A stretch of 64,000 bases of DNA from an uncultured Campylobacter sp. (GTDB lineage Bacteria; Campylobacterota; Campylobacteria; Campylobacterales; Campylobacteraceae). The DNA is taken from the NCBI RefSeq assembly GCF_900539505.1, contig NZ_UQCL01000002.1; one strand, given 5' to 3'. The notes under the pieces were generated by a model. It saw only the letters and a program-made list of their open reading frames with translations, was not told where the DNA came from and did not search any database. This document shows positions 1 through 64,000 of this stretch, piece after piece (the first letter of the stretch is position 1; each line of letters begins with the position of its first letter). The translations under genes were made by a program, and so were the position numbers.

Positions 1-1782
1 ATCATCAAAATCAGCGTGCTGATGAACGCGTGGGACAAGCGTTTTTACGACGCGCTAAGCGAGCTTAAAGGCGAGCTGATCCCCGCGCTCGTGGGCGAGT
101 TTTTGCTCTACACGGCGCTCATCGTGCTTTTCATCGTCTGCGGCAGCTGGCTTCGCAAACTGCTCGTAATCGTCTGGCGCGAGCGGCTAAGCGCGATGAT
201 GGAGCGCAAATGGCTACATAACGCAAACTTCTATCGCACGAGCCTTGAGGGGAATTTCAGCGCCAGGGGCGGATCAAATTTAGAAAAACCTGGCGACGTA
301 AATTTAAACGAGCGCGCAGAGTGTTCCGCAACCGAGGCGGACAGCGCAGCTTTGCATAGAGACGTAAATGAGCTTGAAATTTTACCGAGCACGGCGGAGC
401 AAAATGCGGCAGAGCAAAGCGGCGCAAGCGAGAATGAAATTTCATCTAAAACTCGCGCAGATCGTGAAATTTCAAAAACGATCGCAAAGCTAGACAACCC
501 CGATCAGCGTATCGCCGAGGACAGCTTGCTGCTCGTGCAAAAAAGCGTCGATCTCGTAAAATCGCTCGTCTATAATCTTGCCAAGCTCATCGCCTTCGTT
601 GCGATCTTATGGCAGGTCTCGAAGGTGCTGAAATTTGAAATTTTCGGCATGCGCTTTGAGATCGAGGGTTTTTTGCTCTACGTGGCGCTCCTTTATACGC
701 TGCTTTGCTCGCTGATTACACATCTCATCGGGCGCAGGCTTAGGGGGCTAAATTTTGCCAAGCAGCGCGCCGAAGCCGACTACCGCTCGGATCTGTTGCT
801 AGTGCGCGAAAACGCAGAAGCCGTAGCCTTTATGCGCGGAGAGGATGCCGAGCGCGGCCGCTTCCGCGCGAGCTTCGGCGAGATCATTAGAAATTGGCGC
901 AGCATTATGAATACGGAATTTCGCCTCGAATGCTTTTCGGCAAGCTACCTAAAAATCACGAATTTAATCCCGATCTTTGCCTGCTTGCCGCTGTATTTGT
1001 CGCGCGCGATGAGCTTTGGCGACATGATGCAGGCGCGCTCGGCGTTTTACAGCGTGCAGGATGGATTTGCGTGGTTTATGGACTATTATAAGCAGATCAT
1101 GGAGTGGGCGGCGAGCGTGCAGAGGATCTATGAGTTCATCGCGCGCATGGATGGCGAGAGCGCAAATTTGCACGCTTGCGTCAAACAAAGCGACGAAAAT
1201 TCTGCGCGTTGCGAGGGCTTGTCGGTCTTCACGCCTGCGGGCGAGCCGCTGATCGAGGATCTACGCTTTGAGCTTGCGCCCGCGCAGTTTATAATGCTGC
1301 GAGGCAAGAGCGGCGCGGGCAAAAGCACGGCTCTGCGCTACGCGGCGGGGCTTTGGCGATACGGCCGCGGCGAGATCAGCCTGCCGCGCACGGGCGTGAT
1401 GTTTATCCCGCAAAAGCCCTATCTAGCGCCGCTTAGCCTAAAAGAGCTCATCTGCTATCCGCAGCCGCCGCGCGCAGACGACGCGGAATTTTTAGAAATT
1501 TTACGCCGCGTAGGACTTGAAAAATTTGCCCGCATGCTAAACTCACGCACCGATTACGTTAAAATTTTAAGCGGCGGAGAGGCGCAGCGGCTCAGTTTCG
1601 CACGTATTCATTACCACAAGCCGAGCTTTGTTTTTGCCGACGAGATCACGTCTGCGCTTGATTTCGCCTCGGCGCGCGAGCTACTACTGGGTCTGCGTGC
1701 GGATCTACCGAGCCTCGGCATGCTAGCGATCGTGCATCAAACGGGGCTTGAGGACATATTTGAGCGGACGATAGAGCTTTAA
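1..1782 (+). CDS. ABC transporter fused permease/ATP-binding protein (SbmA/BacA–YddA-like), 5'-partial; carries an internal low-complexity insert at about nt 259–526
   Basis: The frame is open from the first base of the window. The C-terminal ATP-binding domain has Walker A LRGKSGAGKST, ABC signature LSGGEAQRLSFARI and Walker B FVFADE. The N-terminal part is hydrophobic. An 85–90-aa N/E/S/A-rich insert is encoded by AAATTT-containing DNA. Confidence 0.8.
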   Translation: MIKISVLMNAWDKRFYDALSELKGELIPALVGEFLLYTALIVLFIVCGSWLRKLLVIVWRERLSAMMERKWLHNANFYRTSLEGNFSARGGSNLEKPGDVNLNERAECSATEADSAALHRDVNELEILPSTAEQNAAEQSGASENEISSKTRADREISKTIAKLDNPDQRIAEDSLLLVQKSVDLVKSLVYNLAKLIAFVAILWQVSKVLKFEIFGMRFEIEGFLLYVALLYTLLCSLITHLIGRRLRGLNFAKQRAEADYRSDLLLVRENAEAVAFMRGEDAERGRFRASFGEIIRNWRSIMNTEFRLECFSASYLKITNLIPIFACLPLYLSRAMSFGDMMQARSAFYSVQDGFAWFMDYYKQIMEWAASVQRIYEFIARMDGESANLHACVKQSDENSARCEGLSVFTPAGEPLIEDLRFELAPAQFIMLRGKSGAGKSTALRYAAGLWRYGRGEISLPRTGVMFIPQKPYLAPLSLKELICYPQPPRADDAEFLEILRRVGLEKFARMLNSRTDYVKILSGGEAQRLSFARIHYHKPSFVFADEITSALDFASARELLLGLRADLPSLGMLAIVHQTGLEDIFERTIEL

Positions 1783-2655
1783 ATTTCATCGTTTAAATTT
1801 CACGCTGCAGGGATTTCGCCTTTAAATTCATATCTTTTTAAATCCAGATTTATTAAAATTACTCATTTATATTAAGCGGCGATAAAATTTAGCCGAGGCG
1901 CTAAGTGTTCGCATACATGGGCTGCGGCAGCGGCGCGGCTAGGCGCTTGTACGCAGTCGGTGGCATAGCACCGCCGTAGGTAAGTATTTGCGGCGCAATT
2001 AGTAGCTCGGAAGTCGGTCAGCAGTGCGCGATCGCAGTTCTGTACGGAAATTTAAGCTGATAAAATTTAAACGCAAGATAGTCTGCTCAATGCGGGGCGT
2101 CTCGATAAAATTTTAAGCCACGCGGCGATCTGTAACGTAGCAGTGCGCCAAATGAGAAGGCTACGGCAGCGGTGCGATGCGCGAGCGTAGCGATAAATCG
2201 GTAGCGCGTCGGATGGCGTGTAACACATCAGCGGCGCAGATGGCACGCCGTAGTCGAGAAGCGGAACGGCGATACGTACCTACTCGGCACCGTATGACAT
2301 AACCTTCGCTTGGGCAAATCATCATCGTAACGGCGCTACGATCGAAGCGAACAGAACGGCCGCGACGGCGGATCGGCAGCACAAAGCGGCGCGGCGTGAT
2401 TGCGGCGGCGACAGCATAAAATGCCGCAATATGGCAACCGTGATCGACAGGATGCGTATGTAGGTAAGGCGCAGTGCAAGTAGCGCAAACAGCGATACGA
2501 TGATGGCGACCTGCGGAGTGTATAAATGAAGTAGCGGTGCGGGCGGCGCAATAACGCCGAGGCGATACGATAGCGGCGAGCGGCGAGGCGTACCGGTGCA
2601 GCAGCTTAGCGCTCGCGTGAAGTCGCTAAATTTTAAAACGAAGCAAGGAGATTTG

Positions 2656-3144
2656 ATGCTTAAGGCGGAGATTGTTTATAAATTTGTGCTCATCGTGTTG
2701 CTAGGCTGCGCGCTTTGCATTTTGGGCTTTTCGGGCGCCTACTTTGCGCGCGGCGAATACGACGAGGCGTGGATGAGCCTGCATAAGATCGCGGGATTCG
2801 GTCTGCTTTGCGTCGCGATCTTGCATATGATCACAAGGCGAAAGAAGCTCGTAAAGCTCTGGGGCGAGTTTTTGGACGTGGTTTTGAGCCGCAAAAATCC
2901 CGGTTTTTGTAATATGGATCGCATCATCGGCGTGATCGAGCCTTATAATATCAGAGAGATCGCTGATAAAATGGGCTTTAGTGCGGACGAGCTCGCTAAG
3001 ATTTTGAAATCAAACGGTATCAAGCTTGTAAGCGTAGATCAGAACCTACGCGAGCTTGCGAAGCTCAACGACGAAAAAATTTTCTTCATCTTGGTGCTTT
3101 TGATCGAGGCGAAATTTGGCAAAGCGGGCGAATGCAAGGTCTAA
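2656..3144 (+). CDS. hypothetical small membrane protein with two N-terminal TM helices
   Basis: The ATG at 2656 is preceded by AAGGAG at 2645–2650. The listed ORF start at 2596 is a GTG with no RBS. N-terminus is hydrophobic (VLIVLLGCALCILGF, GFGLLCVAILHMI). No recognisable catalytic motif. Confidence 0.5.
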   Translation: MLKAEIVYKFVLIVLLGCALCILGFSGAYFARGEYDEAWMSLHKIAGFGLLCVAILHMITRRKKLVKLWGEFLDVVLSRKNPGFCNMDRIIGVIEPYNIREIADKMGFSADELAKILKSNGIKLVSVDQNLRELAKLNDEKIFFILVLLIEAKFGKAGECKV

Positions 3145-3400
3145 ATTTTAAAATTCCGGCTAGATTCGCTTCGCAAATTTACCGTTTTGAAAAGCAAGCG
3201 GCGCCAAGGAGTCTAAATTTAAAACCGAAATTTTACCGCGCCACGTAAAATACTCAAGATCAAAATTTCATCCAATTTCCGCCAAAATTTTAAAAAATCT
3301 ATCTTTAATCTTTGAAATTTATTATTATTTAATCAAGAGAAATTATAATATAGCATTTGCAAATCATTCGCAAAATTCTAATTTTGAATAGGGGAGAGTG

Positions 3401-5473
3401 ATGTTTAAGAAATTTTATCTTTCAAATGCCGCGATCGCGCTAAGTTTGTGCGCCGCATTGCAACTAAACGGAGCCGAAAATAACGCTACATCCGCAAATA
3501 TCGCGCCTAGCGCGGGGGCGGTAAATTCCGCAGCTTCTAAAAACGCTTCCGGCGCGAACGCCACAAAGCTGGGCACCATCGTAGTTACCGCGACGGGCTT
3601 TGAGGATATGCTTAAAAACGAGGTTCGCAACGTCTCCGTTATCACCGCGGAGGATATGGAAAACCGCGGATACCGCGATCTACGCGAAATTTTAGAAAAG
3701 GCGCCGGGGGTTAGCTTTCACGGCGATACGGTCGATCTGCGCGGACAGGGTCAGAAGGCAAATACCTCCGTCAAAGTCCTTCTTAACGGAGTCGCGCTCA
3801 ATATGATCGACACGACGCCGACGAGCATCCCGATCGATCTAGTTCCGATCGAAGATATCGAGCGCGTGGAGATCATCCCCGGCGGCGGTAGCGTGCTTTA
3901 CGGCAGCGGCACCAGCGGCGGCGTGATAAATATCATCACGAAAAAGGGCGCCAGATACCCGTACGCCAATATCTCGACCAAGATCGCGTCATATAATTAC
4001 AATGATCTAAATTTGGGGCTAGGCGGAGGCGTGAGCGATAATCTGTTTCTAAAAACCGCCGTTAAGGGCTTTAAGCAGCGCGGATACCGCAAGGGCGAGA
4101 AAAATACCGGCTACTACGGCTCGCTCGGGATACATTATAAAATTTCGGACGATCAAAGCATCTCTTTCGATCCGAGTTTTTATCGCGCCAGAACCTATTC
4201 CGTGCCTACTCTGGGTCTTGCCGAGCTTAAAGCGGATCGCCGCCAACAAGGAGGCGAGAGAACCTTTACTAAAAGCACGCGACTAAATTTTGACTTGGAT
4301 TATGCAGTGAAATTCGGCGATAGATTTGAAGCAAATTTACAGCCTTATTACCAAGATATTAGAATTTTGCAAAAGGGATTTGTGATGAAAGATCGCAAAG
4401 AAGGTGCAAATTTAAAGGGCAAGCTCGACTACGACAGCGGCGAGTTCATAGCGGGATACGATTATCTCAAAAACAAGGGCTTTCGCAAGATTGACTTTAC
4501 CACTCCGATGAATCCTATGATGAGCCGTTCGCAGCTTACGATCTTTGATATGCAAAAGCTTACCCACTCGGTCTATGCTTTAGAAAAGCACAATTTAACC
4601 GATCTGTTTTCGCTTAGCGCGGGCGGTCGGTTTGAGCGCGCCGAATACAAAGTAAATCGCAGAGTTTCGACTACTATAAAAAGGATGGGAAACATAATCT
4701 CGCAGACGCAAAATAGTACCCGAGTAAGCGATCATAAGAACAACTATGCTTTTGAGATCACGCCGAATTTTAATTATTCCAAAGACGGCAACGTCTATTT
4801 TAAATTTGAGCGCGGCTATATCTCCCCAGGCCCTAATCAGCTCATCGATAAGCTCGGTCGCAACGGTCCTTATGTGCTTAATAACCTCAAATCCGAAACC
4901 TTTAAAACCTACGAAATCGGTCTTAAAGATCTGATCTACGGGCAATACGTAAGCGCTACGATCTTTTGGACCGATACGAAAAACGAGATCGTAAACGAAA
5001 CCCTGGGCAGCTCGATCACCGACGGTTGGCATTTTATCAATATCGACGAGACGCGCCGCAAGGGCGTGGAGCTGTATGCGGAGCAAAGTCTGCTTTCAAA
5101 TTTAAAGCTCAGCGAGACCTTTTCATATGTCGACGCCAAGATCCAATCCGGTGCGGATAAAGGCAAGCAGGTTCCGCTAGTGGAGCGCTCGAAGTTCGTT
5201 TTGGGCGTCGATTACGAGCCGATTAGAAATTTAACGCTGATGAGCGATTTTAAATATTTTTCATCATCGCATGACGCCAACCACGATAGGATCGACTCGC
5301 GCACGATCGTAGATCTGGGCGCTGCGTACCGCTTCGCAAGTGGGTTTTTGATAAGCGCCGGAGTCAAAAACGTCTTTGACGAGGAGTATAATTACAACCA
5401 AAATTTACGCGCAGACGTCTATACTCCAGCTCCAGGACGCAACTACTACGTGGAGTTTAAATACGCCTATTAG
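3401..5473 (+). CDS. TonB-dependent outer-membrane receptor
   Basis: Signal peptide, then a TonB-box/plug region (IVVTATGFEDMLKNE…VSVITAEDMENRGYRDLREIL…PGV) and a long β-barrel ending in aromatic …YVEFKYAY. RBS AGGGGAGAG upstream. The GTG at 3398 is the alternative first codon. Confidence 0.85.
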   Translation: MFKKFYLSNAAIALSLCAALQLNGAENNATSANIAPSAGAVNSAASKNASGANATKLGTIVVTATGFEDMLKNEVRNVSVITAEDMENRGYRDLREILEKAPGVSFHGDTVDLRGQGQKANTSVKVLLNGVALNMIDTTPTSIPIDLVPIEDIERVEIIPGGGSVLYGSGTSGGVINIITKKGARYPYANISTKIASYNYNDLNLGLGGGVSDNLFLKTAVKGFKQRGYRKGEKNTGYYGSLGIHYKISDDQSISFDPSFYRARTYSVPTLGLAELKADRRQQGGERTFTKSTRLNFDLDYAVKFGDRFEANLQPYYQDIRILQKGFVMKDRKEGANLKGKLDYDSGEFIAGYDYLKNKGFRKIDFTTPMNPMMSRSQLTIFDMQKLTHSVYALEKHNLTDLFSLSAGGRFERAEYKVNRRVSTTIKRMGNIISQTQNSTRVSDHKNNYAFEITPNFNYSKDGNVYFKFERGYISPGPNQLIDKLGRNGPYVLNNLKSETFKTYEIGLKDLIYGQYVSATIFWTDTKNEIVNETLGSSITDGWHFINIDETRRKGVELYAEQSLLSNLKLSETFSYVDAKIQSGADKGKQVPLVERSKFVLGVDYEPIRNLTLMSDFKYFSSSHDANHDRIDSRTIVDLGAAYRFASGFLISAGVKNVFDEEYNYNQNLRADVYTPAPGRNYYVEFKYAY

Positions 5474-5593
5474 CGTGCGTTTAAATTTAAGTGAGGTTTT
5501 GAGCTGCAGGCTTTAAAATTTACGGGCAAAATTTAAAATTTTGCCGCGACATGCTTTGCTGCCGCGGGATTAAATTTAATAAAAGGAGCGAAG

Positions 5594-6385
5594 ATGAAAC
5601 CGGACTATAAAAACTGGGTGCCTAAGGGCATGATCGCGAGCTTTGCCGCGGGTGCGGGCGTAGCGTTAGTTTTGTTTTTGATTTTCGGCGTTTGCGGCGC
5701 CTTCGTGGGCGGCGTGCTGAGGTGGTTTCTTGCGGGGCTTTTCGGCGCAGCGGCGCTGTTTTTGGTCGGCTTTACGATATACTGCGTCGTGTGGTACCGC
5801 GCGTTTGATTACGGCGGCAAGCGCCAGCTCTCTCGCGCGATCGTAGAGGGCACGGCGAAATACGTGGATCTGCCAGAGGGCGGGCGCGGGCTGGACGTGG
5901 GCTGCGGCAGCGGCGCGCTAACGATCGCCGTGGCTAAGCGTAACCCGCACGCATCGGTGCTGGGCGTCGATCGCTGGGGCTTTGAGTACGCGTCTTTTAA
6001 CAAACAGCTGTGCGAATCCAACGCGAGCGCCGAAGGGGTGCAAAACACTAGCTTCGAGCAGGCCGATGCCGCGCAGCTGCCCTTTGAGGACGGCAGCTTC
6101 GATGCGGTTACAAGCAACTACGTCTATCACAACATCATGCGCAAGGACCGTCAGGAGCTGCTTTTAGAGACGCTTCGCGTGCTTAAAAAGGGCGGCAGCT
6201 TCGCGATACACGATCTTTTTTCGCGCGGAAACTACGGCGATATGGATGCTTTCATCGCGCGACTTAAGGAGCAGGGCTATGAGCGGGTCGAGCTCATAGA
6301 TACGACGCGGGGGCTTTTTATGGGCTCGCGCGAAGCCAAATGGCTAATGCTAGGCAGTTCAAAGCTTCTGGCGGGTAGAAAATAG
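5594..6385 (+). CDS. class I SAM-dependent methyltransferase with N-terminal transmembrane segment
   Basis: Motif I LDVGCGSGALTIAVAKRNP and acidic post-I GVDRW. About 60 hydrophobic N-terminal residues. RBS AAAAGGAG. Confidence 0.7.
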   Translation: MKPDYKNWVPKGMIASFAAGAGVALVLFLIFGVCGAFVGGVLRWFLAGLFGAAALFLVGFTIYCVVWYRAFDYGGKRQLSRAIVEGTAKYVDLPEGGRGLDVGCGSGALTIAVAKRNPHASVLGVDRWGFEYASFNKQLCESNASAEGVQNTSFEQADAAQLPFEDGSFDAVTSNYVYHNIMRKDRQELLLETLRVLKKGGSFAIHDLFSRGNYGDMDAFIARLKEQGYERVELIDTTRGLFMGSREAKWLMLGSSKLLAGRK

Positions 6386-6808
6386 AAAGTCTTTATTCGA
6401 TTTAAAATCGGTAGCTAACGCGAATAAAATTTTAAAATTATTAAAAATTTTGGAATTCTAAGACTTATGAAATTTTAGAATTTTGCAAAATTTTAAGAAA
6501 ACACAATGCGGTGAAATTTTAGAATTCTGCCTAATTTTAAATTTTGAAATTCCGCCTGACGCACTACTGCGTTAGTATCGCGACAAATAGCTTGAGCTGC
6601 GTTTTGGCTATATTTGCCGTATTGAAGCGGCACATTTTTCGCTCCCGCCGCGTGCCTAATCGGATTTAAATCCCACCGCTTAGAAAATCCGCGAAATTTT
6701 TTATAATTCTATAAATCTAAAATTTTATAAATTTTAAAATTACGTATCGTTATGCCACTATCGCGGCAGAGTACTTTAACCGCGCCTACCCGCTGAATAT
6801 CCGCGCGG

Positions 6809-7363
6809 CTAAATATCGATAACGCCGAGGTGCGAGAGCAAAATTTTAACCCCGATTAAGATCAAAATCACGCCGCCTAAAACGAGCGCCTTTGAGTGCA
6901 GGTATTCGCCCGTTAGCTTGCCTACGTAGCACGCCGCGACGCACAGCGCGAAGCAGACGAGCCCGATTACGCAACAGGCGTAGAGTATGTTTATCTCGCC
7001 AAAGGCAAAGGTCACGCCCACGGCCATCGCGTCGATGCTGGTTGCGATCGCACCCAGCACCAGCTCCTTCGTGCTTAGGCGAAGATCTGGCTCGTCCTGT
7101 TCGCGGCGGGATTCTGCGATCATCTTAACGCCTAAAAAAGATAAAATTCCAAACGCGACGAAGTGATCGATCTGCGCGATAAATTTTACGAAGTTTATCC
7201 CCAAAGCGTAGCCCGCAAGCGGCATTATAAACTGAGCCGCCGCGTAGAAAAACGCGACGCGCGCGATCTGTGCAAATTTGAAATTCGGATATTTCGCGCC
7301 GTTTGAGATACTAAGCGCGACGCTGTCCATCGCAAGCGCAAAAGCGATGAGTAAAAGCTCCAT
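6809..7363 (-). CDS. mntP: manganese efflux pump MntP
   Basis: 184-aa, 6-TM protein. The N-terminal MELLLIAFALAMDSVALSI and the duplicated half (…IDAMAVGVTFAF…) are typical of the MntP/YebN family. Confidence 0.8.
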   Translation of the reverse strand: MELLLIAFALAMDSVALSISNGAKYPNFKFAQIARVAFFYAAAQFIMPLAGYALGINFVKFIAQIDHFVAFGILSFLGVKMIAESRREQDEPDLRLSTKELVLGAIATSIDAMAVGVTFAFGEINILYACCVIGLVCFALCVAACYVGKLTGEYLHSKALVLGGVILILIGVKILLSHLGVIDI

Positions 7364-7449
7364 ATTTAGCCCTTTTGGTATTATAAAAGCGTTGATTATA
7401 CATTAAAATTTTCGAAATAAAATAATCAATCTTTAATTAGGGAAAAACT

Positions 7450-8079
7450 TTGCTTAAAAAATTAATCTTTTGTTTATTGCCGCTATTTGCGACTGCTAGC
7501 TGGGAAGAGGTCGCCGTAAAGGGACTAGACGTGATGCTTAGTGCGGGCGCGGGCGATAGCGAAAATTTCAAAAGCTCGCTAAGCACCCTGATCGAGCGTG
7601 CCGCAAATGAATACGAACGCACTGGCGTGCAGGATTACGAGCTCGATCTGCCTAGCTACATTACCGAGCGTGCGGGCAAAAAGAGCGTCGCCGTGCAGAA
7701 TATGCAAAGACTGGCGAGCAAGAAGCTAAGTCTTGCTGTAGAGCCGATCAAAAAGCTCGTACTCGCTAAAATAAAAGATATGTCCGAAGCCGATACCAAG
7801 GCAGTAATGAGCGGCGAGGTGCTATTTAGCCACTATCTGCGCACCAACGCCTTTGATGAAATTTACGAAATCATTCGCCCTTTGGCACGCGAACTAGGAG
7901 CCGACGCGAGCTTTGCTAAAAGCTTTAAAAGTGCCGTTGGACGCAACCCTGGAGACGATTTTAGTAGCGAATTTAGCAGCGCTCTCATCAACGAGAGCTT
8001 TGATTTTTTAAGCAAAAACGAAAGGGAGTTTCGCAAAAACTCGGGCGCGATTTTAAACGCGATAAAGACGGTCAGATAG
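7450..8079 (+). CDS. hypothetical secreted protein (TTG start)
   Basis: Signal-peptide-like N-terminus MLKKLIFCLLPLFATASWEE. Helical, coding-like composition. No family recognised. Confidence 0.45.
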   Translation: MLKKLIFCLLPLFATASWEEVAVKGLDVMLSAGAGDSENFKSSLSTLIERAANEYERTGVQDYELDLPSYITERAGKKSVAVQNMQRLASKKLSLAVEPIKKLVLAKIKDMSEADTKAVMSGEVLFSHYLRTNAFDEIYEIIRPLARELGADASFAKSFKSAVGRNPGDDFSSEFSSALINESFDFLSKNEREFRKNSGAILNAIKTVR

Positions 8080-8706
8080 GCGCGCGACGGCACTAAGATC
8101 TCGGCGAAATTTTACTTTAAATTTATGAAAAATTCTATCTTGGAGCCTGCGGAAAATTTTAATTCAAAACCCGCTTTAAATTTCATCTCAAATCAGACGT
8201 GCGAGCGCGCGAAAAACACAGCGCCCGGCGGTAAGGTAAATTTCGCTCCAGCTTCTCGCTTCAAAAGAAATTTCGAATTTAAAGATGCGACTGCCGAGTT
8301 AAATTTTATGAGCGTGCGAAATTTAAAATTTTATCCCGCTTCGGCCGGTTTCGCCGCGCGCAATAGTGCCTCTGTCGGTTTTGCCGTGCACAATCTCGTC
8401 GCGCTTTATTCCGCTCCGCGCGTCAGAAATATTGAAAGAAAATCCGCTTTACATTTCGCGGCTCTTGCGCTAAATTTAAAGTCCGCGCAGGATATGAGCC
8501 GCACCGAAAATAAAGCTTTAAATTCCGCAAAAGTCTCCGTAATAAATCCTTGCGAAAATTTCGCGAGAAATTTCAAACGAAATTTTATATTAAATTTTGC
8601 GGAAAATTTCACTCATAGCGGCGCAAATAGCGCGAGTCCGTTAAGTCGTGCAAGCGTCGTAGACGAGCTAAATTTAAGCCCCGCAAAAAGCCTTGCCACA
8701 GCTCAT

Positions 8707-9885
8707 ATGCGACGCTCAAAGAAAAATTTTATCGAGACCCTTGCAAATGATCCAGCCTCCGCTAGCGCGCCGCAGCCGCAGAGGTCTAACTATGGCGCCG
8801 CGCTAAGCCACGGTGCTCCGCAAAATTCTAATACTACACAGAATTTTAACTCCGCAAAAAATTTAAATTCTACGCAAAGCTCGAATTCCGCGCAGAGTTT
8901 CGGGCAAAATTCCAATTCCACGCAAAACCATGCGCAAAATCCCGTTCCGCCTAGCAGGCTGTGGGATCTGGGGCTGCTTTTCGTAGCGATCGTTTGGGGA
9001 TGCACTTTCGTGCCTGTTCAGCGCGCGCTGCATAGCGGCGACGTTTTTAGCTTTTTGTTTTGGCGCTTTTTGGCGGCGAGCATTTTTACCTACCTCGCCT
9101 GCCTGCGCTTCGGCGTCAAATTTGACCGCGGCACGATAGGGCGGGGCGTGTTTTGCGGGCTGATGCTGTTTTGCGATTTTTCCTGCCAGACCATAGCGCT
9201 TGATTATGCGCTCTCCTCGACGGTGGCGTTCATTTTGGGGCTAAACGTCGTTATCGTGCCCTTTTTGATGCTTGCGTTTTTCGGTAAAAAGGTCGGTGCG
9301 AGCGCCTTTGGCGGCGCAGTCGTGGCGCTTTTGGGGCTCTATTTTTTAAGTGGAGCAAGCGCGGTGGGATTTGGCATAGGCGAGCGGTTGACGCTCGTTT
9401 CGGCATTTGCATACGCGCTTCACATCGTATTTACCGGCGTCTGCGCGCGCAAAAGCAATCTCTACGGCTTTGTGATCGTGCAGTTTATCTGCGTTTGCGT
9501 CTGCGCGCTGATCGCGGCAGTTTTCACTCCGCATGTGCAGTTTGAAGGCGAGATAAGGGTGATTGGAAATTTAATCTTTTCGCTGAACTTTGATTTCGTT
9601 TTTGCGCTGGTTTTGACCTCGATCTTTGCCACCGTTGCGGCGTTTGTGATCCAAACAATGGCGCAAAACCGCGGCGTAAGCGAGATAAAAACGGTGCTGA
9701 TTTTCGCGCTAGAGCCCGTAAGCGCGGGCATTATGGGGTATACCTTCGGCGAGAAGCTAAGCGCGCTTCAAATTTTAGGCGCGGCGCTGATACTCGCAGG
9801 CATCCTGCTTAGCGAGCTGGGCGGGCTTTTAGGCGCGAAGTTTGCTAAAAATCGAGCTTGCGAAAAAGCAGACCGAGGCGACTAG
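8707..9885 (+). CDS. EamA/DMT family transporter. The ORF is open from the ATG at 8125, giving an optional ~195-aa N/S/Q/F-rich low-complexity N-terminal extension
   Basis: The C-terminal ~300 aa has two EamA-type repeats (LLFVAIVWGCTFVPVQ…; …LIFALEPVSAGIMGYTFGEKLS) and 10 TM helices. The upstream 8125–8706 is AAATTT-repeat DNA read in frame (NFNSAKNLNSTQSSNS…). The true start is undetermined. Confidence 0.65.
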   Translation: MRRSKKNFIETLANDPASASAPQPQRSNYGAALSHGAPQNSNTTQNFNSAKNLNSTQSSNSAQSFGQNSNSTQNHAQNPVPPSRLWDLGLLFVAIVWGCTFVPVQRALHSGDVFSFLFWRFLAASIFTYLACLRFGVKFDRGTIGRGVFCGLMLFCDFSCQTIALDYALSSTVAFILGLNVVIVPFLMLAFFGKKVGASAFGGAVVALLGLYFLSGASAVGFGIGERLTLVSAFAYALHIVFTGVCARKSNLYGFVIVQFICVCVCALIAAVFTPHVQFEGEIRVIGNLIFSLNFDFVFALVLTSIFATVAAFVIQTMAQNRGVSEIKTVLIFALEPVSAGIMGYTFGEKLSALQILGAALILAGILLSELGGLLGAKFAKNRACEKADRGD

Positions 9886-10632
9886 GATTATCGAAGCGCC
9901 GCTGGTTAGATTGAGCTTAAAGCTCAAAATAAGCCCCGCCGCGCAGAAAAGCGCCGATAGCGCGCAGCTTATCGCCATCATCGAGCCTAAGCTTTTTGAA
10001 ATTTTTTCGGCGATGAAGGGCGGGATCGTCATCAGCGAGATTACCAAGATTAGCCCTACGATCTGAATCGACGCAACCACCGCGAGGCTCGCCATCACTA
10101 CGAGGACGTAGTAAAAGACGCTAGTATTTACTCCGCGCAGCAGGGCGAATTCCTTATCGAAGCTGATCGCTAAAAATTGCCTATAAAAGCACGCCGTAAG
10201 CGCCGCAAATGCCGCGCCGCAAATGCCGATGAAGATTAAATTTTCATGATTTATCGCTAAGATCGAGCCGAATAAAAAGCTCATCAGATCGGATTTGTAC
10301 CCAGGTGTGAGATCGGCGAATATTATCCCCAGCGCCATTCCAAACGCCCATATCGCGCCGATTACGGCGTCGAAGCGCTCGGTGTTTCGCAGCGTGACAT
10401 AAGCGATGAGTAGACCCAAAAACAGCGCAAATACGCTAGCTCCCAGCACGGGCGAGATGCCTAAAAACAGCGCGATGCCGATGCCGCCGTATGCGCCGTG
10501 CGCGATGCCGCCTGCGATGAAGCTCATGCGATTTATCACGACTAAAGAGCCCACGACGCCGCAGACTATACTAACTAAAAGCCCGCCGAGCAAGGCATTT
10601 CGCATGAAGTCGTAGGAGAGAATTTCAGCCAT
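9829..10632 (-). CDS. metal (Zn/Mn) ABC transporter permease, ZnuB/TroC family
   Basis: ABC-3 family pattern MAEILSYDFMRNALLGGLLVSIVCGVVGSLVVINRMSFIAGGIAHGAYGGIG. Eight TM helices. Overlaps the upstream ATPase gene by 8 bp. Confidence 0.8.
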   Translation of the reverse strand: MAEILSYDFMRNALLGGLLVSIVCGVVGSLVVINRMSFIAGGIAHGAYGGIGIALFLGISPVLGASVFALFLGLLIAYVTLRNTERFDAVIGAIWAFGMALGIIFADLTPGYKSDLMSFLFGSILAINHENLIFIGICGAAFAALTACFYRQFLAISFDKEFALLRGVNTSVFYYVLVVMASLAVVASIQIVGLILVISLMTIPPFIAEKISKSLGSMMAISCALSALFCAAGLILSFKLNLTSGASIILVASVCFFASSIFSKLRA

Positions 10633-11392
10633 TTTCGCCCTCCTTGCAGCAGCATTCGTTAAGCGCGAGATCGACGGCGCAGAAGTGCCCGTGCTCGCGT
10701 CGCAGGTGATCTAAAAATTCCGCCCTGCCCCCCGGATCGATCTCATGGGTATGCGCCGAGCCGTTTGCGACGTAAAGAGCGCGGTTTGCGTAGTTTAGCG
10801 CGAGCTGCACGTCGTGGCTGATTAGAATTATGCCGCAGCCGCTCTCGTTTAGGGATTTTAAAAGCTCGTAAATTTGAACCTGCCCCATCGTGTCGATGCT
10901 CGCTAGCGGCTCATCAAGAAGTAAAATTTTAGCCTTCGCGCACAGCGCCCGCGCGATGTAAACGCGCTGTCTTTGTCCGCCACTAAGCTCGCTGATACGG
11001 CAGTCTGCAAGGTCTTGCATGCCTACGCGTTCCAGGGCTTGCATGGCTTGCTCGCGCTCGGATTTGGAGTAGAAGCCAAAAATTTTCTTATCTATCAGCC
11101 CCATTAAAACTACTTCGAGCACGCTTATGGGAAAGCTTTTGTTTATCGCTATAAACTGCGGCACGTAGCCCATTTGCGCTCTGGCAAGCGCGGGCGATCT
11201 GCCTAAAATTTCGATCATGCCCGAGCTTGGTCGCAGCAACCCCAAAAGCAGCTTCAAAAGAGTGCTTTTGCCGCCGCCGTTGGGCCCGAAAATCGCTAAA
11301 AAATCGCGCAGCTCGTAGCTTAGGTTTATATCTTTTAAAATTTCGCGTTTTTCGTAAGCAAAGTTTAAATTTCTTATCGTCACGTCCGCCAT
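10625..11392 (-). CDS. metal ABC transporter ATP-binding protein (ZnuC-like) with a His/Cys-rich C-terminal tail
   Basis: Walker A GPNGGGKST, signature LSGGQRQRV, Walker B LLLDEP. Start chosen at MADVTIRN; the listed ORF begins 21 codons earlier. Tail HTHEIDPGG…HGHFCAVDLALNECCCKEGENG. Confidence 0.8.
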   Translation of the reverse strand: MADVTIRNLNFAYEKREILKDINLSYELRDFLAIFGPNGGGKSTLLKLLLGLLRPSSGMIEILGRSPALARAQMGYVPQFIAINKSFPISVLEVVLMGLIDKKIFGFYSKSEREQAMQALERVGMQDLADCRISELSGGQRQRVYIARALCAKAKILLLDEPLASIDTMGQVQIYELLKSLNESGCGIILISHDVQLALNYANRALYVANGSAHTHEIDPGGRAEFLDHLRREHGHFCAVDLALNECCCKEGENG

Positions 11393-11491
11393 GAACGCCC
11401 TTTCGCCTAGATTTTGAAAGCATTTATTATAGCCCAAATTCGGAAAAATTGCCAAATTTTGCTATTATTACAAAAAATTTAAAGGCTAGCG

Positions 11492-12400
11492 GTGGAGAAA
11501 ATCGGCGAAAAATCAGATGAAAATAGCTGGGATAAAAAGTCCGAAAGTTACGCTAAATTTAGCGGCGAGCCGGGCAGTTTCGGCAAGCGGGTGTTTGAGA
11601 TACTGCGCGGCTGGGGCGTGAGCTTTGCGGGCAAAAGCGTGCTCGACGTGGGCGCCGGCACGGGGGTTTACTCGCTTTATCTCGCGTCGCTGGGCGCTAA
11701 AGTAACGGCGATCGATAGCTCCGAGGGGATGCTGCGCGAGCTAAGGCGCAGCGCGCAGGAGTTTGGAATTCGTCTGCAAAACGTATTAAATTTAAGCTTT
11801 GCGGAGTTTTGCGAGCGGCTGAGCCGCGATGGTTTCAGGGATACGACGGGCAAAAATTTTAAAATTTATCCGCGCCCGCAGAGCGAAATTTCAAACGCGC
11901 AAGCTCAAGAAGCGCAGGCTTTAAATTTTAAAAATTCTGCGAGCAAAAGCCGCGAGAGCGAAAATTTTAAAATTCCCGCAATTTTTGATATCGCGTTTCT
12001 TACGATGAGCCCCGCGCTAAAAAGCACGGAGGATTTTGAAGCGTTTTTGGCTTTGGGCGAGCGTAAAATTTATCTAAACTGGGCGAGCGAGCGCAATTCA
12101 TCTATGCTGGCGCCGCTTTTTGAGCGCTTCGGCACGGGGCATAAAAGACTTGCTACCGCCGCCGAAAAGTTCGAGGCGCTGCTTGGGGCGCGCGACATCA
12201 AATTTAAAAGCGAAATTTTAACCGAGAGGCGCGAGCAAAAACGCAGCCTGCAAGAAGCTGTGCAAAATGCCGCGTGGCACCTGCATATGGACGGCGCGGA
12301 GGCGAGCGAGCGTGAGATCGAGGAGCTTTTGAAAAAGCGGGCTAAAGGCGGGGTGATAAGCGATGAGATCGAAGCGAGCTTTAAGCTGTTTTATATTTAG
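11492..12400 (+). CDS. class I SAM-dependent methyltransferase carrying an internal ~60-aa low-complexity insert (GTG start)
   Basis: Motif I VLDVGAGTGVYSLYLA, post-I AIDSSEGML, motif II-like IFDIAFL. Between them lies NFKIYPRPQSEISNAQAQEAQALNFKNSASKSRESENFKIP, encoded by AAATTT-repeat DNA at about 11850–11990. Confidence 0.6.
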   Translation: MEKIGEKSDENSWDKKSESYAKFSGEPGSFGKRVFEILRGWGVSFAGKSVLDVGAGTGVYSLYLASLGAKVTAIDSSEGMLRELRRSAQEFGIRLQNVLNLSFAEFCERLSRDGFRDTTGKNFKIYPRPQSEISNAQAQEAQALNFKNSASKSRESENFKIPAIFDIAFLTMSPALKSTEDFEAFLALGERKIYLNWASERNSSMLAPLFERFGTGHKRLATAAEKFEALLGARDIKFKSEILTERREQKRSLQEAVQNAAWHLHMDGAEASEREIEELLKKRAKGGVISDEIEASFKLFYI

Positions 12401-13235
12401 TCTGGCGCCGGTTTTGGGGCTTTGCGGCAATCTTTTTACGCCGCTTGAGATGCCTAAATACGACCCGCAAAAGGCGCGGCTGGGCGCAAAAATTTTTACC
12501 GATGTAAGATTTAGCAGCAAAGGCCGCTCCTGCGAGAGCTGCCATAACTTCTATCTAAACGACTCAGGCGCTTCAGTGCGCGACGGACGCGTGCCTACGC
12601 TAATAAATTCTTATTATTTTGATCGCTACTTAGGCGATTATAATTTCGCGGGCTTTGAAGCGCGGATCGCGGCGTCGGTTTTTGGCAAGAACGAGCTTGA
12701 TGCGAGCGAAGATAGAATTTTAGAGCTTATCAGGAAGAATTTAACCTACAAGCAGGCTTTTGAAAGTGCTTACGGCGAGGCGAATACGGCGAACTTCATT
12801 GATGCGTTGAAGGAATTTTTAAAGTCCAAAACGGCGATAAATTCCAAATTTGACCGATTTTTGCGCGGCGAGGTTAAGCTAAATGATGCCGAATATAACG
12901 GATATGTGCTTTTTGTGCGGCTGTGCTCGGCATGCCATAACGGCGTTAGCCTAGGCACCGGCAGCTTTACTAAAATTCGCCCGAGCGCGGAAGAGGAGGA
13001 TGCGCCTAGGCATAGGCTCACTTCCGACGGATTTGAGTTGCGCCGCGTGCCTAGCTTGCGCAATATCACGCAAACCGCGCCTTACGTAAACGGGCAGACG
13101 GATTTGCGTCTTGCGGTGCGGCAGATCGCAAAAGATCTGCTAAAATACGATCTTAGCGATGGGGAACTTGATGCTTTGATGAGCTTTTTAGCTACACTTA
13201 AGGGCGAGATGACGGAGGCACAGGATGAAAGATAA
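12363..13235 (+). CDS. di-haem cytochrome c peroxidase family protein (lipoprotein-type signal)
   Basis: Two CxxCH haem-binding motifs (CESCH, CSACH). Signal MRSKRALSCFIFSLAPVLGLC. CCP/MauG-like spacing of the two motifs. Confidence 0.7.
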   Translation: MRSKRALSCFIFSLAPVLGLCGNLFTPLEMPKYDPQKARLGAKIFTDVRFSSKGRSCESCHNFYLNDSGASVRDGRVPTLINSYYFDRYLGDYNFAGFEARIAASVFGKNELDASEDRILELIRKNLTYKQAFESAYGEANTANFIDALKEFLKSKTAINSKFDRFLRGEVKLNDAEYNGYVLFVRLCSACHNGVSLGTGSFTKIRPSAEEEDAPRHRLTSDGFELRRVPSLRNITQTAPYVNGQTDLRLAVRQIAKDLLKYDLSDGELDALMSFLATLKGEMTEAQDER

Positions 13236-15645
13236 GATAATGTGGACTTTGATGGTGGGGATTATGATATTAGGCATAATCATCGCCGGGAATTATTTCT
13301 CGTCGCTAAGAGATGTAGCGAGATTTAGCACGATTTCGCGCGAGCTAGCTTTGATCGATAATGCCGACAACCGCTTAAATATATTATTTGATGCAAAGAT
13401 CGCAAGAAGGGACTTTTCGATTGCAAATGCCGATATGCGCGGCATCTATCAGGTGCTGCAAGCTTTACAAAAAGACAAAATCATCGATAAAATCGGACTT
13501 AGCAGCGATGTGCGCGCGATCGGAAGCGCTTTTAGCGATAAAATTTCACTTTTGGACGAGCTTGGGGCTTTAAATTCGCAGAATTTAATCCTTTTTCAAA
13601 GTCTGCAGCAAAAATTTTTATCCAGTGGCGCAAATGCGCAAAGAGCAAATCTCTACTCTCAAATTTTAGGGCTTAATTATAAAAATCGCTCCGAGATCTC
13701 TGCTTTAAAAAGTGCGCTAGAAAGCGCAGATGCGTCAAGCCCTGACGAAGCTGCGTTTATAGGAATCGCACGGCAAATTTTAAGGAATTTCGAGCGGCAA
13801 AATATCATCGTAAGTGATAATCTCTCGTTGCTAAATGAGCGCTTCGCAAGTCTGCGCGAGCGATTTTCTTACGCTAGTGAGGAATTTTACGGCTCGTTTA
13901 TGCAAATGACGATGCTTTACACGGCGGTGTTTTTGTCGTTTTTACTGCTTACTTACATCATAAATTCCAATGCTTTGCGTAGCAAACGCGCCCTCGCGCC
14001 CTATCACGCACTATGCGAGCAAGCAGGCGAAGCGATAGTTTTAGCAGATCAAAACTTTAAAATTTTATACGCTAATAAAAGCGTGCTTAGCTTAAGCGGC
14101 TACGAACAAAGCGAGCTGGAAGGAGGCGATCTTGGAGTTTTGATGCCCAAAGATAAAGGGATCGAACTTCCTGCGATGGTAAATAAAAGCGCCAAAGATA
14201 CGCGCCTTCTTCGTAAAAACGGCGAACTAGCCGATGTGAGCCTAAGGCTAGCAAATATCGCCACCGCATCCAAGCCGCCGCTATATGCACTTTACGCTCA
14301 TGACATCGGCGAGCGCGAGATTATGAAGCTAGCTCTTGCGAGCGCAAAGGAGAGCTTAAACAATCAAGTCTATATCGATCATCTTACGGGCCAGGGCAAC
14401 GAAGCAGCGCTATATGAGCTAATAAACGCCGAAAAAACGGGCGTAGCGATCTATATAACTATCGTAAATTTTGCAAATTTGCGACTTTTTTACAAGGCGG
14501 AGACGACGAATGAAATTCTGCGCTCCTTTGCGCGCACGCTTGCAATGTGTATCGAATCGCACGAGATCAAAGCTAGTATCTTTCGCATCCAATCGGATGA
14601 GTTTTGCCTATTTTACGAGGGACTAAATGTCGCGCGCGACGTGGAGATCATAAATAAATACTTCACCGACAAGGTTTTTAATCTCCATACCACCGAGGGC
14701 TTTGCCTCCGCGCCTTTAAATATCACGATGGGCGTAAGCGAGCGCGCCGACGTAGCGGGCGGCGCAAATAGGGTCTTTCAGGCGGTTATGGCGATGTATG
14801 AGGCGCAGAGCAAAAACGAGCACGTGGGCTTTTACTCGCGCCCAAATGCGATTGAGGAAAAATATCTTCAAAATCAGATTATGATCAACACCATTCAAAA
14901 CGCGATCAAGAAAAATCAAGTCTTTGTGCTTGTTCAGCCCATATTTGATATCACCCACCGCGATCCTAGTGGTAACACCTACGGCACCGAGGGCGGTGAT
15001 TATGTCCCGTTAGTATATGAAATTCTAATCCGCCTAATCGATCGTTCGGGCAAGACGCGCTGCCCGGGTGAGTTTATCGATATCGCAAAGCAAACCTCGC
15101 TCTACATCCCGCTAACTCAGGTAGTAATAAACGAAGCTTTTCGCTTGCTAGACCGCTTCGCAGGGACTTGCTTTAGCATAAATCTTTCATATTTTGACAT
15201 CGCAAACGAAGGTATCAAGGAGCTTTTAGAGCGCAAGCTCGCATCCAGTCCAAACGCTTCAAATCTATTCATTGAAATTTTAGAAAGCGAGGAATTTGAC
15301 GATTACGAGAGCCTACGCAGCTTCATCGCCGTAGCCAAAAACTACGGCTGCAAGGTCGCGATAGACGATTTTGGCAGCGGATACTCCAACTACTATAGAA
15401 TTTTAACGCTCGACGTGGATTACATAAAGATCGACGGAGCGCTCATCAAAAACATCGCAAACGACAAAAACTCGCGTGCTATCGTCGAAACCATCGCTAA
15501 CTTCGCGCGCAAGCAGGGCTACGAGCTCATCGCCGAATACGTAGAAAACCACGAAATTTCAATCATCTTAGAAGAGATGGGGATTAAATATATGCAAGGC
15601 TACTTCTACAGCAAGCCGATGGAGCCTTCGAGGATAAAATTCTAA
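13225..15645 (+). CDS. membrane sensor cyclic-di-GMP phosphodiesterase: periplasmic sensor region, PAS, degenerate GGDEF (SDEF) and EAL domains
   Basis: Two TM helices flank a ~190-aa N-terminal domain. PAS-like segment (ILYANKSVLSLSGYEQSEL). The GGDEF position reads IQSDEF. EAL domain with EILIR, DDFGSGYSNY and KIDGALI motifs. RBS GGAGG. Confidence 0.75.
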   Translation: MKDKIMWTLMVGIMILGIIIAGNYFSSLRDVARFSTISRELALIDNADNRLNILFDAKIARRDFSIANADMRGIYQVLQALQKDKIIDKIGLSSDVRAIGSAFSDKISLLDELGALNSQNLILFQSLQQKFLSSGANAQRANLYSQILGLNYKNRSEISALKSALESADASSPDEAAFIGIARQILRNFERQNIIVSDNLSLLNERFASLRERFSYASEEFYGSFMQMTMLYTAVFLSFLLLTYIINSNALRSKRALAPYHALCEQAGEAIVLADQNFKILYANKSVLSLSGYEQSELEGGDLGVLMPKDKGIELPAMVNKSAKDTRLLRKNGELADVSLRLANIATASKPPLYALYAHDIGEREIMKLALASAKESLNNQVYIDHLTGQGNEAALYELINAEKTGVAIYITIVNFANLRLFYKAETTNEILRSFARTLAMCIESHEIKASIFRIQSDEFCLFYEGLNVARDVEIINKYFTDKVFNLHTTEGFASAPLNITMGVSERADVAGGANRVFQAVMAMYEAQSKNEHVGFYSRPNAIEEKYLQNQIMINTIQNAIKKNQVFVLVQPIFDITHRDPSGNTYGTEGGDYVPLVYEILIRLIDRSGKTRCPGEFIDIAKQTSLYIPLTQVVINEAFRLLDRFAGTCFSINLSYFDIANEGIKELLERKLASSPNASNLFIEILESEEFDDYESLRSFIAVAKNYGCKVAIDDFGSGYSNYYRILTLDVDYIKIDGALIKNIANDKNSRAIVETIANFARKQGYELIAEYVENHEISIILEEMGIKYMQGYFYSKPMEPSRIKF

Positions 15646-16235
15646 TCTCATCTCGCCGCGACTTTATAGCCCGCCTCTTTAAATTTATAGCCCAAAGATC
15701 GCCTTCGCAAGGCGATAAATTCTGATTTAGCAAGCTGCTGCTTTAATACGAAATTTATCTTGGCAAATACTACGCGGTTTTATCACAAACTTATGGCATG
15801 CCTTGTAGCTAAAATCATCATAAAAGCTTGCGCATGGCAAATGAAGTGAGAGCTAAATTTAAAATTTAATGGCGGATCTATGGACGAAATTTTGCGAAGT
15901 TCAAAATTTTAAAATTCCAAGCTGTAGAATTTTAAAATTTGAAATGCGCGAGCTGCAAATTTAAGGCTAAATTTTAAAATTCCGTAGCGATAAAATTTTA
16001 AATTCCGCGCCTTAAACCCGCCTGCAAATTTTAAAATTTTATGGCGCAAATTTCGATCCATTCGTTTTATAACATTTCACGCGAGCTTTACAAAATAAAA
16101 ATTTTAACGAGCTTTGCTCTAATTATCGATAGAGCTTTCAAATGCAGGCGGAATTTTTAAGTGCAAACTTTCTTGCTTTCAGCGAGAATGAGCTTAAATT
16201 TTAGGCTTTAGCGCATTAGCTCAAGCAAATTCGCT

Positions 16236-17744
16236 CTAAGCCTTCATACTCCCCGTATCCTTAAATCTTTGATGCCACGACAGCGCCTCGCTTAGGATGT
16301 GTGGAGTATGCCCCGCACAGGGCTGCGCACATGCCCGCTCGAAATAATCTCTCAGCGCATCTTGGTAAGTGGGATGTGCGATGCTTATCATCGCGCGAGC
16401 CCGTTCGCGAGGGCATTTACCGCGCAGATCGGCGATGCCGTATTCGGTGATGATGACTTGGGTGTCGTGTTCGGTATGATCGACATGGCTTACGAAGGGC
16501 ACGATAGCGCTAATCGCGCCGCCTTTAGCGAGCGATGGGCTCAAAAATAGCGACAAATATCCGTTGCGAGCAAAGTCACCGCTACCGCCGATGCCGTTTT
16601 TCATCTGCGAACCCATGACGTTGGTAGAATTCACATTGCCGTAGATGTCTGCCTCGAGCATGCCATTCATCGACACGACGCCGAGCTTTCTGATGAGCGC
16701 TGGCGAGTTGGAGACGTCTTGTGAACGCAGTATGATGTGCTTGCGGTAGAAATCGATGTTTTTTTGAAATTCCTCGACACCTGCGGGGCTAAGCGATAGC
16801 GCTGTGGCACTTGCAGTGCCTACGACGCCTCTTCTGATGAGATCTAGCATGCCGTCTTGGATCACCTCGGAGTAGCACTGCAGCCCTTGATAGCCGGCGT
16901 CTTGTAGCGAGCTAAGCACGGCGTTAGCGACGTTGCCGATGCCCGATTGTAGCGGCAGTAGCTTCTTTGCGGGAAGCCTGCCGCAAGCTTCCTCGTTTTT
17001 TAGGAATTTTACGACGTTTCGCCCAATCGCGCTTGAAATTTCATCCACGGCGGTGAAATTATTGACGCGATCATGCGTCCTAGCCTCTATAACAGCGATT
17101 ACTTTAGCAGGATCTACATGCATGTAGGGGCTGCCTACGCGATCGCCTACGTGCTTGATCGGCAGATCCTCAGCATGCGGCGGTAGGCGCAGATCTGTAA
17201 CGTCGTGAATGCCCTCCAGCTCAAGTGGCTGGTAGTAATTCACTTCTAAAATCACGCGATCGGCGATATCGAGCCAGGCTTGGTTGTTGCCTAGCGATGT
17301 GGACGGCACGAGCTCACCGCTTTCTTTAATCGCCACTACTTCGATCACAGCAAAGTTTAGATGTGGAAAAAAGCCCGCCTTAAGCTGCGCGGCAAGGCTT
17401 GATAGATGCACGTCTGCGTATCGCACGGCGCCGCTATTTATCGCACGGCGCATATCGGCATCCGTAAAAAACGGCGCGCGAAAGCTCACGGCACCTGCTT
17501 TTGCCAAAACTCCGTCTAAAAGCGGATCGGTCGATGCGCCTGTAAAAATTTCGATTTGATAGGGCTCGCCTTTTTCGTGCAGCGCTGTCGCTCGTTGCGC
17601 CAGAGCCTGCGGCAGCGCTAGTGCGCAGCCCGCCCCAACAAAGCCGCTAAAGCCCACCGATGCGCCATTTGGGATCAGCTCGCAGGCTTCCTCGGCGCTC
17701 ATAATTTTTGATTTTAGATATTCGTTTTGCACGCGTGAGTTCAT
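16236..17744 (-). CDS. acetyl-CoA hydrolase/transferase family protein (succinyl-CoA:acetate CoA-transferase-like)
   Basis: 502 aa. N-terminus AEEACELIPNGASVGFSGFVGAGCA. Conserved …GIGGSGDFARN…. Full-length match to the Cat1/ScpC/Ach1 family pattern. Confidence 0.8.
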   Translation of the reverse strand: MNSRVQNEYLKSKIMSAEEACELIPNGASVGFSGFVGAGCALALPQALAQRATALHEKGEPYQIEIFTGASTDPLLDGVLAKAGAVSFRAPFFTDADMRRAINSGAVRYADVHLSSLAAQLKAGFFPHLNFAVIEVVAIKESGELVPSTSLGNNQAWLDIADRVILEVNYYQPLELEGIHDVTDLRLPPHAEDLPIKHVGDRVGSPYMHVDPAKVIAVIEARTHDRVNNFTAVDEISSAIGRNVVKFLKNEEACGRLPAKKLLPLQSGIGNVANAVLSSLQDAGYQGLQCYSEVIQDGMLDLIRRGVVGTASATALSLSPAGVEEFQKNIDFYRKHIILRSQDVSNSPALIRKLGVVSMNGMLEADIYGNVNSTNVMGSQMKNGIGGSGDFARNGYLSLFLSPSLAKGGAISAIVPFVSHVDHTEHDTQVIITEYGIADLRGKCPRERARAMISIAHPTYQDALRDYFERACAQPCAGHTPHILSEALSWHQRFKDTGSMKA

Positions 17745-18692
17745 TTTCCGTCCTAGCCGTGATTTGGGCGAAATTATAATATTTTTGCGCTAAATTTCAA
17801 AATCTAAATTTCGTGCGCGAGCTAGGCTATAGAGCAAAATATGAGGCGCGGTCGGTTGGGATACGCCACAAACGCTTCCGATCAGGCTTTTTTTGCTTCG
17901 GCGGTTTACAATACCCGCTTGCACAAGCGCTCCGTAAATAGGGTTTTAAGCGTGATTGAAGCTTAGTTGATAGTCTCGCTGCGATACTGCAAATACTTAT
18001 CGCGCACCCAATCTTGCGAAATTTAAACGCAAAATTTCATCGCATAATTTGTGAGCTGCGATATTTAAATTTAAGCTTCCTTTTGCAATTTAATCGCTCG
18101 CCGCACTCAAATTTAAATCCCCGCCTCGCAATTTTAAAATGGATGTTTTGAAATTTATCGCTCGTGGCGTTTAAATTCCGCGTCTAGCGAGCCTTGAACT
18201 CATATTTGAAATTCCATCACTTGCGATGCACGCATTTGCCCATCGCACCTGTATTTTAATCCGCATTAATGAAATTCCCTCTGTCTGAAATTTTAACCTC
18301 TTCGCACAATATGGCAGTTTAAAATTTCAAATTTCTCGCTTTTTTTTGGGAGCGGCTCGACATAGATACGTAAAATTTTGATAAATTTACGCTTGCAAAA
18401 TTCTAAAAATTATATCATCGTCACGGCTAAATTGCAGATTTGTTTAAATTCTGGTTCTTAAAATTGTAGCCTGGCCGTCACGCACGATTTGCAATTCAAA
18501 GAGCCTTGCCGCGTAAATTCTAATCTCTCTGAGCCCAAAAATTGACGCCGCTTAATACATGAATTTAAACGCGTTTTGGAATTCAAAATTTAGCCCGCCT
18601 TGTTACCATTTTCGGTCGAGCTCTATAAAATTTCGGCAAATTTTATACTCGCGGAATTTTAAAATTTTATCGCCATAAAAGCCAGTAAAATT

Positions 18693-19205
18693 TTATCTCT
18701 GCGGCTTGCCGTCGCCAAATTTCGCGACTATCTCCTCGCTACAGCTCTCTTTGGGCGCCCAGCCTTCGCGCTTCATCCGCGCCAGATTGTCGCATGCCTC
18801 CTGCGAGCCGCCCTCGCAAAGCTCGTCGTATATCACGAGGCTGCGGCACTGCCCGCTCGCGAAGCTCTCCAGCGTCGCGGCATTGCCCAGGCAGGCTCGC
18901 TCGCGCAGATTGCTCATCGCGCGCCCGCCTGCGCCATCCGCTTTGTCTCCCTGCTTCCGCTCGGCGAGGGTTGAGAGCTCGCATGCGTCTGCGAAAAAAC
19001 CCTGTGCTTTGAAGCGGTTTCGCACGACGCCGCGACCGCCCAGCTCGTATCTCATCGCCGCTTCGTAGCATGCGGCGGCGTCCTTTTTGCTGCATTTTGC
19101 TAAAAGCGCGCTGGTTTTTGCGCCGCTAAATTTAAACTCTTTGGCTTCGCCGTCTGCGTTTGCCAAACTAAGCGCCGCCGCCAGCGCAAGCTTTAAAGCT
19201 TTCAT
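18693..19205 (-). CDS. Sel1-like repeat, cysteine-rich secreted protein
   Basis: Signal peptide. Repeated C-x7-C pairs with GxGV…A…Y…A motifs (ACYEAAMRYELGGRGVVRN…ADAC). Confidence 0.55.
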   Translation of the reverse strand: MKALKLALAAALSLANADGEAKEFKFSGAKTSALLAKCSKKDAAACYEAAMRYELGGRGVVRNRFKAQGFFADACELSTLAERKQGDKADGAGGRAMSNLRERACLGNAATLESFASGQCRSLVIYDELCEGGSQEACDNLARMKREGWAPKESCSEEIVAKFGDGKPQR

Positions 19206-19381
19206 CTTTGCCCCTTTTTCGTTTATCCGCTCGCACGCTTCGATTTACCGCCTCATCGCGCACTGCACTCGCACAGCCCGCTAAAATTTTAAAGGCTCGC
19301 GCGCTCCATATCCAGGTCGTAAAGGTTGTGAAAATCCACGTCGTTAAATTTATTTTTTGCCACTTTCGCTCCGTTTAAATT

Positions 19382-19924
19382 TTAATATCCGGCTTCATTT
19401 AGCTTTTTGTAGTCGTCGCAGCCAAACTGATCGCCCAGATCGCATGCTTTGCCAAAATACTCTTTGGCTGTTTTGAAATTTTGCTCCACGCCTTTTGCCT
19501 CAAGATATAAAGAAGCGACATCGTAGCAAGCGTCAGCGCCCCCTAGATCGCAGGCCTTTTGATAAAGCTCCATTGCCTTTTTGTAGTCTTGTTTCACGGC
19601 TTTACCGCTCTTATATGCAAAACCAAGCTGAGCGCAGCCAACAGCGTCTTTTTTATCGCATGTCATTTGCCAAATCTCTATCGCTTTTTTGTAGTCTTGC
19701 CTCACACCCTCGCCGTTGTAATAACTGATACCAAGGAAAGAGCACCCATTGATACTTCCTTTATTGCAAGCGCTCTCAAAGTGCTTTGCCGCTCTTGCCA
19801 AGTCTTGATAATAAGATGCCTCCAATCCATATTCAAGCTCTTTTTGCGCCGATAATTCAAAGGCAAAGGCAAAATTTAATAAACCTGCCAAAGCCATCAT
19901 CACAAAAATAAATTTTCTCATCAT
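19382..19924 (-). CDS. Sel1-like repeat protein of the Helicobacter cysteine-rich protein (Hcp) type
   Basis: Signal peptide, then four SLR units each with a disulfide-type Cys pair (NGCSFLGISYYNGEGVRQDYKKAIEIWQMTCD; VGCAQLGFAYKSGKAVKQDYKKAMELYQKACD; …). Confidence 0.8.
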   Translation of the reverse strand: MMRKFIFVMMALAGLLNFAFAFELSAQKELEYGLEASYYQDLARAAKHFESACNKGSINGCSFLGISYYNGEGVRQDYKKAIEIWQMTCDKKDAVGCAQLGFAYKSGKAVKQDYKKAMELYQKACDLGGADACYDVASLYLEAKGVEQNFKTAKEYFGKACDLGDQFGCDDYKKLNEAGY

Positions 19925-20119
19925 TAATCCTTTAAATTTTTATTGATATTTTGATCCGCGTCGGTTAAAAAGCTTTCATCTTTGCTCCTTTGTTTCGTTT
20001 ATCTGTCTGCTCCGATTTGCTGCTTCATCGCGCGCTGCACTCGCACAGCCCTCTAAAATTTTAAAGGCTCGCGCGCTCTGTTTGCGCTCGAAGCTCGGAA
20101 ATTTATCGCTTTTGCCGCG

Positions 20120-20680
20120 CTAATTTTTCGGCAGTAGATCGAGCACCGCGCAGGCGCGCTTGTTGTGCATTTTGCATGCCTTATCTAGCGCCTGCCCCGA
20201 GAGCCCAAAGCTTTGAGGAGTGCCTATTCCTTGGAGATATTTGACCGATAGCTCGTAGCAAGCTTCGCTGCTGCCGGCATCGCACTGCTCGCGAAAAAGC
20301 TCAAACGACGCCACGACGTCCTTTTCAACGCCGAGGCCGCGCCCTAGCGCATCTGCGTAGAAAAAGCACGATAGCTGATCTTTTCGCTCGCAGCCGCTTT
20401 TCAGACCGCGCGCGACGCGATCACAGGAGCCCTCGTCGCTTTTTACGATACAGCTTTGCAGATCCGCCCGCGAAATTCCGTCCGTTTGGATGACCGCATC
20501 GGCGCTGCTTTGCGAGCCAGCGCTTGCTTCGCCGCTCTTTATAAAGCGCGCGCTTGCGGTCTCGCCGATACTCGTTGTTTTGTCCGTTTTGCCCGCAGCA
20601 GGGATTTTATCTGTCCGCCCGCTCTCGTCGCAGTTTGCCGCAATGGCGCAAAATAGCGCCAAAAATAGAAATTTTTTCAT
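20120..20680 (-). CDS. Sel1-like cysteine-rich secreted lipoprotein
   Basis: Start placed at MKKFLFLALFCAIAANC (lipobox-like). C-terminal SLR units (SCFFYADALGRGLGVEKDVVASFELFREQCD; ACYELSVKYLQGIGTPQS…ACK). Confidence 0.65.
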   Translation of the reverse strand: MKKFLFLALFCAIAANCDESGRTDKIPAAGKTDKTTSIGETASARFIKSGEASAGSQSSADAVIQTDGISRADLQSCIVKSDEGSCDRVARGLKSGCERKDQLSCFFYADALGRGLGVEKDVVASFELFREQCDAGSSEACYELSVKYLQGIGTPQSFGLSGQALDKACKMHNKRACAVLDLLPKN

Positions 20681-20817
20681 ACCCGCCTCCGTTAAATTTC
20701 GCGCCATTTTAATTAAAAATGCTGAATTTAAGAGAAATGCGCCTCTGCTCCAAATTTCAGCTCTATGTCGCAATGTGTTTGGAGCGCGAATTTAAAGCGC
20801 GCCGCCAAAGCGATCGA

Positions 20818-21249
20818 TCACAAGCTCTTTAGCGCCGCAAGTACGTTTTGTGCGTCCTGTTCGGGCTCCTCGATTCGGCTAAAGCGCTTTATCTCCTTGC
20901 CTCCTCGAAAAATCAGGGTTTGGCGGTGGTAAAATTTCTTCCCGTCGCCGGTGGTGAAGGTTTCGAGCCCAAGCGGCGCCTCAAGCTCGAATTTTTCGTC
21001 GTTTATGAACTCAAACGATGCGCCCGTAGCGCGCTTAAACTCGCTCGTGCCCGCCTCGCCCATGCTGCCTACGGCGATAAGCTCAAAGCCGAGGGCTTTT
21101 ATCTGCGCAAACGCGCTCTCGTAGGCCTTGCACTGAAGCGTGCAGCCAGTAAGCCCAGCCGCATCGCGCAACTCTGCGGGCAAAAATTTGCCGCTGTCGC
21201 CCATTTTTGGGTAGGTAAAAACCACGCAATTTTTCGGTAAATTTATCAT
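20818..21249 (-). CDS. thioredoxin-fold peroxiredoxin (Bcp/redoxin-like)
   Basis: VVFTYPKMGDSG…LTGCTLQC resembles the Bcp active-site region FYPKD…PGCTxxxC. Size about 143 aa. Start taken at MINLPKN. Confidence 0.55.
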   Translation of the reverse strand: MINLPKNCVVFTYPKMGDSGKFLPAELRDAAGLTGCTLQCKAYESAFAQIKALGFELIAVGSMGEAGTSEFKRATGASFEFINDEKFELEAPLGLETFTTGDGKKFYHRQTLIFRGGKEIKRFSRIEEPEQDAQNVLAALKSL

Positions 21250-21371
21250 CTCTCGCCTTTTGATCGAAATAGGTCGCAAAAATAGCATAAAAAATCTTAA
21301 ACCCGCTTGACGGATGAAATTTTAATAAAATTTAGCGTAAAATAAGGGGCAAAATTTCGGCAAAATCAAAT

Positions 21372-22466
21372 TTGGAGTTAAATTTGGATATCGACAGAGC
21401 GTTAGAGGAGCTGGCAAAAAAGCAGCAGCAGTGCAAGATAAAATTTCTAAAACCGCTGATTTTATTGCTATGCATCGCGGTTTTTTCCATCGGCTGGTTT
21501 ATCCACGGCTTGATCCAAAACGAATACTCCTCCGCCGTGCTGATGTCCGCGATGATCCCGATAATTGCGGTAAGCTGCGTATGGGGGATTTTTGATGATT
21601 CCATCGCCAAGTGGGAGTACAATGCCTTTTACAAAGACGCCTTCATCCGCGCCATCATTTCAGATATCGATCCCGCCTTTAGATACGAGCCGCAAAGCGG
21701 CATAGACGAAGAAGAGTTCCGCAAAACAGGCATCTATCCGAACAATGAATTCGTAGCCGAGGATCAGATAGACGGCGTGTATAAAGGGGTGAAATTTAGC
21801 CTAAGCGAGGCGATAAAAATCTATGAAACGCGCGAGTCTATGGAGCTTGTAAGGCTATCTCAAAGGGCTAAAAGCGATCTTTCTGCGGCTTTTTTGCTGT
21901 CGGCGATCGCGCTTTGGAACGCTTGGAGGCTCGGCGAATACGTGCAGGCCTTTAGCGGCTCGGTGTTGGTGTGCGAGTTTTATAAGAAATTTAAGGGGCG
22001 GACCATCATCGCGGATCGCTCGCCAGGCACAAAATTTTTAGGCGATCAGGAGCTGATGGACGATGTGATTTTCGGCGAGGAATTTCGCGTGTTCGCAAGC
22101 GATAAGATCGAGGCGCGGTATCTTTTGACGCCTAGCCTTATGGAGCGTCTCGGGGCTTTGAAGCTTAAGCTTGCACCTAAGATCGCTCTTAGCGCGGCGT
22201 TTATGGACGGAAAATTTTATCTATTTTTAAACGGCGCGAAAAACCGCTTCGAAGCCGCGCTGTTTTCGCCGCGCACTACGCTAAAAGACGCCGAGCGGAT
22301 AAAGGCCGAAGTTTTGCAGCTTCTTGGTATCATTGACGAGCTGCGTTTGAATGAGGAGGTTTTTGGCGGCGCAAGCGAGAGCGGCGAGTCCGCAAATAGC
22401 CCGCCACCCGGCGGCAAAGAGCTGCAGAGATTGCGCGATAAAGGCTTGAGCTCGCGCGATCGCTGA
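21372..22466 (+). CDS. DUF3137-like membrane protein (paralogue of 46975..47949)
   Basis: TTG start. N-terminal charged segment plus TM helix. C-terminal block EFRVFASDKIEARYLLTPSLMERLGALKLK…FYLFL is shared with the second copy (FSVYASDTVAVMYVLTPALMEKILSLKQ…IYIAI). The DUF3137 assignment is from memory of that family's pattern. Confidence 0.4.
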   Translation: MELNLDIDRALEELAKKQQQCKIKFLKPLILLLCIAVFSIGWFIHGLIQNEYSSAVLMSAMIPIIAVSCVWGIFDDSIAKWEYNAFYKDAFIRAIISDIDPAFRYEPQSGIDEEEFRKTGIYPNNEFVAEDQIDGVYKGVKFSLSEAIKIYETRESMELVRLSQRAKSDLSAAFLLSAIALWNAWRLGEYVQAFSGSVLVCEFYKKFKGRTIIADRSPGTKFLGDQELMDDVIFGEEFRVFASDKIEARYLLTPSLMERLGALKLKLAPKIALSAAFMDGKFYLFLNGAKNRFEAALFSPRTTLKDAERIKAEVLQLLGIIDELRLNEEVFGGASESGESANSPPPGGKELQRLRDKGLSSRDR

Positions 22467-22693
22467 TTTGAATTTTAAAACGCCATCTCGCGGTTTAAAA
22501 TTTAACGCTTTTCGTAAAATTTAATCTCATCGCCCGCGTCTTTAAATTTAGCGCTTTTTAGAATTTGGCGTTTCTTGAAATTTGGCGTCTCTTGGAATTT
22601 AACGCGGCGCAAGCGAGTAAAATTTACCACTTGTAGCAGTAGCTTGAAATTTTAAAATTTGATCTCGCGCACGGCAAGATATGCGATGAAATT

Positions 22694-23707
22694 TTACTCG
22701 TTATTTCCCGCGATCGTTTCGATTAATTTGCGTTTGTTGCGGCGGTTGTAAAGCACCGACGAAAGGAGCGATAGCGCGATGAATAAGATCCCCACGGTGC
22801 CGGTTATGATCTCGCTTACTTCAAATTTCAGCTTGGCAAACATTATAAATGCCAAACACGCGATAGCATAGTGCGCGCCGTGCTCCAGATACGCGAAGTG
22901 CGACAGCGTGCCGCGAGCGATGAGATACAGCGTGATGGAGCGCACGAACATCGCGCCAGCACCTAGCCCCAGCATAATGATGAAGATATTATCGCTTAGC
23001 GCAAACGCGCCGATCACGCCGTCGAAGCTAAAGCTCGCGTCCAGAGTTTCTAAATACAAAAAGCCCGCAAGGCCGTTTTTTACGCCGTCCGTGCCGAAAA
23101 GGCGGTCGAAGCAGGAGATGAGCAGATAGAGCAGGATCGCGCCGAAATACGCTGCGCCGAGCGTAGCCGAGCCCGTTTTAGCAAGCAGCGCGAGCCCCGC
23201 GGCTAGAGCGATCAGCGTGGGCGCGTTTGGAATGCGCTTTAAAAATCGCACGAGCCCGTTATTTTCGATTATGCCCAGCCAGTGTAGCTCGCGCTGCGCA
23301 TCGAAGAAAAAATCGCAAAAGACCATCAGTAAAAAAGCGCCGCCGAAAACGTAAATTTGCGCTTCGTTCTCGCTTAAAATTTCATGATAGCGCTGCGGCT
23401 GCTTAAGCGCCAGCACGAGAGTTTCCCAAAGACCCAGATGCGCGCTTGCGGCGACGATTAGCACGGGGAATAAAAATCTCATCCCAAAAACCGCGATCGG
23501 AATGCCCCAGAGGATAAATCTGCTCTGCCACACCGGCGCCATATCTTTTAGCACCTTGGCATTGACTACGGCGTTATCGAAGCTGAGGCTGATTTCGAGC
23601 GCGCATAAAAGCGCACAGATATAAGCGGCACCCGCGCCGCCGATATAAAATGCGATAGCAAGCGCAATTAGGCTTACTACAAAAGAGGAGTAAAAATATT
23701 TCATCAT
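22694..23707 (-). CDS. DUF475/TerC-like integral membrane protein
   Basis: The motif EISLSFDNAVVNA near the N-terminus is diagnostic of the TerC/DUF475 superfamily. Polytopic membrane protein. Confidence 0.7.
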   Translation of the reverse strand: MMKYFYSSFVVSLIALAIAFYIGGAGAAYICALLCALEISLSFDNAVVNAKVLKDMAPVWQSRFILWGIPIAVFGMRFLFPVLIVAASAHLGLWETLVLALKQPQRYHEILSENEAQIYVFGGAFLLMVFCDFFFDAQRELHWLGIIENNGLVRFLKRIPNAPTLIALAAGLALLAKTGSATLGAAYFGAILLYLLISCFDRLFGTDGVKNGLAGFLYLETLDASFSFDGVIGAFALSDNIFIIMLGLGAGAMFVRSITLYLIARGTLSHFAYLEHGAHYAIACLAFIMFAKLKFEVSEIITGTVGILFIALSLLSSVLYNRRNKRKLIETIAGNNE

Positions 23708-23791
23708 CGTCCTAGCTGATTTTTTGCGCGATTTTAGCAAAATTTAGCCCTAAATTCTATATAATTGCAAAAATTCCAAAAAAGGCAAAAG

Positions 23792-25111
23792 ATGCTTACC
23801 AATCCCGTATTTATCAGTATCTGTGTGATGTGCGCGCTGTGCTTGCTGAGGTGCAACGTAATGCTCGCGATCCTAATCGGCACGATCTGCGCCGTGCTCT
23901 CAAGCAAGATCCCGCTGGGAGATGCCATAAATTTATTCATAAACGGCAACCCCGAAAACGCCGGCAGTCTCGGCATGGGCGGAAATTTAGAAACCGCGCT
24001 TTCGTATCTGCTGCTAGGCGTCATCGCAAGCGCGATCTCAAAGACCAACTTAACGGCGATCTTGGTGCGCGCGGTGGCAAATTTAATCAGCGACAAAAAA
24101 TACGTTTTTATCTTTTCGATCGCCTTTTTTGCATGCTTCTCACAAAATTTAATCCCCGTGCACATCGCCTTTATTCCGATTTTGATCCCGCCGTTAGTTA
24201 AGATCATGAACTCGCTAAAGATCGACCGCCGCGCCGTTGCGTGTGCGCTAACGTTCGGCTTGCAGACGCCGTATATGGCGCTGCCGCTGGGATTTGGACT
24301 TATCTTTATGGGATTAATTGAAAAAAATATGAACGCAAACGGCATCGCAGTAAGCCTAAGCGACATATCGAGCGTGATGTGGCTAAGCGCCGTGCCGATG
24401 CTCGTGGGGCTAGTGCTGGCCGTGATCTACTACCGCAAGCCGAGAGACTACGCCGAAACCAAACAGAGCCTGGATGCGCATTTTAGCGAGCTTAAGATGG
24501 GTATGCGCGAATGGGGCGCGCTAGCGGGCATCGCGGTGTGCTTCGCGGTGCAAATTTGGATTAAATCCCTTCCGTTTGCCGCGCTTAGCGGAATTTTAGT
24601 AATGCTTGCTAGCAAAGGCATCGAGTGGAAGAAGCTCGATAGCGTATTTGACGAAGGCGTGCATATGATGGGCTATATCGCGTTTTTGATGCTGATCGCC
24701 GCAGGATACGGCACGATCTTAAAAGAAACCGGCGGCGTGAATGAGCTGGTGCACGTAGCGAGCACTTTAAGCGGCGGCAAGCTCGGCGGTGCGCTGCTGA
24801 TGATCGGCATCGGACTGCTTGTGACGATGGGCATAGGCTCGAGCTTCGGCACGATCCCTATCATCGCTACGATTTATTGTCCGCTAGCCGCACAGTTGGG
24901 CTTTAGCACTGCGGCGACGATCTTTATCATCGGCGTGGCCGCAGGTATCGGCGATGCGGGCTCGCCTGCTAGCGATAGCACGCTTGGACCTACCGTGGGG
25001 CTAAATATCGACGGCGGACATAGCCACATGTGGGATACCTGCGTGCCGACCTTTATTTTCTTTAATATCCCGCTGATTATATTTGGCATAATCTTTTCGA
25101 TGATGCTTTGA
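23792..25111 (+). CDS. NhaC-family Na+/H+ antiporter-like transporter
   Basis: About 440 aa, 11–12 TM helices, glycine-rich helices. General NhaC-like pattern (…AISKTNLTAILV…, GIGSSFGTIPIIATIY). The ATG at 23792 has an RBS; the listed start at 23765 is a TTG. Confidence 0.5.
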   Translation: MLTNPVFISICVMCALCLLRCNVMLAILIGTICAVLSSKIPLGDAINLFINGNPENAGSLGMGGNLETALSYLLLGVIASAISKTNLTAILVRAVANLISDKKYVFIFSIAFFACFSQNLIPVHIAFIPILIPPLVKIMNSLKIDRRAVACALTFGLQTPYMALPLGFGLIFMGLIEKNMNANGIAVSLSDISSVMWLSAVPMLVGLVLAVIYYRKPRDYAETKQSLDAHFSELKMGMREWGALAGIAVCFAVQIWIKSLPFAALSGILVMLASKGIEWKKLDSVFDEGVHMMGYIAFLMLIAAGYGTILKETGGVNELVHVASTLSGGKLGGALLMIGIGLLVTMGIGSSFGTIPIIATIYCPLAAQLGFSTAATIFIIGVAAGIGDAGSPASDSTLGPTVGLNIDGGHSHMWDTCVPTFIFFNIPLIIFGIIFSMML

Positions 25112-25141
25112 AATTTTATAAAATTTAGCTGCCCGGCGTTG

Positions 25142-25226
25142 TCCGTAAATTTATAAATTTACGGATACGAATGTTTTTAAATTTATCCGCGCGACTTTGT
25201 TTTTAAATTTATCCGCGCGATTTCGT
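25142..25226. repeat. 24-bp perfect palindrome followed by two tandem 27-bp direct repeats, downstream of the NhaC-like gene
   Basis: TCCGTAAATTTATAAATTTACGGA (25142–25165), then TTTTTAAATTTATCCGCGCGACTTTG and TTTTTAAATTTATCCGCGCGATTTCG. Confidence 0.5.
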
Positions 25227-25367
25227 CGAAATTTATTTGCGCCGTTCGCGCGGTTTGCTTAAATTTAGCCGCTTTAAATTTAACCGCTCACGGCGCGTTG
25301 ATGAAAATCATTGCTAAAATTTGAAATTTCGCATAAAATGGGCGAAATTTCATAGCAAGGAGCGGTG

Positions 25368-25811
25368 GTGGAGCAAATTTATCCTTACGTGCAGATCGTC
25401 CATCTTATCTGCGCCATTATCTTTTTAGGCTACATATTTTTCGACGTCGTGATTTTTTCGCGGCTCAAAGGCGTGCTGGGTGCGGACTACGAGCGCGTTA
25501 AAAAGGCGATCGGCTCGCGCGCGATTAAGATCATGCCGGTTTGCCTTTTTACGCTGATAATCACCGGCGGAATGATGATGAGCCGCTGGGTCGGGAGCGC
25601 TAACGGCGGGTATTTCGGCACGCCGCTTCAAAAAATCTTTATGCTAAAAGTTGCGCTCGCGCTCATCATCGCCGCATGCGTAGCGATAAATTTGAGCTGC
25701 CGCGCGATGGGAAGGCCCGCGCCTGAGTTTTTACGAGCAAATATCCACAAGATCGCTTTTGTATTCGGCTTCATCATCGTGCTTTGCGCTAAGCTGATGT
25801 TCATAGTATGA
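25368..25811 (+). CDS. hypothetical 4-TM small membrane protein (CopD/HemJ-like topology)
   Basis: AAGGAG at 25357–25362, GTG start. Four hydrophobic helices. No soluble domain. Confidence 0.4.
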   Translation: MEQIYPYVQIVHLICAIIFLGYIFFDVVIFSRLKGVLGADYERVKKAIGSRAIKIMPVCLFTLIITGGMMMSRWVGSANGGYFGTPLQKIFMLKVALALIIAACVAINLSCRAMGRPAPEFLRANIHKIAFVFGFIIVLCAKLMFIV

Positions 25812-26424
25812 TTTATGACGCAAAATTTAGCGCTGGCGGCACGCTTTTATCGCGGAATTCTGTAGCGTGGCAAAGATTTAATTTTGCTTGCTTTTAAAAT
25901 ACGACGCTTGCTAAAAATTTTAAAATTCCGTTTTGCTGGGCGGGAGTAGAAATTTAAGAATTTTAAATTCCACTATGTCTGCGCTAAAGCGCGAAATTTT
26001 AAAATTCCACTCCTTTTTTGTGCTGTTTTGTCAAATGCAATCTCAAAATTTAATCTCATAAAATTTTAAAATTTCATCGCGAGCTTTAAAGCGCTCATAA
26101 AATTTCTCACCCAATTCTGCAGCTTTAAAATTTTGTAAAATTCTGTGGCTTTAAAATTTTGCAAAATTTTAAAAATTTTAAATTCTATCGCTAGGACGCA
26201 GATGAAAACTCTAAAAAAACTCGCGCAAAATCGAAGCAAACAATGAAAAAGCGAATTTATTTGACGACTTTACTTACTATTTAATAATCATTAAAGATAT
26301 AAAAAGCTAAAATTGCTTTTTGCCTGCGGGCGAATTTAATGTCTGCTTGCCATTCGCGCGGGATTTTGAGGTTTCCCGTAGCCGTGGCAATAGTTTTGAA
26401 ATTATTTATGAGAAAGGAAAAAGG

Positions 26425-27234
26425 ATGAAGAAATTTCTCTTAAGTCTGCTTGTCGCAGCTTTAGCTAGTAGTGCGCTTTGCGCAAGGTCGCTCTCCGAGA
26501 TCAAAAGTAGCGGAGTGCTTAGAATAGGCGTTTATGACGCGCAACCGCCGTTTAGCAAGATAGAAGACGGCGTGCATCAGGGCTTTGAGGTCGATATGGC
26601 AAATGCTATCGCTAAAGATATGCTTCCATCGGGCGGAAAGGTGGAGTTTACCTCCGTGCTTGCAAATCAGCGTATAAAATTCCTACAAGAAGATAAGGTG
26701 GACGCAGTTATCGCAACTTTTACCGTAACTCCGGAGCGCGAGAAGCAGGTAGATTTTACGACCCCGTATTTTAGCGTCAATATAGGCATTTTAACCCGCG
26801 TCGAAGATAAGATTAAATCTTTAAACGAATTGCAAGATAAAACTATTTTAGTTCTTAGCGGCGGTACTGCAGAAACATACTTTGAAAAGCAAGGCTATAA
26901 TATCGCCAGATGCGACAACGCAAACGCTTGCTATAAGGCGCTAAAAGCTGGACAGGGCGACGGGTATGCCGATGATAACCTAGTCGTGCTGGCTTATCCG
27001 GTATTAGATAAAAAGGTAGAAGTAAATATCAAAAATTTAGGTACTTCGGATTTCTTAGCCATCGGCGTGAAAAAGGGCAATTCGGAGCTTTTGGATTTTC
27101 TAAACGGCGAGCTAATCAAGCTAAGCAAAGAGGGCTTTTTCAAAAATTCGTTCGATAATTTCATCGAGCCTTACTACAAAGGAACTGCAGAGAAAAAGTA
27201 TTTCTTGCTGGACGATCTTTATAGCTTGCTGTAA
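26425..27234 (+). CDS. periplasmic solute-binding protein, amino-acid ABC type (SBP family 3; PEB1/CjaA-like), copy 1 of 4
   Basis: Signal peptide. GVLRIGVYDAQPPFS… and …DAVIATFTVTPEREKQVDFTTPYF… are characteristic of SBP_bac_3. Conserved Cys pair ARCDNANAC. RBS AAGGAAAAAGG. Confidence 0.8.
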   Translation: MKKFLLSLLVAALASSALCARSLSEIKSSGVLRIGVYDAQPPFSKIEDGVHQGFEVDMANAIAKDMLPSGGKVEFTSVLANQRIKFLQEDKVDAVIATFTVTPEREKQVDFTTPYFSVNIGILTRVEDKIKSLNELQDKTILVLSGGTAETYFEKQGYNIARCDNANACYKALKAGQGDGYADDNLVVLAYPVLDKKVEVNIKNLGTSDFLAIGVKKGNSELLDFLNGELIKLSKEGFFKNSFDNFIEPYYKGTAEKKYFLLDDLYSLL

Positions 27235-27254
27235 TTTTTAAAAAGGGGGACGCT

Positions 27255-28058
27255 ATGAAAAAGATAATCCTAGCATTGATGCTGGCTGCGTGTTCGCTTT
27301 TTAGCAACACTTTAGCTCAAATCAAAGAAAAAGGGGTTATTCGAATCGGTATAGATGGCTCGTCTCCGCCGTTTAGCGTCGCTAAAGCCGGCGAATATAG
27401 CGGGTTTGAGATACTTTTAATCGAAGGGCTTGTTAAAGAAATTTTCGGCGATAAAGGCGGCAAGATAGAATATGTCGTAACTTTGGGCGATGATCGTATA
27501 AAAGCGGTGCAGGACAACAGAGTCGATTTAGATATCGCGCTTATCTCGGTTACGAAAGAGCGTGAGAAGCTGGTAGATTTCTCCGATCCATACTTTAGCG
27601 TAAATATCGGCGTGCTAACCCGTAGCGAAGATAATATCAGAAAAGTCTCCGATCTAAACGGAAAGACTATACTAGCGCAGCCCGGCACCACCGTGTTTGA
27701 TTACTTTACGAAACAGGGCTATAACGTAGCGCCGTGCGATAGTGCAAGCGAATGCTTTAACGCTCTAAAATCGGGCAAGGGCGACGGATACGCAGACGAT
27801 AATCTGCTTGTGTTCGCTTACGCCGTAGTAGACCGCAAAGTTGAAGTAAATATTAAGAATTTAGGCTCGACGGACTTCCTAGCCATCGCGGTGCAAAAAG
27901 GTAATACTGAACTACTTAACGCGGTAAATGCGGGACTGATCAATTTAAGCAAAAAGGGCTTTTTTACAAAAATTTTTGATGAGAGTATCGAGCCTTTTTA
28001 TAAAGGTACCGTCGATAAAAAGTATTTCTTGCTGGACGATCTTTACAGCCTGTTTTAA
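27255..28058 (+). CDS. periplasmic solute-binding protein (SBP family 3), copy 2 of 4
   Basis: Paralogue of copy 1 and highly similar to copy 3. Cys pair APCDSASEC. Motif GKGDGYADDN. Confidence 0.8.
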   Translation: MKKIILALMLAACSLFSNTLAQIKEKGVIRIGIDGSSPPFSVAKAGEYSGFEILLIEGLVKEIFGDKGGKIEYVVTLGDDRIKAVQDNRVDLDIALISVTKEREKLVDFSDPYFSVNIGVLTRSEDNIRKVSDLNGKTILAQPGTTVFDYFTKQGYNVAPCDSASECFNALKSGKGDGYADDNLLVFAYAVVDRKVEVNIKNLGSTDFLAIAVQKGNTELLNAVNAGLINLSKKGFFTKIFDESIEPFYKGTVDKKYFLLDDLYSLF

Positions 28059-28123
28059 TTTAAAATGGCGATGGATGGAATTCTATTCGCTGGCAAAATT
28101 TTAGTAAAATTTAAAGGAATTTT

Positions 28124-28927
28124 ATGAAAAAGATTATATTTACGTTGTTAATCGCTTCGTGTTCGTTATTTGCCAACTCTTTAGCGCAGATCAAAGAAAA
28201 AGGGCTCATTCGCATTGGGGTAGACGGCTCACTGCCGCCACTTAGCGTCTCTGAGGACGGAAGATATAGCGGTTTTGAAATTTCGCTTATCGAAGAGCTC
28301 GTGAAAGAAATTTTCGGCGATAAGGGCGGCAAAATCGAATATGTCGTAACTCTAGGCAATGATCGTATCACAGCCGTGCAAGATAACAAGGTCGATTTGG
28401 ATATCGCGGCGATTACGGTTACGAAAGAGCGCGAGAAACTAGTGGATTTTTCAAACCCTTACTTTAGCGTAAATATCGGCGTACTAACCCGTAGCGATGA
28501 CAATATCAAGACAATAAGCGACCTGCAGGATAAAGAAATTTTAGCAGAGCCCGGCACTACGGCTTTTGATTATTTTAATAAGGAAGGCTTTAAAGTTATC
28601 TCATGCGCCAGTTCGAGCGAATGCTTCCGCGCGCTAAAATCCGGTCGCGGCAGCGGCTATGCAGACGATAATATGGTAGTTTTGGGTTATTCGGTTGTAG
28701 ATCGCAAGGTAGAGGTAAATATCAAGAATTTAGGTACGTCGGACTTTTTAGCTATCGCGGTGCAAAAAGGCAACGATGACTTGCTAAACGCCTTAAACGA
28801 CGGGCTTGTCAAGCTCAGCAAAAATGGCTTTTTCAAGAAAATTTTTAACGACAGCATCGATCCTTTTTACAAGGGAAAGGCTGAGAAAAAATATTTCTTG
28901 TTAGATGATCTTTATAAAATGTTTTAA
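28124..28927 (+). CDS. periplasmic solute-binding protein (SBP family 3), copy 3 of 4
   Basis: Paralogue. Cys pair ISCASSSEC. Motif GRGSGYADDN. Confidence 0.8.
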   Translation: MKKIIFTLLIASCSLFANSLAQIKEKGLIRIGVDGSLPPLSVSEDGRYSGFEISLIEELVKEIFGDKGGKIEYVVTLGNDRITAVQDNKVDLDIAAITVTKEREKLVDFSNPYFSVNIGVLTRSDDNIKTISDLQDKEILAEPGTTAFDYFNKEGFKVISCASSSECFRALKSGRGSGYADDNMVVLGYSVVDRKVEVNIKNLGTSDFLAIAVQKGNDDLLNALNDGLVKLSKNGFFKKIFNDSIDPFYKGKAEKKYFLLDDLYKMF

Positions 28928-28942
28928 TTCAAAGGACAAAAT

Positions 28943-29746
28943 ATGAAAAAAATTCTACTAAGTATTTTGCTGGGTGCTGGCGCGCTTTGCGCTAATTCCC
29001 TAGCAGATATCAAGCAAGCAGGCGAAATTCGCATAGGCTTGCAAGATTCCCAGCCTCCGTTTAGCTTCGATGATAACGGCACGCTAAAGGGCTTTGAGGT
29101 TGATTTGGCAAATGAGTTAGTCAAAAATCTATTTGGCAATAAAAAGATCAAAATCGACTTTATCGCCGTAGCATCTAAAGATCGCGTTCCTTCACTGGAG
29201 CAAAACAAAGTAGATCTCATCATATCCAAGCTTACCGTCACAAAAGATCGCGTTCAGAAAGTCGATTTTTCTTACCCGTATTATTCAGTGCAAATTGGCG
29301 TGCTAAGCCGCAAGGACGATAATATTTCAAGAATCGATCAGATCGCGCATAAAAAAATTCTAAGCGTTAAGGGCACAACTGCCGAGGAGCACTTCAAAAA
29401 CGCGGGCTATGAGATTGCGACATGTACCGACGCGAATGAGTGCGTCGCTAGGCTAAAGGCTGGCGAGGGCATAGGCTTTGCCGACGATAATACGGTCGTA
29501 CTCGGATACGCTAGAAACGATGCCGCGCTTGATGCAAAAATCATCAACCTTGGCAAGGTAGATTATATCGCCGTCGCCCTATCTAAGGGCAATACCGAGC
29601 TGCTTGATGCGGTCAATAGCAGCCTGGTAAAAATGTATAAAGCGAAATTTTTCCATAAGGCTTTTGACGAGGATATCAAGCCATACTACGGCGGCAAGAT
29701 CGATAAAAAGCACTTCACGCTCGATGAGGTTTATAGCCTGTTTTAG
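28943..29746 (+). CDS. periplasmic solute-binding protein (SBP family 3), copy 4 of 4 (most divergent)
   Basis: Paralogue. Cys pair ATCTDANEC. Motif GEGIGFADDN. Confidence 0.8.
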   Translation: MKKILLSILLGAGALCANSLADIKQAGEIRIGLQDSQPPFSFDDNGTLKGFEVDLANELVKNLFGNKKIKIDFIAVASKDRVPSLEQNKVDLIISKLTVTKDRVQKVDFSYPYYSVQIGVLSRKDDNISRIDQIAHKKILSVKGTTAEEHFKNAGYEIATCTDANECVARLKAGEGIGFADDNTVVLGYARNDAALDAKIINLGKVDYIAVALSKGNTELLDAVNSSLVKMYKAKFFHKAFDEDIKPYYGGKIDKKHFTLDEVYSLF

Positions 29747-29797
29747 GCTTAGACGCATCTAAAATTTTAAGGCGCCCCTTGGCGTCTAAACATACCC

Positions 29798-29829
29798 GCA
29801 GCTGCGATATTTGATCGCAGCTTGCTTTT
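29798..29829 (+). terminator. putative Rho-independent terminator after the solute-binding-protein array
   Basis: Hairpin AGCTGCGAT-ATTTG-ATCGCAGCT followed by TGCTTTTG. Confidence 0.5.
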
Positions 29830-29969
29830 GCCGCCAAGGCTTCGGCGGCAATTTATAATTTAAATTCCGTATTTTTACGGATCCCGGTTGCGATATAAAA
29901 TTTTATGATGTTTTGATATGCGGTTGTGAAAGGGCGCGGCTTATAAAAGATAGTCGGTCGCAAGAAATT

Positions 29970-30926
29970 CTAATCCGAGTAGTAAAATTTTATATCCTTT
30001 TTCAGTTGCGTCGGCAGTATATTAAATTTAGCCCTAAAAATTTTAGAAAAATGCGATAAATTATTGTATCCGACCATTTTAGCGGCTTCGTTTACGCTGA
30101 TTTGATCTAGACTTAATAGCTCTTTTGCAATTCCAAGCCGCTCATTTGTCAGCATCGCATAAACGCTCGTGCCAAAATATGCTTTAAAATCCCTTTTTAG
30201 TGCAAATTCATTCGTGGCACAAAGACGAGCGAGCTCCTTAATGCTAGGTGGGTTTTGCATATTTTCAAGTAATATTTTCTTTGCTTTTTGGACTGTTTTT
30301 ATGTCATTTTCATCAAGACTAAGCGTATTTTCAGGCTCATTAAATTTATAAAAACTTTTATAAAGCATCTCTAAAATTTTACTTTCCATAAAAATTTCGC
30401 GCATTTTGCCGTCGTATATCGCGGCATTTTCGAGCTCTTTGAGGATGATATTTTGCACGGCGCTTGTTTTAAATTTCTTCATGCAAACGGCCTGATCTAA
30501 ATTCAAATTTTTTAAAATTCCCAGCTCATTTGCAAAAGCGGTGCTAAGCGCTATGCATGAGCTTTTATAGTGTTTATTTTCAAGCTCGTGAACGCCACGC
30601 AATTTGCTTTGCATAGTTCCGAGCCAAAACTCACCTTTATTCAAAACGAATTGATCTTTATCCGATCTGAAGCAGATAGGATTTTCGCCCGTATTGAAAA
30701 ATAAAAATGAATAGCGGCTACCTCGCTCGTGGCGATGCAAAAGAAAATCTCTGCAAATTATATCGCTGCTATAATATCCTATCCCTCCGCCCGTATAAAA
30801 AGAGCTAAAGTCGAATTTTATACTTTCGCTTTCAAGCTCGGTTTTGTTATACCCACATTGCTTGGACGGCTCAATGTCGTTAGATATTTTTTGTAAAAAA
30901 TCATCTAAACTTATCTCTTTAATCAT
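29970..30926 (-). CDS. AraC-family transcriptional regulator
   Basis: C-terminal double HTH (KELARLCATNEFALKRDFKAYFGTSVYAMLTNERLGIAKELL…GYNNLSHFSKIFRAKFNILP). Divergent from the TonB receptor gene. Confidence 0.8.
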   Translation of the reverse strand: MIKEISLDDFLQKISNDIEPSKQCGYNKTELESESIKFDFSSFYTGGGIGYYSSDIICRDFLLHRHERGSRYSFLFFNTGENPICFRSDKDQFVLNKGEFWLGTMQSKLRGVHELENKHYKSSCIALSTAFANELGILKNLNLDQAVCMKKFKTSAVQNIILKELENAAIYDGKMREIFMESKILEMLYKSFYKFNEPENTLSLDENDIKTVQKAKKILLENMQNPPSIKELARLCATNEFALKRDFKAYFGTSVYAMLTNERLGIAKELLSLDQISVNEAAKMVGYNNLSHFSKIFRAKFNILPTQLKKDIKFYYSD

Positions 30927-30974
30927 CTTATCCCTTTAGCGTTTAAAAAAATCCCTCTGCCGTTTAGTATTTCT

Positions 30975-30994
30975 TGATAATGCGTATCTTATTA
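30975..30994. promoter_or_regulatory. possible Fur-box-like element in the AraC / TonB-receptor divergent promoter
   Basis: GATAATGCGTATCTTATTAT contains a GATAATG core followed by AT-rich hexamers. Confidence 0.25.
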
Positions 30995-31035
30995 TAGTAA
31001 AATGAGTTTAAATTTTAATAAGAAAAGGGGCGTTT

Positions 31036-33006
31036 GTGCGCGCAATATATAAATTATCGCTGATTGCTGCTATAGCGACAGCCGGAATATCGAGCGAGAT
31101 AGAAAAACAAGGCAAAAGTGTAAATTTGGGTGAAATTACCGTAGTCAGTGCTACGGGCTATCGGCAAAATATCCAAGACGCACCCGCTTCTATCTCCGTT
31201 CTTACGCAAAAAGAGATACAAAAGCGCAACTATCAAGATATCTCCGCGATGGTAGAGGATTTGCCGAGTGCCTTTACCGCAACGCTAGGCGCTGCATCGA
31301 GAAAAGGCATAAGCCTAAGAGGCCTATCTCAAAAATATACAAAAATTTTAATCGACGGCAAACCTGCAACCAGCGATAGTGCTTATAAAGGATTAAGGAG
31401 TATCGGCAGCAGCCAGAATTTCTTGCCTCCCGCAAATGCGATAGAGCGCATAGAGGTCATCCGCGGGCCTATGAGCTCGCTTTACGGCAGCGACGCTATG
31501 GGCGGAGTAATAAATATCATCACCAAGGGCTTTTCAAATGAGCTTAGCGGTAATGTAAACGGATACTATACTTTCGCTAAAAAATCGCAAATAAAAGGTG
31601 ATTATCAAACAGGTTTTTATCTAAACGGAGCTATTGTCCCGGACGTGCTAGGTATCGCACTTTACGGCAGATTTTTTGAAAAGATAGAGGACAAAGAGCC
31701 TTATGCGAATAGAAATAATGAAGAGACGAATATGGGCGCAAAACTGATGTATAACGTAACGCAAAATGATGAGGTAGCGCTTGATTATCGTAAAGTAAAT
31801 AATAAATTTAGGCGTACATACGGGCGTACGCGAACAACCTCGGGAGGCAATAACGATATTGCGAAAGAGGATATGAAAGGCTACACCGCAAGCCTGTCTC
31901 ATCAGGGAAAATACGATAAGTTTATGATAGATAGCTATGCAAATTACGATAGCATGAAAGAAAGCGGCGCCCAGGATCTGCGTCTTAGAACGACTACGCT
32001 AAATTCTAAAGGCTCATATTTTTTCGATTCAAATGCTTTGAGTTTGGGCGTGCAATACCGAAGCGAGAGATTAAACGAAGCCGCCACTACCGCAGATGAG
32101 GCAAATGTCAAAAGATGGGATTATTCGATCTACGGCGAGGATGATTTTTATCTAACTGATGATTTAACGCTAACCGGCGGAATCAGATATAACCGCGATA
32201 AAGACTACGGCGGCCATATATCGCCGCGCGCTTATGCCGTTTATCGTTTAAACGAAAGTTTTTCTATTAAAGGTGGCGTTTCGACGGGATATTCAACTCC
32301 GGATATTAAGCAGCGTAGCGAGGGCCTTGCCCTGCCGTTTGCAGGAGGGCAAGGAGCGCAGATAGGCAGAAGCTCTTTAAAGCCTGAAAGCAGCATAAGC
32401 TACGAAGGCGGGTTTTCTTACGACGATAACGATAAATTTAACTTTAGCGCTACCGCGTTTTATACCAAAATCAAAGATGGAATTTCTACCAAATTAATTT
32501 GCCGTCCAAGACTGGGAAATCCTTGCGTGCATAACGGCAAAACTTACAGGCGCGGAATTTGGGATACTATAAATATCGCAGAAGCCGAGGTTAGGGGTCT
32601 AGAGCTAAGTAGCGATTATCAAATTTTAGATAATTTGAAGCTGCATGCAAACTACGCCTATACGAAATCCGAGCAAAAAACGGGTAGCGAGAAGGGCAAA
32701 ACCTTAAATAATTTTCCAATCCATTCGGTAAAGCTAGGATTTGATTACGACGTAAGCTCCAAGCTAAACTTATGGTCGCAAATAAATTATTATAGTAGGA
32801 CGCGCGATAGCCTAAGCTACGATGAGGATATCCGCTCATACACGCTTTTTGATCTGGGCGCGAGCTATAAACTCACAAAAGACGCAAGTTTAAATTTTAC
32901 GCTTTATAACATATTCAACGAATTCGTACTAACGCGCTCGGGAAATTATCAAATGATGGTCGTAGACGGGATGAAGGCTCAGGTTGGATTTAACGTGAAC
33001 TTTTAA
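31036..33006 (+). CDS. TonB-dependent outer-membrane receptor (siderophore/haem type), GTG start
   Basis: Signal peptide. Plug region (ITVVSATGYRQNIQDAPASISVLTQKEIQKRNYQDI). About 600-aa barrel ending …VGFNVNF. RBS AAAAGGGG. Confidence 0.85.
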   Translation: MRAIYKLSLIAAIATAGISSEIEKQGKSVNLGEITVVSATGYRQNIQDAPASISVLTQKEIQKRNYQDISAMVEDLPSAFTATLGAASRKGISLRGLSQKYTKILIDGKPATSDSAYKGLRSIGSSQNFLPPANAIERIEVIRGPMSSLYGSDAMGGVINIITKGFSNELSGNVNGYYTFAKKSQIKGDYQTGFYLNGAIVPDVLGIALYGRFFEKIEDKEPYANRNNEETNMGAKLMYNVTQNDEVALDYRKVNNKFRRTYGRTRTTSGGNNDIAKEDMKGYTASLSHQGKYDKFMIDSYANYDSMKESGAQDLRLRTTTLNSKGSYFFDSNALSLGVQYRSERLNEAATTADEANVKRWDYSIYGEDDFYLTDDLTLTGGIRYNRDKDYGGHISPRAYAVYRLNESFSIKGGVSTGYSTPDIKQRSEGLALPFAGGQGAQIGRSSLKPESSISYEGGFSYDDNDKFNFSATAFYTKIKDGISTKLICRPRLGNPCVHNGKTYRRGIWDTINIAEAEVRGLELSSDYQILDNLKLHANYAYTKSEQKTGSEKGKTLNNFPIHSVKLGFDYDVSSKLNLWSQINYYSRTRDSLSYDEDIRSYTLFDLGASYKLTKDASLNFTLYNIFNEFVLTRSGNYQMMVVDGMKAQVGFNVNF

Positions 33007-33055
33007 ATTCGCAGCGCATAAATTTCGTCCGCGGATTTAAAATTTAAGGAAATTA

Positions 33056-34201
33056 ATGGCGATTCTAAAAAGGAAAAAATTTTGGTTCAATGTCCATCTT
33101 ATTTTGACGCTTATATGCTGCGTGCCGATCTTAATCATAGCCCTTAGCGGCGCTATTATCTCGTATCATGATGAGATAATAGATGCGTTAAATCAAAGCA
33201 AATCTTTCGTGAGCCCGAGCGGAAAAGACGCTCTTAAGCCCGTCAAAATTTTAAATATTTTCAGAAAAGCCAAGCCCGGTTTTACGCTCAGTTATTATAG
33301 AATTCCTCAAAATAAAAATGGGGCGATTAGGCTTTCCGGTACAGATTCTAGCGGCGAGTTTAAATCATATTTTATAGATCCTTATAACGGCGAAATTACT
33401 TCGGAAAACATAGGCGATACGTTTATTGGCGTAGCGCTAAATCTACATACCAATCTAGGGTTTGGGCTAAGCAAAAACGAAACTCTGCGGCTAATAGGCA
33501 AAAATATCGTGGCGCTTAGCACGGTTATGTTTATTTTGGTCTTAATTTCAGGCGTGGTGATCTATTATCCTAGTTTTAGAGGAAAGATTTTACGCGCATT
33601 TAGGATAAATTTTAAAGCGAGAGGTTACACGTTTTTATATAGCTTGCACGGCGCGGTCGGAGTTTTGCTACTGCCCGTTTTGCTTACGATAAGCGCTAGC
33701 GGGCTTTATTGGTCGTATGATTGGATAGCCAAAATCACCAACAGAGCGCTAGGGGAAAAGGAAATTTTTAGAAAAACGAGCTTTACCGAAGTGCGAGGAT
33801 TTTCGCTCGAGGATGAAGATAAAATTTTAAATTTGCAGACGGCACTTGATATTTTTAAGCGTGAACGCGGTGAAAACTACGAATTCTTTAACATCATCGC
33901 CCAAAAAGATGGAGAAAATTTTATGATCTTTTATTTCGATAAAGGCGAAAAGAGCGAAGAGCATATGAACACGATGAGCGTAAACGTTAAAAAGGGCATC
34001 TTGCGGCATGCTTGCTATGATGATGCGAAAAGCACCATGCCGCGCCCTTTTGCTATACATAAAGCCGTTTTGAGCGTGCATTCGGGCTATATCTTCGGCG
34101 AGGCGGGTAAGTTCTTATTTTGCGTAGCGGCGATTTCTGTGTTATTTTTTATAGTTACGGGATTTTGGATGAGCATAAAAAGAATTTGCAAGAAAAGATA
34201 A
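33056..34201 (+). CDS. PepSY-associated TM-helix domain protein (PiuB-like)
   Basis: N-terminus KRKKFWFNVHLILTLICCVPILIIALSGAI, four TM helices and repeated PepSY_TM segments. Typical partner of TonB receptor genes. Confidence 0.7.
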   Translation: MAILKRKKFWFNVHLILTLICCVPILIIALSGAIISYHDEIIDALNQSKSFVSPSGKDALKPVKILNIFRKAKPGFTLSYYRIPQNKNGAIRLSGTDSSGEFKSYFIDPYNGEITSENIGDTFIGVALNLHTNLGFGLSKNETLRLIGKNIVALSTVMFILVLISGVVIYYPSFRGKILRAFRINFKARGYTFLYSLHGAVGVLLLPVLLTISASGLYWSYDWIAKITNRALGEKEIFRKTSFTEVRGFSLEDEDKILNLQTALDIFKRERGENYEFFNIIAQKDGENFMIFYFDKGEKSEEHMNTMSVNVKKGILRHACYDDAKSTMPRPFAIHKAVLSVHSGYIFGEAGKFLFCVAAISVLFFIVTGFWMSIKRICKKR

Positions 34202-34390
34202 ATTTATGAATTCAAAGCGGAGAAATAGCTTATTCGCGGCGTAAATTTAAAATTTTATCCGAAGCAGTATCGCTTCTTTTCAGTTAATAAAATTTTATGT
34301 GTAGCGCTTTGAAATACTGCGTGCAGAGTCTTTGTGGGCCTTGTGCCGCATCTTGATTTTGTTAAATTTCCTTCGGCGTTTCAACCGCGC

Positions 34391-35323
34391 TTATTTGCCG
34401 TTCATAAAATCCCTAATATTTTGCGCGATCATCTTTATCAGCCGTTTGCGAGCCTCGACGCTCGCCCATGCGATGTGAGGCGTGATGATGACGTTGCGGC
34501 GATTTTTCACGCGCAGCAGCGGATGATCCGCCCTCATCGGCTCTGTTTGCAGCACGTCAAGCGCCGTGCGTAGGCCTCGCTCGTCCACGGCGCGAGCCAG
34601 CGCGTCCTCGTCCACGATGCCGCCGCGGCCGAAATTCATCAAGATCGCCCCCTCTTTCATCTTCGCAAGCTCCGCCTCGCCGATCAATCCCGCCGTTTTT
34701 GGATTTAGCGGAGCGTGGATCGAGATTATGTCGCAAGCCTTCAAAAGCGCGTCCAGGCTCACTCTGGCAAACTCGCCGTTATCGTTCGCGCCGCTGGTGG
34801 AGTAGTATCTCACGTTTGCGCCGAACGCGGCGGCGATGCGGGCGACCTTTGCGCCGATCTGTCCAAGCCCGATGACGCCGAATTCTTTGCCGTAAATTTC
34901 GCTGATGGGCGCGTCAATGTGGGTAAAAATTTCGCTCTCGCACCATTTGCCACTGCTGCCGTAGTCTGCGTAGTATCCGAGCGCGTTGGTTAGCGCGAAC
35001 AGCGACGCGAAGGTCTGCTGCACGACGCTGTTCGTCGAATAGCCCGCTACGTTTTTTACCGCGATGCCGCGAGCCTGCGCTGCCTGCATGTCGATGTTAT
35101 TCGTGCCAGTGGCGCTGACGCAGATCAGCTCAAGCGCGGTTTGCGCCATGATCTCGTCCGTGATTAGGACTTTGTTGGTTATGACGACGTCAGCGCCCGC
35201 TAGGCGCTGCGCGGTTTGCGCGGGCTCGGTCATCTCGTAGCTTTCAAACTCGCCTAAGCTCGCAATCTCGCTAAGATCGGCGTCGCTTCCCAGCGTCGCG
35301 GCATCCAAACATACGATTTTCAT
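34391..35323 (-). CDS. D-isomer-specific 2-hydroxyacid dehydrogenase
   Basis: NAD-binding GVIGLGQIGAKVARIAAAFGANV. Catalytic-domain pattern (…HIAWAS…). 310 aa. Confidence 0.8.
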   Translation of the reverse strand: MKIVCLDAATLGSDADLSEIASLGEFESYEMTEPAQTAQRLAGADVVITNKVLITDEIMAQTALELICVSATGTNNIDMQAAQARGIAVKNVAGYSTNSVVQQTFASLFALTNALGYYADYGSSGKWCESEIFTHIDAPISEIYGKEFGVIGLGQIGAKVARIAAAFGANVRYYSTSGANDNGEFARVSLDALLKACDIISIHAPLNPKTAGLIGEAELAKMKEGAILMNFGRGGIVDEDALARAVDERGLRTALDVLQTEPMRADHPLLRVKNRRNVIITPHIAWASVEARKRLIKMIAQNIRDFMNGK

Positions 35324-35439
35324 ATTTTCCCCTTTGCGTTTTAAAATTTTAAGTCGTAGCAGCGCGGTTAAATTTAGCCGCTAAATTCCGCCACGCGGTC
35401 GGAGCGCGGCGCTTAAGCGGCAAAATTTTAACTCTGCAA

Positions 35440-35560
35440 ATTTAGCTATTGCGGAAATTTGCTCGCGAGATTTTGCTATTGCAAAATTTGCTCTCGCAAA
35501 ATTTAACTATCGCAAATTCTGCCCTCGCAAAATTTAATGCTCGCAGCGCGCGGCGTTAAA
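35440..35560. repeat. degenerate ~25-bp tandem repeats in a long intergenic region
   Basis: …ATTGCGGAAATTTGCTCGCGAG / ATTTTGCTATTGCAAAATTTGCTCTCGC / AAAATTTAACTATCGCAAATTCTGCCCTCGC / AAAATTTAATGCTCGCAGCGC. Confidence 0.4.
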
Positions 35561-35962
35561 TTTTAAAATTCTAACTCGCATCAAAATAAGCGGTAAATTT
35601 TACTGCCGTTGGAACCTGCGTCTAAATTTAAAATTTCAATTTGCGCCGAAGCGAGAGATAAATTTAATCGCCGTCGCCGTTCGCGTATAAATTTTAAAAT
35701 TTAGCTCGCGCAAATCTTAGTCTGTACGGAATTTTAGCCCGCGCCAATTTAACCTGCGCAAAATTTATCCGCGCAGAATTTTGGTCGCGCCACTACGTTA
35801 AATTTCGCCGTAGCTTCCTAGCGTTAAATTTTGCTACCGAGCGACAAATTTGCCGTTGCCGCCGAGCGATAAAATTTACCGCCGCGAGAACCTTGCTGCC
35901 AAATTTATCGCCAAGAGCCGCCGCCCTAAAATTTCTCAAATTTTATAAAATTCGCCGCGCCG

Positions 35963-37147
35963 CTAATGCGCATCCTCGATGTAGTGCCCTACAAATTTTG
36001 AGAGATTATTGAGTATCTCGCCGCCCTTGCGGAAGCCCAGCGCGCAGCCTTCATAGGCGAAAAATACCCCCGCTTGGTAGTTCTGGGCGCGCTCGTCTTT
36101 GTTGAGCTCATAAAATTCCTGATATAAAAATTTCTGATTTCCGTATTCGCCGCCGTTTTCCTCTATCTTTTTGCCGTCCGCGTCGAAGATCGCCACGTTC
36201 GCTCCCTCGCGCGCCAAAAACGGCTTTTTGATCATCTTTTTACCGATGATCGGCGAAAAGGAGCTTTGTATCAGCAGCGGGTGGTTCGGATAGAGATCCC
36301 ACAGGATTTTCATAATCCCCTTGCTTTGAAAAAGCAACGTGTATGCGGGATTTAGGATGATCGCCTTTTGATTTTGCACGATGTTTTTTAAGATGAGCGC
36401 AAGCTCGCCCTCCTCGATCGCGATCGCCTCCCAAGGGATGAGCTTGAACCAATACTCGTAGTTTTCGCCGTCAAAAAACACGCCCTCTTCGTCGTTAAAT
36501 TCCACCTCGTTCACGTAGGCAAAGCGCGTCTTAAAGCCCGCATCCTCCGCGGTCTGCTGCAAAAGCTTCGTCGTCTTTTCGTCCTCGACGTTGCCCGCGA
36601 CGCTGCTAAATAGAATTTTCCACCCCTCGTAAAATTTAGAAAAATCCTCCAGCTCGCCGTCAAGCACCACGAGCCGCTTGAAATTATCGCGCAGCGCGTC
36701 GTAGAGGTCGTTGAACTGGCTCGCCTCGTCCATGCCGTTTTTTTTGAGCATCGCCCACTGGATGATCGCGGTCTCAAACACCGCCGTAGGCGTGTCGGCG
36801 TTAAATTCTATCAGCTTGATTGGCTTGCCGTCCAGCCCGCCTGCGAAATCAAAGCGCCCGTATAGGTGCCAGTGCACCTCGTTTTCCCAGCTTTGCTTGA
36901 TTAGATCGACGAGGTTGAAGGGGATGCCTAGCTCGTGGAAGAGGTTATTGTCGATGACGTGCTGCGCAGCTGCGACAAACATCTCGTATAGCTCGTTTGC
37001 GGCCTTATAATACGCATCCGCCTCCGCAGCGCTCACGCGCACAATCTCGTCGCTGACGTAAGGGGTCTCGTCTGCGTCCGTGTGCCAGTAAAAGCCGAGC
37101 TTTTCGAGATACTCGTTGCTTAACGGCGTTATCTTTTTTAGTTGCAT
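35963..37147 (-). CDS. glutathionylspermidine synthase family protein (YgiC/YjfC-like ATP-grasp amidoligase)
   Basis: 394 aa. GSP-synthase pre-ATP-grasp pattern (…LYGRFDFAGGLDGKPIKLIEFNADTPT…). Lies next to a UPF0323 lipoprotein gene, as in Cj0371/Cj0372. Confidence 0.7.
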   Translation of the reverse strand: MQLKKITPLSNEYLEKLGFYWHTDADETPYVSDEIVRVSAAEADAYYKAANELYEMFVAAAQHVIDNNLFHELGIPFNLVDLIKQSWENEVHWHLYGRFDFAGGLDGKPIKLIEFNADTPTAVFETAIIQWAMLKKNGMDEASQFNDLYDALRDNFKRLVVLDGELEDFSKFYEGWKILFSSVAGNVEDEKTTKLLQQTAEDAGFKTRFAYVNEVEFNDEEGVFFDGENYEYWFKLIPWEAIAIEEGELALILKNIVQNQKAIILNPAYTLLFQSKGIMKILWDLYPNHPLLIQSSFSPIIGKKMIKKPFLAREGANVAIFDADGKKIEENGGEYGNQKFLYQEFYELNKDERAQNYQAGVFFAYEGCALGFRKGGEILNNLSKFVGHYIEDAH

Positions 37148-37512
37148 TTTTATCCTTTTTTTAAAATTTTAACTCATCTGCGCCGCGATCCTTGCGGCCT
37201 TTGCTAGTTTTGATACGCATACGATTTCGCGTAAATTTAAAGCGCGCAAGACGCACGGCAAAATTTAATTAGCGTAGATCATGCGCGGCGATCGTGCGTA
37301 AATTTAAGCCACGCGAGATCTGCGGCTAATTTAAACGGGCACGCAGACGCTGTGGATCATGCGCGACAGAAGCGATAAAATTTAGCCGAGTTTTACCGCG
37401 CGTTTTTTGAAAAACCCACGTCAAATCAATGCTAAATTTGGCGCAAATTTTAAAATTCTACGCGCTAAATTTAAACTCGCCGCGCAAAGCCGCCGTATGT
37501 TTCAAAGCGCGC

Positions 37513-38100
37513 TTAACCGCCGAAAAATCCACCGCTCTTGCCGCTCTTGCTTCCGCCGAAAAATCCGCTTCTACCGCTTCGCGCCTTATCGTTTTGCTGC
37601 TTTGCTTGATTGAAGCTATCGACGCTTCTAGAATATGCGCTCGGGCTTTTATAGGCGGTTTGGCGCTGGCTTTGGTAGGCTGGGTTGTTAAACAGCTTGC
37701 CGCCGATCCACGAGCCGATGATGGCGCCTGCAGCGCTTGCCAAGATCGCTTCACCCAGGCTCATGCCGCCGCTGCTAAGCTGCGCGTTTTGGTTGGTTAA
37801 ATTTGAAGTGCCGGCGTCGATTTTGGCGTTTTCTTCGGCCAGAAGGGCTTTGGTTTCATCATCGCTTAAAATTCTCTCCGTGCCGTCGAGCGATCTTAAG
37901 ATGATCTGGGTCTTTTCGCTTGGAAATTCCTCTAAAATTTTATATTTTCCCGGCGCGACCTCTTCAAGCCGCACGAGCGCGCCTTCTTGCAGACGGACGT
38001 TTTGCTCCTGCCCCCTATCGTCGCAGCCTGCTAACGAGCCCGCCATAACGAGCCCGAAGCCGCTTACCAGCGCATAGCTAGCGATTTTGCGTAGTTTCAT
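37513..38100 (-). CDS. UPF0323-type lipoprotein with a G/S/F-rich C-terminal tail
   Basis: Start at MKLRKIASYALVSGFGLVMAGSLAGC (lipobox LAGC). RBS GAAAGGAAAAAA. The listed ORF carries a spurious 55-codon 5' extension. Tail GFFGGSKSGKSGGFFGG. Confidence 0.6.
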   Translation of the reverse strand: MKLRKIASYALVSGFGLVMAGSLAGCDDRGQEQNVRLQEGALVRLEEVAPGKYKILEEFPSEKTQIILRSLDGTERILSDDETKALLAEENAKIDAGTSNLTNQNAQLSSGGMSLGEAILASAAGAIIGSWIGGKLFNNPAYQSQRQTAYKSPSAYSRSVDSFNQAKQQNDKARSGRSGFFGGSKSGKSGGFFGG

Positions 38101-38735
38101 TTTTTTCCTTTCAATGATTTTATATCTAAGCTTTGATTTATCAAAAGCTCGTTTCCCTCGACGCGGATAAACTCGCTCTTGCCGATATTTTCGATGATTA
38201 GGCTTTGCGCTTTTGGACGCTTTTTGCGTTTGAGCGATTTTACGAATTTTGCAAGGCTCGTCCATTCGCTGCGATCGAAGGTTTTTTCTTTGATTTCGAC
38301 ATCATAGGGTTTGGCTTCGCGGCTTTTGCTCGAAAGCAGCGGTTTGTCGAAAAACGACAAAAAATACCTGAGCTTCTCATCGCGCTCTTTATACATCAGC
38401 TTGATTTCATCTTTCGAGGCGATTAAAATTTCCTCTTTTTCTTTGTGAAGCCTGTCCTTATCGCTTTGTAGCGCTTCGATTTTACTCTTTAGCTCGGAGA
38501 TTTCTTTGATGAGATAGTCGATGAAGCTTTGAGTGCCAGCCCCGCCGCCAGTGCGCGAGCTTTTCGCAGAGCTTTGCGAAGCGGGCTCGCTTTGTTGCAT
38601 TTCATCATCTAAAAGCACGTAGCGTACGCCGCCGCTTTCCTCGGCGCGCAAGGAATTTCTGCGGATGCGGTTATAGACGGCTTCTTTTGAAATTCCTAAA
38701 ATTTCGGCTGCTTCGCCGATCGAGACTTTTTTCAT
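38097..38735 (-). CDS. helix-turn-helix domain protein with central coiled coil
   Basis: N-terminal HTH (VSIGEAAEILGISKEAVYNRIRRNS), excisionase/MerR-like. A heptad-rich middle region. Its stop overlaps the lipoprotein gene start (ATGA). Confidence 0.5.
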   Translation of the reverse strand: MKKVSIGEAAEILGISKEAVYNRIRRNSLRAEESGGVRYVLLDDEMQQSEPASQSSAKSSRTGGGAGTQSFIDYLIKEISELKSKIEALQSDKDRLHKEKEEILIASKDEIKLMYKERDEKLRYFLSFFDKPLLSSKSREAKPYDVEIKEKTFDRSEWTSLAKFVKSLKRKKRPKAQSLIIENIGKSEFIRVEGNELLINQSLDIKSLKGKK

Positions 38736-39011
38736 ACAAAGATGCCTTTTAGCGTTTTAGGTAATTATTGCTAAATTTGCCTAAAATAGGCATTAAACGC
38801 TTCGTTTACAAAGATAGATTCCGCTTTACCGCAGCCGGCGCGCGATAAATTCCGCTCGCTTGCGCTTGCGCGATATAAAATTTCGCTTCGCTTGCAAAGC
38901 CGCGCAAATTATTTTTTGCTAAGCTTTTAGAATTTTAACCAAACAATGTTGCTTAATTAAGTATATTTTTTATACACTTACAAAAAATTTTAGTATTTCA
39001 AAGGAGGCGAA

Positions 39012-39635
39012 ATGCCCGAATCGCCTAAATATAAAAAATCCGAAATTCGCTGCAAGCTCATTTTAGACGCGGCGCTGGAGCTGTTTTTAGCCAAAGGCTA
39101 CGAAGCTACGAGCTTAAGCGATATCATCGAGCTTAGCGGCGGCTCGCTATCGTCGGTTTATAAGTATTTTGATAACAAAGAAAGTCTATTTTTGCGCATC
39201 ATCGAACTGCAAAGTAAAAAGCTCGACGAGCGAATGAACGAGCGCATGCGAATCAATAAAGACCTAAAATTACGTGAGTATCTGCAGGAGTTTGCAGGGA
39301 TTTATCTGGAGTTTCTTTTCGCTCCGGAGGCGATAAAATTCTACCGACTGATACTTTTCAGCGGCTTTAACGGTGCGCTTAGCGAGAGCCCAAAAATCTT
39401 TTTAAAAAGCGGCGTGCTAGGTTCGCCGAATGCGCTGGATGAGTATTTGGCGGCGCATGCGGACGAGTTTGCGCCCGGACGCACGGCAAAAAGCCTAGCG
39501 CTATATTTCTGCTTTTTGCTTAGAGAGCCGCATTTTAGCAGGCTGCTATTTTTCGACGAAAAGCTAAATTTCAAAGCGAGCGAGCTAATCGAGGATCGCA
39601 TCGATATGTTTTTGCTAGGCGTAAAAAAGCGCTAA
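39012..39635 (+). CDS. TetR/AcrR-family transcriptional regulator
   Basis: N-terminal HTH KLILDAALELFLAKGYEATSLSDIIELSGGSLSSVYKYFDNKESLF. RBS AAGGAGG. Confidence 0.8.
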   Translation: MPESPKYKKSEIRCKLILDAALELFLAKGYEATSLSDIIELSGGSLSSVYKYFDNKESLFLRIIELQSKKLDERMNERMRINKDLKLREYLQEFAGIYLEFLFAPEAIKFYRLILFSGFNGALSESPKIFLKSGVLGSPNALDEYLAAHADEFAPGRTAKSLALYFCFLLREPHFSRLLFFDEKLNFKASELIEDRIDMFLLGVKKR

Positions 39636-39970
39636 TAGCAGAATTTTACGGCGTAAATTCTGCGCTTTTTGCACCTTTAAATTTTATGAGCGGTTTGGGA
39701 CTTGGATTTTGTAGCTTGGATTCTATCCGTTACCAAGCGCTATAAAGTGCCGCATATTCCGCGCTTAAAATTTTAATTCTATCGATGCAGAATTTTTGAA
39801 ATGATTAGAGCTGAAATTTTTATTTTCCGTATTAAATTCTGCGCCGCAGTTAGAATTTTGCCGTTAAATTTCGCGCCTCTTGCCTGCGCCTTTAAATTTG
39901 CGCCACGCAGATTTTAAATTTAATAAAACCTCTTATAATCTCGCGAAATTTCAGATCAAAAGGATTAAAA

Positions 39971-41311
39971 ATGGATTATGATATCATCGTAATAGGCTTT
40001 GGCAAAGCAGGCAAAACCCTTGCCGCAAAATCCGCCGCACTGGGCAAAAAGGTCGCTCTCATCGAGCGCTCGCCGCAGATGTACGGCGGCACCTGCATCA
40101 ACGTAGGCTGCATCCCGACCAAGCGACTGGTTACCGCGAGCAAGGAAGCTGGCTTCGTAAATTTCAGCGTGCTCGGAGAGTATTTCGTGCTGAGCATGCA
40201 GAAAAAGGACGAGCTCGTAGAGGCGCTGAGGGCGAAAAATTTAGCGATGCTAAAAGGTAACCCGAATATCGACATAATCGACGGCGAGGGCTCATTTACG
40301 AGCGCGAATTCCGTGCGCGTGCTAAGTCCCGATGGACAAACGCGTGAAATTTCAGCAGAAACGATCGTCGTAAATACGGGCTCGAGGGAGGTCGAACCGA
40401 GCTTTGAGGTAAACTCGCAGATCGCTTATAGTAGCGAAGAAATTTTAAATTTAAAGATCCTGCCGAAGCATCTAGTAATCATCGGCGGCGGATTTATCGG
40501 GCTTGAGTTTGCCTCGATGTTTGCGGGATTCGGTTCGAAAGTTAGCGTGCTTATGCGATCGAAATTTATGAAAAACGAGGATGAGGACGTGGCTGCTAGC
40601 GTCAAATCCGCTCTAGAGGCCCAAGGCGTGGAGATTATCGAGGGCTGCGAGTTTTTGAGCTTAAAGGGCGGGGAGCTAAAATTTAACCTCGCGGGCGAGA
40701 GCAAGGCGGTCGCGGCGGACGCGTTTTTATACGCCCTTGGGCGTCGCGCGAATACGAATGATCTAAATTTAGCCGCTGCGGGAGTGCAGACGGACGTATA
40801 CGGCAATATCATCACGAATGAGCATCTGCAAAGCTCCGCTGCGAGCATCTACGCGGCAGGCGACGTGCGCGGCGGCGAGATGTTTACCTACACTAGCCTG
40901 GATGATTTTAGGATCATTTTTAGCGCGCTTTTCGGAGACGGTGCGCGCACTACGAAAAATCGCACGCCGCATGCAAGCGTGCTGTTTACCCGCACGCCGC
41001 TAGCTCGCATCGGCCTTAGCGAGAGGCAGGCAAGAGAGAGTGGGCGCGAGATCAAGGTGCTAAAGCTTTCGATGGCGGCGGTGCCGGGCGCCAAGGTCGT
41101 AGCGCACGACGAGGGAATGATGAAAGCAGTCGTGGACGCAGCTAGCGGCGAAATTTTAGGCGCGGCGCTTCACTGCGTAAACGCGCACGAGATCGTTAAT
41201 GAGTTGGCGATCGCCATGGCGCTGGGCGCGAAGGCGGACTTTTTCAAAAACCAAATTTTTACGCATCCTAGCATTAGCGAGGCGCTAAACGATCTTTTCG
41301 GACAGTTTTGA
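39971..41311 (+). CDS. class I FAD-dependent pyridine nucleotide-disulfide oxidoreductase (glutathione reductase / dihydrolipoamide dehydrogenase-like)
   Basis: FAD-binding DIIVIGFGKAGKTLA. Redox-active disulfide GGTCINVGCIPTK. Second Rossmann fold LVIIGGGFIGLEFASMF. C-terminal dimerisation domain with THPSISE. Confidence 0.75.
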   Translation: MDYDIIVIGFGKAGKTLAAKSAALGKKVALIERSPQMYGGTCINVGCIPTKRLVTASKEAGFVNFSVLGEYFVLSMQKKDELVEALRAKNLAMLKGNPNIDIIDGEGSFTSANSVRVLSPDGQTREISAETIVVNTGSREVEPSFEVNSQIAYSSEEILNLKILPKHLVIIGGGFIGLEFASMFAGFGSKVSVLMRSKFMKNEDEDVAASVKSALEAQGVEIIEGCEFLSLKGGELKFNLAGESKAVAADAFLYALGRRANTNDLNLAAAGVQTDVYGNIITNEHLQSSAASIYAAGDVRGGEMFTYTSLDDFRIIFSALFGDGARTTKNRTPHASVLFTRTPLARIGLSERQARESGREIKVLKLSMAAVPGAKVVAHDEGMMKAVVDAASGEILGAALHCVNAHEIVNELAIAMALGAKADFFKNQIFTHPSISEALNDLFGQF

Positions 41312-41515
41312 GCTTTTAAACCTTTTTGCGTTTAAAGCTTTGATAGCAAGTGGTGCTCGGGGTTGGCGATGCCCGGGCGCCCTAGCGCAAATCGATCGTG
41401 AAATTTAATGCGCCGGAGCGGGTTAAATTTAGACTGGGTTAAATAATGTGAGCCCTTATCGTCCGCTTCTTTCTTGGCTACCAAAAGTTAGCTATAAAAG
41501 AAATGATTGAAATAG

Positions 41516-42073
41516 TTAATTGATAAAATATTCTCGTTTAGGAATAGCAAGATCGCAATCTATTCGGCACTCGGTAAGAGTATGCGGATAAAATTTCTTC
41601 TCGCAGTTTATACAGGCGAAAACGATTTCGTCCGTCGCTTCATTCAACATAACTCTATAATCGCTAGGCGACCATTGCGGGCATTCGCACGCCAAGTCCA
41701 AATCCACGCTAACTACCAAGCTGTCAAATACAATCGAGTTTAATTCCTCGTAGACTAGTCTTAAGCTCTTTTGATCTTTCAGCGCTCTAATTTTATTTAT
41801 CAAGCGGTATTTGTCCGATTTGATAATCTTTGCGCCAAAGAGATCCTTCGCTTTTCCGTCGCCGTAAATCGATAGCTCGGTCGGATAATATTTAAAATTT
41901 AACTTTAACAGCTCGTCCAAGCCGCAGCCGTCGTATTCTTTCATAAGAAATAAAATTTTATTTTCCATAAACCAAGCCGCTATGCTATAGCATACTTGCT
42001 CGGGATTAAAAGGATGTAGATTTAAAATTCTATTTTCTAACGATAAACACAAATTTCTAATTTTGGGCTGCAT
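41516..42073 (-). CDS. hypothetical protein with a Cys-cluster C-terminus
   Basis: 185 aa, low GC. Motif CECPQW…CINCEKKF…TEC…C. No family recognised. Confidence 0.4.
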   Translation of the reverse strand: MQPKIRNLCLSLENRILNLHPFNPEQVCYSIAAWFMENKILFLMKEYDGCGLDELLKLNFKYYPTELSIYGDGKAKDLFGAKIIKSDKYRLINKIRALKDQKSLRLVYEELNSIVFDSLVVSVDLDLACECPQWSPSDYRVMLNEATDEIVFACINCEKKFYPHTLTECRIDCDLAIPKREYFIN

Positions 42074-42180
42074 TATTTCATCCTTTATTTCTACCTATAT
42101 CGACGATCTCGACAAAATTTTAGCCATCTTTTCTTTATACTTAATTTTATATTTATAATTTCACAAATTTAATACCTTTA

Positions 42181-42546
42181 TTAATCCCCAAAGATTAAAT
42201 AGGCTAAATTTCTACTCAAATTTCCATACGCAACTATCCAATATTCTCGTATGATGTTTTTTATTTGCAAGTTATCGTCCAGAAAGTCTGCAAATATTTT
42301 AACCCTATCTTTGTCTACTGTGCCTAGCTCTTCATCCTCTTTCTCAAACGAAGCGACAATTAAATGCGACAGAGCAATCTTGTCTTGGAAATTTAATGTC
42401 TTGTCTTCTAGTAAATTTAGCATTGACGTAATTTTACCGATATCTGCTAATTCTAGCTCCCAATCTTGCTCATTTCCCGTCGAATCTAATCCCAAAAGCT
42501 TATTTAATTTTATCGCGCTTTCTTTTCTTACGAAATAATCGGTCAT
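42181..42546 (-). CDS. hypothetical small acidic protein
   Basis: Start taken at MTDYF (RBS AAAGGATAATAAA). The listed ORF extends to 42630 and then overlaps its neighbour. Acidic, Trp-containing (EYWIVAYGN). Confidence 0.35.
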   Translation of the reverse strand: MTDYFVRKESAIKLNKLLGLDSTGNEQDWELELADIGKITSMLNLLEDKTLNFQDKIALSHLIVASFEKEDEELGTVDKDRVKIFADFLDDNLQIKNIIREYWIVAYGNLSRNLAYLIFGD

Positions 42547-42581
42547 TTTATTATCCTTTATATATGTTTTAACCGCGATAC

Positions 42582-43064
42582 TCAGCCGACCGCGCCATCT
42601 AGCAGCTTTTTGGAATTTTGCAAAACCCATACGAAATTTTCGAGCTCTACGCAGTCTTTTAATTCAAATCCAAAATTTAACAAACCTACCGATAGGGCGT
42701 CGCCATCTTTTATGACATGCGCTATTAGATTGCCTTTATGTTCTATACTCACTTTATTCTCATATCTTGTAAATTTAAAGATATTTTTCGAGCATCTTCC
42801 GTTTCTTTTTGAAAATTTCTCAAACTGCTCCGCAAAATTCGGTCTTTGATTCCCATCTTTTAGCCATAATCCCCCAGCATATAGCGCCCATATAAGCTCG
42901 TAAAAATTGATATTATGCCGAGTCTCGGCAGCAGCAACTAAAAGCTTATTTGTTTCATGGTTGATCTGTATTAAAGGCTCTCTGTCCATATGCCAAATCT
43001 CGGCTACTACTTTTTCTCTATCCGGCACGGAGGCAATTAAAAATTCAAATTCATTTTCTATCAT
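42582..43064 (-). CDS. hypothetical protein
   Basis: 160 aa, low GC, no motif recognised. A 37-codon ORF (about 43095–43208) lies immediately upstream. Confidence 0.4.
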   Translation of the reverse strand: MIENEFEFLIASVPDREKVVAEIWHMDREPLIQINHETNKLLVAAAETRHNINFYELIWALYAGGLWLKDGNQRPNFAEQFEKFSKRNGRCSKNIFKFTRYENKVSIEHKGNLIAHVIKDGDALSVGLLNFGFELKDCVELENFVWVLQNSKKLLDGAVG

Positions 43065-43242
43065 ATCAAAATCCTATTTTTTGTTTTTTACTGCCTAATT
43101 TAATTTGAATGCTCTATCGTTCGAGCCTAAATCATATTTACCCCATTCTTTTATGACATCTTGAGCTATACTTTTTACGCGGAATTCCTGCCCTACTAAA
43201 ATAAGCATCTATTTTCTCCATAATTCTATTAAATCATCATAT

Positions 43243-43476
43243 CTAAATCAAATTTCTATCCATATCAAATATTTTGGGATAGTTTTTATAGTTTATTTCG
43301 ATATAATCGCCCTTTTTAAATTTTTCAGCTTGCGTCGATAAAACCTCTAAAACTATAAATTCAAATCCAAAAAATAGCTCATCCCACCCCTCTTCTCCTT
43401 CTTCAAGATCTGGATCGCAGCATCCTTCAAAATCGTCATAAAATCTGACTTTGTATATTATTTTCATCAAACTCAA
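43243..43476 (-). CDS. hypothetical small acidic protein
   Basis: 77 aa, acidic (DPDLEEGEEGWDELFF). Confidence 0.3.
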   Translation of the reverse strand: MSLMKIIYKVRFYDDFEGCCDPDLEEGEEGWDELFFGFEFIVLEVLSTQAEKFKKGDYIEINYKNYPKIFDMDRNLI

Positions 43477-43813
43477 TGATAAACTCTCTTTTGTTTAGTT
43501 CATATATATTTCTCGCCAAATTTTTCATAATATCGCGTTCGTTGTCCGAAAATCTTAACAAAAAATTCTCGTAAATTTCTCTTCCGCTTAGCATTGTGCT
43601 CCTTTTTGCAGTTTAGCAAAGATTTGTCCGCTTGAGCCTTTTAATCGGCTTCTTGGCTATTGTATTTCGCACTCTCGATCTTTGCAAGCGTTAATTTCGC
43701 TAAAGGATTGATAAACTTAGCGATACAATATTTATTATCGCATGTAATCACGCTTTGGCGCTCATCTACTTTCATTGCGTTGGAGCAATTCGGGCACATT
43801 ACATAGCCTTCGC

Positions 43814-44122
43814 CTAAATCAACGCCAATCGGAAAATTTCTTCTGCCTTTTGCCTTATCTCGCCTTCTTTAAAAAATACGTTAGGAGCCTTTTTAAAATC
43901 TTCATCAAACTCAGAAAATCTACTCGTCATCATATCCAATTCTTTTAATGCCTGCTCTTCCGCTTTATTGGTTGAGCAATATTGCGATTCCAAATCATAC
44001 ATCTTATAAAATTCATCGCAAAACAGCTCTATATCGCACCAATCGGATAGAAGTCCAGCTATTAAATAATACAACTCTTCATTTTGCTGCATATTTCGCC
44101 TCATTTTAAATTTTATCGCCAT
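43814..44122 (-). CDS. hypothetical small acidic protein
   Basis: 102 aa. Overlaps the upstream gene by 17 bp, so the two are probably co-translated. Acidic, Cys-containing (SDWCDIELFCDEFY). Confidence 0.4.
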   Translation of the reverse strand: MAIKFKMRRNMQQNEELYYLIAGLLSDWCDIELFCDEFYKMYDLESQYCSTNKAEEQALKELDMMTSRFSEFDEDFKKAPNVFFKEGEIRQKAEEIFRLALI

Positions 44123-44945
44123 TTTTATTATTTACGTCTTTTAGAATTGCATGCAATAGCTCGTTTTCGGTTGCATTTTTCTCATCTAATATTGATACGC
44201 CCATAGTTGTTGGAGTAATCTTGGATAAAAATAGATTTACAAGCTCTGTTTTTTCATCGATTCCGTATGACAATGTAACGATATCCAATAAATCGTGCCG
44301 CTCTATAAAACTATCAAAGATATCTTCTAATCGCGACGCTTTCTCTGCGTAGAAGAATATCCACTTTACGCCTATAAGAAAATCCGTTGTGATATTACTA
44401 AAGATATCTATCTTATCCATAAAGTGCGATCCGATAAGCAAATATATATCCGAGCCGTTTTTGGACAAAGAGCCAAGCTCGTAAATAGAACCGATATTTT
44501 TGTAATTTATCATTTTATTTCTCGCTCCCTTGTTTTTTATCATCTTTAGCCACTCTTTTTCAAATTTAAAATATCTTTCAAGCTTTTTATTCTTTTCCGC
44601 TTGATTCCACTTTTCTATCTCGGCATAATCTTGCAGCTCGCCTCCGAACTTAGGGCAAACACTCCTATCTTTAACGTCCGAGAAATTATAAAATTTAAAA
44701 CACCCTTTGCAGTGCATAAATTTAGGATAATATTTTATGCTTTTTTCGGAGCGAAATGCGAGATATAAAAAGAAAGCGCACGCCGCAAAGCATAAAATTC
44801 CTATGATGATACGCAGATGCACGCTTTCAAATTTTACCGATGCCATAAAATAGGGTTTTATATCAACTCTCCCCAATAGGGCGGCCGCCAGTCCCCATGC
44901 GAAAAAAGCAAAAAAGCCGATTAATGCAAAAATTCTATTTAGCAT
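44106..44945 (-). CDS. membrane-anchored zinc-ribbon protein with an unknown ~170-aa cytoplasmic domain
   Basis: Two N-terminal TM helices, then AFRSEKSIKYYPKFMHCKGCFKFYNFSDVKDRSVCPKFGGEL (CxxC…CPxxG). The rest has no recognised motif. Confidence 0.45.
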   Translation of the reverse strand: MLNRIFALIGFFAFFAWGLAAALLGRVDIKPYFMASVKFESVHLRIIIGILCFAACAFFLYLAFRSEKSIKYYPKFMHCKGCFKFYNFSDVKDRSVCPKFGGELQDYAEIEKWNQAEKNKKLERYFKFEKEWLKMIKNKGARNKMINYKNIGSIYELGSLSKNGSDIYLLIGSHFMDKIDIFSNITTDFLIGVKWIFFYAEKASRLEDIFDSFIERHDLLDIVTLSYGIDEKTELVNLFLSKITPTTMGVSILDEKNATENELLHAILKDVNNKNGDKI

Positions 44946-44974
44946 TTTTATATTCCTCTATAACAAATCAAATT

Positions 44975-45247
44975 TCATCGCTTTTTAAATTTACGCTTTT
45001 TGGGCTTTGGGGGTTTAACGCCTTGATGAGGAGCGTTTCTTCGCCAGTAGTCGCCGTCATTATACTCCGTAAGCTTTTTGCCGCAGTCCGGGCAAATTTG
45101 ATCCGTATCTTTGACGTCCTCGTATCGGTAAAATTTGCCGCAGTCTGCACACCACATATACTCCGGGTATCTTTTTATGCTCTTTTCAGAGCGGAAGGCG
45201 AAATAAAAGCCGTAAATACCTATTACTATAAACGCGATTGCGGGCAA
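44975..45247 (-). CDS. truncated paralogue of the TM–zinc-ribbon module, with a basic tail (TTG start)
   Basis: AFRSEKSIKRYPEYMWCADCGKFYRYEDVKDTDQICPDCGKKL matches the N-terminal module of 44106..44945. Ends KPPKPKKRKFKKR. Confidence 0.35.
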   Translation of the reverse strand: MPAIAFIVIGIYGFYFAFRSEKSIKRYPEYMWCADCGKFYRYEDVKDTDQICPDCGKKLTEYNDGDYWRRNAPHQGVKPPKPKKRKFKKR

Positions 45248-45484
45248 TATCCATAAACTACCCGCATCATCAAATTTAATATATTTCTCGCCTATTTTTA
45301 CATGTTTATGTACCGTAAAATAAGAAGCACATTGTGCCTGTCAAAAAAGCGGCAATTCTATCTAGCATTTTGCTGCTCCTTTTCGTTATGATCTGCTTCA
45401 TTCATAGCGTTTTGTGCCATACCGTCTGATCCTTAAATTTGGGCTTTATGAGATAAATTTTTATTTTTGATAGTTCGAAATTTC

Positions 45485-46003
45485 TCATATAACAAACCTG
45501 CAATATTGTAAAATCAACGTATAATCTTCGCTATAAAATTTTACCCTATTTTTTCTATTGTAGATACTCATGCTTAGCAGATATTTGGCGAAATTTATAT
45601 AATCCTCCGTATTAGGAAAATAAAATGTAACGCTTTGGTAGAATGTTTTAAAATCCAGCTCAAATTTATACCTGCCCATATCGTCCGCTATGCAGCACTC
45701 CGCTTCGTCTATTTTGATAAATTCCTTTATATCTATACATAATTGAGCGCTATTTTTTGCAAATCGCGCTCCTCCCACCCAATATTCATAAGGGAAAAGC
45801 TCTAGGTATGAGACCCTTTCATTATACGATGATGTTAAAATGTTTTTTGCGAAATAATACATAGCCAAATTCGTAGTAAAACCTAAGACCACAAGCTTTT
45901 TGTCTTCTAGAATTTTAATATCTAATTTATGATACTCATGCCCCATAAGCTCCTCATCGATAGTTAGAGGATCGTCTTTTATATAAATTTTATTCGGTAG
46001 CAC
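45485..46003 (-). CDS. hypothetical protein (GTG start with strong RBS)
   Basis: AAAAGGAGAATAAATCA-GTG. 172 aa, aromatic-rich, no family recognised. A 30-codon ORF at about 46034–46126 is ATGA-coupled to the upstream 86-aa ORF. Confidence 0.4.
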   Translation of the reverse strand: MLPNKIYIKDDPLTIDEELMGHEYHKLDIKILEDKKLVVLGFTTNLAMYYFAKNILTSSYNERVSYLELFPYEYWVGGARFAKNSAQLCIDIKEFIKIDEAECCIADDMGRYKFELDFKTFYQSVTFYFPNTEDYINFAKYLLSMSIYNRKNRVKFYSEDYTLILQYCRFVI

Positions 46004-46122
46004 TGATTTATTCTCCTTTTGCGCACTACGCCGCTATTCATCGAGCGCCATTAAATATGATCCAAATCCCTTTGATTGCGGAGTATAATAACTTCTTCCA
46101 TCTACATTGAAGCTATTTGTGT

Positions 46123-46383
46123 TCATATTTTCTCCAATATAAGTTCCGTCGAGCCCTCTTCAAGCGAATTATACTCATCCAGATGTATATGCGAATGTTT
46201 CGGCGCGGAATCTTGCGCTAAAGTAAGCAAATGCCTGGCAAGAGATATAAGCCCGCTTTTATTTGCCCTTATAGTAACTTCGTTTCCTAGAGTATTGACG
46301 GAGATCGCGAAGTCCTTTTCCCATTGTAGCTGCAGTCCCTTTTCTGCGCAATAGTCTAAGGTTTTTATAACATACTGCCCCAT
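46123..46383 (-). CDS. hypothetical small protein
   Basis: 86 aa. First ORF after the tRNA on the island strand. Confidence 0.3.
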   Translation of the reverse strand: MGQYVIKTLDYCAEKGLQLQWEKDFAISVNTLGNEVTIRANKSGLISLARHLLTLAQDSAPKHSHIHLDEYNSLEEGSTELILEKI

Positions 46384-46572
46384 ATATCGCCGATACTCCT
46401 TTCTAAATTTAATCGGTTGCCGATAGAATTTACCTCATCGATCGGCTAATCGATCTCGTAGTATTTTGGAAAAATTATATCTAAAATAAAAATGAAAGAG
46501 GTCGGAATAACTAAATTTAAGATAAGTGTTGTGCGCAAAAATGAAGTGATTGAAACTTAAAAATAGATTAAG

Positions 46573-46648
46573 TGGTGGTCCCGATTGGACTCGAACCAAC
46601 GACTTCCACCATGTCAAGGTGACACTCTACCAACTGAGTTACGGGGCC
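46573..46648 (-). tRNA. tRNA-Val (anticodon GAC), CCA encoded
   Basis: Reverse complement is GGCCCCGTAACTCAGTTGGTAGAGTGTCACCTTGACATGGTGGAAGTCGTTGGTTCGAGTCCAATCGGGACCACCA. D, anticodon and T arms all pair. T-loop TTCGAGT. Anticodon loop TTGACAT. One C·A mismatch in the acceptor stem. Confidence 0.85.
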
Positions 46649-46974
46649 AAAAAGAAACGGCAGTATATCAAAAAAATCTCTCAATAGCAAGCAAATTTTA
46701 ATTTTTCGTAAAATTCCGCCGAAATTTTATACAAGACTCCGCCGCGACGTAAAACGCCGTCGAATTCTACGCGAAATTTCACGATATTGCCGAAACCCCG
46801 CACAAAATTCTATCCCGCAACTAAATTTCGCAATCCCGCATGAAATTTTATCGCGCTTACGCGGTGCTCGCGTGCTTTGCCCCAGCAGCCTATTCTGCCC
46901 CGCTTTGTTTTATCTAGTCGTTTTGCTTCACCCCGCCCCGTTTCATCTGCTTGCCTCGCTCCGCCTTGTGCCCG

Positions 46975-47949
46975 TTAAGACGTCCAAATTTTCTCATTCA
47001 GCTTTAGAATTTTTACGATTTGCAGCATCGCGTCTAGATCCGCCTTGATATCCTTTGCGATGCGGGCATTGAGTATCGGCTGATCCAAGCTCGGCTCGAA
47101 ACTATCGGCGCCGCGAGATATCGCGATATAAATTTTATTTTGCTTAAAGCTCAGCGATATATCCGATTTTACGAGCTGTTTAAGAGATAAAATTTTCTCC
47201 ATCAGCGCGGGCGTCAGGACATACATAACCGCCACCGTATCGCTTGCGTAAACCGAGAAATTTGCATTGAAATCCGCATTATCTATCGGGATTTTGCGGT
47301 CGCTCCATAGCCCGCGTGGCAGCCCCGAAGGCGGCAAATCTATGCCTGCGGGTGCTGCCGCGTCCGAGAAAACAAAAACATCGGAGTGGATTTTTTTATT
47401 AAAATTTGCCATGAAAAAGGGTCCTTCGAAAAATGTGGCGTAATTATTTTTAAAAATAAATGAAATTCCCGTACCGATTTCTTTTTCCAGCCTTATATCG
47501 CAAAACATAAAATCTACTCCGCCTGCGTTCGCGCAAACCAGATCATCCGCGCGAAATCTATCAAATCCGTCAAATATCTCGCTTTGCCTTACCTCTTTTT
47601 CCTGAAAAAGCGCGCCCATTTTATACGAAAAGCCCAGACTCTCGATATAAGGCTTGAGATAAAGCTCTTTGTAGCGCATCAAAAACCGCTCGGTTTTGCG
47701 CTCAAAAATCCACTCGTAAAATTCGTCCCTCGTACTGATTATTGCTAAAATAGACATGACCAAAAAAGATAAGCTTTCTATACCAAGATCGAGTTTGGGA
47801 AAATCAAGAAAGATGATTATCAATGCGAGCGCAAGCATCGGACCGAAAACCGCAAACGCTACGAGATAACTTAAAATTTTCCAAAGCTTGCGACTTTTCT
47901 TGAGCCGTTTGCGCTGCTTTTCTAAATCTATGACGGTTTTAATATCCAC
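46975..47949 (-). CDS. DUF3137-like membrane protein (second paralogue)
   Basis: Shares N-terminal architecture and C-terminal block with 21372..22466. Start probably the GTG at 47949 (RBS AGAGG); the listed start is a TTG at 47955. Confidence 0.4.
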   Translation of the reverse strand: MDIKTVIDLEKQRKRLKKSRKLWKILSYLVAFAVFGPMLALALIIIFLDFPKLDLGIESLSFLVMSILAIISTRDEFYEWIFERKTERFLMRYKELYLKPYIESLGFSYKMGALFQEKEVRQSEIFDGFDRFRADDLVCANAGGVDFMFCDIRLEKEIGTGISFIFKNNYATFFEGPFFMANFNKKIHSDVFVFSDAAAPAGIDLPPSGLPRGLWSDRKIPIDNADFNANFSVYASDTVAVMYVLTPALMEKILSLKQLVKSDISLSFKQNKIYIAISRGADSFEPSLDQPILNARIAKDIKADLDAMLQIVKILKLNEKIWTS

Positions 47950-48135
47950 GCCCAACCTCTATTTATTAAATTTAATGGCGCGAACTCGCGGCGCAACATA
48001 AATTTACGCCAGATACGGCGTAATAGGCGCACGTTGTTTAGAGCCGCTAAATTTTATGGCTACTTGCGCGAGCCGCGCGCAGTGAAATTTGCCGCCAAGC
48101 TCAAATTGCAGCATAAATTCCGTGATTAAAAAAAC

Positions 48136-49221
48136 TTATTTCAGCAGTTCGTTTGCATACGCTCGCACGCTCGCATCTACCGCCGCAAGCGCTTCCGCGT
48201 CCGTTACGCTAGGCGAGTTAAATTTCTCCGCGCACTTCAGCACGACGCGCGCAATGTCGGTGAAGTGGCAGCGCTGTTGCAAAAACGCATTTACGCCCGC
48301 TTCGTTCGCGGCGTTGATGACGACGCCTAGATCGGGGTTTGCTAACAGCGCGTCTTTGAGAGTAAAAATTTGAAATTTCATCTCGTCGATCGGCTTAAAT
48401 TCTATCGGTCGCAGCGCGCACAGATCCACAGGTGCGGTGATCTGCTCCCGTACATCGCCGCCAAACATCGCGTGCGCGATAGCTAGGCGCATATCGGCCC
48501 TGCTAATGTGCGCCGTCGTGGAGCCGTCTACAAATTCGACCAGCGCGTGGATCTGCGAGGTGCGCTCGATGAGCGCATCGATCTCGCGCGTGCCGTAGAG
48601 CCAAAACGCCTCGATCACCTCAAAGAGTTTATTCGCCATCGTGGCGCTGTCGATCGTGATCTTTGCGCCCATCTTCCAGTTGGGGTGCTTTAGGGCGTTT
48701 TGCGGCGTGAGCGAGCCCAGCTGCGTTAGCGGAACGTCGTAAAATGCGCCGCCGCTAGCCGTGATGATTAGGCGCGAAACAGGGATTTTGGCATTGCTAA
48801 GTAAAAATTTCAGTCCGAAATGCTCGCTGTCGATCGGGTAAATTTTATCCGTTTGCAGAAATTTCCCGCCGACGACGAGGCTTTCTTTGTTAGCTAGACA
48901 GAGCCTTTTTCCGAGCTCTTGGGTTTTTAGGCTAGGCATCATGCCCGCAAAGCCTACGAGAGCGTTTACCACGGTCGTGCTTTTGCACTCTGCAAGCATC
49001 TGTAAAATTCCATCTGCGCCGCAAAATACGCGCTCGTGATCTACCTCGCTTTTCTGCTCCGCATCCGCGATGCAGACGAGACGAGGATGAAATTTTGCGA
49101 TCTGTTCGTTTAAAAGCTTGATATTGCGCCCGCAGCTAAGCGCTTCGATCATACTGCCGCTGCGCGCGGCTACGTCTAGGGTGTTTGTGCCGATAGAGCC
49201 AGTGGAGCCTAAAACTACCAT
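48136..49221 (-). CDS. dxr: 1-deoxy-D-xylulose 5-phosphate reductoisomerase
   Basis: N-terminal NADPH motif [16 protein letters not shown]. Full-length DXR pattern (…LANKESLV…, …DSEH…). Confidence 0.9.
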
Positions 49222-49979
49222 GAATAGACTATCGCCATCGCGATTGCGCCGAACATATAGCCGTCGATGCGGTCTAAGATCCCGCCGTGTCCGGGAAAGA
49301 GCGCGCCGCTATCTTTAAGACCCGCCGCGCGTTTTAGGTAGCTTTCAAACAGATCGCCGAATACGCCAAAAATTGCTATGATGATGGTTTTGCCTAAAAT
49401 TTCAAGCGGCGGCATATTGGTAAAGATGCGCGCATAAATGAGGCTAACGATAAGCGCGAGCGCAAGACCACCTAGTACGCCCTCTACGGTTTTATTCGGC
49501 GAGCTAGCGCTTAGCGGGGTTTTGCCAAAGGCTCTTCCGATAAAATATGCGCCGCTATCGCTAGCTACGATAATAAAGATCAGCCAAACGAAGTGAAAAA
49601 TTTCCCCGAAATCATCGTAAGCCGCCCACATAAAAAATATCGGCGCAACGGGATAGATGAAAGGAAGCGTGATCTTTAGGCTGGGGCCCTTGGTAAAGGC
49701 CACGACAGAGGCGACGCATAGGATCATTAGGATGCTAACTTTTAGCGCTGAGACGAAAGGCTCGTCGGTCTGCGTAAATGGTAGCAGCGCAAAAAACGCG
49801 ATCGCCAGCGCGAGCCACTTTTTGCTAGTTTCCTCCAGACCCCATAACTTGAGGCTTTCAAAAAACGCCAGCACGAGTATCAGCGCAAATACGGCGAAAT
49901 TTAACCACCTGGCGTTTATGAGAATTAGAGCCAAAAATACGGCGAGTAAAATGCTTGCCGTGATTATTCTTTGCTTCAT
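49215..49979 (-). CDS. cdsA: phosphatidate cytidylyltransferase
   Basis: CTP-transferase-1 signature [32 protein letters not shown]. Eight TM helices. Overlaps dxr. Confidence 0.85.
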
Positions 49980-50028
49980 AGAATTTCCTTGGAATTTATT
50001 TTGAGCAATTATATCGCAAGCTCGCTTA

Positions 50029-51351
50029 TTACGGCTTTAAAACGCTGATTGTTTTAAAATTTACGTAGTTTACGAAAGCACCTTCGTTGATTTTGACATT
50101 TTGGCGTTTGGTGTAATCGACGAGATATTTTCCGCTGCCATTTGCACTGAAGCTCACACAAATTTTAGCGGCGAATTCGATCACCTCTTCGCTTAGACTT
50201 TGTTTATTTGTCTTTACGATGACGTGTGCGCTTGGAATATCCTTAAGATGAAACCAATAGTCGGATTTGGAGCTATTTTTTAGTAAGAACTCATTGCCTT
50301 TTTCGTTTTTCCCGACGCTGATTTTAAAATCCCCGAGATAAAAGCTCGCTACATATTCGCTATTTTTTTCCTTGCTTTTTTGCTTAATTTGCGTGCGCTT
50401 AGGCATTAGAATTTCGATCTCGTGTGCATCCTGTGCGGCGAGAATGAGCGATTTTAAATTCTCATAAAACGCGAGTTTCTCCTTTAAATTTTGCTCTTCG
50501 ATATGGATATTAGCAGCCTTTTGGCGCATACGCTTTGCCTCGGAGTAAAGCTCGCCCAAAGCGGCGCTTGCAGGCTTTTGCAGCTTAAATTCTACCGCTT
50601 CGGCGTCTCCTTTTTGCAGCGTAAATTCTCGCGCGCTAGTTGGAATTTTATAGATATTTTCTTTTAGCAAGGCGGCTTTCGCACCTAAAAGCTCGGCGCT
50701 TCGCAGTAGTTCGGCGCTGCTTTGCAAAGAGCCTAAAGCCTCACGCACCGAGTCTAGCTTTTTATTTAGCGCCGTGATTTTTGCGGATTTGAGCGAGTTT
50801 AAGCGATCCGCATTTAGCGCGTTAAATTCCGCGCGAAAAAATGCTTTAAAATCCGAAATTTTTGGCACAGGGGCTTCTTTAATATTTGCAGGCGGTAGGT
50901 GGCGGAGTTTTCTTCCTACCTTAATCTGTCTAAATTCCGTTTCGAAGTGCCGCAGTGCCTCTAAAATCACATCGTTTTCATCAGTGATTATTACGTTTGT
51001 AAAGCGCCCGGTAAATTCGAAGTAGATATTTGAGCTTTGGGTTTTGTAGCTTGCGTTTTGGCTCACGCCAAGGCATAGAATTCTATTATTTTCTGGCACG
51101 CTAACGGAGGTGATGCGCGATTTTACGAAGCGCTTGGCAAGTAGCACGTCAAAGGGCGCCGCGTAAACCTTACCTTCGGTAAAAGCGTCATTTTCGTGGA
51201 TATTGCAGCCTGATTTATTCATATCGAAAAACAGCGTCTCGTTGCCGTCAAAGCAGACTTTAAAAAGGTTATCTCCTACGCGCTTAATGTGTGAAAGGAA
51301 GCGTTTGGCGCGTAGATACTCGCAAATCTGAATTAAGTTTTGATACTTCAT
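50029..51351 (-). CDS. NFACT/fibronectin-binding protein A (FbpA)-like protein
   Basis: 440 aa with a central coiled coil. N-terminus resembles the NFACT-N domain. Synteny with the C. jejuni Cj1349c-type gene next to cdsA/dxr is inference. Confidence 0.5.
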
Positions 51352-51356
51352 ACGCG

Positions 51357-51881
51357 TTAAAATTTCTCTTTGTGGATTTTGCTTAAATTTAGCTTCTGCA
51401 GATCGTGCGGGCTCGGGCGCTGCTGCGGTACGCCGAGGGCCAGTATCGCTTCTGCTTTGAAATTTGGCGGAAAGTCCAGCGCCTCGCGCAAAAACTCCTC
51501 GCAGCTGCGTCCGTCCGCGGCGGCGCGCAGCCTTATCTGCACCCAGCAGCTGCCGAGATTTAGCGCGCTTGCAGCAAGGTGCATGTAGCCTAGCGCTACC
51601 GAGCAGTCCTCGATCCAGACGTCCTGTTTCTGTTCATCTGCGATCACGACGATCGCGGCCGCGGCCTGTTTTAGCATATTTGCACCGCTGCTGCGGCACG
51701 CGCTTAGCCGCTCAAGCATCTGTTTGTCGCGCACGAGGATGAACTCCCACGGGCGGCGTGCATGCCCCGACGGCGCAAGCAGGCCCGCTTTTAAAATTTT
51801 ATCCAGCGCCTCGTCCTCAAGCGGTCCCTGCGCGTATTTTCTTACGCTTCTGCGGTTTGCAAAAATATCTAAAATTTCCAT
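51357..51881 (-). CDS. nitroreductase family protein
   Basis: ANRRSVRKY…LLAPSGHARRPWEFILV is the typical FMN nitroreductase fold signature. Confidence 0.75.
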   Translation of the reverse strand: MEILDIFANRRSVRKYAQGPLEDEALDKILKAGLLAPSGHARRPWEFILVRDKQMLERLSACRSSGANMLKQAAAAIVVIADEQKQDVWIEDCSVALGYMHLAASALNLGSCWVQIRLRAAADGRSCEEFLREALDFPPNFKAEAILALGVPQQRPSPHDLQKLNLSKIHKEKF

Positions 51882-51978
51882 CGTCTCGCTCCTTGCGGCT
51901 CAATTATACATAAAATTGCAAAAATTTATGATTTTTTAGCTAAAATCGCGCAAATTTAACCGATACGAAGGAGATTTT

Positions 51979-53244
51979 ATGAAGCAGACGATCACGGAGA
52001 AAATTTTTAGCGAGCACGTGGGCGAGGCGGTTTTTGCGGGACAGATCATCGAAAGCGCCATAGATATGGTCATAGGCAACGACATCACGACGCCGATTTC
52101 GATCAAACAGTTTGAGCTTAGCGGCGCAAAAAAGCTCGCTAACCCGGACGGCTTTGCGATCGTGATGGATCACTACATCCCTACGAAAGACATTTTAAGC
52201 GCAAACCAAGCTAAAATTTCACGCGAGTTTGCTTACAAACACGATTTGAAAAATTATTTCGACGAAAAAGATATGGGTATTGAGCATGCGCTGATGCCTG
52301 AAAAGGGGCTCGTAGTGCCCGGCGACGTCATCATCGGCGCGGACAGCCACACCTGTACTCACGGCGCACTTGGGGCATTTGCGACCGGTATGGGCAGCAC
52401 GGATCTTGCTTTTGCGATGATAACGGGCAAGAATTGGTTTAAAGTGCCACCTACGATCAAAGTGGTCTTTCACGGCAAGCCTGCACCGCACATCTACGGC
52501 AAGGATCTGATCCTAGAAGTGATCCGCCTCATCGGCGTGGATGGCGCGCGCTATAAGGCTTTGGAGTTCTGCGGCGACGCGCTGGAGCATCTGGATATGG
52601 ATAGTAGATTTTCGCTTTGCAATATGGCGATCGAAGCGGGCGGCAAGAGCGGTATCGTCGCGGTCGATGAGATCACGAAGGAATTTTTGGCGGATAAAAA
52701 TTTGCGCGCCGAGCCGAAATTTCACTACTCCGACGAGGGCGCGAACTATGAGCAAATTTTGCAGATCGACGTGAGCAAGCTTGATCCGGTGATCGCCTAT
52801 CCGTTCCTGCCTAGCAACGGCAAGAGCGTGCGCGAGGCGGTGCGCGATGACATCGCCGTCGATCAGGTCTTTATCGGCAGCTGTACCAACGGCAGGCTCT
52901 CCGATCTGCGGATCGCGGCGCAAATTTTAAAAGGTCGCAAGGTCGCGCGCAAAACCCGCCTCATCATCACGCCCGCGACGCAGAAGATCGCTCTGGCCGC
53001 GCAAAAAGAGGGGCTGTGGGATATTTTCGTGGAAGCGGGCGCGGTCGTGAGCAACCCGACCTGCGGCGCGTGCCTGGGCGGATATATGGGGATTTTGGGC
53101 GTGGGCGAGCGCTGCGTAAGCACGACTAATCGAAATTTCGTCGGCCGCATGGGCGATCGCAGCAGCGAAGTATATCTGGCAAACTCCGCCGTCGCCGCAG
53201 CTAGCGCCGTCGCAGGAAAGATCGCCGATCCGAGGGATTTGTGA
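51979..53244 (+). CDS. leuC: 3-isopropylmalate dehydratase large subunit (type-2, ~420 aa; aconitase family)
   Basis: MKQTITEKIF…DMVIGNDITTP. Fe–S ligands present (…GSCTNGR…, …NPTCGACLG…). RBS AAGGAG. No leuD is adjacent. Confidence 0.8.
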   Translation: MKQTITEKIFSEHVGEAVFAGQIIESAIDMVIGNDITTPISIKQFELSGAKKLANPDGFAIVMDHYIPTKDILSANQAKISREFAYKHDLKNYFDEKDMGIEHALMPEKGLVVPGDVIIGADSHTCTHGALGAFATGMGSTDLAFAMITGKNWFKVPPTIKVVFHGKPAPHIYGKDLILEVIRLIGVDGARYKALEFCGDALEHLDMDSRFSLCNMAIEAGGKSGIVAVDEITKEFLADKNLRAEPKFHYSDEGANYEQILQIDVSKLDPVIAYPFLPSNGKSVREAVRDDIAVDQVFIGSCTNGRLSDLRIAAQILKGRKVARKTRLIITPATQKIALAAQKEGLWDIFVEAGAVVSNPTCGACLGGYMGILGVGERCVSTTNRNFVGRMGDRSSEVYLANSAVAAASAVAGKIADPRDL

Positions 53245-53282
53245 ATTTTATATGATGAATACCTTTATGAGAAAGCTTTGTT

Positions 53283-53744
53283 GTGGATATTTTTAAAATT
53301 GTTCTTGGCGCTTCGTTGTCTATTATAACTCAAGTTGTATATAGCTGGATTATTAATAAACGGGAAGATAAAAAAATAAGGCTGCAAAAATTAGAAGAGA
53401 CTTTTTTGATAGTTAGTGAAATAATAGGTCAAACATTAGATAGGGCAATAGGCGAGGTAGCTCCAAATTCAGAAAACAAAAAGATGGAAATTAGTAGATT
53501 GCACCTCTTAATAAGTATATATGTTCCTGAACTAGAAAAAGATTATAAAGAATTTATGAAACTATCTCAAAAGCTAGTCAGTCGCGACTTTGATAGGGAA
53601 GAATTTGTAGAAATTCAAAATACCTTCCTTGAAAAAGGAAACGGGATAAAAGAAAAAATTGCAAATATGGCGAGAAAAAGTTTAAATTCATGCAAAATTT
53701 TTAAAATTTGGTCACTAATAACAGCTAAATTTATTAAAATTTGA
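53283..53744 (+). CDS. hypothetical AT-rich small protein with an N-terminal TM helix (GTG start)
   Basis: Local GC is far below the flanking genes. 153 aa. TM helix LGASLSIITQVVYSWII, then a charged/helical domain. Confidence 0.35.
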   Translation: MDIFKIVLGASLSIITQVVYSWIINKREDKKIRLQKLEETFLIVSEIIGQTLDRAIGEVAPNSENKKMEISRLHLLISIYVPELEKDYKEFMKLSQKLVSRDFDREEFVEIQNTFLEKGNGIKEKIANMARKSLNSCKIFKIWSLITAKFIKI

Positions 53745-53782
53745 ACTATAAATAATTTATCTGTTAAAGCAGAGGCGTAAAT

Positions 53783-55456
53783 TTACGCCTCCAAAATCGC
53801 TCCGTTGCTAGCGTTCGTTACCAGTTTGCGATACATTCGCAACCAGCGATACGGCAGCGGTTTTTCAATCGGCTTAAATTTAGCCCTTCGCTCGGCGATT
53901 TCGGCTTCGCTTAGGCGCACGTTGATCGCGTAAGTATCCACGTCGATGTCGATGATATCGCCGTCCTCTAGCAGTCCGATCATGCCGCCCTCGGCAGCTT
54001 CGGGGCTTATGTGCCCGACGCTTAGCCCCCTCGTCGCTCCGCTAAATCTGCCGTCCGTGATGAGAGCCACGTCCGCACCGAGACCTCGCCCCATGATGAG
54101 CGAAGTCGGGCTTAGCATCTCCTGCATGCCCGGGCCTCCGCGCGGCCCTTCGTAGCGGATGACGACCACGTCGCCTTTGTTTACCTTGCCGCTTGAGATC
54201 CCCTCTATCGCCTCGTCTTGGCTGTTAAAGCACACGGCCTTGCCGCTAAATTTGCGCTCGCCGATAATGCCCGCGGTCTTGATGACGCAGCCCTGTTCGG
54301 CTAAATTTCCAAACAAAACCGCCAGCCCGCCGACCTGCGAGTAGGCGTTTTCGACCTTGCGGATGACCGATTCGTCTTTTATGGCGCTAGCTCCGACACG
54401 CTCGCCTAGGCTTTCGCCGCTTACTGTTAGCGCGTCTAGCCCCAGTAGCCCGTTATCGCGGCGTGAAATTTCATTTATCACGGCGCTTAGACCGCCCGCG
54501 CGGTCGATGTCCTCCATATGCACGTTTGGCAGGCTCGGGCTGATTTTGGCGATGTGAGCGATCTTGCGGCTGATCTCGTTGAGTCCAGCGATCTGTAAAT
54601 TTACCCCCGCTTCGCGCGCGATAGCCAGGATGTGCAGCACGGTGTTGCTGCTGCCGCCCATCGCCATATCGACGACTAGGGCGTTTTGGATCGATTTTTC
54701 GTTCACGATATTTCGGATTTTGTATTTTTCATCGAGCGCTATCTCGCAAATTCGGCGTCCCGCCTCGCGGATAAGCTCCTCACGCTCAGGCGTTAGCGCA
54801 GGCACCGTGCCGTTGCCCTTTAGCGCGATACCCATCGCTTCGCACAGCGTATTCATCGAGTTTGCCGTAAACATCCCCGAGCAGCTGCCTCCGCTCGGAC
54901 AGGCGGCGCACTCGATCTCTTTTAGCTCCTCGGCGCTGATCTCTTTGGTTTCAAATTTACCCACCGCCTCAAACGCAGTCGCAAGATCGATCGGCTCGCC
55001 TTTTTTGGTGTAGCCCTTTTTCATCGGGCCGCCGCTAACGAAAACCGTCGGCACGTTCACGCGAAGCGCGCCCATTACCATGCCGGGCACGATTTTATCG
55101 CAGTTTGGCATACACACGAGAGCGTCTAGGGCGTGCGCGTTCATCACCGTTTCTATGGAGTTTGCGATCAGCTCGCGGCTAGGCAGGCTATAAAGCATCC
55201 CAGCGTGCCCCATCGCGATGCCGTCGTCCACGCCGATGCAGTTAAACTCAAACGGCACGCAGCCGTTTTTGCGGATCTCGTCTTTTAAAATTTCGGAGTA
55301 TTTGTTGAGGAAAAAGTGCCCCGGGATGATCTCGATAAAGCTGTTTGCTACGCCGATGAAGGGCTTTTCAAAGTCTTCGTCCTTTAACCCGGTCGCTCTT
55401 AGCAAGCTTCTGTGCGGCGCGCGCGTATAGCCTTTTTTGATGATGTCGCTTCTCAT
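53783..55456 (-). CDS. ilvD: dihydroxy-acid dehydratase
   Basis: N-terminus [31 protein letters not shown] signatures (…CDKIVPGM…, …SGGPM…). RBS AAGGA before Met11 of the listed ORF. Confidence 0.9.
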
Positions 55457-55648
55457 TTTATGTCCTTGGATTGAAATTTTCTCCATTTTAGCATAAAATT
55501 TTACCGCTGCGGACGTTTAAAATTCTAGCGCATTAAAATTTTAAACGGGACCATTGAGCTTAATCAAATCGAATAACTCCTATTTTTGATATAATTGCAC
55601 ATCGATTATCAAAATCTTGCCGTTTGGCAGGAATGAAAAGAGGAAAAG

Positions 55649-56608
55649 ATGCAAAGAAGAAATTTCTTAAAACTAACGTCTGCGTTGGCGGCTAGCGGGC
55701 TTGTTAGCCCTCTTTTTGCGAAGGAAGCCTTCACTATCTACGGCGCGCCTGCGATGCCTAGCCTCATCATCGGCGTTGCGTGCATGCAGGGGCAGATCGG
55801 CAAAAAATACGACGCGAAGCTTGAGCTTTGGCGCGATCCCGATCAGCTGCGCGCGGGCGTGGCAAACGGCGAGTACAAGGTCATGATGAGCCCGAGCAAC
55901 GTGGGGGTGAACCTCGCAAATCAAGGGCGCAAGATCGGTATGGTAAATATCCTCACCGAAGGGCTAAATTTCGTGATGAGCAAAGGCGAGAAGATAACGG
56001 AATTTGCGCAGCTGAAGGGCAAAAAGATCGTAATGCCTTTTAAAAACGATATGCTAGACATCATCGTGCGAGCCATAGCGAAAAAGCAGGGCATTAGCGG
56101 GCTAAATATCGACTACACCGCCAGTCCCGCAGAGAGCGCGCAGCTGTTTTTGGCTAAGGACTACGACATCGCGATCACGGTGGAGCCGCTAGCAAGCGCC
56201 ATGATCTTAAAGGGCAAAGTATCGGGTATCGCCGTGCAACGAGGGGCAAATTTAAGCGATATGTGGGCGCAGGCGTTTTCGGTAAAGCCTATAATCCCGC
56301 AAGCGGGTATCATCGCTGATACCGATTTTTACGCCGCGAAAAAGGCGGATTTTGAAATTTTAAACGCCGATCTGGCAGACGCGCTTGCGTGGATAAAGGC
56401 AAACAAACAAAGCGCCGCGGCGATCGGGACAAATTTCTTTCCCGCGCCGCCGCCTGCGATATTTATGAGCATCGATACGTCGAATTTATGCGTCAAAAAG
56501 CCTAGCGAGATCAAGGACGAGCTTTTGAAATTTTATGAAATTTTGATGGAATTTAACCCCAAGCTCATTGGCGGCGCGATGCCTAAGGACGAGTTTTTTC
56601 TATGCTAA
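55649..56608 (+). CDS. ABC transporter substrate-binding protein, NMT1/THI5-like (NitT/TauT family), TAT-exported
   Basis: Twin-arginine signal MQRRNFLKLTSALAASGL. Size and pattern fit the sulfonate/nitrate/HMP-type binding proteins. Confidence 0.7.
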   Translation: MQRRNFLKLTSALAASGLVSPLFAKEAFTIYGAPAMPSLIIGVACMQGQIGKKYDAKLELWRDPDQLRAGVANGEYKVMMSPSNVGVNLANQGRKIGMVNILTEGLNFVMSKGEKITEFAQLKGKKIVMPFKNDMLDIIVRAIAKKQGISGLNIDYTASPAESAQLFLAKDYDIAITVEPLASAMILKGKVSGIAVQRGANLSDMWAQAFSVKPIIPQAGIIADTDFYAAKKADFEILNADLADALAWIKANKQSAAAIGTNFFPAPPPAIFMSIDTSNLCVKKPSEIKDELLKFYEILMEFNPKLIGGAMPKDEFFLC

Positions 56609-57399
56609 AAATCGATAAAATTCGCAAAGCTCAAAACCCCGTATTTTACGTCATAGACTATCTATGGGGCGGCTTTGCGAGCCTAGGGGCGGTGTGCTTT
56701 TTTATAGCCGTTTGGCAGGTGGCGAGCGAGGCTTACGGGCCGCTCATTCTGCCAGAACCCGCGGCTGTTTTTTTTAAGGCGTGTGAAATTTTAAAAAATT
56801 TCGCCGCAAACGATCTAGCCTTATCGCTTAAACGTGCGCTTGCAGGCACCTTTCTCGCGCTTTTTGCGGGGATTTGCAGCGGACTTGCGGCGGGGTATTT
56901 CAAAAGCCTGCGAACCTTTTTAAACCCGCTAATCACCGTGCTTCTTTCGACGCCGCCCATCGTCTGGATCGTGCTTGCGATATTTTGGTTTCATTTCGGC
57001 GATACGAGCGTGCTTTTTACCGTCGTTATCGTCGTCGCGCCGATGACTTTTGCGTCCGCGGCGCAGGCGATGGCTAGCGTGAGCACCGAATACACCGAGC
57101 TTTTCGACAGCTACAAAAGCTCAATTTTAAAAAAACTGCGCTACCTCTACGCGCCGCACCTAATCGAGCGGCTGCTCCCTGCGATCTACGTTGCGGTCAG
57201 CAACGGCGCGAAGGTGCTTGTGATGGCGGAGCTTTTAGGCGCGAACGACGGCATCGGCGCAAAGATAGCCGAAGCGCGCGTCAATATCGATACGGTCGAG
57301 GTCATGGCGTATGTGTGCCTAGTCATAGCCTTTACGGCGCTTTTCGATTATCTCGTGACCAAGCCGCTTGAAATTTTACTGATGCCGTGGAGCAGATGA
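56602..57399 (+). CDS. ABC transporter permease (NitT/TauT family)
   Basis: Six TM helices. Its stop overlaps the ATPase start (ATGA). Confidence 0.75.
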   Translation: MLKIDKIRKAQNPVFYVIDYLWGGFASLGAVCFFIAVWQVASEAYGPLILPEPAAVFFKACEILKNFAANDLALSLKRALAGTFLALFAGICSGLAAGYFKSLRTFLNPLITVLLSTPPIVWIVLAIFWFHFGDTSVLFTVVIVVAPMTFASAAQAMASVSTEYTELFDSYKSSILKKLRYLYAPHLIERLLPAIYVAVSNGAKVLVMAELLGANDGIGAKIAEARVNIDTVEVMAYVCLVIAFTALFDYLVTKPLEILLMPWSR

Positions 57400-58088
57400 T
57401 GCTAAAAATTTCAAATTTGCGCTACGAAATTCTGCGCGACGTTATAATTTCCGATTTTTCGCTGCGGCTGCGCGCGGGCGAAGTAAAGACGCTTTTTGGC
57501 CCCAGCGGCTGCGGCAAGACCTCGCTTTTGCGGCTGGTCTGCGGGCTGGAGGATAAAAAAAGCGGGCAGATCGAAAACGGCTTTAAGAAAATCAGCTTTT
57601 TGTTTCAAGAAAACCGCCTGCTGCCGAACCTCACGGCACTTAAAAATATCGAAATTTTTAGCCCTGCGGGCGTGAGTGAAATTTACGCCCTTGCCGCGAA
57701 GATCGGGCTAAGCCCGAGCGATCTGAATAAATTCCCGCGCGAGCTAAGCGGCGGCATGCAAAAGCGCACGGCGTTTTTGCGCACGATCCTTAGCGGCTGC
57801 GATCTGGCGCTGCTTGATGAGCCATTTGTAGGTCTGGATCGCGATCTGCGCGGCGCGCTGATCGAAATTTTAGTCTCAAAGATCGAGCGCGAGGGGCTTG
57901 CCTGCCTTTTGGTGACCCACGACCGCTTCGAAGCCGCACGCCTAAGCCACGAGATCATCGAGCTTGAGCCCAAAGGGATGGGGCTTAGACGCGTCGTGAG
58001 GCTGGATGAGCCGCTAAGCGCGCGCGACGAGCGGTACGAAGAGCGCGTGGTAAGCGAGCAGTTTGGGGGAGTAAGCTATTATGAATAG
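57396..58088 (+). CDS. ABC transporter ATP-binding protein (NitT/TauT family)
   Basis: Walker A GPSGCGKTS, signature LSGGMQKRTAF, Walker B LLDEP. ATG at 57396; the listed GTG at 57387 lies inside the permease gene. Confidence 0.8.
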   Translation: MMLKISNLRYEILRDVIISDFSLRLRAGEVKTLFGPSGCGKTSLLRLVCGLEDKKSGQIENGFKKISFLFQENRLLPNLTALKNIEIFSPAGVSEIYALAAKIGLSPSDLNKFPRELSGGMQKRTAFLRTILSGCDLALLDEPFVGLDRDLRGALIEILVSKIEREGLACLLVTHDRFEAARLSHEIIELEPKGMGLRRVVRLDEPLSARDERYEERVVSEQFGGVSYYE

Positions 58089-58159
58089 AAATTTTATCTT
58101 TAATGCGCGCAAACAGGGAGGTTCCGCACGAAATTTGAACTTACGTTGCGGCTCAGACG

Positions 58160-58340
58160 CGAGCAAGCGGGACTTTGGCGCACAGCGTGTTCTGGGCGCG
58201 TACGGATGCGGGTATTTGTCGGGCGCTAGATGCGACGATCTGGGCATACGCAGACACGGGCTCTTACGAAGTACTAGATGCCGCGATTTCGGCGCGGGCA
58301 GACACAGGCTCTTGCAGGACACCGGGCGCCGTGGTTTTGC
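58160..58340. repeat. three degenerate ~48-bp tandem repeats (GC-rich)
   Basis: Units GCGCGTACGGATGCGGGTATTTGTCGGGCGCTAGATGCGACGATCTGG / GCATACGCAGACACGGGCTCTTACGAAGTACTAGATGCCGCGATTTCG / GCGCGGGCAGACACAGGCTCTTGCAGGACACCGGGCGCCGTGGTTTTG. Confidence 0.5.
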
Positions 58341-58599
58341 CGTACCGAAATACGAACTGCGCAGCCATGCGAACTGCGATTATAGTGCGAGCGTGCTCTT
58401 GAATGGCGCAGTGTGCTGCGGTTTTGTAGCACAAAATTCGACGAAATTTAGCAGCGATACATACTGCGGCTCTAGCGCGGGCGCTTGTTTACAGCGCGTA
58501 TCCGATCGCCCTGCTCGTGCCGCCTGCCCGCATTGCAGATTTGGTACGAACCCAGACGCCCGTCTGCGTTGTGGATTTGGCGCAGATTATTTTAAAAAT

Positions 58600-59124
58600 T
58601 CAGGCGGAATTCCTACGCGAAATTTTAAAATTTACGCTCTCGATTTCGCACGGAATTTTAAAGATTTTACACGGAGCTTGGAAGCCGCACCCGCGCAAAA
58701 TTTCAAAATTTCCGATCTAAATTTTACGCGAAATTTTAAAAATTCAGCTCGCAATTCGGACGCCGAGCCAGTGCAAAGCTTTAAAAATCCAAATTTCGCA
58801 CATGATTTCTTGCAAAGCGCTAAAAGCTACGATCAAAATTCCACTCATGGCTTCTCACAAAGCGGCAGAAGCGCCGAGCCAAATTCCGAGGCGAGTTTTT
58901 CGCAGAGCATTAAAAATTCCGAACGGAATTTCTCGTTAAGCTTCTTACAAAGCGCCAAGAATTCCGATCAAAGTCAAAATTTCAAATCCAGTTTCGCGCA
59001 AAGCTTTAAAAATCAAAATTTCGCGTGGGATTTCTCACAAAACGGCAGAAGCGCCGAGCCAAATTCTGTTCAAAACTTCTCGCAAAGCACTAAAAATTCC
59101 GATCGGAATTTTAAGGCTAATTCC
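58600..59124. repeat. AAATTT/AAAATTC-rich repeat tract containing two ~180-bp imperfect tandem units
   Basis: TTCTCACAAAGCGGCAGAAGCGCCGAGCCAAATTC… at about 58850 recurs at about 59030. AAAGCTTTAAAAATC(C/A)AAATTTCGC occurs twice. Confidence 0.5.
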
Positions 59125-60345
59125 ATGCAAAATCAAGTAGAGCCCGTTTCGTTGCAGGAGTTCAAAAATCCGAAGCCGTGCCCGGCGCAGAAGCAAGGGC
59201 TGGGCTTTTACGCGCCTAAATTTAAAGATGAGCGCGCTAGGAATTTTTTCTCCCATCCGATGCGCGCTTTCGTTCTTTGCGCCTGCTTTTTTGCGGCGCT
59301 GGGCGCGCTTAGTTTTTTAGCGCCCGATGCGCTGGCGATCGATTATGTCGCCGCTCATAAGTTTTACTTTCTGTTTTTGGCGCCTTCGTGCATCTACGCG
59401 GCGTTTTTGCTTACCGCGCTGCCCGATTGGACGAACTTCGAGGGCTCGCTAAAGCCCGTCTCGCTCGCCTTTGCCGCCTGCCTGATCGCAGCTTTTATCG
59501 CGAGCTTTTTAAATTTACGGCTTGCGGCTGCGATCACGGCGCTGTTTTGGGCGGTATTTTTCATCTTTGCGGCGCGGCTTTTGTGGCTGGATAAAAACTC
59601 GAATAATTTTAGCATCCTGGCAGTCCTTGCGGCGTTTTGCGCCTGCTCTGCGGCCTATGGCGCGAGCGGGGATGAGAAGTTTTTGCTTAGCTTCGTGCAT
59701 ATCAACGTCGCGGCAATCGCCGTCGTAAGCTACCGCATAAGCGTCGTCATCGGCAACGAAGCGCTAAGAGAGGCGGGGCTGAAGGACGCCGTTTTTATTC
59801 CAAATTTTATCTACAAAAATTTAGCCGCTTTCCTCGCCTTCGCTTTGGCGCTCGCGACGCCATTTTTAAGCGAGGCGACGTGCGGATTTATCGCGCTTGG
59901 CATCGGGTTTTTGTTTTTGGCAAAACTTCGCGAGCTACACTACGTCGAAATTCTAAGCCGTCACTATATGGCGTTTTACTACGCGTTGCAGGCTGCGTGC
60001 GCGGCGGGCTATGCGTGGCTGGGTTGGGAGCTGATCCGCGGGGGATACGCTGCTGCACCGCTGCACGTCATCGCGATCTGCTATATGTATGGAGCGATAC
60101 TTTTCGTAGGAATGATCGCCGGACAGCGCCACAGCGGAATTTCGCCGCTAAACTTCCCGCGCCTAAGCCGCGCGGCGCTCGTTTTGGCTCTGCTCGCGGG
60201 AGGTTTAAGAGCCGTTTTTGCGGGCGAGAGCTTTGTTTTATACGTGATGATCCCCTCGGCGCTTTTCATCGCCGCGGTCGCGCTATATCTGATAAATTTC
60301 ATCCCGATCTTTCTGAAAAATCCTTTCAGCGCGGATCCGGATTGA
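59125..60345 (+). CDS. NnrS-like haem/copper membrane protein. The ORF is also open from the ATG at 58081, which overlaps the ABC ATPase stop
   Basis: The C-terminal ~400 aa is polytopic (…SHPMRAFVLCACFFAALGAL…, 10–12 TM), similar to the NnrS N-terminal pattern GFRPFFL.AAL. The 348 codons upstream are translated repeat DNA. The true start is undetermined. Confidence 0.5.
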   Translation: MQNQVEPVSLQEFKNPKPCPAQKQGLGFYAPKFKDERARNFFSHPMRAFVLCACFFAALGALSFLAPDALAIDYVAAHKFYFLFLAPSCIYAAFLLTALPDWTNFEGSLKPVSLAFAACLIAAFIASFLNLRLAAAITALFWAVFFIFAARLLWLDKNSNNFSILAVLAAFCACSAAYGASGDEKFLLSFVHINVAAIAVVSYRISVVIGNEALREAGLKDAVFIPNFIYKNLAAFLAFALALATPFLSEATCGFIALGIGFLFLAKLRELHYVEILSRHYMAFYYALQAACAAGYAWLGWELIRGGYAAAPLHVIAICYMYGAILFVGMIAGQRHSGISPLNFPRLSRAALVLALLAGGLRAVFAGESFVLYVMIPSALFIAAVALYLINFIPIFLKNPFSADPD

Positions 60346-60411
60346 TGCTCATCAAAGCGGGCTTGCTAAATTTTAGCTACAATCGATCAAATTTCATTTC
60401 AAGGAGAACTT

Positions 60412-60741
60412 ATGCAACACATCAAAAATATCGACGCCGCTAAGGCCGTAGAGCTTGCTTCGCTAGTCGAAGTGGCCCCTCATAAGGTGATTTCGCGCAC
60501 CCTCGCGCAAAATCCTGCGCTAAATATGACGCTTTTCGCCTTCGACGACGGCGAGGAGATCAGCTCGCACAAATCTGACGGCGACGCATTCGTTTACGTG
60601 CTTGAGGGCGAGGGCGATTTCACGATCGACGGGCAGAAGCACCGCGTAAAAGCGGGGCAAAGCATCGTCATGCCTGCGGGCTTGCCGCACGCGATCTTCG
60701 CGCCGGTACCGTTTAAGTGGTTTTTAGTGGTGGTTTTTTAG
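60412..60741 (+). CDS. cupin-domain protein
   Basis: Cupin-2 β-barrel motifs (G.EISSHKSDGDAFVYVLEGEG…, MPAGLPHAI). RBS AAGGAG. Confidence 0.7.
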   Translation: MQHIKNIDAAKAVELASLVEVAPHKVISRTLAQNPALNMTLFAFDDGEEISSHKSDGDAFVYVLEGEGDFTIDGQKHRVKAGQSIVMPAGLPHAIFAPVPFKWFLVVVF

Positions 60742-60989
60742 CCTCTAAGCTTAAGGGCGGGTCAAATTTTAAAATTTAGCCCGCCCGCCGCTTCATAAAA
60801 TTTTATCCGAAATTCCATTCGCAGGGTCGCTCTGTTTGTTTCCGCCTGCTCCCGTTCGCTCTCACAAAATTTTAAAATTTAGAAACGTTTAAATTTTATT
60901 TTCACCGCGCCAAAAAATTTCGTCTGTTTTGCAAACCGTGCGGGAGCTAAAAATAACACATCGCGTTTACGCGCTGTGTCTGGCCCCGA

Positions 60990-61260
60990 AATCGCACGCT
61001 TGAGCTCGCATCGCAAGTCAAATCCATAGCTCGCGCGTTAAATTTCAAAGCCGCATCGAGCATGCAAATGCGCGCCAAGCTAGTCGAGCAGATAGGCGCT
61101 GTAATAGGGCAATGCGCCGAGCGTGCAATACATATCGGGAGAATAGAGCAGACGGGCGCCGTAGTAGGGCGAACCCGCCCAGTGCGCAATGCGCGCCTAG
61201 CTCATAGATTAAGCGTAAATTTAAAGGCCGTGTCCTGCGCGAAATGCACGCCAAGCCGGC
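60990..61260. repeat. cluster of imperfect GC-rich direct repeats downstream of recJ
   Basis: GCAAATGCGCGCCAAGC / GCAATGCGCCGAGC / GCAATGCGCGCCTAGC / GAAATGCACGCCAAGC, with AGCAGATAGGCGCTGTAATAGGG versus AGCAGACGGGCGCCGTAGTAGGG. Confidence 0.5.
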
Positions 61261-61274
61261 CTAAATTTTAAAAT

Positions 61275-62855
61275 TTAGCTCTCGCTAGGGGTCAGCTCCT
61301 TGATGATGAGCTCGGGCGTGATCGTGCCGCGGAAGTTGTTTTTGCTAATCGTAAAGATCGCGTCCACTCGCTCGCCGGCGCGCGGCAAAAAGTCGTAGTT
61401 GAAAAACAGCGCCTCGACGCTGCCGCCGTTTTTGTCAAGCGCCATTTTGATATGTTTGCCCTCCTTGCCGATCTCTCTGATGTTGCGGGCGCGGGCGCCT
61501 TTGATGCAAAAGAGCGGGCGCGGATTTTTCTGCCCGTAGGGCTCGTAAAATTCTAAAATTTCAAGCAGTTCGAAGTCTATCTGCGACGCATCCAGCTCGC
61601 CCAACAGATCGTCTTGCGCGCTAAAATCGCTCAGATCCTTAGGCGTAATGCGCTCATTTACGCGCCGCTTAAACTCCTGCAGCAGCGCAGGATCGATCCC
61701 CACGCCCGCAGCGCCCTTGTGCCCGCCGAAGGTCGTTAAAATTTCGCTTTGCGAGGAGATCAGCTCTAAAATGTCAAATTTACCGATGCTGCGCGCACTT
61801 CCTTTGGCGCGCGAGTCGCTCACGCTAAAGACGATCGCGGGCTTTTTGTAGGTCTTGCTTAGTCGGCTTGCGACGATCCCGATGATCCCTTCGTGCCACT
61901 GCGGACCCCACACGACGATGACGTTGTCGCTCGGATCGACGCTTTTTACGATCTCGTCGTAGAGGTTTTTCTCCTCCTCTTTGCGCGAGTTGTTGATTGA
62001 ATTTATCGTCTCTAGGTAGTGGTTTGCCTCTCTGATATTTTTGGCGCATAGAAATTTATACGACATCGTCGCATCGTCCATCCGCCCCGTGCAGTTGATT
62101 AGCGGCGCGATCGTGTAGCTGATATCGTCGAATTCGAAATGTTTTTTGAAATAATGCTCTTTAATCGCCTTGAAGCAGGCGCGGTTCGAGCTATTTAGCC
62201 GCTTGATGCCGAAGCGCAAAAGCGCGCGGTTCATATCGCGCAGCTCCATCATATCGGCGATTATGGCGATGATGAGAATATCCATCGAGCTTGCCATATC
62301 GTAGTTAACGCCGAGGGTTTCTTTTAGCGCGCCCACGAGATACCACGCTACCTGCGCGCCACAAATTTCGATATTCGGGAAGGTGCAGTCAGGCTGCTTC
62401 GGATTGATTATCGCATAAGCTCTAGGCAGCACGGGCGGGGGCATGTGATGATCGGTGATGATGAGATCGATCCCCTTTTGGGCGCAAATTTCGGCAGCTT
62501 CCGTCGCGGAGGTGCCGTTATCTACGGTGATGATGAGATCTACATCCTCAAGCTCGCCTATAATCTCGCTGTTTAGCCCGTATCCGTCGGTGAAGCGGTT
62601 CGGGATCTTAATGACGTACTCCGCGCCTATTTGATTGAAAAAATCGCTCATTATGACGGTGCTTACGATACCGTCGACGTCGTAATCGCCGACTACGGCT
62701 ATGCGCTGATTTTCTTCGATGGCAGTTTTTATGCGCAAAGCCGCCTTATAGGTATCTTTCAGATCGCAGGGTAAGGGAATTTCAGAAATTTTAGTATGCC
62801 GATCGTTTGCAAATCTCGATTTTAGAATTTCCCTTATCTCATTTTTACCTAGCAT
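61275..62855 (-). CDS. recJ: single-stranded-DNA-specific exonuclease RecJ
   Basis: DHH motifs (IAVVGDYDVDGIVST…, IITDHH). DHHA1 domain. C-terminal OB region. Confidence 0.85.
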   Translation of the reverse strand: MLGKNEIREILKSRFANDRHTKISEIPLPCDLKDTYKAALRIKTAIEENQRIAVVGDYDVDGIVSTVIMSDFFNQIGAEYVIKIPNRFTDGYGLNSEIIGELEDVDLIITVDNGTSATEAAEICAQKGIDLIITDHHMPPPVLPRAYAIINPKQPDCTFPNIEICGAQVAWYLVGALKETLGVNYDMASSMDILIIAIIADMMELRDMNRALLRFGIKRLNSSNRACFKAIKEHYFKKHFEFDDISYTIAPLINCTGRMDDATMSYKFLCAKNIREANHYLETINSINNSRKEEEKNLYDEIVKSVDPSDNVIVVWGPQWHEGIIGIVASRLSKTYKKPAIVFSVSDSRAKGSARSIGKFDILELISSQSEILTTFGGHKGAAGVGIDPALLQEFKRRVNERITPKDLSDFSAQDDLLGELDASQIDFELLEILEFYEPYGQKNPRPLFCIKGARARNIREIGKEGKHIKMALDKNGGSVEALFFNYDFLPRAGERVDAIFTISKNNFRGTITPELIIKELTPSES

Positions 62856-64000
62856 TTTTTATAGATGCTTCGATAAAGCCCAAAATAGCGGGATTTGGGC
62901 GCACTAGACGGCTGGTAAATTCCGGGTGAAACTGCACGCCCAGAAAAAACGGATGATTTTTTAGCTCGACCGCTTCGATAAGCCCATCACTCTCGCCGCA
63001 GACGATAAGCCCGTGCTTTTCAAACTCGGCGCGGTACTTTGGATTGGCTTCGTAGCGGTGGCGGTGGCGCTCGCGGATGGTTTTTTGCTCGCCGTAAATT
63101 TTACTCAAAAGCGAGCCTTTTTTGACGTCGCAGTCATAGCCGCCCAGCCGCATAGTGCCGCCCATAGGGGATTTGTGCGTGCGGATCTGCTTTTTGCCGC
63201 TTGCGTCGATGAAGCTATCGATCAGATAGATCACCGGATCTTCGGTCTGATGGTCAAATTCTGAGGAGTTAGCGTTTTTCAGTTTTAAGACATTGCGCGC
63301 AAACTCCACCATTGCAAGCTGCATCCCCAGGCAAATGCCCAAAAACGGCACCTTATGCACCCGCGCGTAGTTTATGGCTAAAATTTTACCCTCCACCCCG
63401 CGCGAGCCGAAGCCGCCTGCGACTAAAATTCCGTTTACGTCGCGGAAAATTTCATCCACATTGCTCGCTTCAATTTTTTCACTATCTACCCACTTTAAGC
63501 TTATCCGCGTATCAAGCGTAGCGCCCGCGTGGATGATTCCCTCGGTGAGGGATTTGTAGCTTTCTTTCAGATCGATATATTTGCCGACGAAGGCGATCGT
63601 GGTTTCATTCGTAGGCACAATGACGCGCTTAACAAGGCTATCCCAGTTGCTCATATCGACTTCGAGCTTGTTTAAGCTTAAAGTCTCCGCGATCGGCGTT
63701 AAAATATCCTGCTTCAAAAACGCAAGCGGGATCTGATAGATGCTCGCGCTATCGGGGCTTTCGATGACGCAGTTTTTATCCACGCCGCAGCTTAGCGCGA
63801 TCTTATCTTTAAGCGCGCGATTTAGCGGCATTTCGGAGCGACAGATTATCATATCGGGGCTGATACCGATGCGGCGCAGCTCGCCTACGCTGTGCTGCGT
63901 GGGCTTGGTTTTGAGCTCGCCAGCTACCTTGATGAAAGGCACGAGCGTGAGGTGGATATTCATCGTATTTACCCTACCAAGCTCCACTCTCATCGCGCGA
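62845..64000 (-). CDS. pyrG: CTP synthase, 3'-partial in window (N-terminus lies beyond position 64000)
   Basis: …MNIHLTLVPFIKVAGELKTKPTQHSV aligns to the middle of PyrG. Glutamine amidotransferase domain LGICLGMQLA…VQFHPEF. The frame stays open to the window edge. Confidence 0.85.
   Translation of the reverse strand, partial: RAMRVELGRVNTMNIHLTLVPFIKVAGELKTKPTQHSVGELRRIGISPDMIICRSEMPLNRALKDKIALSCGVDKNCVIESPDSASIYQIPLAFLKQDILTPIAETLSLNKLEVDMSNWDSLVKRVIVPTNETTIAFVGKYIDLKESYKSLTEGIIHAGATLDTRISLKWVDSEKIEASNVDEIFRDVNGILVAGGFGSRGVEGKILAINYARVHKVPFLGICLGMQLAMVEFARNVLKLKNANSSEFDHQTEDPVIYLIDSFIDASGKKQIRTHKSPMGGTMRLGGYDCDVKKGSLLSKIYGEQKTIRERHRHRYEANPKYRAEFEKHGLIVCGESDGLIEAVELKNHPFFLGVQFHPEFTSRLVRPNPAILGFIEASIKNAR

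Follow-up and report, generated by a model that had tools for sequence, protein, structure and literature searches.

Extra peptides and over-represented words in described systems

Compactness is the rule among bacterial proteins, and a long peptide stretch free of constraint is generally expected to be lost quickly. Low-complexity, Asn-rich insertions are found in the proteins of Plasmodium falciparum, and in Ehrlichia ruminantium the expansion of spacers is driven by tandem repeats. The palindromic elements of Rickettsia (RPEs) add an extra peptide, with the frame preserved, to housekeeping genes that are unrelated to one another, at sites that tolerate it; the proteins remain functional, and the same DNA also occurs between genes; they are discrete elements of about 150 bp, forming families with a conserved consensus, encoded peptide and palindromic structure (PMC10969869).

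The DNA analysed here, a 64-kb stretch (the window) of a Campylobacter genome with about 47% GC, has the palindromic hexamer AAATTT as its most frequent six-letter word. Campylobacter jejuni, a member of the same genus, has a genome of about 1.64 Mb. Its orphan methyltransferase CtsM, whose family is described in PMC4752239, methylates RAATTY, and the methylated site is needed for uptake in natural transformation (PMC10046745; bioRxiv 10.1101/2024.09.10.611283). PMC4294202 gives 27,514 RAATTY strand-sites, which over a genome of that length amounts to about 8.4 sites per kb, compared with 10.8 per kb in our sequence, where AAATTT is itself an RAATTY site.

Two other families of words are comparable. 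The uptake sequences USS and DUS are hugely over-represented in coding and non-coding DNA, favour poorly conserved protein regions and particular frames, and raise the frequency of the peptides they encode (Findlay and Redfield, PMC2817400). The cyanobacterial palindrome HIP1 (GCGATCGC) is over-represented clade-wide in genes and spacers; it has been associated with a methyltransferase site, and a part in transformation or recombination has been proposed for it (bioRxiv 10.1101/2024.09.10.611283). AAATTT shares with uptake sequences an excess beyond both composition and codon usage, in genes and spacers, and with HIP1 its standing as a clade-wide palindromic top hexamer in coding and non-coding DNA. 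USS and DUS, however, are non-palindromic words of 9-12 nt present about once per kb, whereas AAATTT is a 6-nt palindrome at 7.4 per kb; long hypervariable inserts are unreported for USS, and an uptake role for AAATTT is here that of a candidate. HIP1 differs in sequence, length and clade, is about 10-fold sparser than AAATTT, and to our knowledge has no link to hypervariable coding inserts. Our literature search found no description of AAATTT-rich coding segments in Campylobacter, nor in papers on the genome and methylation of C. gracilis.

Abundance and context of AAATTT

In the window AAATTT occurs 472 times against 21.7 copies expected at zero order, a 22-fold excess over base composition, and against 95 and 111 expected under first- and second-order Markov models, 4-5 times the di- and trinucleotide expectation; no other A3T3 permutation exceeds 176 copies. 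Density is 19.6 per kb outside ORFs and 5.0 per kb inside them, in agreement with the original prediction that the motif is genome-wide. Shuffling of synonymous codons gives 77 +/- 6.7 copies, vs 243 observed (z = 25, a 3.1-fold excess). No hexamer is more frequent than AAATTT in the C. gracilis-like window, in the C. showae-group loci or in the C. concisus loci; it occurs there at a near-constant 7.4-7.8 per kb across the three lineages and a GC range of 38-47%, and its density per kb barely changes with local GC content. The AAATTT load is a genus-level property, reaching about 20 per kb wherever sequence is unconstrained.

Little sequence beyond the hexamer is shared. A longer consensus, sought through +/-15-nt profiles, repeat families and 12-mer flanks, yielded only a weak preference for T at -2 and for A at +7. 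There are 21 copies of a 12-mer palindrome, AATTTTAAAATT, and two of the inserts described below are among their sites; R stands just upstream of it in all 21 copies and Y just downstream in 19, and its flanks hold no conserved sequence. Repeat families in the window are 24-44 nt long and 61-80% identical, with cores of the AAATTTTAAAATTT type. Intergenic DNA also contains tandem arrays of AAATTT plus spacer, with periods of 8-31 nt, and the densest intergenic cluster (24 copies; 35344..35998, unstranded) includes arrays of period 15/31 (AAATTTGCTATCGCA). A DNA-curvature phasing model is unsupported, in that the spacing of AAATTT has no 10-11 bp helical periodicity and peaks only locally, at 7-8 and 24-26 nt.

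Several features are consistent with a driver related to that of C. jejuni. Substitutions at AAATTT sites favour variants that are still RAATTY: each outer position has undergone a transition at 14 sites, which yields GAATTT or AAATTC, vs 4, 6, 6 and 1 sites for the inner four (binomial p = 7e-5). The R and Y that flank the 12-mer point the same way. Only AAATTT is strongly enriched over synonymous shuffles, with AAATTC and GAATTT at about 1.8-fold and GAATTC at 0.9-fold; GAATTC is depleted in the sister lineages. Such AAATTT-specific enrichment is therefore a poor fit to a site at which R and Y are equivalent. Purifying selection specific to the motif was considered and dropped: AAATTT sites are 2.6-fold less polymorphic than average unconstrained hexamers, but other A/T-only hexamers are equally conserved (0.047 for AAATTT vs 0.052, p = 0.76). 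Specific to AAATTT sites is only the excess of outer-position transitions. A scan for (D/N)PP(Y/F/W) found no CtsM-type (D12) methyltransferase in the window or the fetched loci, which are a small part of the genome; its matches, in a few loci, were to unrelated restriction-modification-type genes only. By analogy, the leading candidate for the driver of AAATTT enrichment would be the RAATTY methylation and DNA-uptake system known in C. jejuni, and the enrichment may be kept up by a DNA-level process tied to RAATTY, whether an uptake-sequence-like drive or selection.

Extra in-frame segments in four genes

The window opens inside the gene of an SbmA/BacA-like ABC transporter that combines permease and ATPase, of which it contains the last 593 codons (1..1782, plus strand; Pfam ABC_membrane_2, SbmA_BacA and ABC_tran); the full-length protein, P0001 (629 aa), is 100% identical to the part in the window. 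The original prediction placed a repeat-derived segment at 259-526 of this gene. The segment is real, but its variable part lies at 247..492 (plus strand), and position 526 falls about 35 nt into the conserved motif DNPDQRIAED. This 246-nt stretch, bounded by the conserved anchors NANFYRTSL and DNPDQRIAED, occupies the TM2-TM3 loop and is missing from all homologues. Searches with the ABC and methyltransferase proteins returned more than 120 conspecific variants and no distant orthologues, and distant comparisons were made with a representative library together with genome and metagenome loci. At the insert site about 4 residues are all that is present in 150 family representatives and in the orthologues of the C. 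showae group and C. concisus, which gives a net insertion of 78 aa (234 nt); the insert is also a gap relative to the structure 6tqe (PDB) and to the Pfam profile. It contains 5 AAATTT (20 per kb) vs 7 in the remaining 1536 nt of the gene (4.6 per kb; Poisson P ~0.006).

Among 50 strains the ABC insert occurs as five alleles of 246, 258, 387, 525 and 537 nt, each in frame, and full loss is seen in none of them. The 537-nt allele has 7 AAATTT, so that the long alleles are less dense. The 12-nt indel is flanked by two AAATTTA repeats, and a deletion in one strain (L027) by two AAATTTAAACGA repeats. Nucleotide diversity at codon positions 1, 2 and 3 is 0.082, 0.060 and 0.093 in the insert vs 0.027, 0.014 and 0.106 in the rest of the gene, which is under purifying selection. 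In the AlphaFold model, pLDDT is below 50 over residues 110-205 and is 24-45 across the insert vs 75-90 elsewhere, with the insert set between helices 62-109 and 203-242; the insert is thus predicted to be disordered.

Immediately downstream of the ABC gene is an intergenic spacer (1783..2595, unstranded) with GC-rich stretches and AAATTT words. Its anchor-to-anchor distance ranges from 308 to 1121 nt, with 26 distinct lengths in 43 strains, and its length differences fall 7/11/8 over the three classes modulo 3. The DNA and the indels of spacers are of the same kind as those in the extra coding segments.

The second case is a class I SAM-dependent methyltransferase gene (11492..12400, plus strand), whose Pfam match (Methyltransf_25/11) is limited to residues 50-104, the first half of the profile. 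Alignment with the C. showae-group orthologues L059, L066, L055 and L077 identifies about 55 extra residues within 11783..11974 (plus strand), downstream of the post-I region and ahead of the (F/Y)D(I/V)AF strand of motif II. This segment, which had been put at about 140 bp in 11850-11990, is genuine; it holds 6 AAATTT (31 per kb) and two copies of AATTTTAAAATT. Conspecific methyltransferases are 302-304 aa long, and L022 has 2 additional residues in this region.

In the third gene, the extra sequence is an N-terminal extension of an EamA transporter: 278 low-complexity residues (834 nt; 8125..8958, plus strand) precede the conserved domain (8959..9885, plus strand), and the Pfam EamA match begins at ORF residue 279. 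The segment of 580 bp first proposed, 8125-8706, was rightly seen to be in frame; it is longer than that and is a real extension of the N-terminus. Fifteen of its 16 AAATTT are in the frame that reads N-F or N-L; the peptides raised by AAATTT in this DNA are NF, NL, KF and EI[LS]. The frame is open in 9/9 strains, with no stop in frame vs 3-21 stops in each of the other five frames, and all eight indel events are multiples of 3. Indels of 6, 30 and 48 nt are tandem duplications. Diversity at the three codon positions is 0.136, 0.177 and 0.178 in the extension vs 0.021, 0.014 and 0.119 in the domain. The start, MKNSI, is conserved and has no recognisable Shine-Dalgarno sequence.

A fourth case, absent from the earlier list, is the membrane protein NnrS. 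A low-complexity extension of 388 aa (58081..59244, plus strand) precedes its conserved domain (59245..60345, plus strand; PF05940, E = 7e-36), and the Pfam match covers only residues 389-746. In 28 strains the extension measures 450-2091 nt (150-697 aa), in 27 distinct lengths including that of the window, all of them multiples of 3. This is a 4.6-fold range within one species that never falls below 150 aa. Every one of the 28 begins with M(N/S)RNFIF, and the frame is kept in 28/29 assemblies, the exception being a frameshifted metagenomic contig (L112). A search of the longest allele with TRF returned nothing above threshold. The N/F/K/S/Q-rich composition originally proposed for the segments holds for three of them, in the methyltransferase, EamA and NnrS, whereas that of the ABC transporter is E/A/S/N-rich.

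That the EamA and NnrS extensions are stretches of untranslated intergenic DNA, open by chance and called as ORFs in error, is extremely improbable. Their composition is odd and free of Pfam matches, the EamA start lacks a clear ribosome-binding site, and a conserved internal Met lies 16 aa ahead of the NnrS domain, all of which such an artefact would explain. Against this, the frame stays open in nearly all of the independent assemblies noted above despite many multiple-of-3 indels, with a chance probability of ~1e-4 for EamA and ~4e-13 for NnrS, whereas true intergenic DNA nearby has indels of any length. In addition, the DNA around the beginning of the EamA domain has no in-frame ATG, GTG or TTG, and the sole upstream Met (nt 8707) is unconserved. 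Conservation of the frame thus points to translation of the segments.

Origin and maintenance of the segments

Orthologue alignments support the reading of the segments as lineage-specific insertions and extensions rather than ancestral linkers. All three segments initially proposed, in the ABC, methyltransferase and EamA genes, proved to be extra, in-frame and stop-free; the ABC and methyltransferase segments are lacking in the C. showae group, and the ABC segment also in C. concisus. The expected length polymorphism among strains was likewise found, in frame, for ABC, EamA and NnrS. At least 4 of about 55 genes in the window carry such sequence, at 11-31 AAATTT per kb vs about 5 per kb in ordinary coding DNA; as had been supposed, the motif of the intergenic DNA recurs in the segments, and at intergenic-level density. 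Taken together, these segments are probably a translated, in-frame and hypervariable "coding filler" that occupies permissive places in the genes of an oral, C. gracilis-like organism. Selection is visible on its reading frame only. Although probably translated, the filler appears to be nearly unconstrained, because it has no codon-position signal, has an intergenic-level AAATTT density and lies beside a spacer whose length varies without restriction.

The original prediction also likened the segments to a mobile mini-element or a short repeat with dispersed copies. An RPE- or MITE-type element, small and mobile or selfish, that inserted in frame and also populated the spacers would account for stop-free in-frame insertions at permissive sites of four unrelated ORFs (ABC, methyltransferase, EamA and NnrS), for similar motif-rich DNA between genes and for the 21 copies of the 12-mer palindrome. 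This explanation nevertheless appears very unlikely. RPEs and MITEs have a conserved consensus of tens to ~150 nt, and none was found in the 64 kb and related loci searched; the longest common sequence is 6-12 nt, and conservation does not extend into the DNA on either side of the 12-mer. Comparison of the inserts with each other and with the rest of the window gave nothing significant, the ABC insert having chance-level short matches only, and the long ABC allele contains no significant internal repeat at the DNA or protein level. Nor does the ABC insert have terminal inverted repeats or a stable hairpin: its internal inverted pairs are only 12 nt long, and its predicted fold (-69.3 kcal/mol) is no stabler than those of shuffled sequences (-64.4 +/- 4.1; z = -1.19). 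The inserts belong to no Rfam family and give no RNA structure signal. Finally, alleles differ by local duplications and deletions, in a continuous series of strain lengths, and not by presence or absence of a unit. The supposed repeat is thereby reduced to a hexamer and a 12-mer shared among segments that have no defined ends.

The coding filler was instead seen to grow and shrink by short tandem duplications and by deletions between nearby direct repeats. Many of the duplicated or deleted units contain AAATTT, closely spaced copies of which may provide substrates for slippage or microhomology and so make the DNA prone to indels. A C. showae-group orthologue carries an independent AAATTT-dense insert (29-32 per kb) with a 15-nt in-frame indel. 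AAATTT does not lie at every indel junction, as had been considered: it is missing from the junctions of several EamA indels, which simply duplicate GC-rich units in tandem. Within ORFs only stop-free, multiple-of-3 indels are seen, since the domain can be reached only from a start that lies upstream of the filler. The reading frame is thereby locked, and the amino-acid sequence is left to drift almost neutrally. The host genes are otherwise conserved and encode inner-membrane proteins and an enzyme; filler occupies permissive places in them, in the transporter between TM2 and TM3, in a loop of the methyltransferase's Rossmann fold and at the N-termini of EamA and NnrS. As in slippage-derived inserts generally, compositional bias, predicted disorder, loop or terminal position, in-frame duplications and deletions, and flat diversity over codon positions are all found here. 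The resemblance extends to P. falciparum and E. ruminantium, where low-complexity inserts confined to a lineage sit in loops of conserved proteins, a genome-wide nucleotide bias underlies slippage or duplication, and spacers are of strain-variable length. The bias in those organisms involves overall AT-richness or longer units, whereas here it involves one palindromic hexamer at about 47% GC. A phase-variable contingency locus was also considered and is not indicated, the frame being kept in 5/5 ABC alleles, 8/8 EamA events and 28/29 NnrS assemblies.

It could be that the segments instead function as intrinsically disordered linkers or tails and are under selection as part of the protein, for example as spacers, tethers or regulatory tails of membrane proteins, with AAATTT arising as a by-product of codon choice. 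The segments are kept in every strain examined (ABC at least 246 nt in 50/50; NnrS at least 150 aa), frame and start codons are conserved, the ABC insert is predicted to be disordered and the host genes are under purifying selection. We regard this explanation as rather doubtful, however, since diversity is equal over codon positions and is at least as high as the synonymous diversity of the adjoining domains, NnrS length varies 4.6-fold in one species, sister-species orthologues work without the segments, and AAATTT density matches the intergenic and not the coding level. Of the earlier proposal that the segments are tolerated or even selected inside proteins, tolerance in frame stands, whereas the equal diversity at the three codon positions argues against protein-level selection. 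The retention of the ABC insert in all 50 strains and of an NnrS extension of at least 150 aa may still leave room for a role of the peptide.

Selection could also act on the DNA itself. In this scheme the segments would form a platform that raises local AAATTT/RAATTY density in the service of uptake, of regulation that depends on methylation or of nucleoid structure, with the peptide tolerated as a side effect. Such a platform would agree with the density of the segments relative to ordinary coding DNA, with the 3.1-fold excess over synonymous shuffles, with the near-constant AAATTT per kb over local GC and three lineages, and with AAATTT sites in the filler that are 2-3-fold less variable than neighbouring bases. 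It seems unlikely, given that other A/T-only hexamers are equally conserved, that the long ABC alleles are less dense (7 AAATTT in 537 nt), that spacing shows no helical or other periodicity, and that extra intragenic sites seem unnecessary where intergenic DNA offers dense sites at intervals of a few hundred bp.

Coding filler that is driven by duplication and is not mobile therefore remains the probable joint reading, with AAATTT enrichment supplied by a putative DNA-level driver. A broader proposal can be put forward only tentatively, and we hold it to be possible but improbable as a whole: a genus-wide palindrome linked to uptake or methylation would act as a molecular drive, saturating unconstrained DNA and seeding self-expanding arrays that invade permissive gene sites, and would thereby create an undescribed class of frame-locked, translated, sequence-neutral segments with several-fold length variation within species. 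If this were true, de novo peptide sequence would be born from a DNA-level signal.

With coding filler, nature provides a setting in which to study the amount of "junk" peptide that a membrane protein can bear and the birth of new disordered protein sequence from spacer-like DNA. A further question it makes accessible is whether the RAATTY/AAATTT site, by which Campylobacter recognises its own DNA in transformation, can shape proteomes far more strongly than classical uptake sequences do. The hypervariable segments would serve as sensitive strain-typing markers for oral Campylobacter. Filler also affects gene callers, orthology pipelines and the splitting of species based on MAGs: through the insert alleles alone, identity of the ABC gene comes out at 84-87% instead of ~96%.

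In-frame segments and their homologues

The SbmA/BacA-like ABC transporter gene (1-1782, + strand) contains a variable segment at 247-492, which in alignment lies between FYRT and DNPDQRIAED. The Pfam match to the ABC membrane domain is broken in two, and the alignment to a solved relative, Rv1819c (6tqe), runs up to FYRT and resumes at residue 220. Of the 150 best representatives in a library of 1.8 billion proteins, almost all show an offset of ~45-90 residues at this point. Every aligned homologue, including a 60%-identical C. showae-group protein and that of C. concisus, passes directly from (F/H)Y(R/H)... to DNPDQRIAED, with about 4 residues at the site versus 82 in the window's protein. 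The segment, missing from all of them, is an insertion rather than an ancestral linker. The original prediction had placed it at 259-526; the segment is real, but that end overshoots into conserved NPDQR.

A public protein from “uncultured Campylobacter sp.” matches the transporter at 100% identity, and over 120 conspecific variants match it at 95-97%; the loci encoding the transporter include a metagenome-assembled genome labelled Campylobacter gracilis (95%). C. showae-group genomes and C. concisus come next in similarity (58-60% each). Among 50 conspecific sequences the segment displays the strain length polymorphism that had been proposed as a check, with alleles of 246 nt (17 sequences), 258 (24), 387 (1), 525 (4) and 537 (4), all multiples of three. 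These alleles alone account for the 84-87% “identity” of some loci to the gene. The 12-nt indel has an AAATTTA repeat on either side; a deletion between a pair of AAATTTAAACGA repeats accounts for the 387-nt allele. At codon positions 1/2/3, pi is 0.082/0.060/0.093 in the insert versus 0.027/0.014/0.106 across the remainder of the gene, which is under constraint, unlike the insert. In the AlphaFold model, pLDDT is 75-90 except at residues 110-205 (24-45, coil), which sit between helices 62-109 and 203-242, and by analogy with type IV ABC exporters the insert would occupy the cytoplasmic TM2-TM3 loop. Its RNA stability is nothing unusual (z = -1.2).

The C. showae-group orthologue (loci L051-L066, e.g. 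L052 and L057) is without the TM2-TM3 insert and carries an extra stretch of its own, ~30 aa long, in the linker that joins the membrane domain to the ATPase domain (flanked by WAASVER(V/I)Y.. and FTP(S/N)..). This stretch, which is independent of the window's insert, contains 5-6 AAATTT in 174-189 nt and a polymorphic 15-nt in-frame indel equal to one more AAATTT-plus-spacer unit.

The methyltransferase (11492-12400) has ~55 extra residues, located between the end of the post-I region and the (F/Y)D(I/V)AF strand, relative to C. showae-group orthologues, which show partly conserved synteny and 29-32% identity (mafft; open frames of 250 codons, ~233 aligned residues). The extra residues lie somewhere in 11783-11974, a region that includes six AAATTT and two copies of the 12-mer AATTTTAAAATT. 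Conspecific proteins are 302 aa long, apart from one of 304 aa; in one strain the insert has 2 further residues.

The EamA Pfam domain (8959-9885) begins at ORF residue 279, downstream of an 834-nt extension (8125-8958) that is open in nine strains, with 0 stops in frame versus 3-21 per frame in the other five. The strains show eight distinct indel events of 3-90 nt, every one a multiple of three; seven lie inside the extension and the 3-nt event inside the domain. A chance-open spacer is ruled out by the open frame together with these indels. The start, MKNSI, is common to 9/9 strains; near the domain there is no canonical in-frame start, and the sole other upstream Met is unconserved. Values of pi at codon positions 1/2/3 are 0.136/0.177/0.178 in the extension and 0.021/0.014/0.119 in the domain. 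Judged from these sequences, the extension presumably must be read through, and what it encodes would hardly matter. In one conspecific locus (L045, ~17937-18440), the frame stays open ~490 nt further upstream, into the preceding gene, which may reflect gene fusion or loss of an upstream stop; the extension in this strain is also shortened by ~74 aa through an in-frame deletion.

In-frame, repeat-rich segments within genes are thus confirmed, and a fourth case extends them: the NnrS gene (58081-60345), in which 388 low-complexity residues precede the Pfam domain (residues 389-746). Across 28 metagenomic alleles with a common start, M(N/S)RNFIF, the start-to-domain distance is 450-2091 nt, and the 27 distinct lengths, the window's included, are all multiples of three. 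Locus L112 (848-2168) is the only one of 29 alleles with conserved start and domain in different frames, owing to a frameshift or to misassembly of this low-coverage metagenomic contig.

Intergenic counterparts and segment turnover

The spacer 3′ of the ABC gene (1783-2595) served as a control: across 43 strains its anchors are 308-1121 nt apart, and the 26 distinct lengths fall into modulo-3 classes of 7/11/8. Given this spread and the multiples of three in genes, the same indel-prone DNA behaves as untranslated sequence would between genes and as translated sequence would within them. The spacer also contains long GC-rich stretches and a 155-codon minus-strand open frame (2161-2625) with an atypical codon-position GC pattern, which may be either a decayed gene or pure filler.

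In EamA, three indels (6, 30 and 48 nt) duplicate adjoining sequence in tandem; junction homology is not obvious for others. The clearest untranslated case of AAATTT-plus-spacer unit duplication is a 640-bp spacer (35344-35998) with 24 AAATTT, where the motif is more tightly clustered than anywhere else in the window; it contains tandem arrays of AAATTTGCTATCGCA (e.g. 35438-35545, period 15/31). In the four genic segments AAATTT reaches the intergenic level, 11-31/kb, and most copies lie in the frame reading N-F or N-L, hence the N/F/K/S-rich composition originally described; the ABC insert departs from it, being E/A/S/N-rich. The best-supported reading is that of frame-locked, near-neutral, duplication-driven filler carrying the genome's iterated palindrome. 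A literature search found no description of such AAATTT filler.

The AAATTT word and its possible maintenance

AAATTT occurs 472 times in the 64 kb, against 21.7, 95 and 111 expected from base composition, dinucleotides and trinucleotides; the remaining 19 A3T3 permutations have 10-176 copies each. Its flanks are nearly uninformative (T at -2 in 46% of copies, A at +7 in 53%), and repeat finders return only short “families”, 61-80% identical, around AAATTTTAAAATTT-like cores and a handful of small tandem AAATTT-plus-spacer arrays (periods 8-31 nt). The repeated unit is therefore the word, not an element. The ABC insert has no terminal inverted repeats and no significant similarity to itself or elsewhere in the window. 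A mobile mini-element or dispersed repeat, as first proposed, was rejected, since no element-like consensus, terminal inverted repeats or similarity was found in the 64 kb and the related loci searched; on this evidence the segments lack the defining features of the RPE/MITE class.

Density is 19.6/kb outside ORFs versus 5.0/kb inside, and roughly constant along the window regardless of local GC (5-11/kb; 21-43 per 4-kb block). Within genes, AAATTT exceeds synonymous-codon shuffles 3.1-fold (243 vs 77 +/- 6.7, z = 25), AAATTC and GAATTT are enriched ~1.8-fold, and GAATTC is not enriched. AAATTT is the top hexamer in the window (7.4/kb, 47% GC), C. showae-group loci (7.8/kb, 45.5%) and C. concisus loci (7.7/kb, 37.7%); its abundance is a property of the clade. 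GAATTC is depleted in the same AAATTT-enriched sister loci (L056-L077, L068-L074), with 10 observed versus 33-46 expected in the C. showae group and 4 versus 29-32 in C. concisus, which suggests EcoRI-like restriction pressure or non-equivalent RAATTY variants.

Throughout, the driver of AAATTT is something that we infer. AAATTT is a RAATTY site. In C. jejuni the orphan enzyme CtsM methylates RAATTY, and cells undergoing transformation take up only methylated DNA (PMC10046745; bioRxiv 10.1101/2024.09.10.611283). RAATTY orphan methyltransferases form a conserved family (PMC4752239), and one C. jejuni report gives 27,514 RAATTY strand-sites (PMC4294202). The window contains 692 sites, or 10.8/kb. 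For C. jejuni, a genome size that we take to be ~1.64 Mb yields ~8.4 sites/kb. In unconstrained DNA (50 + 33 conspecific loci pooled), pi is 0.023-0.076 at AAATTT positions versus 0.084-0.165 at other bases. Variants cluster as transitions at the two outer positions (14 and 14 sites vs 4, 6, 6 and 1 at inner ones; p = 7e-5), yielding GAATTT or AAATTC, still RAATTY. Against this link, other A/T-only hexamers are conserved equally, and GAATTC is unenriched in the window and depleted in sister lineages. No CtsM-like gene was found within the window and compared loci, a small fraction of the genome. Membership of the segments in the uptake-sequence/RAATTY class is plausible. Uptake sequences, which accumulate in poorly conserved protein parts (PMC2817400), are the closest conceptual precedent, and cyanobacterial HIP1 is the closest “iterated palindrome”.

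The 12-mer palindrome AATTTTAAAATT has 21 copies in the window versus ~0.1 expected. Three are within genes (11855-11866, 11963-11974 and 58621-58632) and 18 are intergenic (e.g. 3144, 15905, 15928, 15970, 16027, 22648, 35559 and 60765). Its 5′ neighbor is R in 21/21 copies and its 3′ neighbor Y in 19/21, so that each such copy amounts to a pair of RAATTY sites spaced by 8 bp. The C. showae-group loci (115 kb) have a single copy and the C. concisus loci (87 kb) have none, which marks the 12-mer as an iterated palindrome specific to this lineage.

Other features of the window

Within the window (GC ~47%), a low-GC block at 42000-47000 (34-35% GC) with short ORFs adjoins a tRNA (46576-46648, - strand) and looks like an integrated island; AAATTT is still present there at 7-8/kb. 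An Rfam match to the HPnc0260 antisense RNA (46464-46611, + strand; 65 bits, just over threshold) overlaps the oppositely oriented tRNA. At 26311-29746, four tandem paralogous ORFs of ~270-305 aa, with DNA stretches 70-77% identical (repeat families D2, D4 and D18), probably represent duplicated binding-protein genes clustered in a region of lower GC.

Follow-up and report, generated by a model that had tools for sequence, protein, structure and literature searches.

The DNA analyzed here, called the window in the following, is a stretch of 64 kb from an uncultured Campylobacter that contains four genes for solute-binding proteins in a row. This raises the question of what function four receptors can have when no matching translocator is encoded beside them. 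A sequence-only reading of the same DNA had offered three roles, i.e., sensors, antigens or adhesins, and feeders of a distant transporter. Its view of amino-acid-type binding proteins without a linked translocator stood up to the analysis, and the feeder option fits the evidence best among the three roles, while a functional tie to the neighboring AraC/TonB receptor/PepSY module was not supported. It is rather probable that the four proteins are ligand-specific receptors for free alpha-amino acids or their derivatives, which feed an unlinked ABC importer for polar amino acids.

Four Genes for Family 3 Solute-Binding Proteins

Four consecutive open reading frames on the plus strand occupy positions 26425-29746, and all of them are real genes. 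They encode copy 1 (W1; 26425-27234, 269 aa), copy 2 (W2; 27255-28058, 267 aa), copy 3 (W3; 28124-28927, 267 aa), and copy 4 (W4; 28943-29746, 267 aa), and the protein of copy 1 is identical in sequence to RefSeq WP_177388803.1. The assignment to family 3 of the solute-binding proteins was made with Pfam and an alignment of all four copies, and for copy 2 also with an AlphaFold2 model. With 97.5-104.8 bits the four copies are far above the cut-off of PF00497 (SBP_bac_3; 26.4 bits), and the claim of four consecutive family 3 genes was thus verified. The gaps between neighboring genes are 20, 65, and 15 bp. An own ribosome-binding site of the AAGGA- or GGGGGA-type is indeed present a few bases 5′ of each copy, and a putative signal peptide, which had also been claimed for each gene, is recognizable in all four N-termini as MKK followed by a hydrophobic stretch and a small-x-small cleavage-type site. 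The copy 2 model shows this N-terminal part as a helix of low confidence. A single operon is the probable organization of the four genes.

The copies are less similar to one another than had been assumed. Copies 2 and 3, which had been described as nearly identical, share 75% identity at both the protein and the DNA level, their dS is about 1.5, and their longest common DNA word has 23 nt. Because of this dS value the duplications that gave rise to the array must be old. Copy 1 shares 56% of its residues with copies 2 and 3, and copy 4, which had rightly been called divergent, is the most divergent copy with 47-48% identity to the other three; within this range of 47-75% the synonymous sites are saturated. 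In a phylogenetic tree W1 and W4 group with genes of the sister lineage. The dN/dS values across orthologues are 0.032 for copy 1 (22 orthologues), 0.070 for copy 2, which is the most variable copy, 0.046 for copy 3, and 0.026 for copy 4. Judged by these substitution patterns, all four copies were shown to be functional genes under purifying selection.

Flanking Regions of the Array

The intergenic region 5′ of copy 1 (25812-26424, plus strand, GC 0.33) is AT-rich and is the probable promoter and leader region of the array. It contains a promoter-like site at 26261-26288, and an alignment of 24 upstream regions, that of the sister lineage L081 among them, revealed a block of about 45 bp (roughly 26266-26310) that is conserved in the sister lineage and holds the near-palindrome TTTAATAATCATTAAA and the -10-like sequence GATATAAAA. 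A search with Rfam upstream of copy 1 retrieved no riboswitch or leader RNA family at gathering thresholds, and relaxed thresholds yielded a single match of 23 bits, which is at chance level. A Fur-box-like sequence (TAATAATCATTAAAG, 26282-26296) agrees with 11 of 14 positions of the consensus used for epsilonproteobacterial Fur boxes, and the sister lineage has it in a partly conserved form. Such matches occur 4 times in the window vs. 8.4 times expected from shuffled sequences, and because they are no more common than in the shuffles, the Fur box was dropped as evidence.

The 131 nt that follow copy 4 have a fold energy of -46.6 kcal/mol (z-score -4.3). Fold energy and terminator-like sites (29800-29822 and 29828-29851) revealed three hairpins on the plus strand (29770-29787, 29798-29825, and 29828-29851), and the last one is followed by the T-rich tail TTTATAATTT. 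The terminal hairpin proposed from the sequence was thus found in a multiple form. The three hairpins together are likely to be the terminator of the array, and they might serve the convergent araC-type gene downstream in the same way.

Relatives and Hallmarks of the Subfamily

A phmmer search identified Ngo2014 (2YJP, E 1e-46) and CjaA of C. jejuni (1XT8, E 7e-44) as the closest sequences of solved structure, with about 35-39% identity to the four copies. Copy 2 was the only copy that was modelled. Its AlphaFold2 model (pLDDT 91.8) has the two-lobed type II periplasmic binding fold and superimposes on 2YJP and 1XT8 with TM-scores of 0.92-0.93 and rmsd values of 1.5-1.7 Å. A Foldseek search with this model yielded exclusively amino-acid-binding proteins among the top 50 matches (best TM-score 0.93), and 2YJP and 1XT8 ranked first by sequence and by fold alike. 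All copies stayed well under the cut-offs of the NCBIfam equivalogs for PEB1a, FliY/TcyJ, HisJ, ArgT, ArtI/J, and GlnH; e.g., the four copies scored 62-98 bits with NF008885, the model for PEB1a (cut-off 373), and 85-96 bits with NF008426 (cut-off 312). The best-scoring NCBIfam model was the subfamily model TIGR01096 with 118-128 bits vs. a cut-off of 256, and with 29-46 bits vs. a cut-off of 190 the copies are not members of the GrrP orphan binding-like proteins (TIGR04262).

The four proteins belong to a subfamily that is characterized by a pair of cysteines and by the C-terminal tail KKYFLLDDLY..F, and that was confined to Campylobacter among the hits examined. By sequence, this subfamily is of class F (family 3) and forms the sister group of CjaA and Ngo2014, which are L-cysteine receptors. 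Other species of Campylobacter also have its members in unlinked tandem groups of two or three. The spacing of the cysteines had been given as C-x6-C, but it is C-x5-C in all four copies (CDNANAC, CDSASEC, CASSSEC, and CTDANEC, respectively), and the pair, C161-C167, is located in the small lobe and probably forms a disulfide. The motif G.GDGYADDN, which had been ascribed to every copy, is exact in copies 1 and 2, while copies 3 and 4 deviate with GRGSGYADDN and GEGIGFADDN. It is the subfamily's version of the usual family 3 segment with the Asp for the alpha-amino group of the ligand. The C-terminal tail is conserved throughout the subfamily alignment, even more than the pocket, and it is missing from proteins of the CjaA/Ngo2014 type.

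Binding Pockets

The pocket positions were derived from a sequence alignment with GlnBP, the sequence of which was checked against 1GGG, and not from ligand-bound coordinates; the assignments may therefore be one residue off, above all at position 50. At the GlnBP-equivalent positions 10, 11, 13, 50, 67, 68, 70, 75, 115, 117-120, 156, and 157 the signatures are Y-D-Q-A-A-T-T-R-L-G-G-T-A-D-D for copy 1, D-G-S-G-A-L-S-R-Q-G-T-T-V-D-D for copy 2, D-G-L-G-A-A-T-R-E-G-T-T-A-D-D for copy 3, and Q-D-Q-S-S-K-T-R-V-G-T-T-A-D-D for copy 4. The CjaA signature, F-G-K-A-A-N-T-R-N-G-T-T-A-H-D, is common to none of them. The equivalents of Thr70 (Ser in copy 2), Arg75, the G-T-T loop, and Asp157 of GlnBP are retained in all four copies. 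On the basis of the GlnBP structure, Arg75 and Thr70 are taken here to be the contacts of the alpha-carboxylate, and Asp157 that of the alpha-amino group. The conservation of this frame suggests that the ligands are probably free alpha-amino acids or close derivatives.

Positions 10, 11, 13, 50, 68, and 115 vary from copy to copy. In CjaA, Ngo2014, and their relatives in the Pasteurellaceae the residues F-G-K-A-N-N-H (positions 10, 11, 13, 50, 68, 115, and 156) are identical, and according to the alignment this cysteine-pocket signature is present in none of the four copies. The divergent positions are invariant for each copy in 17-21 orthologues, with one exception, a G-to-S change at position 144 in one genome each for copies 2 and 3. 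All five pocket differences between copy 3 and copy 2 are fixed in 21 of 21 orthologues, and the copy-specific residues are also present in the orthologues of the sister lineage. As far as an alignment can tell, the pockets argue against plain cysteine binding of the CjaA type. Identical pockets, which the sequence-only reading had regarded as the mark of a simple dosage duplication, were not found; the four pockets are different and each is constant among the orthologues of its copy, which excludes such a duplication.

A Probable Translocator Encoded Elsewhere

All six frames were scanned for Walker A and LSGGQ motifs, and ORFs of at least 150 aa were annotated with Pfam or NCBIfam (skipping obviously spurious ORFs and a few others, e.g., 53283-53744 and two at 61275-63993). 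Neither approach revealed a permease or ATPase of a polar-amino-acid ABC transporter within the window of 64 kb. The absence of a linked ABC partner was thereby confirmed, as the ABC genes that were found are of other types: a fused ABC protein of the SbmA/BacA-type (16-1782), a ZnuBC-like ABC-3 pair 15 kb from the array (9829-11455), and, 26 kb away, a trio of the NitT/TauT type that includes a binding protein of its own (55649-58088). Four other Campylobacter loci had no ABC signature motif at distances of up to 10 kb from the homologues, and the homologues were unlinked to a translocator in every Campylobacter locus examined. Homologues in Actinobacillus and Bacillus adjoin ABC permease or ATPase genes.

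An unlinked arrangement has a precedent in C. jejuni, where cjaA is also unlinked and the Paq translocator (Cj0467-0469) lacks a binding-protein gene and has been considered as the partner of CjaA (PMC8015009, PMC4178425). This precedent is incomplete, because an uptake role of CjaA has never been proven, and cysteine supports normal growth of both cjaA and paqP mutants (PMC8015009, PMC4178425). That one translocator can be common to several binding proteins is the subject of a review by Thomas 2010, as cited in PMC7170509. The following mechanism is proposed: The four periplasmic receptors would be made from one operon, and each paralogue would close on its own ligand. The loaded receptor would then hand the ligand over to an ABC permease/ATPase for polar amino acids, the genes of which lie at another site of the genome, and several receptors might share one translocator, in analogy to HisJ and LAO, which share HisQMP in enteric bacteria.

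Alternative Roles of the Array

The neighborhood of the array suggested a different role. As had been noted, genes for an AraC protein (29970-30926, minus strand), a TonB-dependent receptor (31036-33006), and a PepSY_TM protein (33056-34201), all identified with Pfam, are located next to it, and the four proteins could work with this module as periplasmic carriers of the receptor substrate, e.g., an amino-acid-containing siderophore or a breakdown product. Array and module are neighbors in the window as well as in the sister lineage and in about 15 related genomes with contigs that extend far enough, the GC3 of both (0.37-0.51) is below that of the flanking genes (0.64-0.74), and the promoter region of the array contains the Fur-box-like palindrome. 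However, the latter is at chance level, and array and module are separate transcription units with hairpins and the convergent araC-type gene between them. The related genome L005 has kept all four array genes and has unrelated small ORFs where the module would be, and the tandem homologues of C. blaseri and C. corcagiensis are found in unrelated contexts, without a TonB receptor nearby. Because L005 lacks the module and the contexts in other species differ, a functional coupling was rejected; the module is separable from the array. In addition, the four pockets keep the Asp and the Arg for free alpha-amino and alpha-carboxylate groups, while both groups are blocked in catecholate-amino-acid conjugates. 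A joint function is therefore very improbable. Even less probable is an amplification of the dosage of one cysteine-binding protein, with all four copies binding L-cysteine like CjaA. The L-cysteine receptors are the closest solved structures, and some homologues in the databases bear the name "periplasmic cysteine-binding protein," but the pockets described above and the saturated synonymous sites speak against this explanation. Because the pockets are not of the cysteine type, such names are probably misleading for the subfamily.

Host interaction might have driven the expansion, and the proteins would then mainly act as antigens or adhesins that are exposed at the surface or anchored in the membrane. 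In C. jejuni both CjaA and PEB1a are immunodominant, the latter being an adhesin as well (PMC4178425). The putative signal peptides of copies 2 and 3 contain a lipobox-like LAAC or IASC, and for these two copies either lipidation or processing by signal peptidase I may apply. Copy 4 has two N-glycosylation sequons of the Campylobacter type, DDNGT and DDNIS, one of which aligns with the DSNIT of CjaA. Yet, the alignment revealed that the signal-peptide cysteine is not conserved across the subfamily, and a linker between signal peptide and domain, as in CjaA, is missing from the four copies, which would rather be soluble than lipid-anchored. Furthermore, the dN/dS values (0.03-0.07) gave no sign of diversifying selection, and the residues that bind the ligand main chain are fully retained. 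A predominantly antigenic role is thus very unlikely, and it would be compatible with a role in transport. A sensory function is unlikely as well. In this case the loaded form would dock via the conserved tail to a chemoreceptor, a sensor kinase, or another signaling protein, and the lack of a linked translocator in the Campylobacter loci examined, the tail itself, which the ABC-linked CjaA/Ngo2014 type does not have, and a histidine kinase/response regulator pair about 1 kb downstream on the opposite strand in C. blaseri are in line with this. However, a chemoreceptor or kinase gene is not conserved beside the arrays, the contexts of which differ by lineage, and four differing pockets suit nutrient scavenging at least equally well. 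Ngo2014, the nearest characterized relative outside of Campylobacter, has been described as the component of an ABC transporter that binds L-cysteine (PMC7170509). The tail could point to a partner other than an ABC translocator. To our knowledge, no role in ABC docking is known for such a strongly conserved C-terminal tail. It is quite unlikely that the subfamily represents Campylobacter-specific sensors or carriers that dock to a non-ABC partner, i.e., a chemoreceptor, a sensor kinase, or a secondary transporter; if true, the radiation of pockets would be a detector panel for host-derived amino acids or thiols. Taken together, receptors that feed an unlinked amino acid importer remain the preferred explanation.

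Comparison With Known Systems

Campylobacter species other than C. jejuni do not ferment sugars and use amino acids for nutrition. The range of amino acids that they import, and the routes used, are poorly known. The array is seen here as a lineage-specific radiation of CjaA-related receptors, the pockets of which are no longer of the cysteine type. The likely disulfide, the conserved tail, and the variable pocket on a conserved main-chain-binding frame mark the subfamily and offer a handle for experiments on the ligand range and on the choice of the translocator by unlinked receptors.

Among known systems, PEB1a (Cj0921c, 2V25) is a weak match (E 5e-15 over half of the protein) and is encoded inside its own ABC operon. 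Like the array proteins, this aspartate/glutamate-binding adhesin is a family 3 protein of Campylobacter, and a dual role has been proposed for it (PMC4178425). Ngo2014 of Neisseria gonorrhoeae is the best match in sequence and structure (38% identity, TM-score 0.93, rmsd 1.5 Å), but it has the cysteine pocket of the CjaA type and lacks the C-x5-C pair and the tail, and its close homologue in Actinobacillus directly adjoins an ABC ATPase gene, unlike the array. HisJ and LAO with HisQMP can serve as a model, being paralogous family 3 receptors with different pockets and one translocator. In enteric bacteria, at least one gene for a receptor of this type lies inside the transporter operon, while the array copies are all unlinked and far below the NCBIfam cut-offs for HisJ, ArgT, and ArtJ. 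CjaA (Cj0982c) shares genus and family 3 fold with the array proteins (TM-score 0.92 and rmsd 1.7 Å with the copy 2 model), and its gene is likewise unlinked to an ABC permease/ATPase, with an unproven translocator (PMC4178425, PMC8015009). In contrast to the array copies, to which it is 35-37% identical, it is a lipoprotein with a linker encoded by a single gene, it has Tyr and Thr at the positions of the C-x5-C pair, and it lacks the KKYFLLDDLY tail. It is well established that binding proteins can be unlinked and translocators shared, and no concept is changed; the array is an expanded form of an arrangement that is known in Campylobacter and not a new kind of system.

Organization of the Array

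The array consists of four open reading frames that are arranged head-to-tail on the plus strand, i.e., copy 1 (26425-27234, 269 aa), copy 2 (27255-28058, 267 aa), copy 3 (28124-28927, 267 aa), and copy 4 (28943-29746, 267 aa), separated by gaps of 20, 65, and 15 bp. All four proteins scored far above the Pfam SBP_bac_3 cut-off, and thus reading frames and family scores agreed with the sequence-only reading of four consecutive family 3 binding-protein genes. No copy reached the cut-off of any of the NCBIfam models matched, including those for PEB1a, FliY, HisJ, ArgT, ArtI/J, GlnH, and GrrP. An AAGGA- or GGGGGA-type ribosome-binding site precedes each gene, and every protein begins with MKK, followed by a hydrophobic segment and a cleavage-type site, a putative export signal, as had been proposed for each gene.

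Terminator-like sites were absent from the gaps between the four genes, and two weak hairpin matches were found inside copy 2. Three hairpins are located 3′ of copy 4, the last of which (29828-29851) has a T-rich tail. The fold z-score of this region was -4.3, in agreement with the proposed hairpin at the end of the array. The simplest reading is that the genes would form one operon with a promoter in the 613 bp AT-rich region 5′ of copy 1. A comparison of the leader upstream of copy 1 with Rfam yielded no family match. An upstream block of about 45 bp (26266-26310) is conserved between the array lineage and L081, a locus of the sister lineage, and contains the near-palindrome TTTAATAATCATTAAA, which adjoins a -10-like element. 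An epsilonproteobacterial-like Fur box in this block was discounted, because such matches were neither above chance nor enriched in the window.

Family Assignment and Putative Binding Pockets

Copies 2 and 3 had been regarded as nearly identical. They turned out to be 75% identical at both the protein and the DNA level, the dS is about 1.5, and the longest word they share has 23 nt; judged from their sequences, they are old paralogs. Copy 1 shares 56% identity with copies 2 and 3, and copy 4 shares 47-48% with each of the other copies. Among solved structures, the closest in sequence were those of two L-cysteine receptors, Ngo2014 of N. gonorrhoeae (2YJP, E 1e-46) and CjaA/Cj0982 of C. jejuni (1XT8, E 7e-44) (PMC9824665, table; PMC7170509). 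When copy 2 was modeled with AlphaFold2 (pLDDT 91.8), the model superimposed onto the two structures with TM scores of 0.92-0.93 and an rmsd of 1.5-1.7 Å; the sequence identity of the four copies to Ngo2014 and CjaA is only 35-39%.

The pocket columns were read from an alignment of the four copies with CjaA, Ngo2014, and E. coli GlnBP, the sequence of which was verified against 1GGG, and the GlnBP residues used are those that we take to contact the ligand in the GlnBP structure. The equivalents of the residues that hold the ligand main chain, Thr70 (Ser in copy 2), Arg75, the G-T-T loop, and Asp157, are kept in all four copies, and thus the expected ligands would be free alpha-amino acids or close derivatives of them. 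At the side-chain positions 10, 11, 13, 50, 68, 115, and 156, CjaA, Ngo2014, and two Pasteurellaceae homologs share F-G-K-A-N-N-H, whereas in this alignment, in which single positions may be one residue off, none of the four copies has that signature and each has its own residues, differing from one another. Five pocket positions distinguish copies 2 and 3 (S/L37, L/A96, S/T98, Q/E142, and V/A147), and these differences are fixed across 21 orthologous genomes. In copies 1 and 4, too, the pocket positions that were checked were invariant among orthologs.

A Distinct Campylobacter Subfamily

All four copies contain a C-x5-C pair in place of the C-x6-C pair described before. The motif G.GDGYADDN, which had been ascribed to all copies, is exact in copies 1 and 2 and differs in copies 3 and 4; the general form is G-x-G-x-G-[YF]-A-D-D-N. 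Apart from three errors of detail, these two and the identity of copies 2 and 3, the original observation was real. Among the homologs retrieved by protein search, the C-x5-C pair is always accompanied by a conserved C-terminal tail with the consensus PFYKGTAEKKYFLLDDLYxxF. The named members are all from Campylobacter (uncultured, C. corcagiensis, C. blaseri, and C. geochelonis), and the pocket signatures vary widely within the subfamily. In the copy 2 model, C161 lies at a strand end and C167 in the initial turns of the helix that follows, both in the small lobe and with high confidence, and the tail has a pLDDT of about 85-89. The pair comprises the only cysteines of the mature proteins, and a C161-C167 disulfide is therefore plausible. 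At the first of the two positions CjaA has Tyr and Ngo2014 Phe, and at the second both have Thr, whereas copies 1-4 have Cys and Cys.

The exact proteins are present in RefSeq (WP_177388803, WP_177388805, WP_177388807, and WP_177388809; uncultured Campylobacter sp.) under the name "transporter substrate-binding domain-containing protein", and the same proteins occur on many contigs from metagenomes. A literature search found no paper on the C-x5-C/tail subfamily. Campylobacter-type N-glycosylation sequons are confined to copy 4 (28943-29746), i.e., DDNGT (residues 43-47) and DDNIS (residues 125-129). The latter aligns with DSNIT of CjaA, which has been reported to be N-glycosylated (PMC4178425).

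Selection and Age of the Paralogs

Among about 20 species-level Campylobacter genomes with the same array, dN/dS was 0.032, 0.070, 0.046, and 0.026 for copies 1-4, and all four copies are maintained genes. Copy 2 evolves fastest among orthologs (dN 0.014, compared with 0.004-0.005 for copies 1 and 4). The sister lineage (L081 and L082) carries three copies, which lie in the same context. In a neighbor-joining tree copies 1, 3, and 4 paired with its first, middle, and third gene, respectively, and thus at least three paralogs are older than the split of the two lineages. Copy 2 was placed just outside the copy 3 pair and has no ortholog in the sister lineage.

Metagenome assemblies also contain chimeric proteins (P0002-P0008; L086 759-1562; L087 2764-3567), which combine a copy 2 N-terminus with a copy 3 C-terminus, the reverse, or copy 2 with a copy 4 tail. 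At the locus L086 the array has three genes, namely copy 1, a copy 2/3 fusion, and copy 4. These forms could reflect a genuine change in copy number through unequal recombination, or else the assemblies may have collapsed at short words that the copies share (23-29 nt).

Genomic Context and Linkage to ABC Transporters

The window was analyzed with a six-frame motif scan and with Pfam or NCBIfam searches of all but a few of the open reading frames of at least 150 aa that were not obviously spurious. Three ABC systems were found, a fused SbmA/BacA-type protein (16-1782), a ZnuBC-like ABC-3 pair (9829-11455), and a NitT/TauT-type trio (55649-58088) with its own, weakly SsuA-like binding protein, a permease, and an ATPase; after this trio comes a 754 aa protein that carries an NnrS domain at its C-terminus (within 55649-60345). 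None of them is a polar-amino-acid translocator, and the proposed lack of an ABC partner nearby thus holds over 26 kb on the upstream and 34 kb on the downstream side of the array.

In related genomes the gene order is kept: DUF475/TerC, an NhaC-family transporter, a small CopD-like membrane protein, the four binding proteins, AraC, the TonB receptor, PepSY_TM, a 2-hydroxyacid dehydrogenase, and a GspS-like gene. The locus L005 retains the array and the flanking genes, and has unrelated small open reading frames in place of AraC/TonB/PepSY (L005 12493-14033). C. blaseri and C. corcagiensis have tandem pairs of subfamily members in quite different neighborhoods, with neither a TonB receptor nor ABC components within 10 kb. 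Thus, the tandem, unlinked arrangement was found again in each of the Campylobacter loci that were examined, while Actinobacillus and Bacillus homologs directly adjoin ABC ATPase or permease genes. The proposed adjacency to an iron-uptake-type locus is thus real and kept in related genomes, but the module is a separable neighbor.

The module (29970-34201) comprises an AraC-type regulator on the minus strand, a TonB-dependent receptor whose closest models are those of catecholate-type receptors, and PepSY_TM. Its GC3 of 0.37-0.44 is the lowest of the region, compared with 0.47-0.51 for the array and 0.64-0.74 for the flanks, which suggests that array and module were acquired from lower-GC relatives. 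At this site the module behaves as variable cargo. A second TonB-dependent receptor (691 aa, 3398-5473) is located 23 kb upstream of the array.

Further genes near the array are thiol- or oxidant-related (35963-37147, 39012-39635, and 39971-41311), i.e., a glutathionylspermidine-synthase-like protein and a TetR regulator adjoining an RclA/MerA-like flavoprotein of the hypothiocyanous acid or reactive chlorine reductase type, with scores below the equivalog cut-offs. The stretch 42000-46700 has a very low GC content (0.34-0.35), contains only open reading frames without Pfam match, and may be an integrated element. It is adjoined by a tRNA gene (46576-46648, minus strand), which is overlapped by a match to the Rfam antisense RNA HPnc0260 (46464-46611, plus strand).

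Discussion

The four proteins would be periplasmic receptors with differing ligand preferences, which probably dock to and feed an unlinked polar-amino-acid ABC translocator encoded elsewhere. We consider this reading to be reasonably probable. The HisJ/LAO pair, which shares one translocator, is a precedent.

Several other explanations were weighed. The conserved tail might enable the proteins to act as signaling co-receptors, which seems unlikely. Roles as antigens or adhesins are quite improbable as the main function, but they would be compatible with transport. Coupling of the array to the TonB module is given still less credence, because the module is separable from the array. Least probable is a plain dosage duplication, for which identical pockets had been named as the sign; the pockets differ between the copies and the differences are fixed in orthologs, which argues against it.

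The array is conceptually unsurprising, and the results are of moderate value for Campylobacter nutrient physiology and for the correction of "cysteine-binding" annotations. In C. jejuni cjaA is also unlinked, and the Paq system (Cj0467-0469), whose operon lacks a binding-protein gene of its own, has been discussed as its partner (PMC8015009, PMC3417520, PMC4178425). This precedent is weak in one respect, because an uptake role of CjaA is unproven and growth on cysteine is normal in mutants of cjaA and of paqP (PMC8015009, PMC4178425). Taken together, the array represents an expansion, specific to this lineage, of an unlinked binding-protein subfamily that is related to CjaA but clearly distinct, its C-x5-C pair and its tail setting it apart from the CjaA/Ngo2014 type, which has neither.

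Follow-up and report, generated by a model that had tools for sequence, protein, structure and literature searches.

What are the small genes that crowd the AT-rich interval between an oxidoreductase gene and tRNA-Val in this uncultured Campylobacter, and how did they come to lie there? Within the window (the whole stretch of DNA analysed, 64,000 nucleotides), positions 41348-46572 form the lowest-GC 5.2-kb stretch, with a GC content of 0.359 against 0.482 for the remainder. The profile descends from 0.55-0.58 at 40600-41400 to 0.30-0.38 across 41800-46400 and returns to at least 0.47 past 46600, bearing out the sharp drop beside the tRNA that a preliminary description of this DNA had reported. 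The tRNA-Val(GAC) gene (46573-46648, minus strand; ARAGORN; Rfam tRNA, 62 bits) is the sole tRNA of the window and the upstream anchor of the array; it shares its strand with the array genes, which lie 3' of it. An Rfam match to HPnc0260 at 46464-46611 (plus strand) is produced by the antisense of its T-arm and acceptor stem. We conclude that the island is, on balance, probably a chromosomal stand-alone heterogeneous polyimmunity (orphan-immunity) locus, operon-like, directly downstream of tRNA-Val and partly decayed.

Intact and broken genes of the array

The island packs its small genes, about 11 units in all, tightly into a single co-directional series on the minus strand; nine ORFs reach 60 aa or more (86, 172, 90, 279, 102, 77, 160, 149 and 185 aa), and shorter ones are present in addition. 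Gaps between genes measure 14-107 nt, Shine-Dalgarno motifs precede the intact genes and are missing from the fragments, and the soluble products (86-185 aa) are acidic, with pI values of 4.3-6.0. The preliminary statement that places every ORF on the minus strand is correct for the coding ORFs and incorrect for mechanical ORFs, which include plus-strand frames of up to 119 aa.

Contrary to the earlier impression that no product matches a family, the first gene of the array (46123-46383, minus), intact and 86 aa long, encodes an Imm32-family immunity protein, matching Pfam PF15566 over profile positions 1-53 of 54 (E = 3.9e-18; 65.6 bits, cutoff 27) and labelled 'Imm32 family immunity protein' in UniRef (WP_177388847.1). 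It is preceded by the Shine-Dalgarno sequence AAAGGAG and has a dN/dS of 0.18. Overlapping its stop codon by 4 nt is a 30-aa ORF (46034-46126, minus) of uncertain coding status, which is 53-87% identical in relatives and coincides with a 29-aa gene call in one related locus (L084).

The other intact genes encode orphan proteins. The 172-aa acidic soluble protein (45485-46003, minus; dN/dS 0.13) matched nothing in Pfam, NCBIfam, PADLOC or PHROGs; its homologues are all at least 79% identical and all from the same clade, and in related loci L103-L114 its gene is swapped for one of 106 aa. For the 160-aa soluble protein (42582-43064, minus; dN/dS 0.19), found in 33 related loci at 91-98% identity, a HMMER search of 1.84 billion representative proteins returned the protein itself and, beyond it, just a fragment and a single spurious repeat protein. 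The 121-aa gene (42181-42546, minus) lies within a longer mechanical ORF that runs to 42630, and starts at a conserved ATG at 42546, relatives beginning MTDYF after AAAGGA; its product is acidic (pI 4.55) and all-helical. The 185-aa Cys-rich protein (41516-42073, minus; dN/dS 0.15) ends in a zinc-ribbon-like CxC...CxxC motif and matched no family in Pfam, NCBIfam, PADLOC or PHROGs; 31 related loci carry its gene and others lack it cleanly. Structure prediction for the 172-aa and 121-aa proteins (AlphaFold2, Foldseek) yielded nothing diagnostic: the former model was unusable (pLDDT 48), and the latter, a confident bundle of six helices (pLDDT 74.6), had no Foldseek match in the PDB with E < 1.

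About half of the array units are decayed in this genome, three being split, one a remnant and two fused. A gene for a transmembrane (TM) plus zinc-ribbon protein (gene A; 44975-45401, minus), which in relatives encodes 134 aa with two TM segments and a pI of 9.5, is disrupted by an 11-nt deletion (ATATCTTATAA) relative to loci L011, L029 and L045, so that the 31-aa and 90-aa ORFs noted earlier are its two pieces, the latter with a TTG start and no ribosome-binding site. The 279-aa ORF (44106-44945, minus), whose homologues are restricted to the same clade, joins, through a frameshift, a TM plus zinc-ribbon gene (gene B; 44523-44945, giving residues 1 to ~141) to a distinct acidic gene of 135 aa (44106-44513). 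The two are overlapping yet separate ORFs in L011, L021, L029 and L045; here a 1-nt deletion has shortened an A8 tract to A7, the 135-aa gene retains its own start (AAGGGAG and ATG), and gene B has lost one zinc-ligand Cys (CPKFGG versus CPKCGG). A chromosomal rearrangement breakpoint falls within this ORF, at 44543-44697. The duplication of the TM plus zinc-ribbon module, already recognised in the preliminary description, is clear (46% identity over 71 aa, E = 2e-18). These basic proteins resemble no described immunity family.

Further along the array, a gene of 169-179 aa in relatives, with a helical acidic N-domain and a C-terminal zinc ribbon, is split here (43641-44122, minus) into 102-aa and 52-aa ORFs by the loss of 76 nt between two 13-nt direct repeats (AAATTTTTCGATT / AAATTTTCCGATT), as seen against four relatives; its weak, sub-threshold match to Pfam Colicin_immun (E = 0.009-0.017) found no backing in a profile search of PDB sequences. 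The neighbouring gene (43243-43594, minus; 117 aa and pI 4.5 in relatives) is frameshifted into 52-aa and 77-aa ORFs by a 2-nt deletion (AT) relative to L039, L041, L007 and L036, while its intact orthologues show a dN/dS of 0.10. Lastly, a 37-aa ORF (43095-43208, minus) is the remnant of a gene of 134-145 aa, aligning only with the two ends of the 145-aa version in L039, L042 and others. Most of the short ORFs, previously taken as translationally coupled to their neighbours, are pseudogene fragments produced by deletions of 2, 11 and 76 nt specific to the window; relatives have the corresponding genes in intact form.

Inheritance and origin of the island

Dozens of assemblies from related uncultured Campylobacter (~85 related loci) carry the same array at this site and together hold a mosaic of ~23 mostly mutually unrelated small-gene families, including Imm40, predicted lipoproteins and membrane proteins; in an all-versus-all hhalign comparison of the 23 families, only two lipoprotein families proved related. 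The preliminary description held that finding the same genes at this position in all relatives at normal GC would speak against an island: the position is indeed largely shared, whereas the GC content is not normal. The dS of the island genes (0.12-0.21) is about equal to that of the flanking oxidoreductase gene (0.22), which argues for vertical inheritance; judged by this divergence, the array is inherited within the clade and not freshly inserted. On this reading it was already present in the ancestor of the clade, and it evolves by gene gain, loss and swapping together with small deletions.

These data bear on the origin proposed in the preliminary description, namely that an integrative element once sat at the 3' end of tRNA-Val, has since lost its integrase and att sites, and survives here as ORFs that are leftover cargo. 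We regard this origin, which is not strictly exclusive of an immunity function since it concerns only where the DNA came from, as unlikely. The location 3' of a tRNA, the low GC (0.359 versus 0.482) and a content of accessory-looking genes only would suit it, as would the nearest named outgroup, Campylobacter sp. VBCF_05 NA6, in which dxr is followed by tRNA-Val without such an array. However, besides the flank-like dS across the clade, gene content shifts unit by unit and not as one block. The lack of mobility genes noted before was confirmed: by Pfam labels, neither the island nor the 10 kb flanking it on each side holds an integrase or any other mobility gene, and homology searches and ORF maps, with Pfam labels for one genome, revealed no integrase or recombinase in the ~85 related loci. 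The supposed att repeat, a degenerate copy of the tRNA 3' end at 41348-41370, lies in the spacer that separates the array from the oxidoreductase gene (41312-41515, no strand assigned), which is non-coding, fairly GC-rich, conserved in an alignment with 8 relatives and free of Rfam families. It agrees with the tRNA 3' end at 15 of 23 bases, a chance-level score equalled by an unrelated site at 20965-20987; the exact 8-mer part of the match is not kept in relatives, the CACCACTT part is specific to the window among the 8 aligned relatives, and the window spacer has 26 extra nt at this site. We therefore rejected it as a decayed att repeat. Moreover, variability extends to both sides of tRNA-Val. 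On the far side, the gene for a DUF3137 membrane protein (46975-47955, minus; Pfam DUF3137, E = 1.7e-35) is represented in relatives by a ~90%-identity allele, a ~46%-identity allele or both in tandem, and is missing between dxr and tRNA-Val in the outgroup; this gene shares a hypervariable neighbourhood with the array.

Function of the array

Of the functions suggested in the preliminary description, a toxin/immunity array is the one the data support. In addition to Imm32, relatives carry at the same locus Imm40 (E = 4e-9; adjoining Imm32 in L107), DUF7674, DUF7683, two predicted lipoprotein families and weaker matches to Imm45 (sub-threshold) and colicin-immunity, all amid heterogeneous small, mostly acidic families. 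The nearest Imm32 relatives outside the clade (50-60% identity) reside in long co-directional arrays of small genes in other gut bacteria, one of them a Bacteroidales, and these arrays also contain RHS repeats, PT-HINT, Imm70, Imm53 and Imm40. Imm32 has been paired with the toxin domains Ntox7, Ntox12 and Ntox37 (Zhang et al. 2012; PMC3482391). One of the ~11 units in the window is a demonstrated immunity-family member (Imm32), and 2-3 of the ~23 pan-locus families are recognised ones. Apart from Imm32, the array ORFs searched had no homologues outside the clade; because the remaining families are such clade-restricted orphans, their putative immunity role follows from association with their neighbours.

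Each product would bind and neutralise one toxin domain from competing bacteria, with RHS, type V, type VI or type VII polymorphic-toxin systems as candidate sources; the site of action would be the cytoplasm for the acidic soluble proteins and the envelope for the lipoprotein and TM versions. Orphan polymorphic-toxin cassettes, also suggested earlier, were not found, and neither the array nor the Pfam families of the window yielded a toxin fragment or a secretion gene. Because no cognate toxin gene is present, the array would serve this gut Campylobacter in defence against toxins injected by neighbours, not in self-protection.

Alternatively, the genes might constitute two-gene toxin-antitoxin or abortive-infection (anti-phage) modules, in which, for example, the basic TM plus zinc-ribbon protein could be a membrane-disrupting effector checked by the overlapping acidic 135-aa protein. 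In relatives, a 143-151-aa TM plus zinc-ribbon gene (pI 9.3) does overlap the start of the 135-aa gene (pI 4.6) by ~14 nt, the module is duplicated, and defence islands are likewise AT-rich and variable. Nevertheless, PADLOC models matched none of 10 array proteins, PHROGs gave nothing informative, profile searches detected no nuclease, NTPase, TIR, sirtuin or other effector or sensor domain, and three array ORFs tested had no relatives on viral contigs. In this genome the module is fused, short of a zinc ligand or split, and the strain still persists in several samples. With interbacterial immunity genes as the only classifiable ones, we consider such modules, and with them the small anti-phage systems of the preliminary description, rather improbable.

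That the island is non-functional, lineage-specific AT-rich DNA with decaying or spurious ORFs and Imm32 alone real, as the broken half of its units, the searched ORFs without homologues beyond the clade and the poor 172-aa model might suggest, is very improbable, given that frames of intact orthologues are kept across 16-33 genomes with a dN/dS of 0.10-0.22, close to that of the housekeeping neighbour (0.09) at similar dS, signifying maintenance as proteins under purifying selection, that Shine-Dalgarno motifs mark intact genes and not fragments, and that the 121-aa protein folds confidently.

Comparison with known systems

Arrays of orphan immunity genes are already known, and this locus adds to them. 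It resembles tRNA-associated genomic islands in lying 3' of a tRNA, in its low GC and in its accessory genes, and differs from them in having no integrase, no significant direct repeat and no blockwise presence or absence, and in a divergence equal to that of the flanking core gene. With orphan immunity islets and orphan cdiI, rhsI and T6SS arrays, such as the auxiliary clusters of Vibrio cholerae and the T6SS islet of Salmonella Typhi (PMC7400221), it shares immunity genes retained without a toxin and fast decay and turnover; those islets usually follow a toxin or secretion locus resident in the genome and still hold C-terminal pieces of toxins, whereas neither toxin fragments nor secretion genes turned up in this array or among the Pfam families of the window. 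The recombinase-associated acquired interbacterial defence clusters (rAID-1) of Bacteroidales (Ross et al. 2019; bioRxiv 10.1101/471110) are likewise AT-skewed (GC 41% or lower), co-directional orphan-immunity arrays in which many genes lack recognisable homology; their presumed role is protection from toxins made by other gut species. Unlike them, the present array has no 5' XerD-like recombinase and no integron-like intergenic repeats, involves no mobile element, and is vertically inherited in its Campylobacter host. The heterogeneous polyimmunity loci, defined as clustered immunity genes with no structural relationship to one another (Zhang, de Souza, Anantharaman, Iyer & Aravind 2012, Biol Direct 7:18; PMC3482391), are similar in their co-directional small genes with structurally unrelated products, their curated families (Imm32 here, Imm40 in relatives), the absence of an adjacent full-length toxin and a content that differs even among close strains. 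Compared with these loci, most units of the Campylobacter array are orphans outside the published Imm profiles, several carry zinc ribbons, two of them as basic TM plus zinc-ribbon proteins, and a chromosomal tRNA immediately upstream anchors the whole array.

An AT-rich array of small genes beside tRNA-Val

The GC content of the window drops from ~0.55-0.58 at positions 40600-41400 to 0.30-0.38 over 41800-46400 and recovers past 46600. The stretch 41348-46572, located between an oxidoreductase gene and the 3' side of tRNA-Val(GAC) (46573-46648, minus strand; the sole tRNA of the window), has a GC content of 0.359 vs 0.482 for the rest, the lowest value of any 5.2-kb stretch in the 64 kb. Nine ORFs of 60 aa or more lie on its minus strand along with shorter ones, corresponding to ~11 gene units, and 5' of it lie the tRNA-Val, DUF3137 and dxr genes. 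The preliminary description of a low-GC island next to tRNA-Val with nine ORFs of this size plus shorter ones is thus accurate, and its statement that every ORF is on the minus strand holds for the coding ORFs, although the interval also contains mechanical ORFs of up to 119 aa on the plus strand; conserved frames, ribosome-binding sites and low dN/dS single out the minus-strand set. The genes, presumably co-transcribed, are separated by gaps of 14-107 nt that have only ribosome-binding sites in common, and promoter- or terminator-like sites occur no more often than in shuffled sequence. The ~200 nt that separate the oxidoreductase gene from the array are non-coding, have no match to an Rfam family and are conserved, save for a segment resembling the tRNA 3' end and a 26-nt insertion. 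A match to the Helicobacter antisense RNA HPnc0260 (Rfam) at 46464-46611 on the plus strand (65.4 bits; gathering score, 59) owes its well-aligned part to the antisense strand of the T-arm and acceptor stem of tRNA-Val; the remainder is AT-rich and poorly aligned, and the match is probably not an independent RNA gene. Elsewhere, the window contains a second, shorter AT-rich patch (29500-31000, GC ~0.36) with one 318-aa ORF (29970-30926, minus strand), which is not a paralog of the two DUF3137 membrane-protein genes located at 46975-47955 and 21372-22466.

The first gene after tRNA-Val (46123-46383) encodes a full-length Imm32 immunity protein of 86 aa (Pfam PF15566, E = 3.9e-18; score 65.6 bits, gathering cutoff 27; alignment to profile positions 1-53 of 54), already named as a member of the Imm32 family in the public record (WP_177388847.1, uncultured Campylobacter sp.; UniRef), so that the initial impression that no product matches a known family does not hold. 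The reported partners of Imm32 are the toxin domains Ntox7, Ntox12 and Ntox37 (Zhang et al. 2012, PMC3482391), and by this pairing the protein of the window is predicted to neutralise a toxin of one of these three types. Relatives with 50-60% identity were found on ~50 loci from other gut bacteria, one of them clearly Bacteroidales as judged from its SusC/SusD neighbours, and sit within long co-directional runs of small ORFs. The Pfam families detected across these loci include RHS_repeat, PT-HINT (pretoxin HINT domain), Imm70, Imm53, Imm40 and IS transposases, a setting expected of polymorphic-toxin immunity genes. One identical 86-aa Imm32 homologue (MKKVTLNVPNYSPDTG...) recurs on many contigs among loci L116-L166 (e.g. 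L134, L156, L166 and L117), which differ in flanks and in background GC (0.35-0.46); it often lies inside long arrays of co-directional small genes, some of these loci also containing IS fragments and RHS/PT-HINT genes, and looks like part of a mobile or widely shared polyimmunity array of other gut bacteria.

Imm32 and generic zinc-ribbon matches excepted, neither the window ORFs nor their intact versions from relatives yielded a significant match in Pfam, NCBIfam, PADLOC or PHROGs; the significant family matches among the intact genes of relatives were Imm40, DUF7674 and DUF7683, and a literature search for the latter two DUFs found nothing. For the 102-aa ORF, Colicin_immun was rejected, the match being sub-threshold (E = 0.009), and a 12-sequence profile compared with all PDB sequences did not recover ImmD, the colicin D immunity protein. 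Homologues of the 172-aa protein and of a transmembrane (TM) plus zinc-ribbon module are confined to the clade, with at least 73% identity (word index of 5.8 billion proteins), as are those of the 160-aa protein (full HMMER search of 1.84 billion representatives), whose single outside match, a low-complexity repeat protein, was discounted. Viral contigs scanned with three of the ORFs contained no relatives. The AlphaFold2 model of the 172-aa protein was unusable (pLDDT 48), and the six-helix model of the 121-aa protein (pLDDT 74.6) had no match with E below 1 in the PDB (Foldseek). The soluble acidic members of the array have pI values of 4.3-6.0. The duplication of the TM plus zinc-ribbon module proposed at the outset was confirmed, with copy A (44975-45401) and copy B, the N-terminal half of a 279-aa ORF (44106-44945), sharing 46% identity over 71 aa.

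Gene turnover and decay at a conserved site

Scanning with the flanking oxidoreductase retrieved 56 loci from uncultured Campylobacter MAGs (93-99% protein identity), and a metagenome scan with Imm32 added 29 further loci of the same clade. The array occupies the same site in nearly all related loci that are informative, with mosaic content that varies gene by gene and with no block-wise presence or absence. The 185-aa gene is present in some related loci and missing from others, a 106-aa gene stands in for the 172-aa gene in some relatives, and genes for a DUF7683 protein and a predicted lipoprotein can take the place of the stretch running from the 121-aa to the 179-aa gene. In three loci (L039, L041 and L042) the array is longer, with further families added, which in L039 include Imm40 (E = 4e-9), DUF7674 (E = 1e-9) and a weak, sub-threshold Imm45; in another (L107), an Imm40 gene adjoins Imm32. 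All-against-all comparison with hhalign showed that the 23 families of the pan-locus are mutually unrelated, save for two lipoprotein families. The DUF3137 gene across the tRNA is also polymorphic, with alleles of ~90% and ~46% identity that at times occur in tandem, indicating that the variable zone straddles tRNA-Val. Two contigs in which the oxidoreductase gene or the left part of the array is joined to unrelated DNA (L002 and L046, the latter leading on to mutL and genes of the mevalonate pathway, where GC is 0.25-0.33) are probably chimeric and were ignored. The sole genome without the array is that of the nearest named outgroup, the distant Campylobacter sp. VBCF_05 NA6 (72% Dxr identity), in which dxr is directly followed by tRNA-Val and then a six-tRNA cluster, without DUF3137, Imm32 or the oxidoreductase at this site. 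The array is therefore lineage-specific, with the synteny of the outgroup too different to set the insertion site.

In this genome, the intact units are the Imm32, 172-, 160-, 121- and 185-aa genes, and the others carry window-specific lesions or have decayed. DNA alignment showed that a 2-nt deletion split a 117-aa gene into 52- and 77-aa ORFs, a 76-nt deletion between 13-nt direct repeats turned a 169-179-aa gene into 102- and 52-aa ORFs, and an 11-nt deletion broke the 134-aa TM plus zinc-ribbon gene into 31- and 90-aa ORFs; a 37-aa ORF is all that is left of a gene of 134-145 aa. The 279-aa ORF, which has lost one zinc-ligand cysteine, is a fusion of a 143-151-aa TM plus zinc-ribbon gene with the separate 135-aa acidic gene (44106-44513), brought about by the loss of 1 nt from an A8 tract. 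The intact genes have ribosome-binding sites in front of them, which the fragments lack. The same ORF structure was found in independent assemblies from several samples, and the lesions are therefore not sequencing errors. What had been described as very short, translationally coupled ORFs is hence partly pseudogene debris plus one gene fusion, and short 'hypothetical' ORFs annotated here should not be taken for coupled micro-genes. The fusion frameshift maps to ~44518-44530, where the tract is A7 in the window and in all independent assemblies of the strain and A8 in relatives; through changes in tract length, the 135-aa gene downstream could alternate between being expressed on its own and as part of the fusion.

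Among close relatives, a large rearrangement of the chromosome has its breakpoint at the TM plus zinc-ribbon module, at 44543-44697 inside the 279-aa ORF. In L090, L097 and L102, the half with tRNA-Val and Imm32 is joined at window position 44543 to position 3141 onward, and the oxidoreductase half, in loci such as L007, stops at 44697 and is followed by ~5 kb of other genes and then by window position 1 onward; the breakpoint loci also include L006, L017, L018, L024, L028, L033 and L053. The location suggests recombination between the paralogous TM plus zinc-ribbon copies, which appear to serve this lineage as recombination substrates in large rearrangements of the chromosome.

Function and origin of the array

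A stand-alone repertoire of immunity proteins is the most likely reading of the array, in which Imm32 is a bona fide immunity family, as is Imm40 in relatives; the toxin/immunity array was among the functions offered in the preliminary description, which was partly right on function but erred on the origin and on several details. Soluble acidic members would sequester toxin domains arriving in the cytoplasm, those that are lipoproteins or have TM segments would be active at the envelope, and the orphan ORFs would likewise encode immunity proteins with toxin targets of their own; units would be gained, lost and swapped, and unused ones would decay. In that case, an uncultured gut Campylobacter lineage would keep and remodel private defences against the contact-dependent toxins of its neighbours, and the locus would provide ~20 candidate new immunity families, under selection and missed by current profile libraries. 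The locus also provides a natural series of intact and broken alleles.

The overlap of the basic TM plus zinc-ribbon gene with its acidic partner gene suggests toxin-antitoxin or anti-phage modules as a possible, though less probable, alternative, but this reading lacks domain support, and the module is broken in this genome. Moreover, 10 proteins, with the relatives' intact version used wherever the window copy is broken, gave no hit at E <= 0.1 against the defence models of PADLOC-DB 2.0, and the small anti-phage system initially considered accordingly matches no model. The main remaining novelty resides in the orphan families and the TM plus zinc-ribbon module. That the clade-restricted orphans include undescribed immunity families, and notably that the duplicated basic TM plus zinc-ribbon protein and the overlapping acidic 135-aa protein form a new two-component module, we regard as rather unlikely; such a pair, new in either case, might be anchored in the membrane and serve in immunity or sensing, or it might be small and work as toxin and antitoxin or in defence.

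An origin of the array from a decayed tRNA-integrating element, proposed on account of its position and of a putative att remnant, has little support. Between 41348 and 41370, 15 of 23 bases agree with the tRNA 3' end, a score equalled by the best random match in the window, an unrelated plus-strand site (20965-20987); the exact 8-mer of this segment (CACCACTT) is replaced by other bases in all eight relatives aligned, relative to which the window also has the private 26-nt insertion next to this segment. The supposed att repeat is thus at chance level and not conserved. No integrase adjoins the tRNA in the window or was found in the homology searches and ORF maps of related loci, and the Pfam labels of the neighbourhood, read for one genome, include no integrase or recombinase, in agreement with the noted absence of mobility genes; hence integrase, att direct repeat and block-wise polymorphism are all missing. 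Among the intact orthologues, dN/dS is 0.10-0.22 and dS is 0.12-0.21, close to the values of the flanking oxidoreductase (0.09 and 0.22, respectively), indicating that they are under purifying selection and diverged in step with the chromosome. Within the clade, the array is an old feature and not a recent insertion. The same selection data contradict the view of the array as junk DNA.

Comparison with known immunity loci

Orphan-immunity arrays have been experimentally characterised mainly in Bacteroidales and a few Proteobacteria, and our literature search found no description of one in Campylobacter. Heterogeneous polyimmunity loci are clusters of structurally unrelated immunity genes that may guard against the toxins of non-kin strains (Zhang et al. 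2012, PMC3482391), and the present locus probably fits this definition. It consists of tandem, co-directional genes for unrelated small proteins (~11 units; ~23 families when relatives are included), with no full-length cognate toxin: Pfam detected no toxin, RHS, PAAR, haemagglutinin-repeat or secretion-system families over the array and the 10 kb flanking it at each end, and of the 66 Pfam families that the large ORFs of the window match, the 25 listed include none of these kinds. Imm32 in the window and Imm40 in relatives are clear immunity families, Imm45 and Colicin_immun are sub-threshold, and the remaining families have no match.

The array belongs to none of the PADLOC systems, and it differs from tRNA-targeting integrative elements or genomic islands, whose integrase, attL/attR and block-wise empty site are all missing here. 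[quoted passage not shown] 2019, bioRxiv 10.1101/471110). The Campylobacter array shares with them the AT skew (GC 0.359) and the co-directionality (all coding ORFs on the minus strand), whereas the XerD-like recombinase is absent from the Pfam labels of the neighbourhood and from the ORF maps of relatives, and the integron-like repeats are missing, the repeat finder having detected only short repeats of 72-88% identity, as expected of AT-rich DNA. The array is thus probably a polyimmunity locus in an unusual host, composed mostly of unclassified families.

Follow-up and report, generated by a model that had tools for sequence, protein, structure and literature searches.

A Campylobacter-restricted family of membrane-hairpin/zinc-ribbon proteins with a probable role in immunity to CdiA/TpsA-borne toxins, and its damaged copies beside a tRNA-Val gene

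Introduction

A 64,000-nucleotide stretch of DNA from an uncultured Campylobacter (hereafter the window) contains two neighboring minus-strand open reading frames (ORFs) of 279 and 90 aa, the shorter at 44975-45247. An earlier note, made from the letters of the sequence, took them for a full protein and a truncated copy of the same membrane-anchored zinc-ribbon module, and gave the larger one an additional cytoplasmic domain of ~170 aa. The locus raises the question of what the native genes are and what they do. Translation confirms both ORFs and BLASTP confirms that they are similar, with 33 of 71 aligned residues identical (46%, E=7e-19), and they have in common AFRSEKSIK.YP..M.C..C.KFY...DVKD...CP. 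As the earlier note also had it, transmembrane (TM) helices precede this motif: two hydrophobic segments are found at approximately residues 5-25 and 42-64, and none after it.

Results

The 279-aa ORF and its native genes

Exhaustive phmmer searches with the 279-aa ORF returned split best matches, one protein of 142 aa (P0001) that is 88% identical to residues 1-139, and another of 128 aa (P0002) that is 70% identical to residues 145-271. The first part, which we refer to as copy A, has a native size of 141-143 aa in almost all of the 43 related Campylobacter genomes with a full copy A, and it stops separately in all 43, so that the fusion to 279 aa is absent from them. The second part, C135, lies in another frame as a gene of its own, complete with ribosome binding site and ATG, in all 16 relatives that carry it, and has stand-alone homologues in P0002 and P0005; the ~170-aa cytoplasmic domain is thus not part of the protein. 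Alignment of the DNA locates the cause in a run of adenines close to the end of copy A (Table 1). Seven relatives could be aligned across the run and all have A7 or A6G, A6 being seen in the window strain alone. With one base missing, copy A reads past its normal TAA stop (44515-44517) and enters the frame of C135, such that the tail changes from ..MIKKQGSEK* in relatives to ..MIKNKGARNKMINYK.. in the window. The 279-aa ORF exists because this 1-nt deletion (A7 to A6) fuses copy A in frame to C135. As judged from these alignments, the "279-aa protein with effector domain" is two neighboring genes joined by the loss of a single base.

Copy A of the window carries a second lesion. Where all 43 relatives read CP(K/R)C(G/E)G and so have the fourth zinc ligand, the window reads CPKFGG, so that of the two CxxC knuckles of a C4 zinc ribbon the 279-aa ORF retains CxxC...CPKF, with phenylalanine at position 100 (C100F). 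The exact 279-aa protein was found in 13 public contigs, all 13 of which are the same DNA. Phase variation at the adenine run was considered and ruled out by the A7 (or A6G) of all seven aligned relatives. Insertion of a prophage or integrative element at the 3' end of copy A was likewise rejected: orphan fragments located ~43 kb away reflect a chromosomal inversion and are ordinary genes. There is a slim chance that the fusion is functional and serves to tether a soluble immunity protein to the membrane.

Table 1. Features of the locus, with positions given in the window
Feature	Position	Strand	Evidence
279-aa ORF	44106-44945	(-)	Open reading frame found in window
Copy A, TM-hairpin/zinc-ribbon family	44515-44945	(-)	88-92% identity to 141-143-aa proteins of relatives
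A6 run in copy A	44533-44538	(-)	A7 (or A6G) in relatives, DNA alignment
Codon 100 of copy A, TTC (Phe)	44646-44648	(-)	TGC (Cys, fourth zinc ligand) in all relatives
C135, independent 135-aa gene	44106-44513	(-)	Separate gene in relatives; ATG 44513 preceded by AAGGGAG
Copy B, pseudogene in window	44975-45368	(-)	Three-frame translation and DNA alignment to relatives
p175, N-terminal part	43814-44092	(-)	One 175-aa ORF in relative L062 (8606-9133)
77-nt deletion junction splitting p175	43827-43839	(-)	DNA alignment; between two 13-nt direct repeats AAATTTT(T/C)CGATT
52-aa zinc-ribbon ORF (CPNC...CDNKYC), C-terminal remnant of p175	43641-43799	(-)	Comparison with L062
Imm32 family immunity protein, first gene of array	46123-46383	(-)	PF15566 E=3.9e-18, 65.6 bits versus 27-bit cutoff
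p172, candidate immunity protein	45485-46003	(-)	In L080 starts 4 nt past stop of CdiA-like module
52-, 77-, 160-, 149- and 185-aa ORFs, no family	41516-43594	(-)	Variable cassette set in relatives
tRNA-Val(GAC)	46573-46648	(-)	Upstream edge of low-GC array

Copy B and the downstream gene p175

The 90-aa ORF is also not what it appears to be. It had been regarded as a truncated copy. Three-frame translation and alignment place the true start at ATG 45368, upstream of a deletion that removes 11 nt between 45322 and 45321, and the truncation is therefore at the N terminus and not at the C terminus. The deletion breaks the gene, copy B, giving MLDRIAAFLTGTMCFLFYGT* where the intact sequence would be ATATCTTATAA, and leaves the 90-aa remnant with a TTG start. 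Native copy B is 134 aa long with two TM segments, a zinc ribbon and a basic tail, and its N-terminal reading frame is kept in 52 of 56 relatives, in forms of 134 aa (2-TM) and 190 aa (4-TM). The remnant still has the Lys/Arg/Pro-rich tail KPPKPKKRKFKKR described earlier and, unlike copy A of the window, retains CP.CG and with it all four Cys ligands. By sequence comparison, copies A and B are tandem paralogues, copy B lying first, and both are damaged in this strain.

Downstream of C135, p175 has been split by a 77-nt deletion. The small ORF with CPNC...CDNKYC that the earlier note had pointed out is present, not as a gene of its own but as the C-terminal remnant of this 175-aa gene. In the identical public contigs the gene-caller start gives a 92-aa product, and the intact 175-aa relative uses the same start (MQQNEE, ATG 44092). 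With this start a gap of 13 nt separates the 279-aa stop from p175, and the 17-bp overlap noted previously is obtained only for the longest possible downstream ORF. Intact p175 of L062 gives a weak match to PF09204 (Colicin_immun) over profile positions 6-84 of 88, with E=0.0021 and 19 bits, below the 22-bit cutoff, and no PDB sequence match.

A family with interchangeable halves

Full members of the family to which copies A and B belong are 134-143 aa in native size, and the earlier division into a full 279-aa protein and a truncated copy is thus inverted. They begin with an N-in two-TM hairpin, continue through a basic juxtamembrane segment (AFRSEKSIK.YP) into a C4 zinc ribbon, and end in a tail that is charged or basic. 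An AlphaFold2 model of copy A (pLDDT 79) places helices at residues 2-24 and 42-64, the ribbon at 76-106 and a further helix at 107-139. Every sequence of a 15-sequence alignment has C79, C82 and C97, and 14 of the 15 have C100, so that conservation of the Cys ligands in homologues, the test that the earlier note had set, is upheld at the level of the family and in the 90-aa copy, although the 279-aa ORF itself has only three. Ratios of dN/dS are 0.19 for copy A (42 relatives), 0.29 for copy B and 0.24 for C135, versus 0.05 for dxr. Given these low ratios, the conserved cysteines and a modeled topology that is as expected, we regard copy A, copy B and C135 as real genes.

Copy A matches no family in Pfam, NCBIfam, PADLOC or PHROGs, and in the same databases copy B has only sub-threshold matches to generic zinc ribbons and no assigned family. 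For the copy A model Foldseek found nothing in the PDB at E<0.001, and the PDB sequence profile search yielded zinc-finger noise only. The proteins do resemble generic C4 ribbons (TFIIB/TFIIE, HypA, IBR-like) in the spacing CxxC-x14-16-CxxC on short beta strands and in their sub-threshold Pfam matches to many ribbon families, but no gathering score is reached and the position directly after a TM hairpin is atypical. At 50% identity the family falls into 26 clusters, and its members have so far come exclusively from Campylobacter metagenome-assembled genomes (MAGs) and from unassigned contigs of metagenomes. The family, hereafter TM-ZnR, is new, unnamed and Campylobacter-restricted, and neither Pfam nor NCBIfam has a model for it. 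Two likely relatives in L087 (3735-4193 and 4627-4971) have no zinc ribbon. For C135 no Pfam, NCBIfam, PADLOC or PHROGs family was found and the AlphaFold2 model is unusable (pLDDT 43); it is an ORFan restricted to the clade, and its product is a candidate for a soluble immunity protein.

The earlier note had proposed a search for swapped C-terminal domains in other genomes. No such swapping was seen, and phmmer found no family member with another C-terminal domain; the units that swap among members are instead the TM module and the zinc-ribbon/tail module.

An orphan array beside tRNA-Val

Copies A and B lie in a 5-kb low-GC array (34%, against ~50%) whose members include Imm32, p172, copy B, copy A, C135 and p175, and of which three genes are broken in the window. 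The Imm32 gene, a neighbor of the TM-ZnR genes, reaches the PF15566 gathering score, and p172 has a dN/dS of 0.14. Searches of the whole window with tblastn detected no toxin gene, toxin fragment, hemagglutinin-repeat exoprotein or TpsB/ShlB/FhaC-type transporter. As the window has neither toxin gene nor TpsB, the island is best read as an orphan polyimmunity array that is partly decaying in this strain.

The low GC content and the place beside tRNA-Val agree with the earlier impression of a mobile-looking island, but the case for one is weak. No integrase-sized ORF with a family match is present at the island, the best tRNA-derived repeat, in the search for a copy of the tRNA 3' end, is 12-14 nt and at chance level, and the chromosomal position is kept across the clade. 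A tRNA-integrated mobile island thus finds no support.

The same constancy, with copies A and B kept beside tRNA-Val in dozens of related genomes under purifying selection, would suit a lineage-specific pair of membrane proteins that has an unrelated housekeeping or regulatory role and happens to sit where recombination is frequent. One example would be a membrane-tethered regulator that depends on zinc and might contact nucleic acid through its cytoplasmic ribbon and basic tail. We consider this unlikely, given that both copies are inactivated here with no sign of compensation, that the family is tiny and patchy, and that its distant members occur solely in the toxin-module contexts described below.

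Toxin modules precede family members in relatives

Outside the clade of the window, a family member starts directly 3' of a variable C-terminal (CT) toxin region in 7/7 informative contexts (L085/86, L087 twice, L089, L090, L093 and L094; spacing -13 to +22 nt), several of which are short metagenome contigs or MAGs; P0013 (L084) and P0006 (L095) lie on short contigs and are uninformative. Related loci were scanned with a 7-sequence alignment. The module carried by the upstream ORFs is the variable toxin end of hemagglutinin-repeat proteins that resemble CdiA/TpsA. In L090 the CdiA-like ORF matches Fil_haemagg_2 above the cutoff (7.7e-8, 33 bits) and DUF637 just under it (1.3e-5, 25.4 bits against 26.6), and next comes an orphan module, with its stop overlapping the P0012 start, and further on there are more orphan modules including Tox-HNH-EHHH. 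L085/L086 has the same CT toxin type as L090, with P0023 beginning 8 nt later; L087 has two pairs of toxin CT and TM-ZnR gene in series; and the order of toxin CT and then TM-ZnR recurs in L089, L093 and L094. The CT type of L090 (5400-5671) and L085 (360-632) is WG(E/K)DF..SYAP.GIPEA..GGWIASDPREQIKD and that of L093 is WFGNIVSNPKVW... CT type B occurs in L090 and in L093, and each time a TM module similar to that of P0022 comes after it. The short CT modules match no Pfam family.

Comparison of family members suggests that the TM module follows the toxin. P0012 and P0023, which accompany the same CT type, are 60% identical in the TM module and 44% in the ribbon, whereas P0012 and P0014 are 31% identical in the TM module and 74% in the ribbon; the sample is small.

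Within the clade of the window, L045 contains a CdiA-like gene (at least 1211 aa), a 135-aa ORF, four small ORFs, Imm32, p172, copy B, copy A and a ShlB/TpsB gene (PF03865, 1.9e-72), and in L080 a 695-aa orphan CdiA-like C-terminal module is followed after 4 nt by p172 and then by copy B. No toxin directly adjoins copy A or copy B in the window or in any same-clade locus, such that the toxin pairing of copies A and B is drawn from relatives that are 30-50% identical. The copy A TM module matched no toxin CT type.

These contexts bear out the earlier note where it hinted at polymorphic toxin systems, but not in its model of the proteins. That model, a membrane-anchored zinc-ribbon sensor or anchor with a swappable effector of ~170 aa and the 102-aa ORF downstream as antidote, could draw on the continuous ORF of this strain and the 13 identical contigs, and on the weak colicin-immunity-like match of the downstream ORF. 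It is nevertheless highly improbable: the fusion is restricted to this strain, the effector domain is an independent ORF wherever relatives have it, the fused copy is without one zinc ligand, no member has a different C-terminal domain, and members follow toxin modules rather than occupying the toxin position.

Discussion

The genomic context puts the family on the immunity side, and not on that of toxin or sensor. We consider it likely that TM-ZnR proteins are CdiI-like inner-membrane immunity proteins against CdiA/TpsA-borne toxins, and that the copies in the window belong to a decaying orphan array. They would protect against short, Gly-rich, hydrophobic C-terminal toxin modules on a carrier exported by its TpsB partner; that these modules target membranes is suggested by their size, their composition and the membrane location of the partner. 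Since the TM module matches the toxin type, the hairpin would presumably bind or block the membrane-inserting toxin, with the zinc ribbon and tail as an interchangeable cytoplasmic module, and the array would be kept for protection against the toxins of neighbors. The role of the ribbon is not explained by immunity, and some likely relatives do without it. With low probability, the ribbon and basic tail are more than a passive anchor and give the proteins a second activity, such as sensing the insertion of a toxin in the membrane and passing the signal on to the cytoplasm by binding nucleic acid or protein; this would make them a new class of signaling immunity protein with independently shuffled TM and cytoplasmic modules.

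The nearest known counterparts are the CdiI proteins of pore-forming or membrane-targeting CdiA-CT toxins, such as CdiI of E. coli EC93, and the small membrane proteins that give immunity to microcins and pore-forming colicins. As putative immunity proteins, TM-ZnR proteins share with both groups the small size, the inner-membrane location, a gene directly after the variable toxin end, one immunity type per toxin type and orphan copies that persist. They differ in that no sequence or fold match to these proteins was detected, in adding a cytoplasmic C4 zinc ribbon with a charged or basic tail, and in that ribbon and tail recombine separately from the TM hairpin. An immunity fold is confirmed by no match in Pfam, NCBIfam, PADLOC or the PDB.

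Class II holins also combine two TM helices with a highly charged or basic C-terminal tail, and this resemblance, together with the constant presence of toxin modules alongside, would fit holin-like proteins acting in lysis, release or toxin export rather than in immunity. Such a role appears improbable. There is one gene per toxin CT module, even after orphan CT fragments that lack an export apparatus, TM module and CT type vary together, and orphans persist in arrays alongside Imm32 and other bona fide immunity genes. The context is not that of a phage, as copy A has no PHROG match below 0.07 and no phage genes are nearby.

Returning to immunity, the locus order in Burkholderia-type CDI is cdiA-cdiI-(orphans)-cdiB (bcpAIOB). 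L045 has a comparable arrangement, its CdiA-like gene, small genes including Imm32, p172, copies B and A and the ShlB/TpsB gene; unlike in the Burkholderia type, this order is seen in a single MAG contig and the locus is absent from the window, with (K)GANRQL or ETNNRQLH as junction motif and no Pfam PT-VENN match. The array itself resembles the heterogeneous polyimmunity loci and orphan cdiA-CT/cdiI arrays of polymorphic toxin systems (Zhang et al. 2012, PMC3482391) in its low GC content, its small unrelated genes in one orientation and its Imm32, which is an established polymorphic-toxin immunity family (PMC3482391). Orphan toxin fragments of relatives, like those of orphan cdiA-CT/cdiI arrays, share a junction motif and are each followed by their own small gene. 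The window departs from such arrays in that no toxin fragment is left and three array genes are broken.

Recognizing the 279-aa architecture as a frameshift fusion corrects the earlier view of the window. Discussion of TPS/FHA-like genes in Campylobacter has mostly treated them as adhesins (PMC539331). The immunity assignment, if true, would suggest that Campylobacter of the mouth and gut engage in contact-dependent antagonism that targets membranes, and would offer for mechanistic study a compact toxin/immunity pair made up of a ~60-aa module and a ~140-aa protein.

Structure of the array

Between a tRNA-Val(GAC) gene and a pyridine-nucleotide disulfide oxidoreductase gene lies a block of about 5 kb of small ORFs, all on the minus strand, with a GC content of 34-35% compared with about 50% in the flanks. 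The mobile-looking island of the earlier note is unsupported as a tRNA-integrated element: there is no integrase-sized ORF, the tRNA 3' end is not repeated and the position is conserved.

Features of the window, array genes in order along the minus strand (dN/dS: pairwise Nei-Gojobori among relatives)
Feature	Coordinates	Strand	Remark	dN/dS
tRNA-Val(GAC)	46573-46648	minus	array edge	
Imm32	46123-46383	minus	PF15566, E=3.9e-18	0.21
p172 (172-aa ORF)	45485-46003	minus		0.14
Copy B	44975-45368	minus	includes 90-aa ORF, 44975-45247	0.29
279-aa ORF	44106-44945	minus	copy A plus C135	
Copy A	44515-44945	minus		0.19
C135 (135-aa gene)	44106-44513	minus		0.24
102-aa ORF, two 52-aa ORFs		minus		
77-, 160-, 149-aa ORFs		minus		
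185-aa ORF	41516-42073	minus	far array end	
Oxidoreductase gene	39971-41311		other flank	
DUF3137 protein	46975-47955	minus		
DUF3137 protein	21372-22466	plus		
SBP_bac_3 genes	26320-29746	plus	40% GC	
TonB-dependent receptor gene	3398-5473			
dxr				0.05

The 279-aa and 90-aa ORFs are similar (33 of 71 residues identical, E=7e-19) and carry the motif quoted in the earlier note, and the only two hydrophobic segments of the 279-aa ORF (about residues 5-25 and 42-64) precede it. Among 1.84 billion cluster representatives, exhaustive phmmer searching returned only 26 related clusters, the best two of which split the 279-aa ORF: P0001 (142 aa) matches residues 1-139 at 88% identity and P0002 (128 aa) residues 145-271 at 70%, its start MLNYKNI matching M145-INYKNI. 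A word-indexed protein search left this ORF unmatched, although its collection includes the identical protein as well as relatives at 88% identity, so negatives from that search need care. Scanning one genome per species gave 74 related loci, all from 'uncultured Campylobacter sp.' MAGs, and because their dxr genes are 96-99% identical to that of the window they represent one species complex. Each of the 43 loci that have a full copy A keeps it unfused, reading CP(K/R)C(G/E)G, and in almost all of them it is of 141-143 aa (the rest comprise a 156-aa form, some shorter ones and one that a contig end interrupts); CPKFGG and the read-through are confined to the window sequence. C135 is a separate gene, in another frame 13 nt downstream of copy A, in 16/16 loci carrying it. 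In the DNA alignment, GATAAAAAAACAAGG of the relatives corresponds to GAT-AAAAAACAAGG in the window, with A7 reduced to A6 at 44533-44538, so that the normal stop (TAA, 44515-44517) is out of frame and translation continues into C135, which retains an intact AAGGGAG-N-ATG (44513) of its own. A TGC to TTC change at 44646-44648 removes the fourth zinc ligand. The exact 279-aa product occurs in 13 public contigs, with DNA identical over the island except for one gap in one contig, indicating that the lesion is a property of one strain rather than a one-off error in a read. A one-base deletion has joined two genes into the 279-aa ORF, and this two-gene structure contradicts the earlier proposal of a TM-zinc-ribbon anchor joined to an effector domain, which fails.

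The 90-aa ORF is a broken tandem paralogue of copy A. Upstream of it, an ATG at 45368 behind a good RBS (AAGGAG) opens, in another frame, MLDRIAAFLTGTMCFLFYGT followed by a stop; in relatives copy B is one 134-aa ORF reading MLDRIA.FLTGIMCFLYLINFTVHKHVKIGEKYIKFDDAG..., and 11 nt (ATATCTTATAA) are missing from the window between 45322 and 45321. The N-terminal frame is kept in 52 of 56 relatives, where copy B takes a 134-aa two-TM or a 190-aa four-TM form. Sizes of both copies in relatives put the native unit at about 134-143 aa, so calling one ORF full and the other truncated had matters the wrong way round. What was taken for a separate small zinc-ribbon ORF (CPNC...CDNKYC) forms, with the 102-aa ORF, one 175-aa gene (p175) in the related locus L062; in the window, 77 nt are deleted between two direct repeats of 13 nt, AAATTTT(T/C)CGATT (junction 43827-43839). 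Comparison with relatives shows a fusion, a broken copy B and a split p175, and three independent lesions within 1.6 kb suggest relaxed selection on the array in this strain. Copy A, copy B, C135, p172 and Imm32 are real genes, with the dN/dS values tabulated.

Recombination and other features

A segment of about 41 kb, from the copy A 3' end to a point adjoining the TonB-dependent receptor gene, is inverted relative to the window in at least 14 related genomes (window ~3142-3152 and 44520-44700; compare L013 8414-8533 and L062 1-8200). In these genomes copy A is full and carries another tail, RVSHDKK, and an orphan 63-aa fragment ORF (residues 84-140, MRSKFYNFSDVKD...IKKQGSEK) precedes the C135 cassette, so that ~170 bp of copy A are duplicated, inverted, at the two ends of the segment. 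A recombination junction near the copy A 3' end lies directly after EKEWLK (codon ~137), followed by at least four tails, IKKQGSEK, RVSHDKK(NN), RVQNRRDEE and SSEKSDKINR (L022, L024, L027, L045). Each tail type has a different downstream gene set, one including lipoprotein-like 109-122-aa ORFs and a DUF7683 protein (PF24731, 2.6e-9). The 190-aa copy B allele (L010, L012, L016, L025 and others; about 7560-7940) has four predicted TM segments; its N-terminal module (MSTRIGLILLGAFFVFESILG...) is unrelated, its zinc ribbon and tail the same, which is further evidence for module shuffling.

In the 185-aa ORF, for which we looked for a family match and found none, Cys residues cluster near the C terminus (CEC...x26...CINC) and may form a further zinc-binding module. 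The two DUF3137 membrane proteins are about 25% identical, and many relatives have an extra paralogue (~46% identical) between dxr and the array. The SBP_bac_3 genes encode four paralogous solute-binding proteins in tandem (E about 1e-28 to 1e-30); an AraC-type regulator, a TonB-dependent receptor and a PepSY_TM protein come next, and the stretch looks ordinary.

A family beside toxin tails

C79, C82 and C97 are invariant in a 15-sequence alignment of the family, and C100 is absent from the window copy only. AlphaFold2 on this alignment (pLDDT 79) gave helices 2-24 and 42-64, a three-stranded ribbon (76-106) and a long helix (107-139). Both termini are probably cytoplasmic, as TM2 is followed by a strongly basic stretch and a zinc ribbon needs a reducing compartment. 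Pfam, NCBIfam, PADLOC and PHROGs supplied no family name, and solved structures no match beyond generic ribbons.

No CdiA-like, toxin-tail or TpsB sequences lie within the window. At L045, in the window's clade, a CdiA-like gene (at least 1211 aa, ParB-like end) is followed by a 135-aa gene, four small genes, Imm32, p172, copy B, copy A and a ShlB/FhaC-type TpsB gene (PF03865, 1.9e-72), the same order as in Burkholderia-type loci, cdiA-I-(orphans)-B. At L080, a 695-aa orphan CdiA-like module (junction KGANRQLH) stops 4 nt before p172, with copy B next. Imm32 is an immunity family for Ntox12, Ntox37 and Ntox7, and heterogeneous polyimmunity loci have been described (Zhang et al. 2012, PMC3482391); searched as text, that paper yields no immunity family combining TM segments with a zinc ribbon. 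In Campylobacter genomes, TpsB and FHA-like genes were noticed long ago and mostly regarded as putative adhesins (PMC539331).

Distant members have similar neighbors. At L090, hemagglutinin repeats (Fil_haemagg_2, 7.7e-8) and DUF637 (1.3e-5, slightly below the cutoff) mark an ORF of at least 1001 aa as a CdiA/TpsA-like exoprotein. The ORF after it opens as a two-TM protein and then repeats the toxin's C-terminal half, passing through the junction ..AETNNRQLH.DEEKWLDENV.. into a different short tail (..WGEDFIISYAPSGIPEASIFGIGGWIASDPREQIKD..), and the family protein P0012 starts 13 nt before its stop; further downstream are more orphan modules, Tox-HNH-EHHH among them, and every one has a small gene of its own. 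The same tail type precedes P0023 by 8 nt at L085/L086. At L087, a 293-aa protein is followed after 3 nt by a 145-aa member, and next a 133-aa orphan tail, which shares the GKNALQ junction, extends over the start of a 115-aa member. Orphan tails at L089, L093 and L094 precede P0014, P0022 and P0019, respectively, at 5-22 nt. Altogether, a member directly follows a toxin tail in 7/7 informative contexts, leaving out two too short to judge.

The toxin tail is tracked by the TM module: P0012 and P0023, with the same upstream tail, are 60% identical in the TM module and 44% in the ribbon, whereas P0012 and P0014, with different tails, are 31% and 74% identical, and a 'type B' tail precedes a P0022-like TM module at both L090 and L093. 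That these small membrane proteins are holins or release factors is unlikely, since there is one gene per toxin tail, orphan tails included, the genes co-vary with the tails, and phage context is absent; an unrelated regulatory role is a slight possibility that has no support. Copies A and B are best explained as orphans belonging to a new family of immunity proteins of the inner membrane, with short, Gly-rich, hydrophobic C-terminal toxin modules of CdiA/TpsA-like proteins, probably membrane-inserting, as their partners. Position and co-variation argue for the immunity role and for the TM module as specificity determinant; membrane targeting by the toxins is conjectural, and so is the role of the zinc ribbon. 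Beside the latter stand relatives lacking the ribbon at L087 (3735-4193, 4627-4971), small multi-TM proteins in the same immunity-like positions that, with one at L090 (3077-3400), share a related juxtamembrane motif, ALRPEKF, and basic tails, and may be a sister group.

The earlier note was right to link the module to polymorphic systems but placed it on the toxin side and had its architecture wrong, its observation being confirmed in part and its interpretation supported in part. The family, new and unnamed, falls within a kind of system that is well known, and it is decayed in the window.
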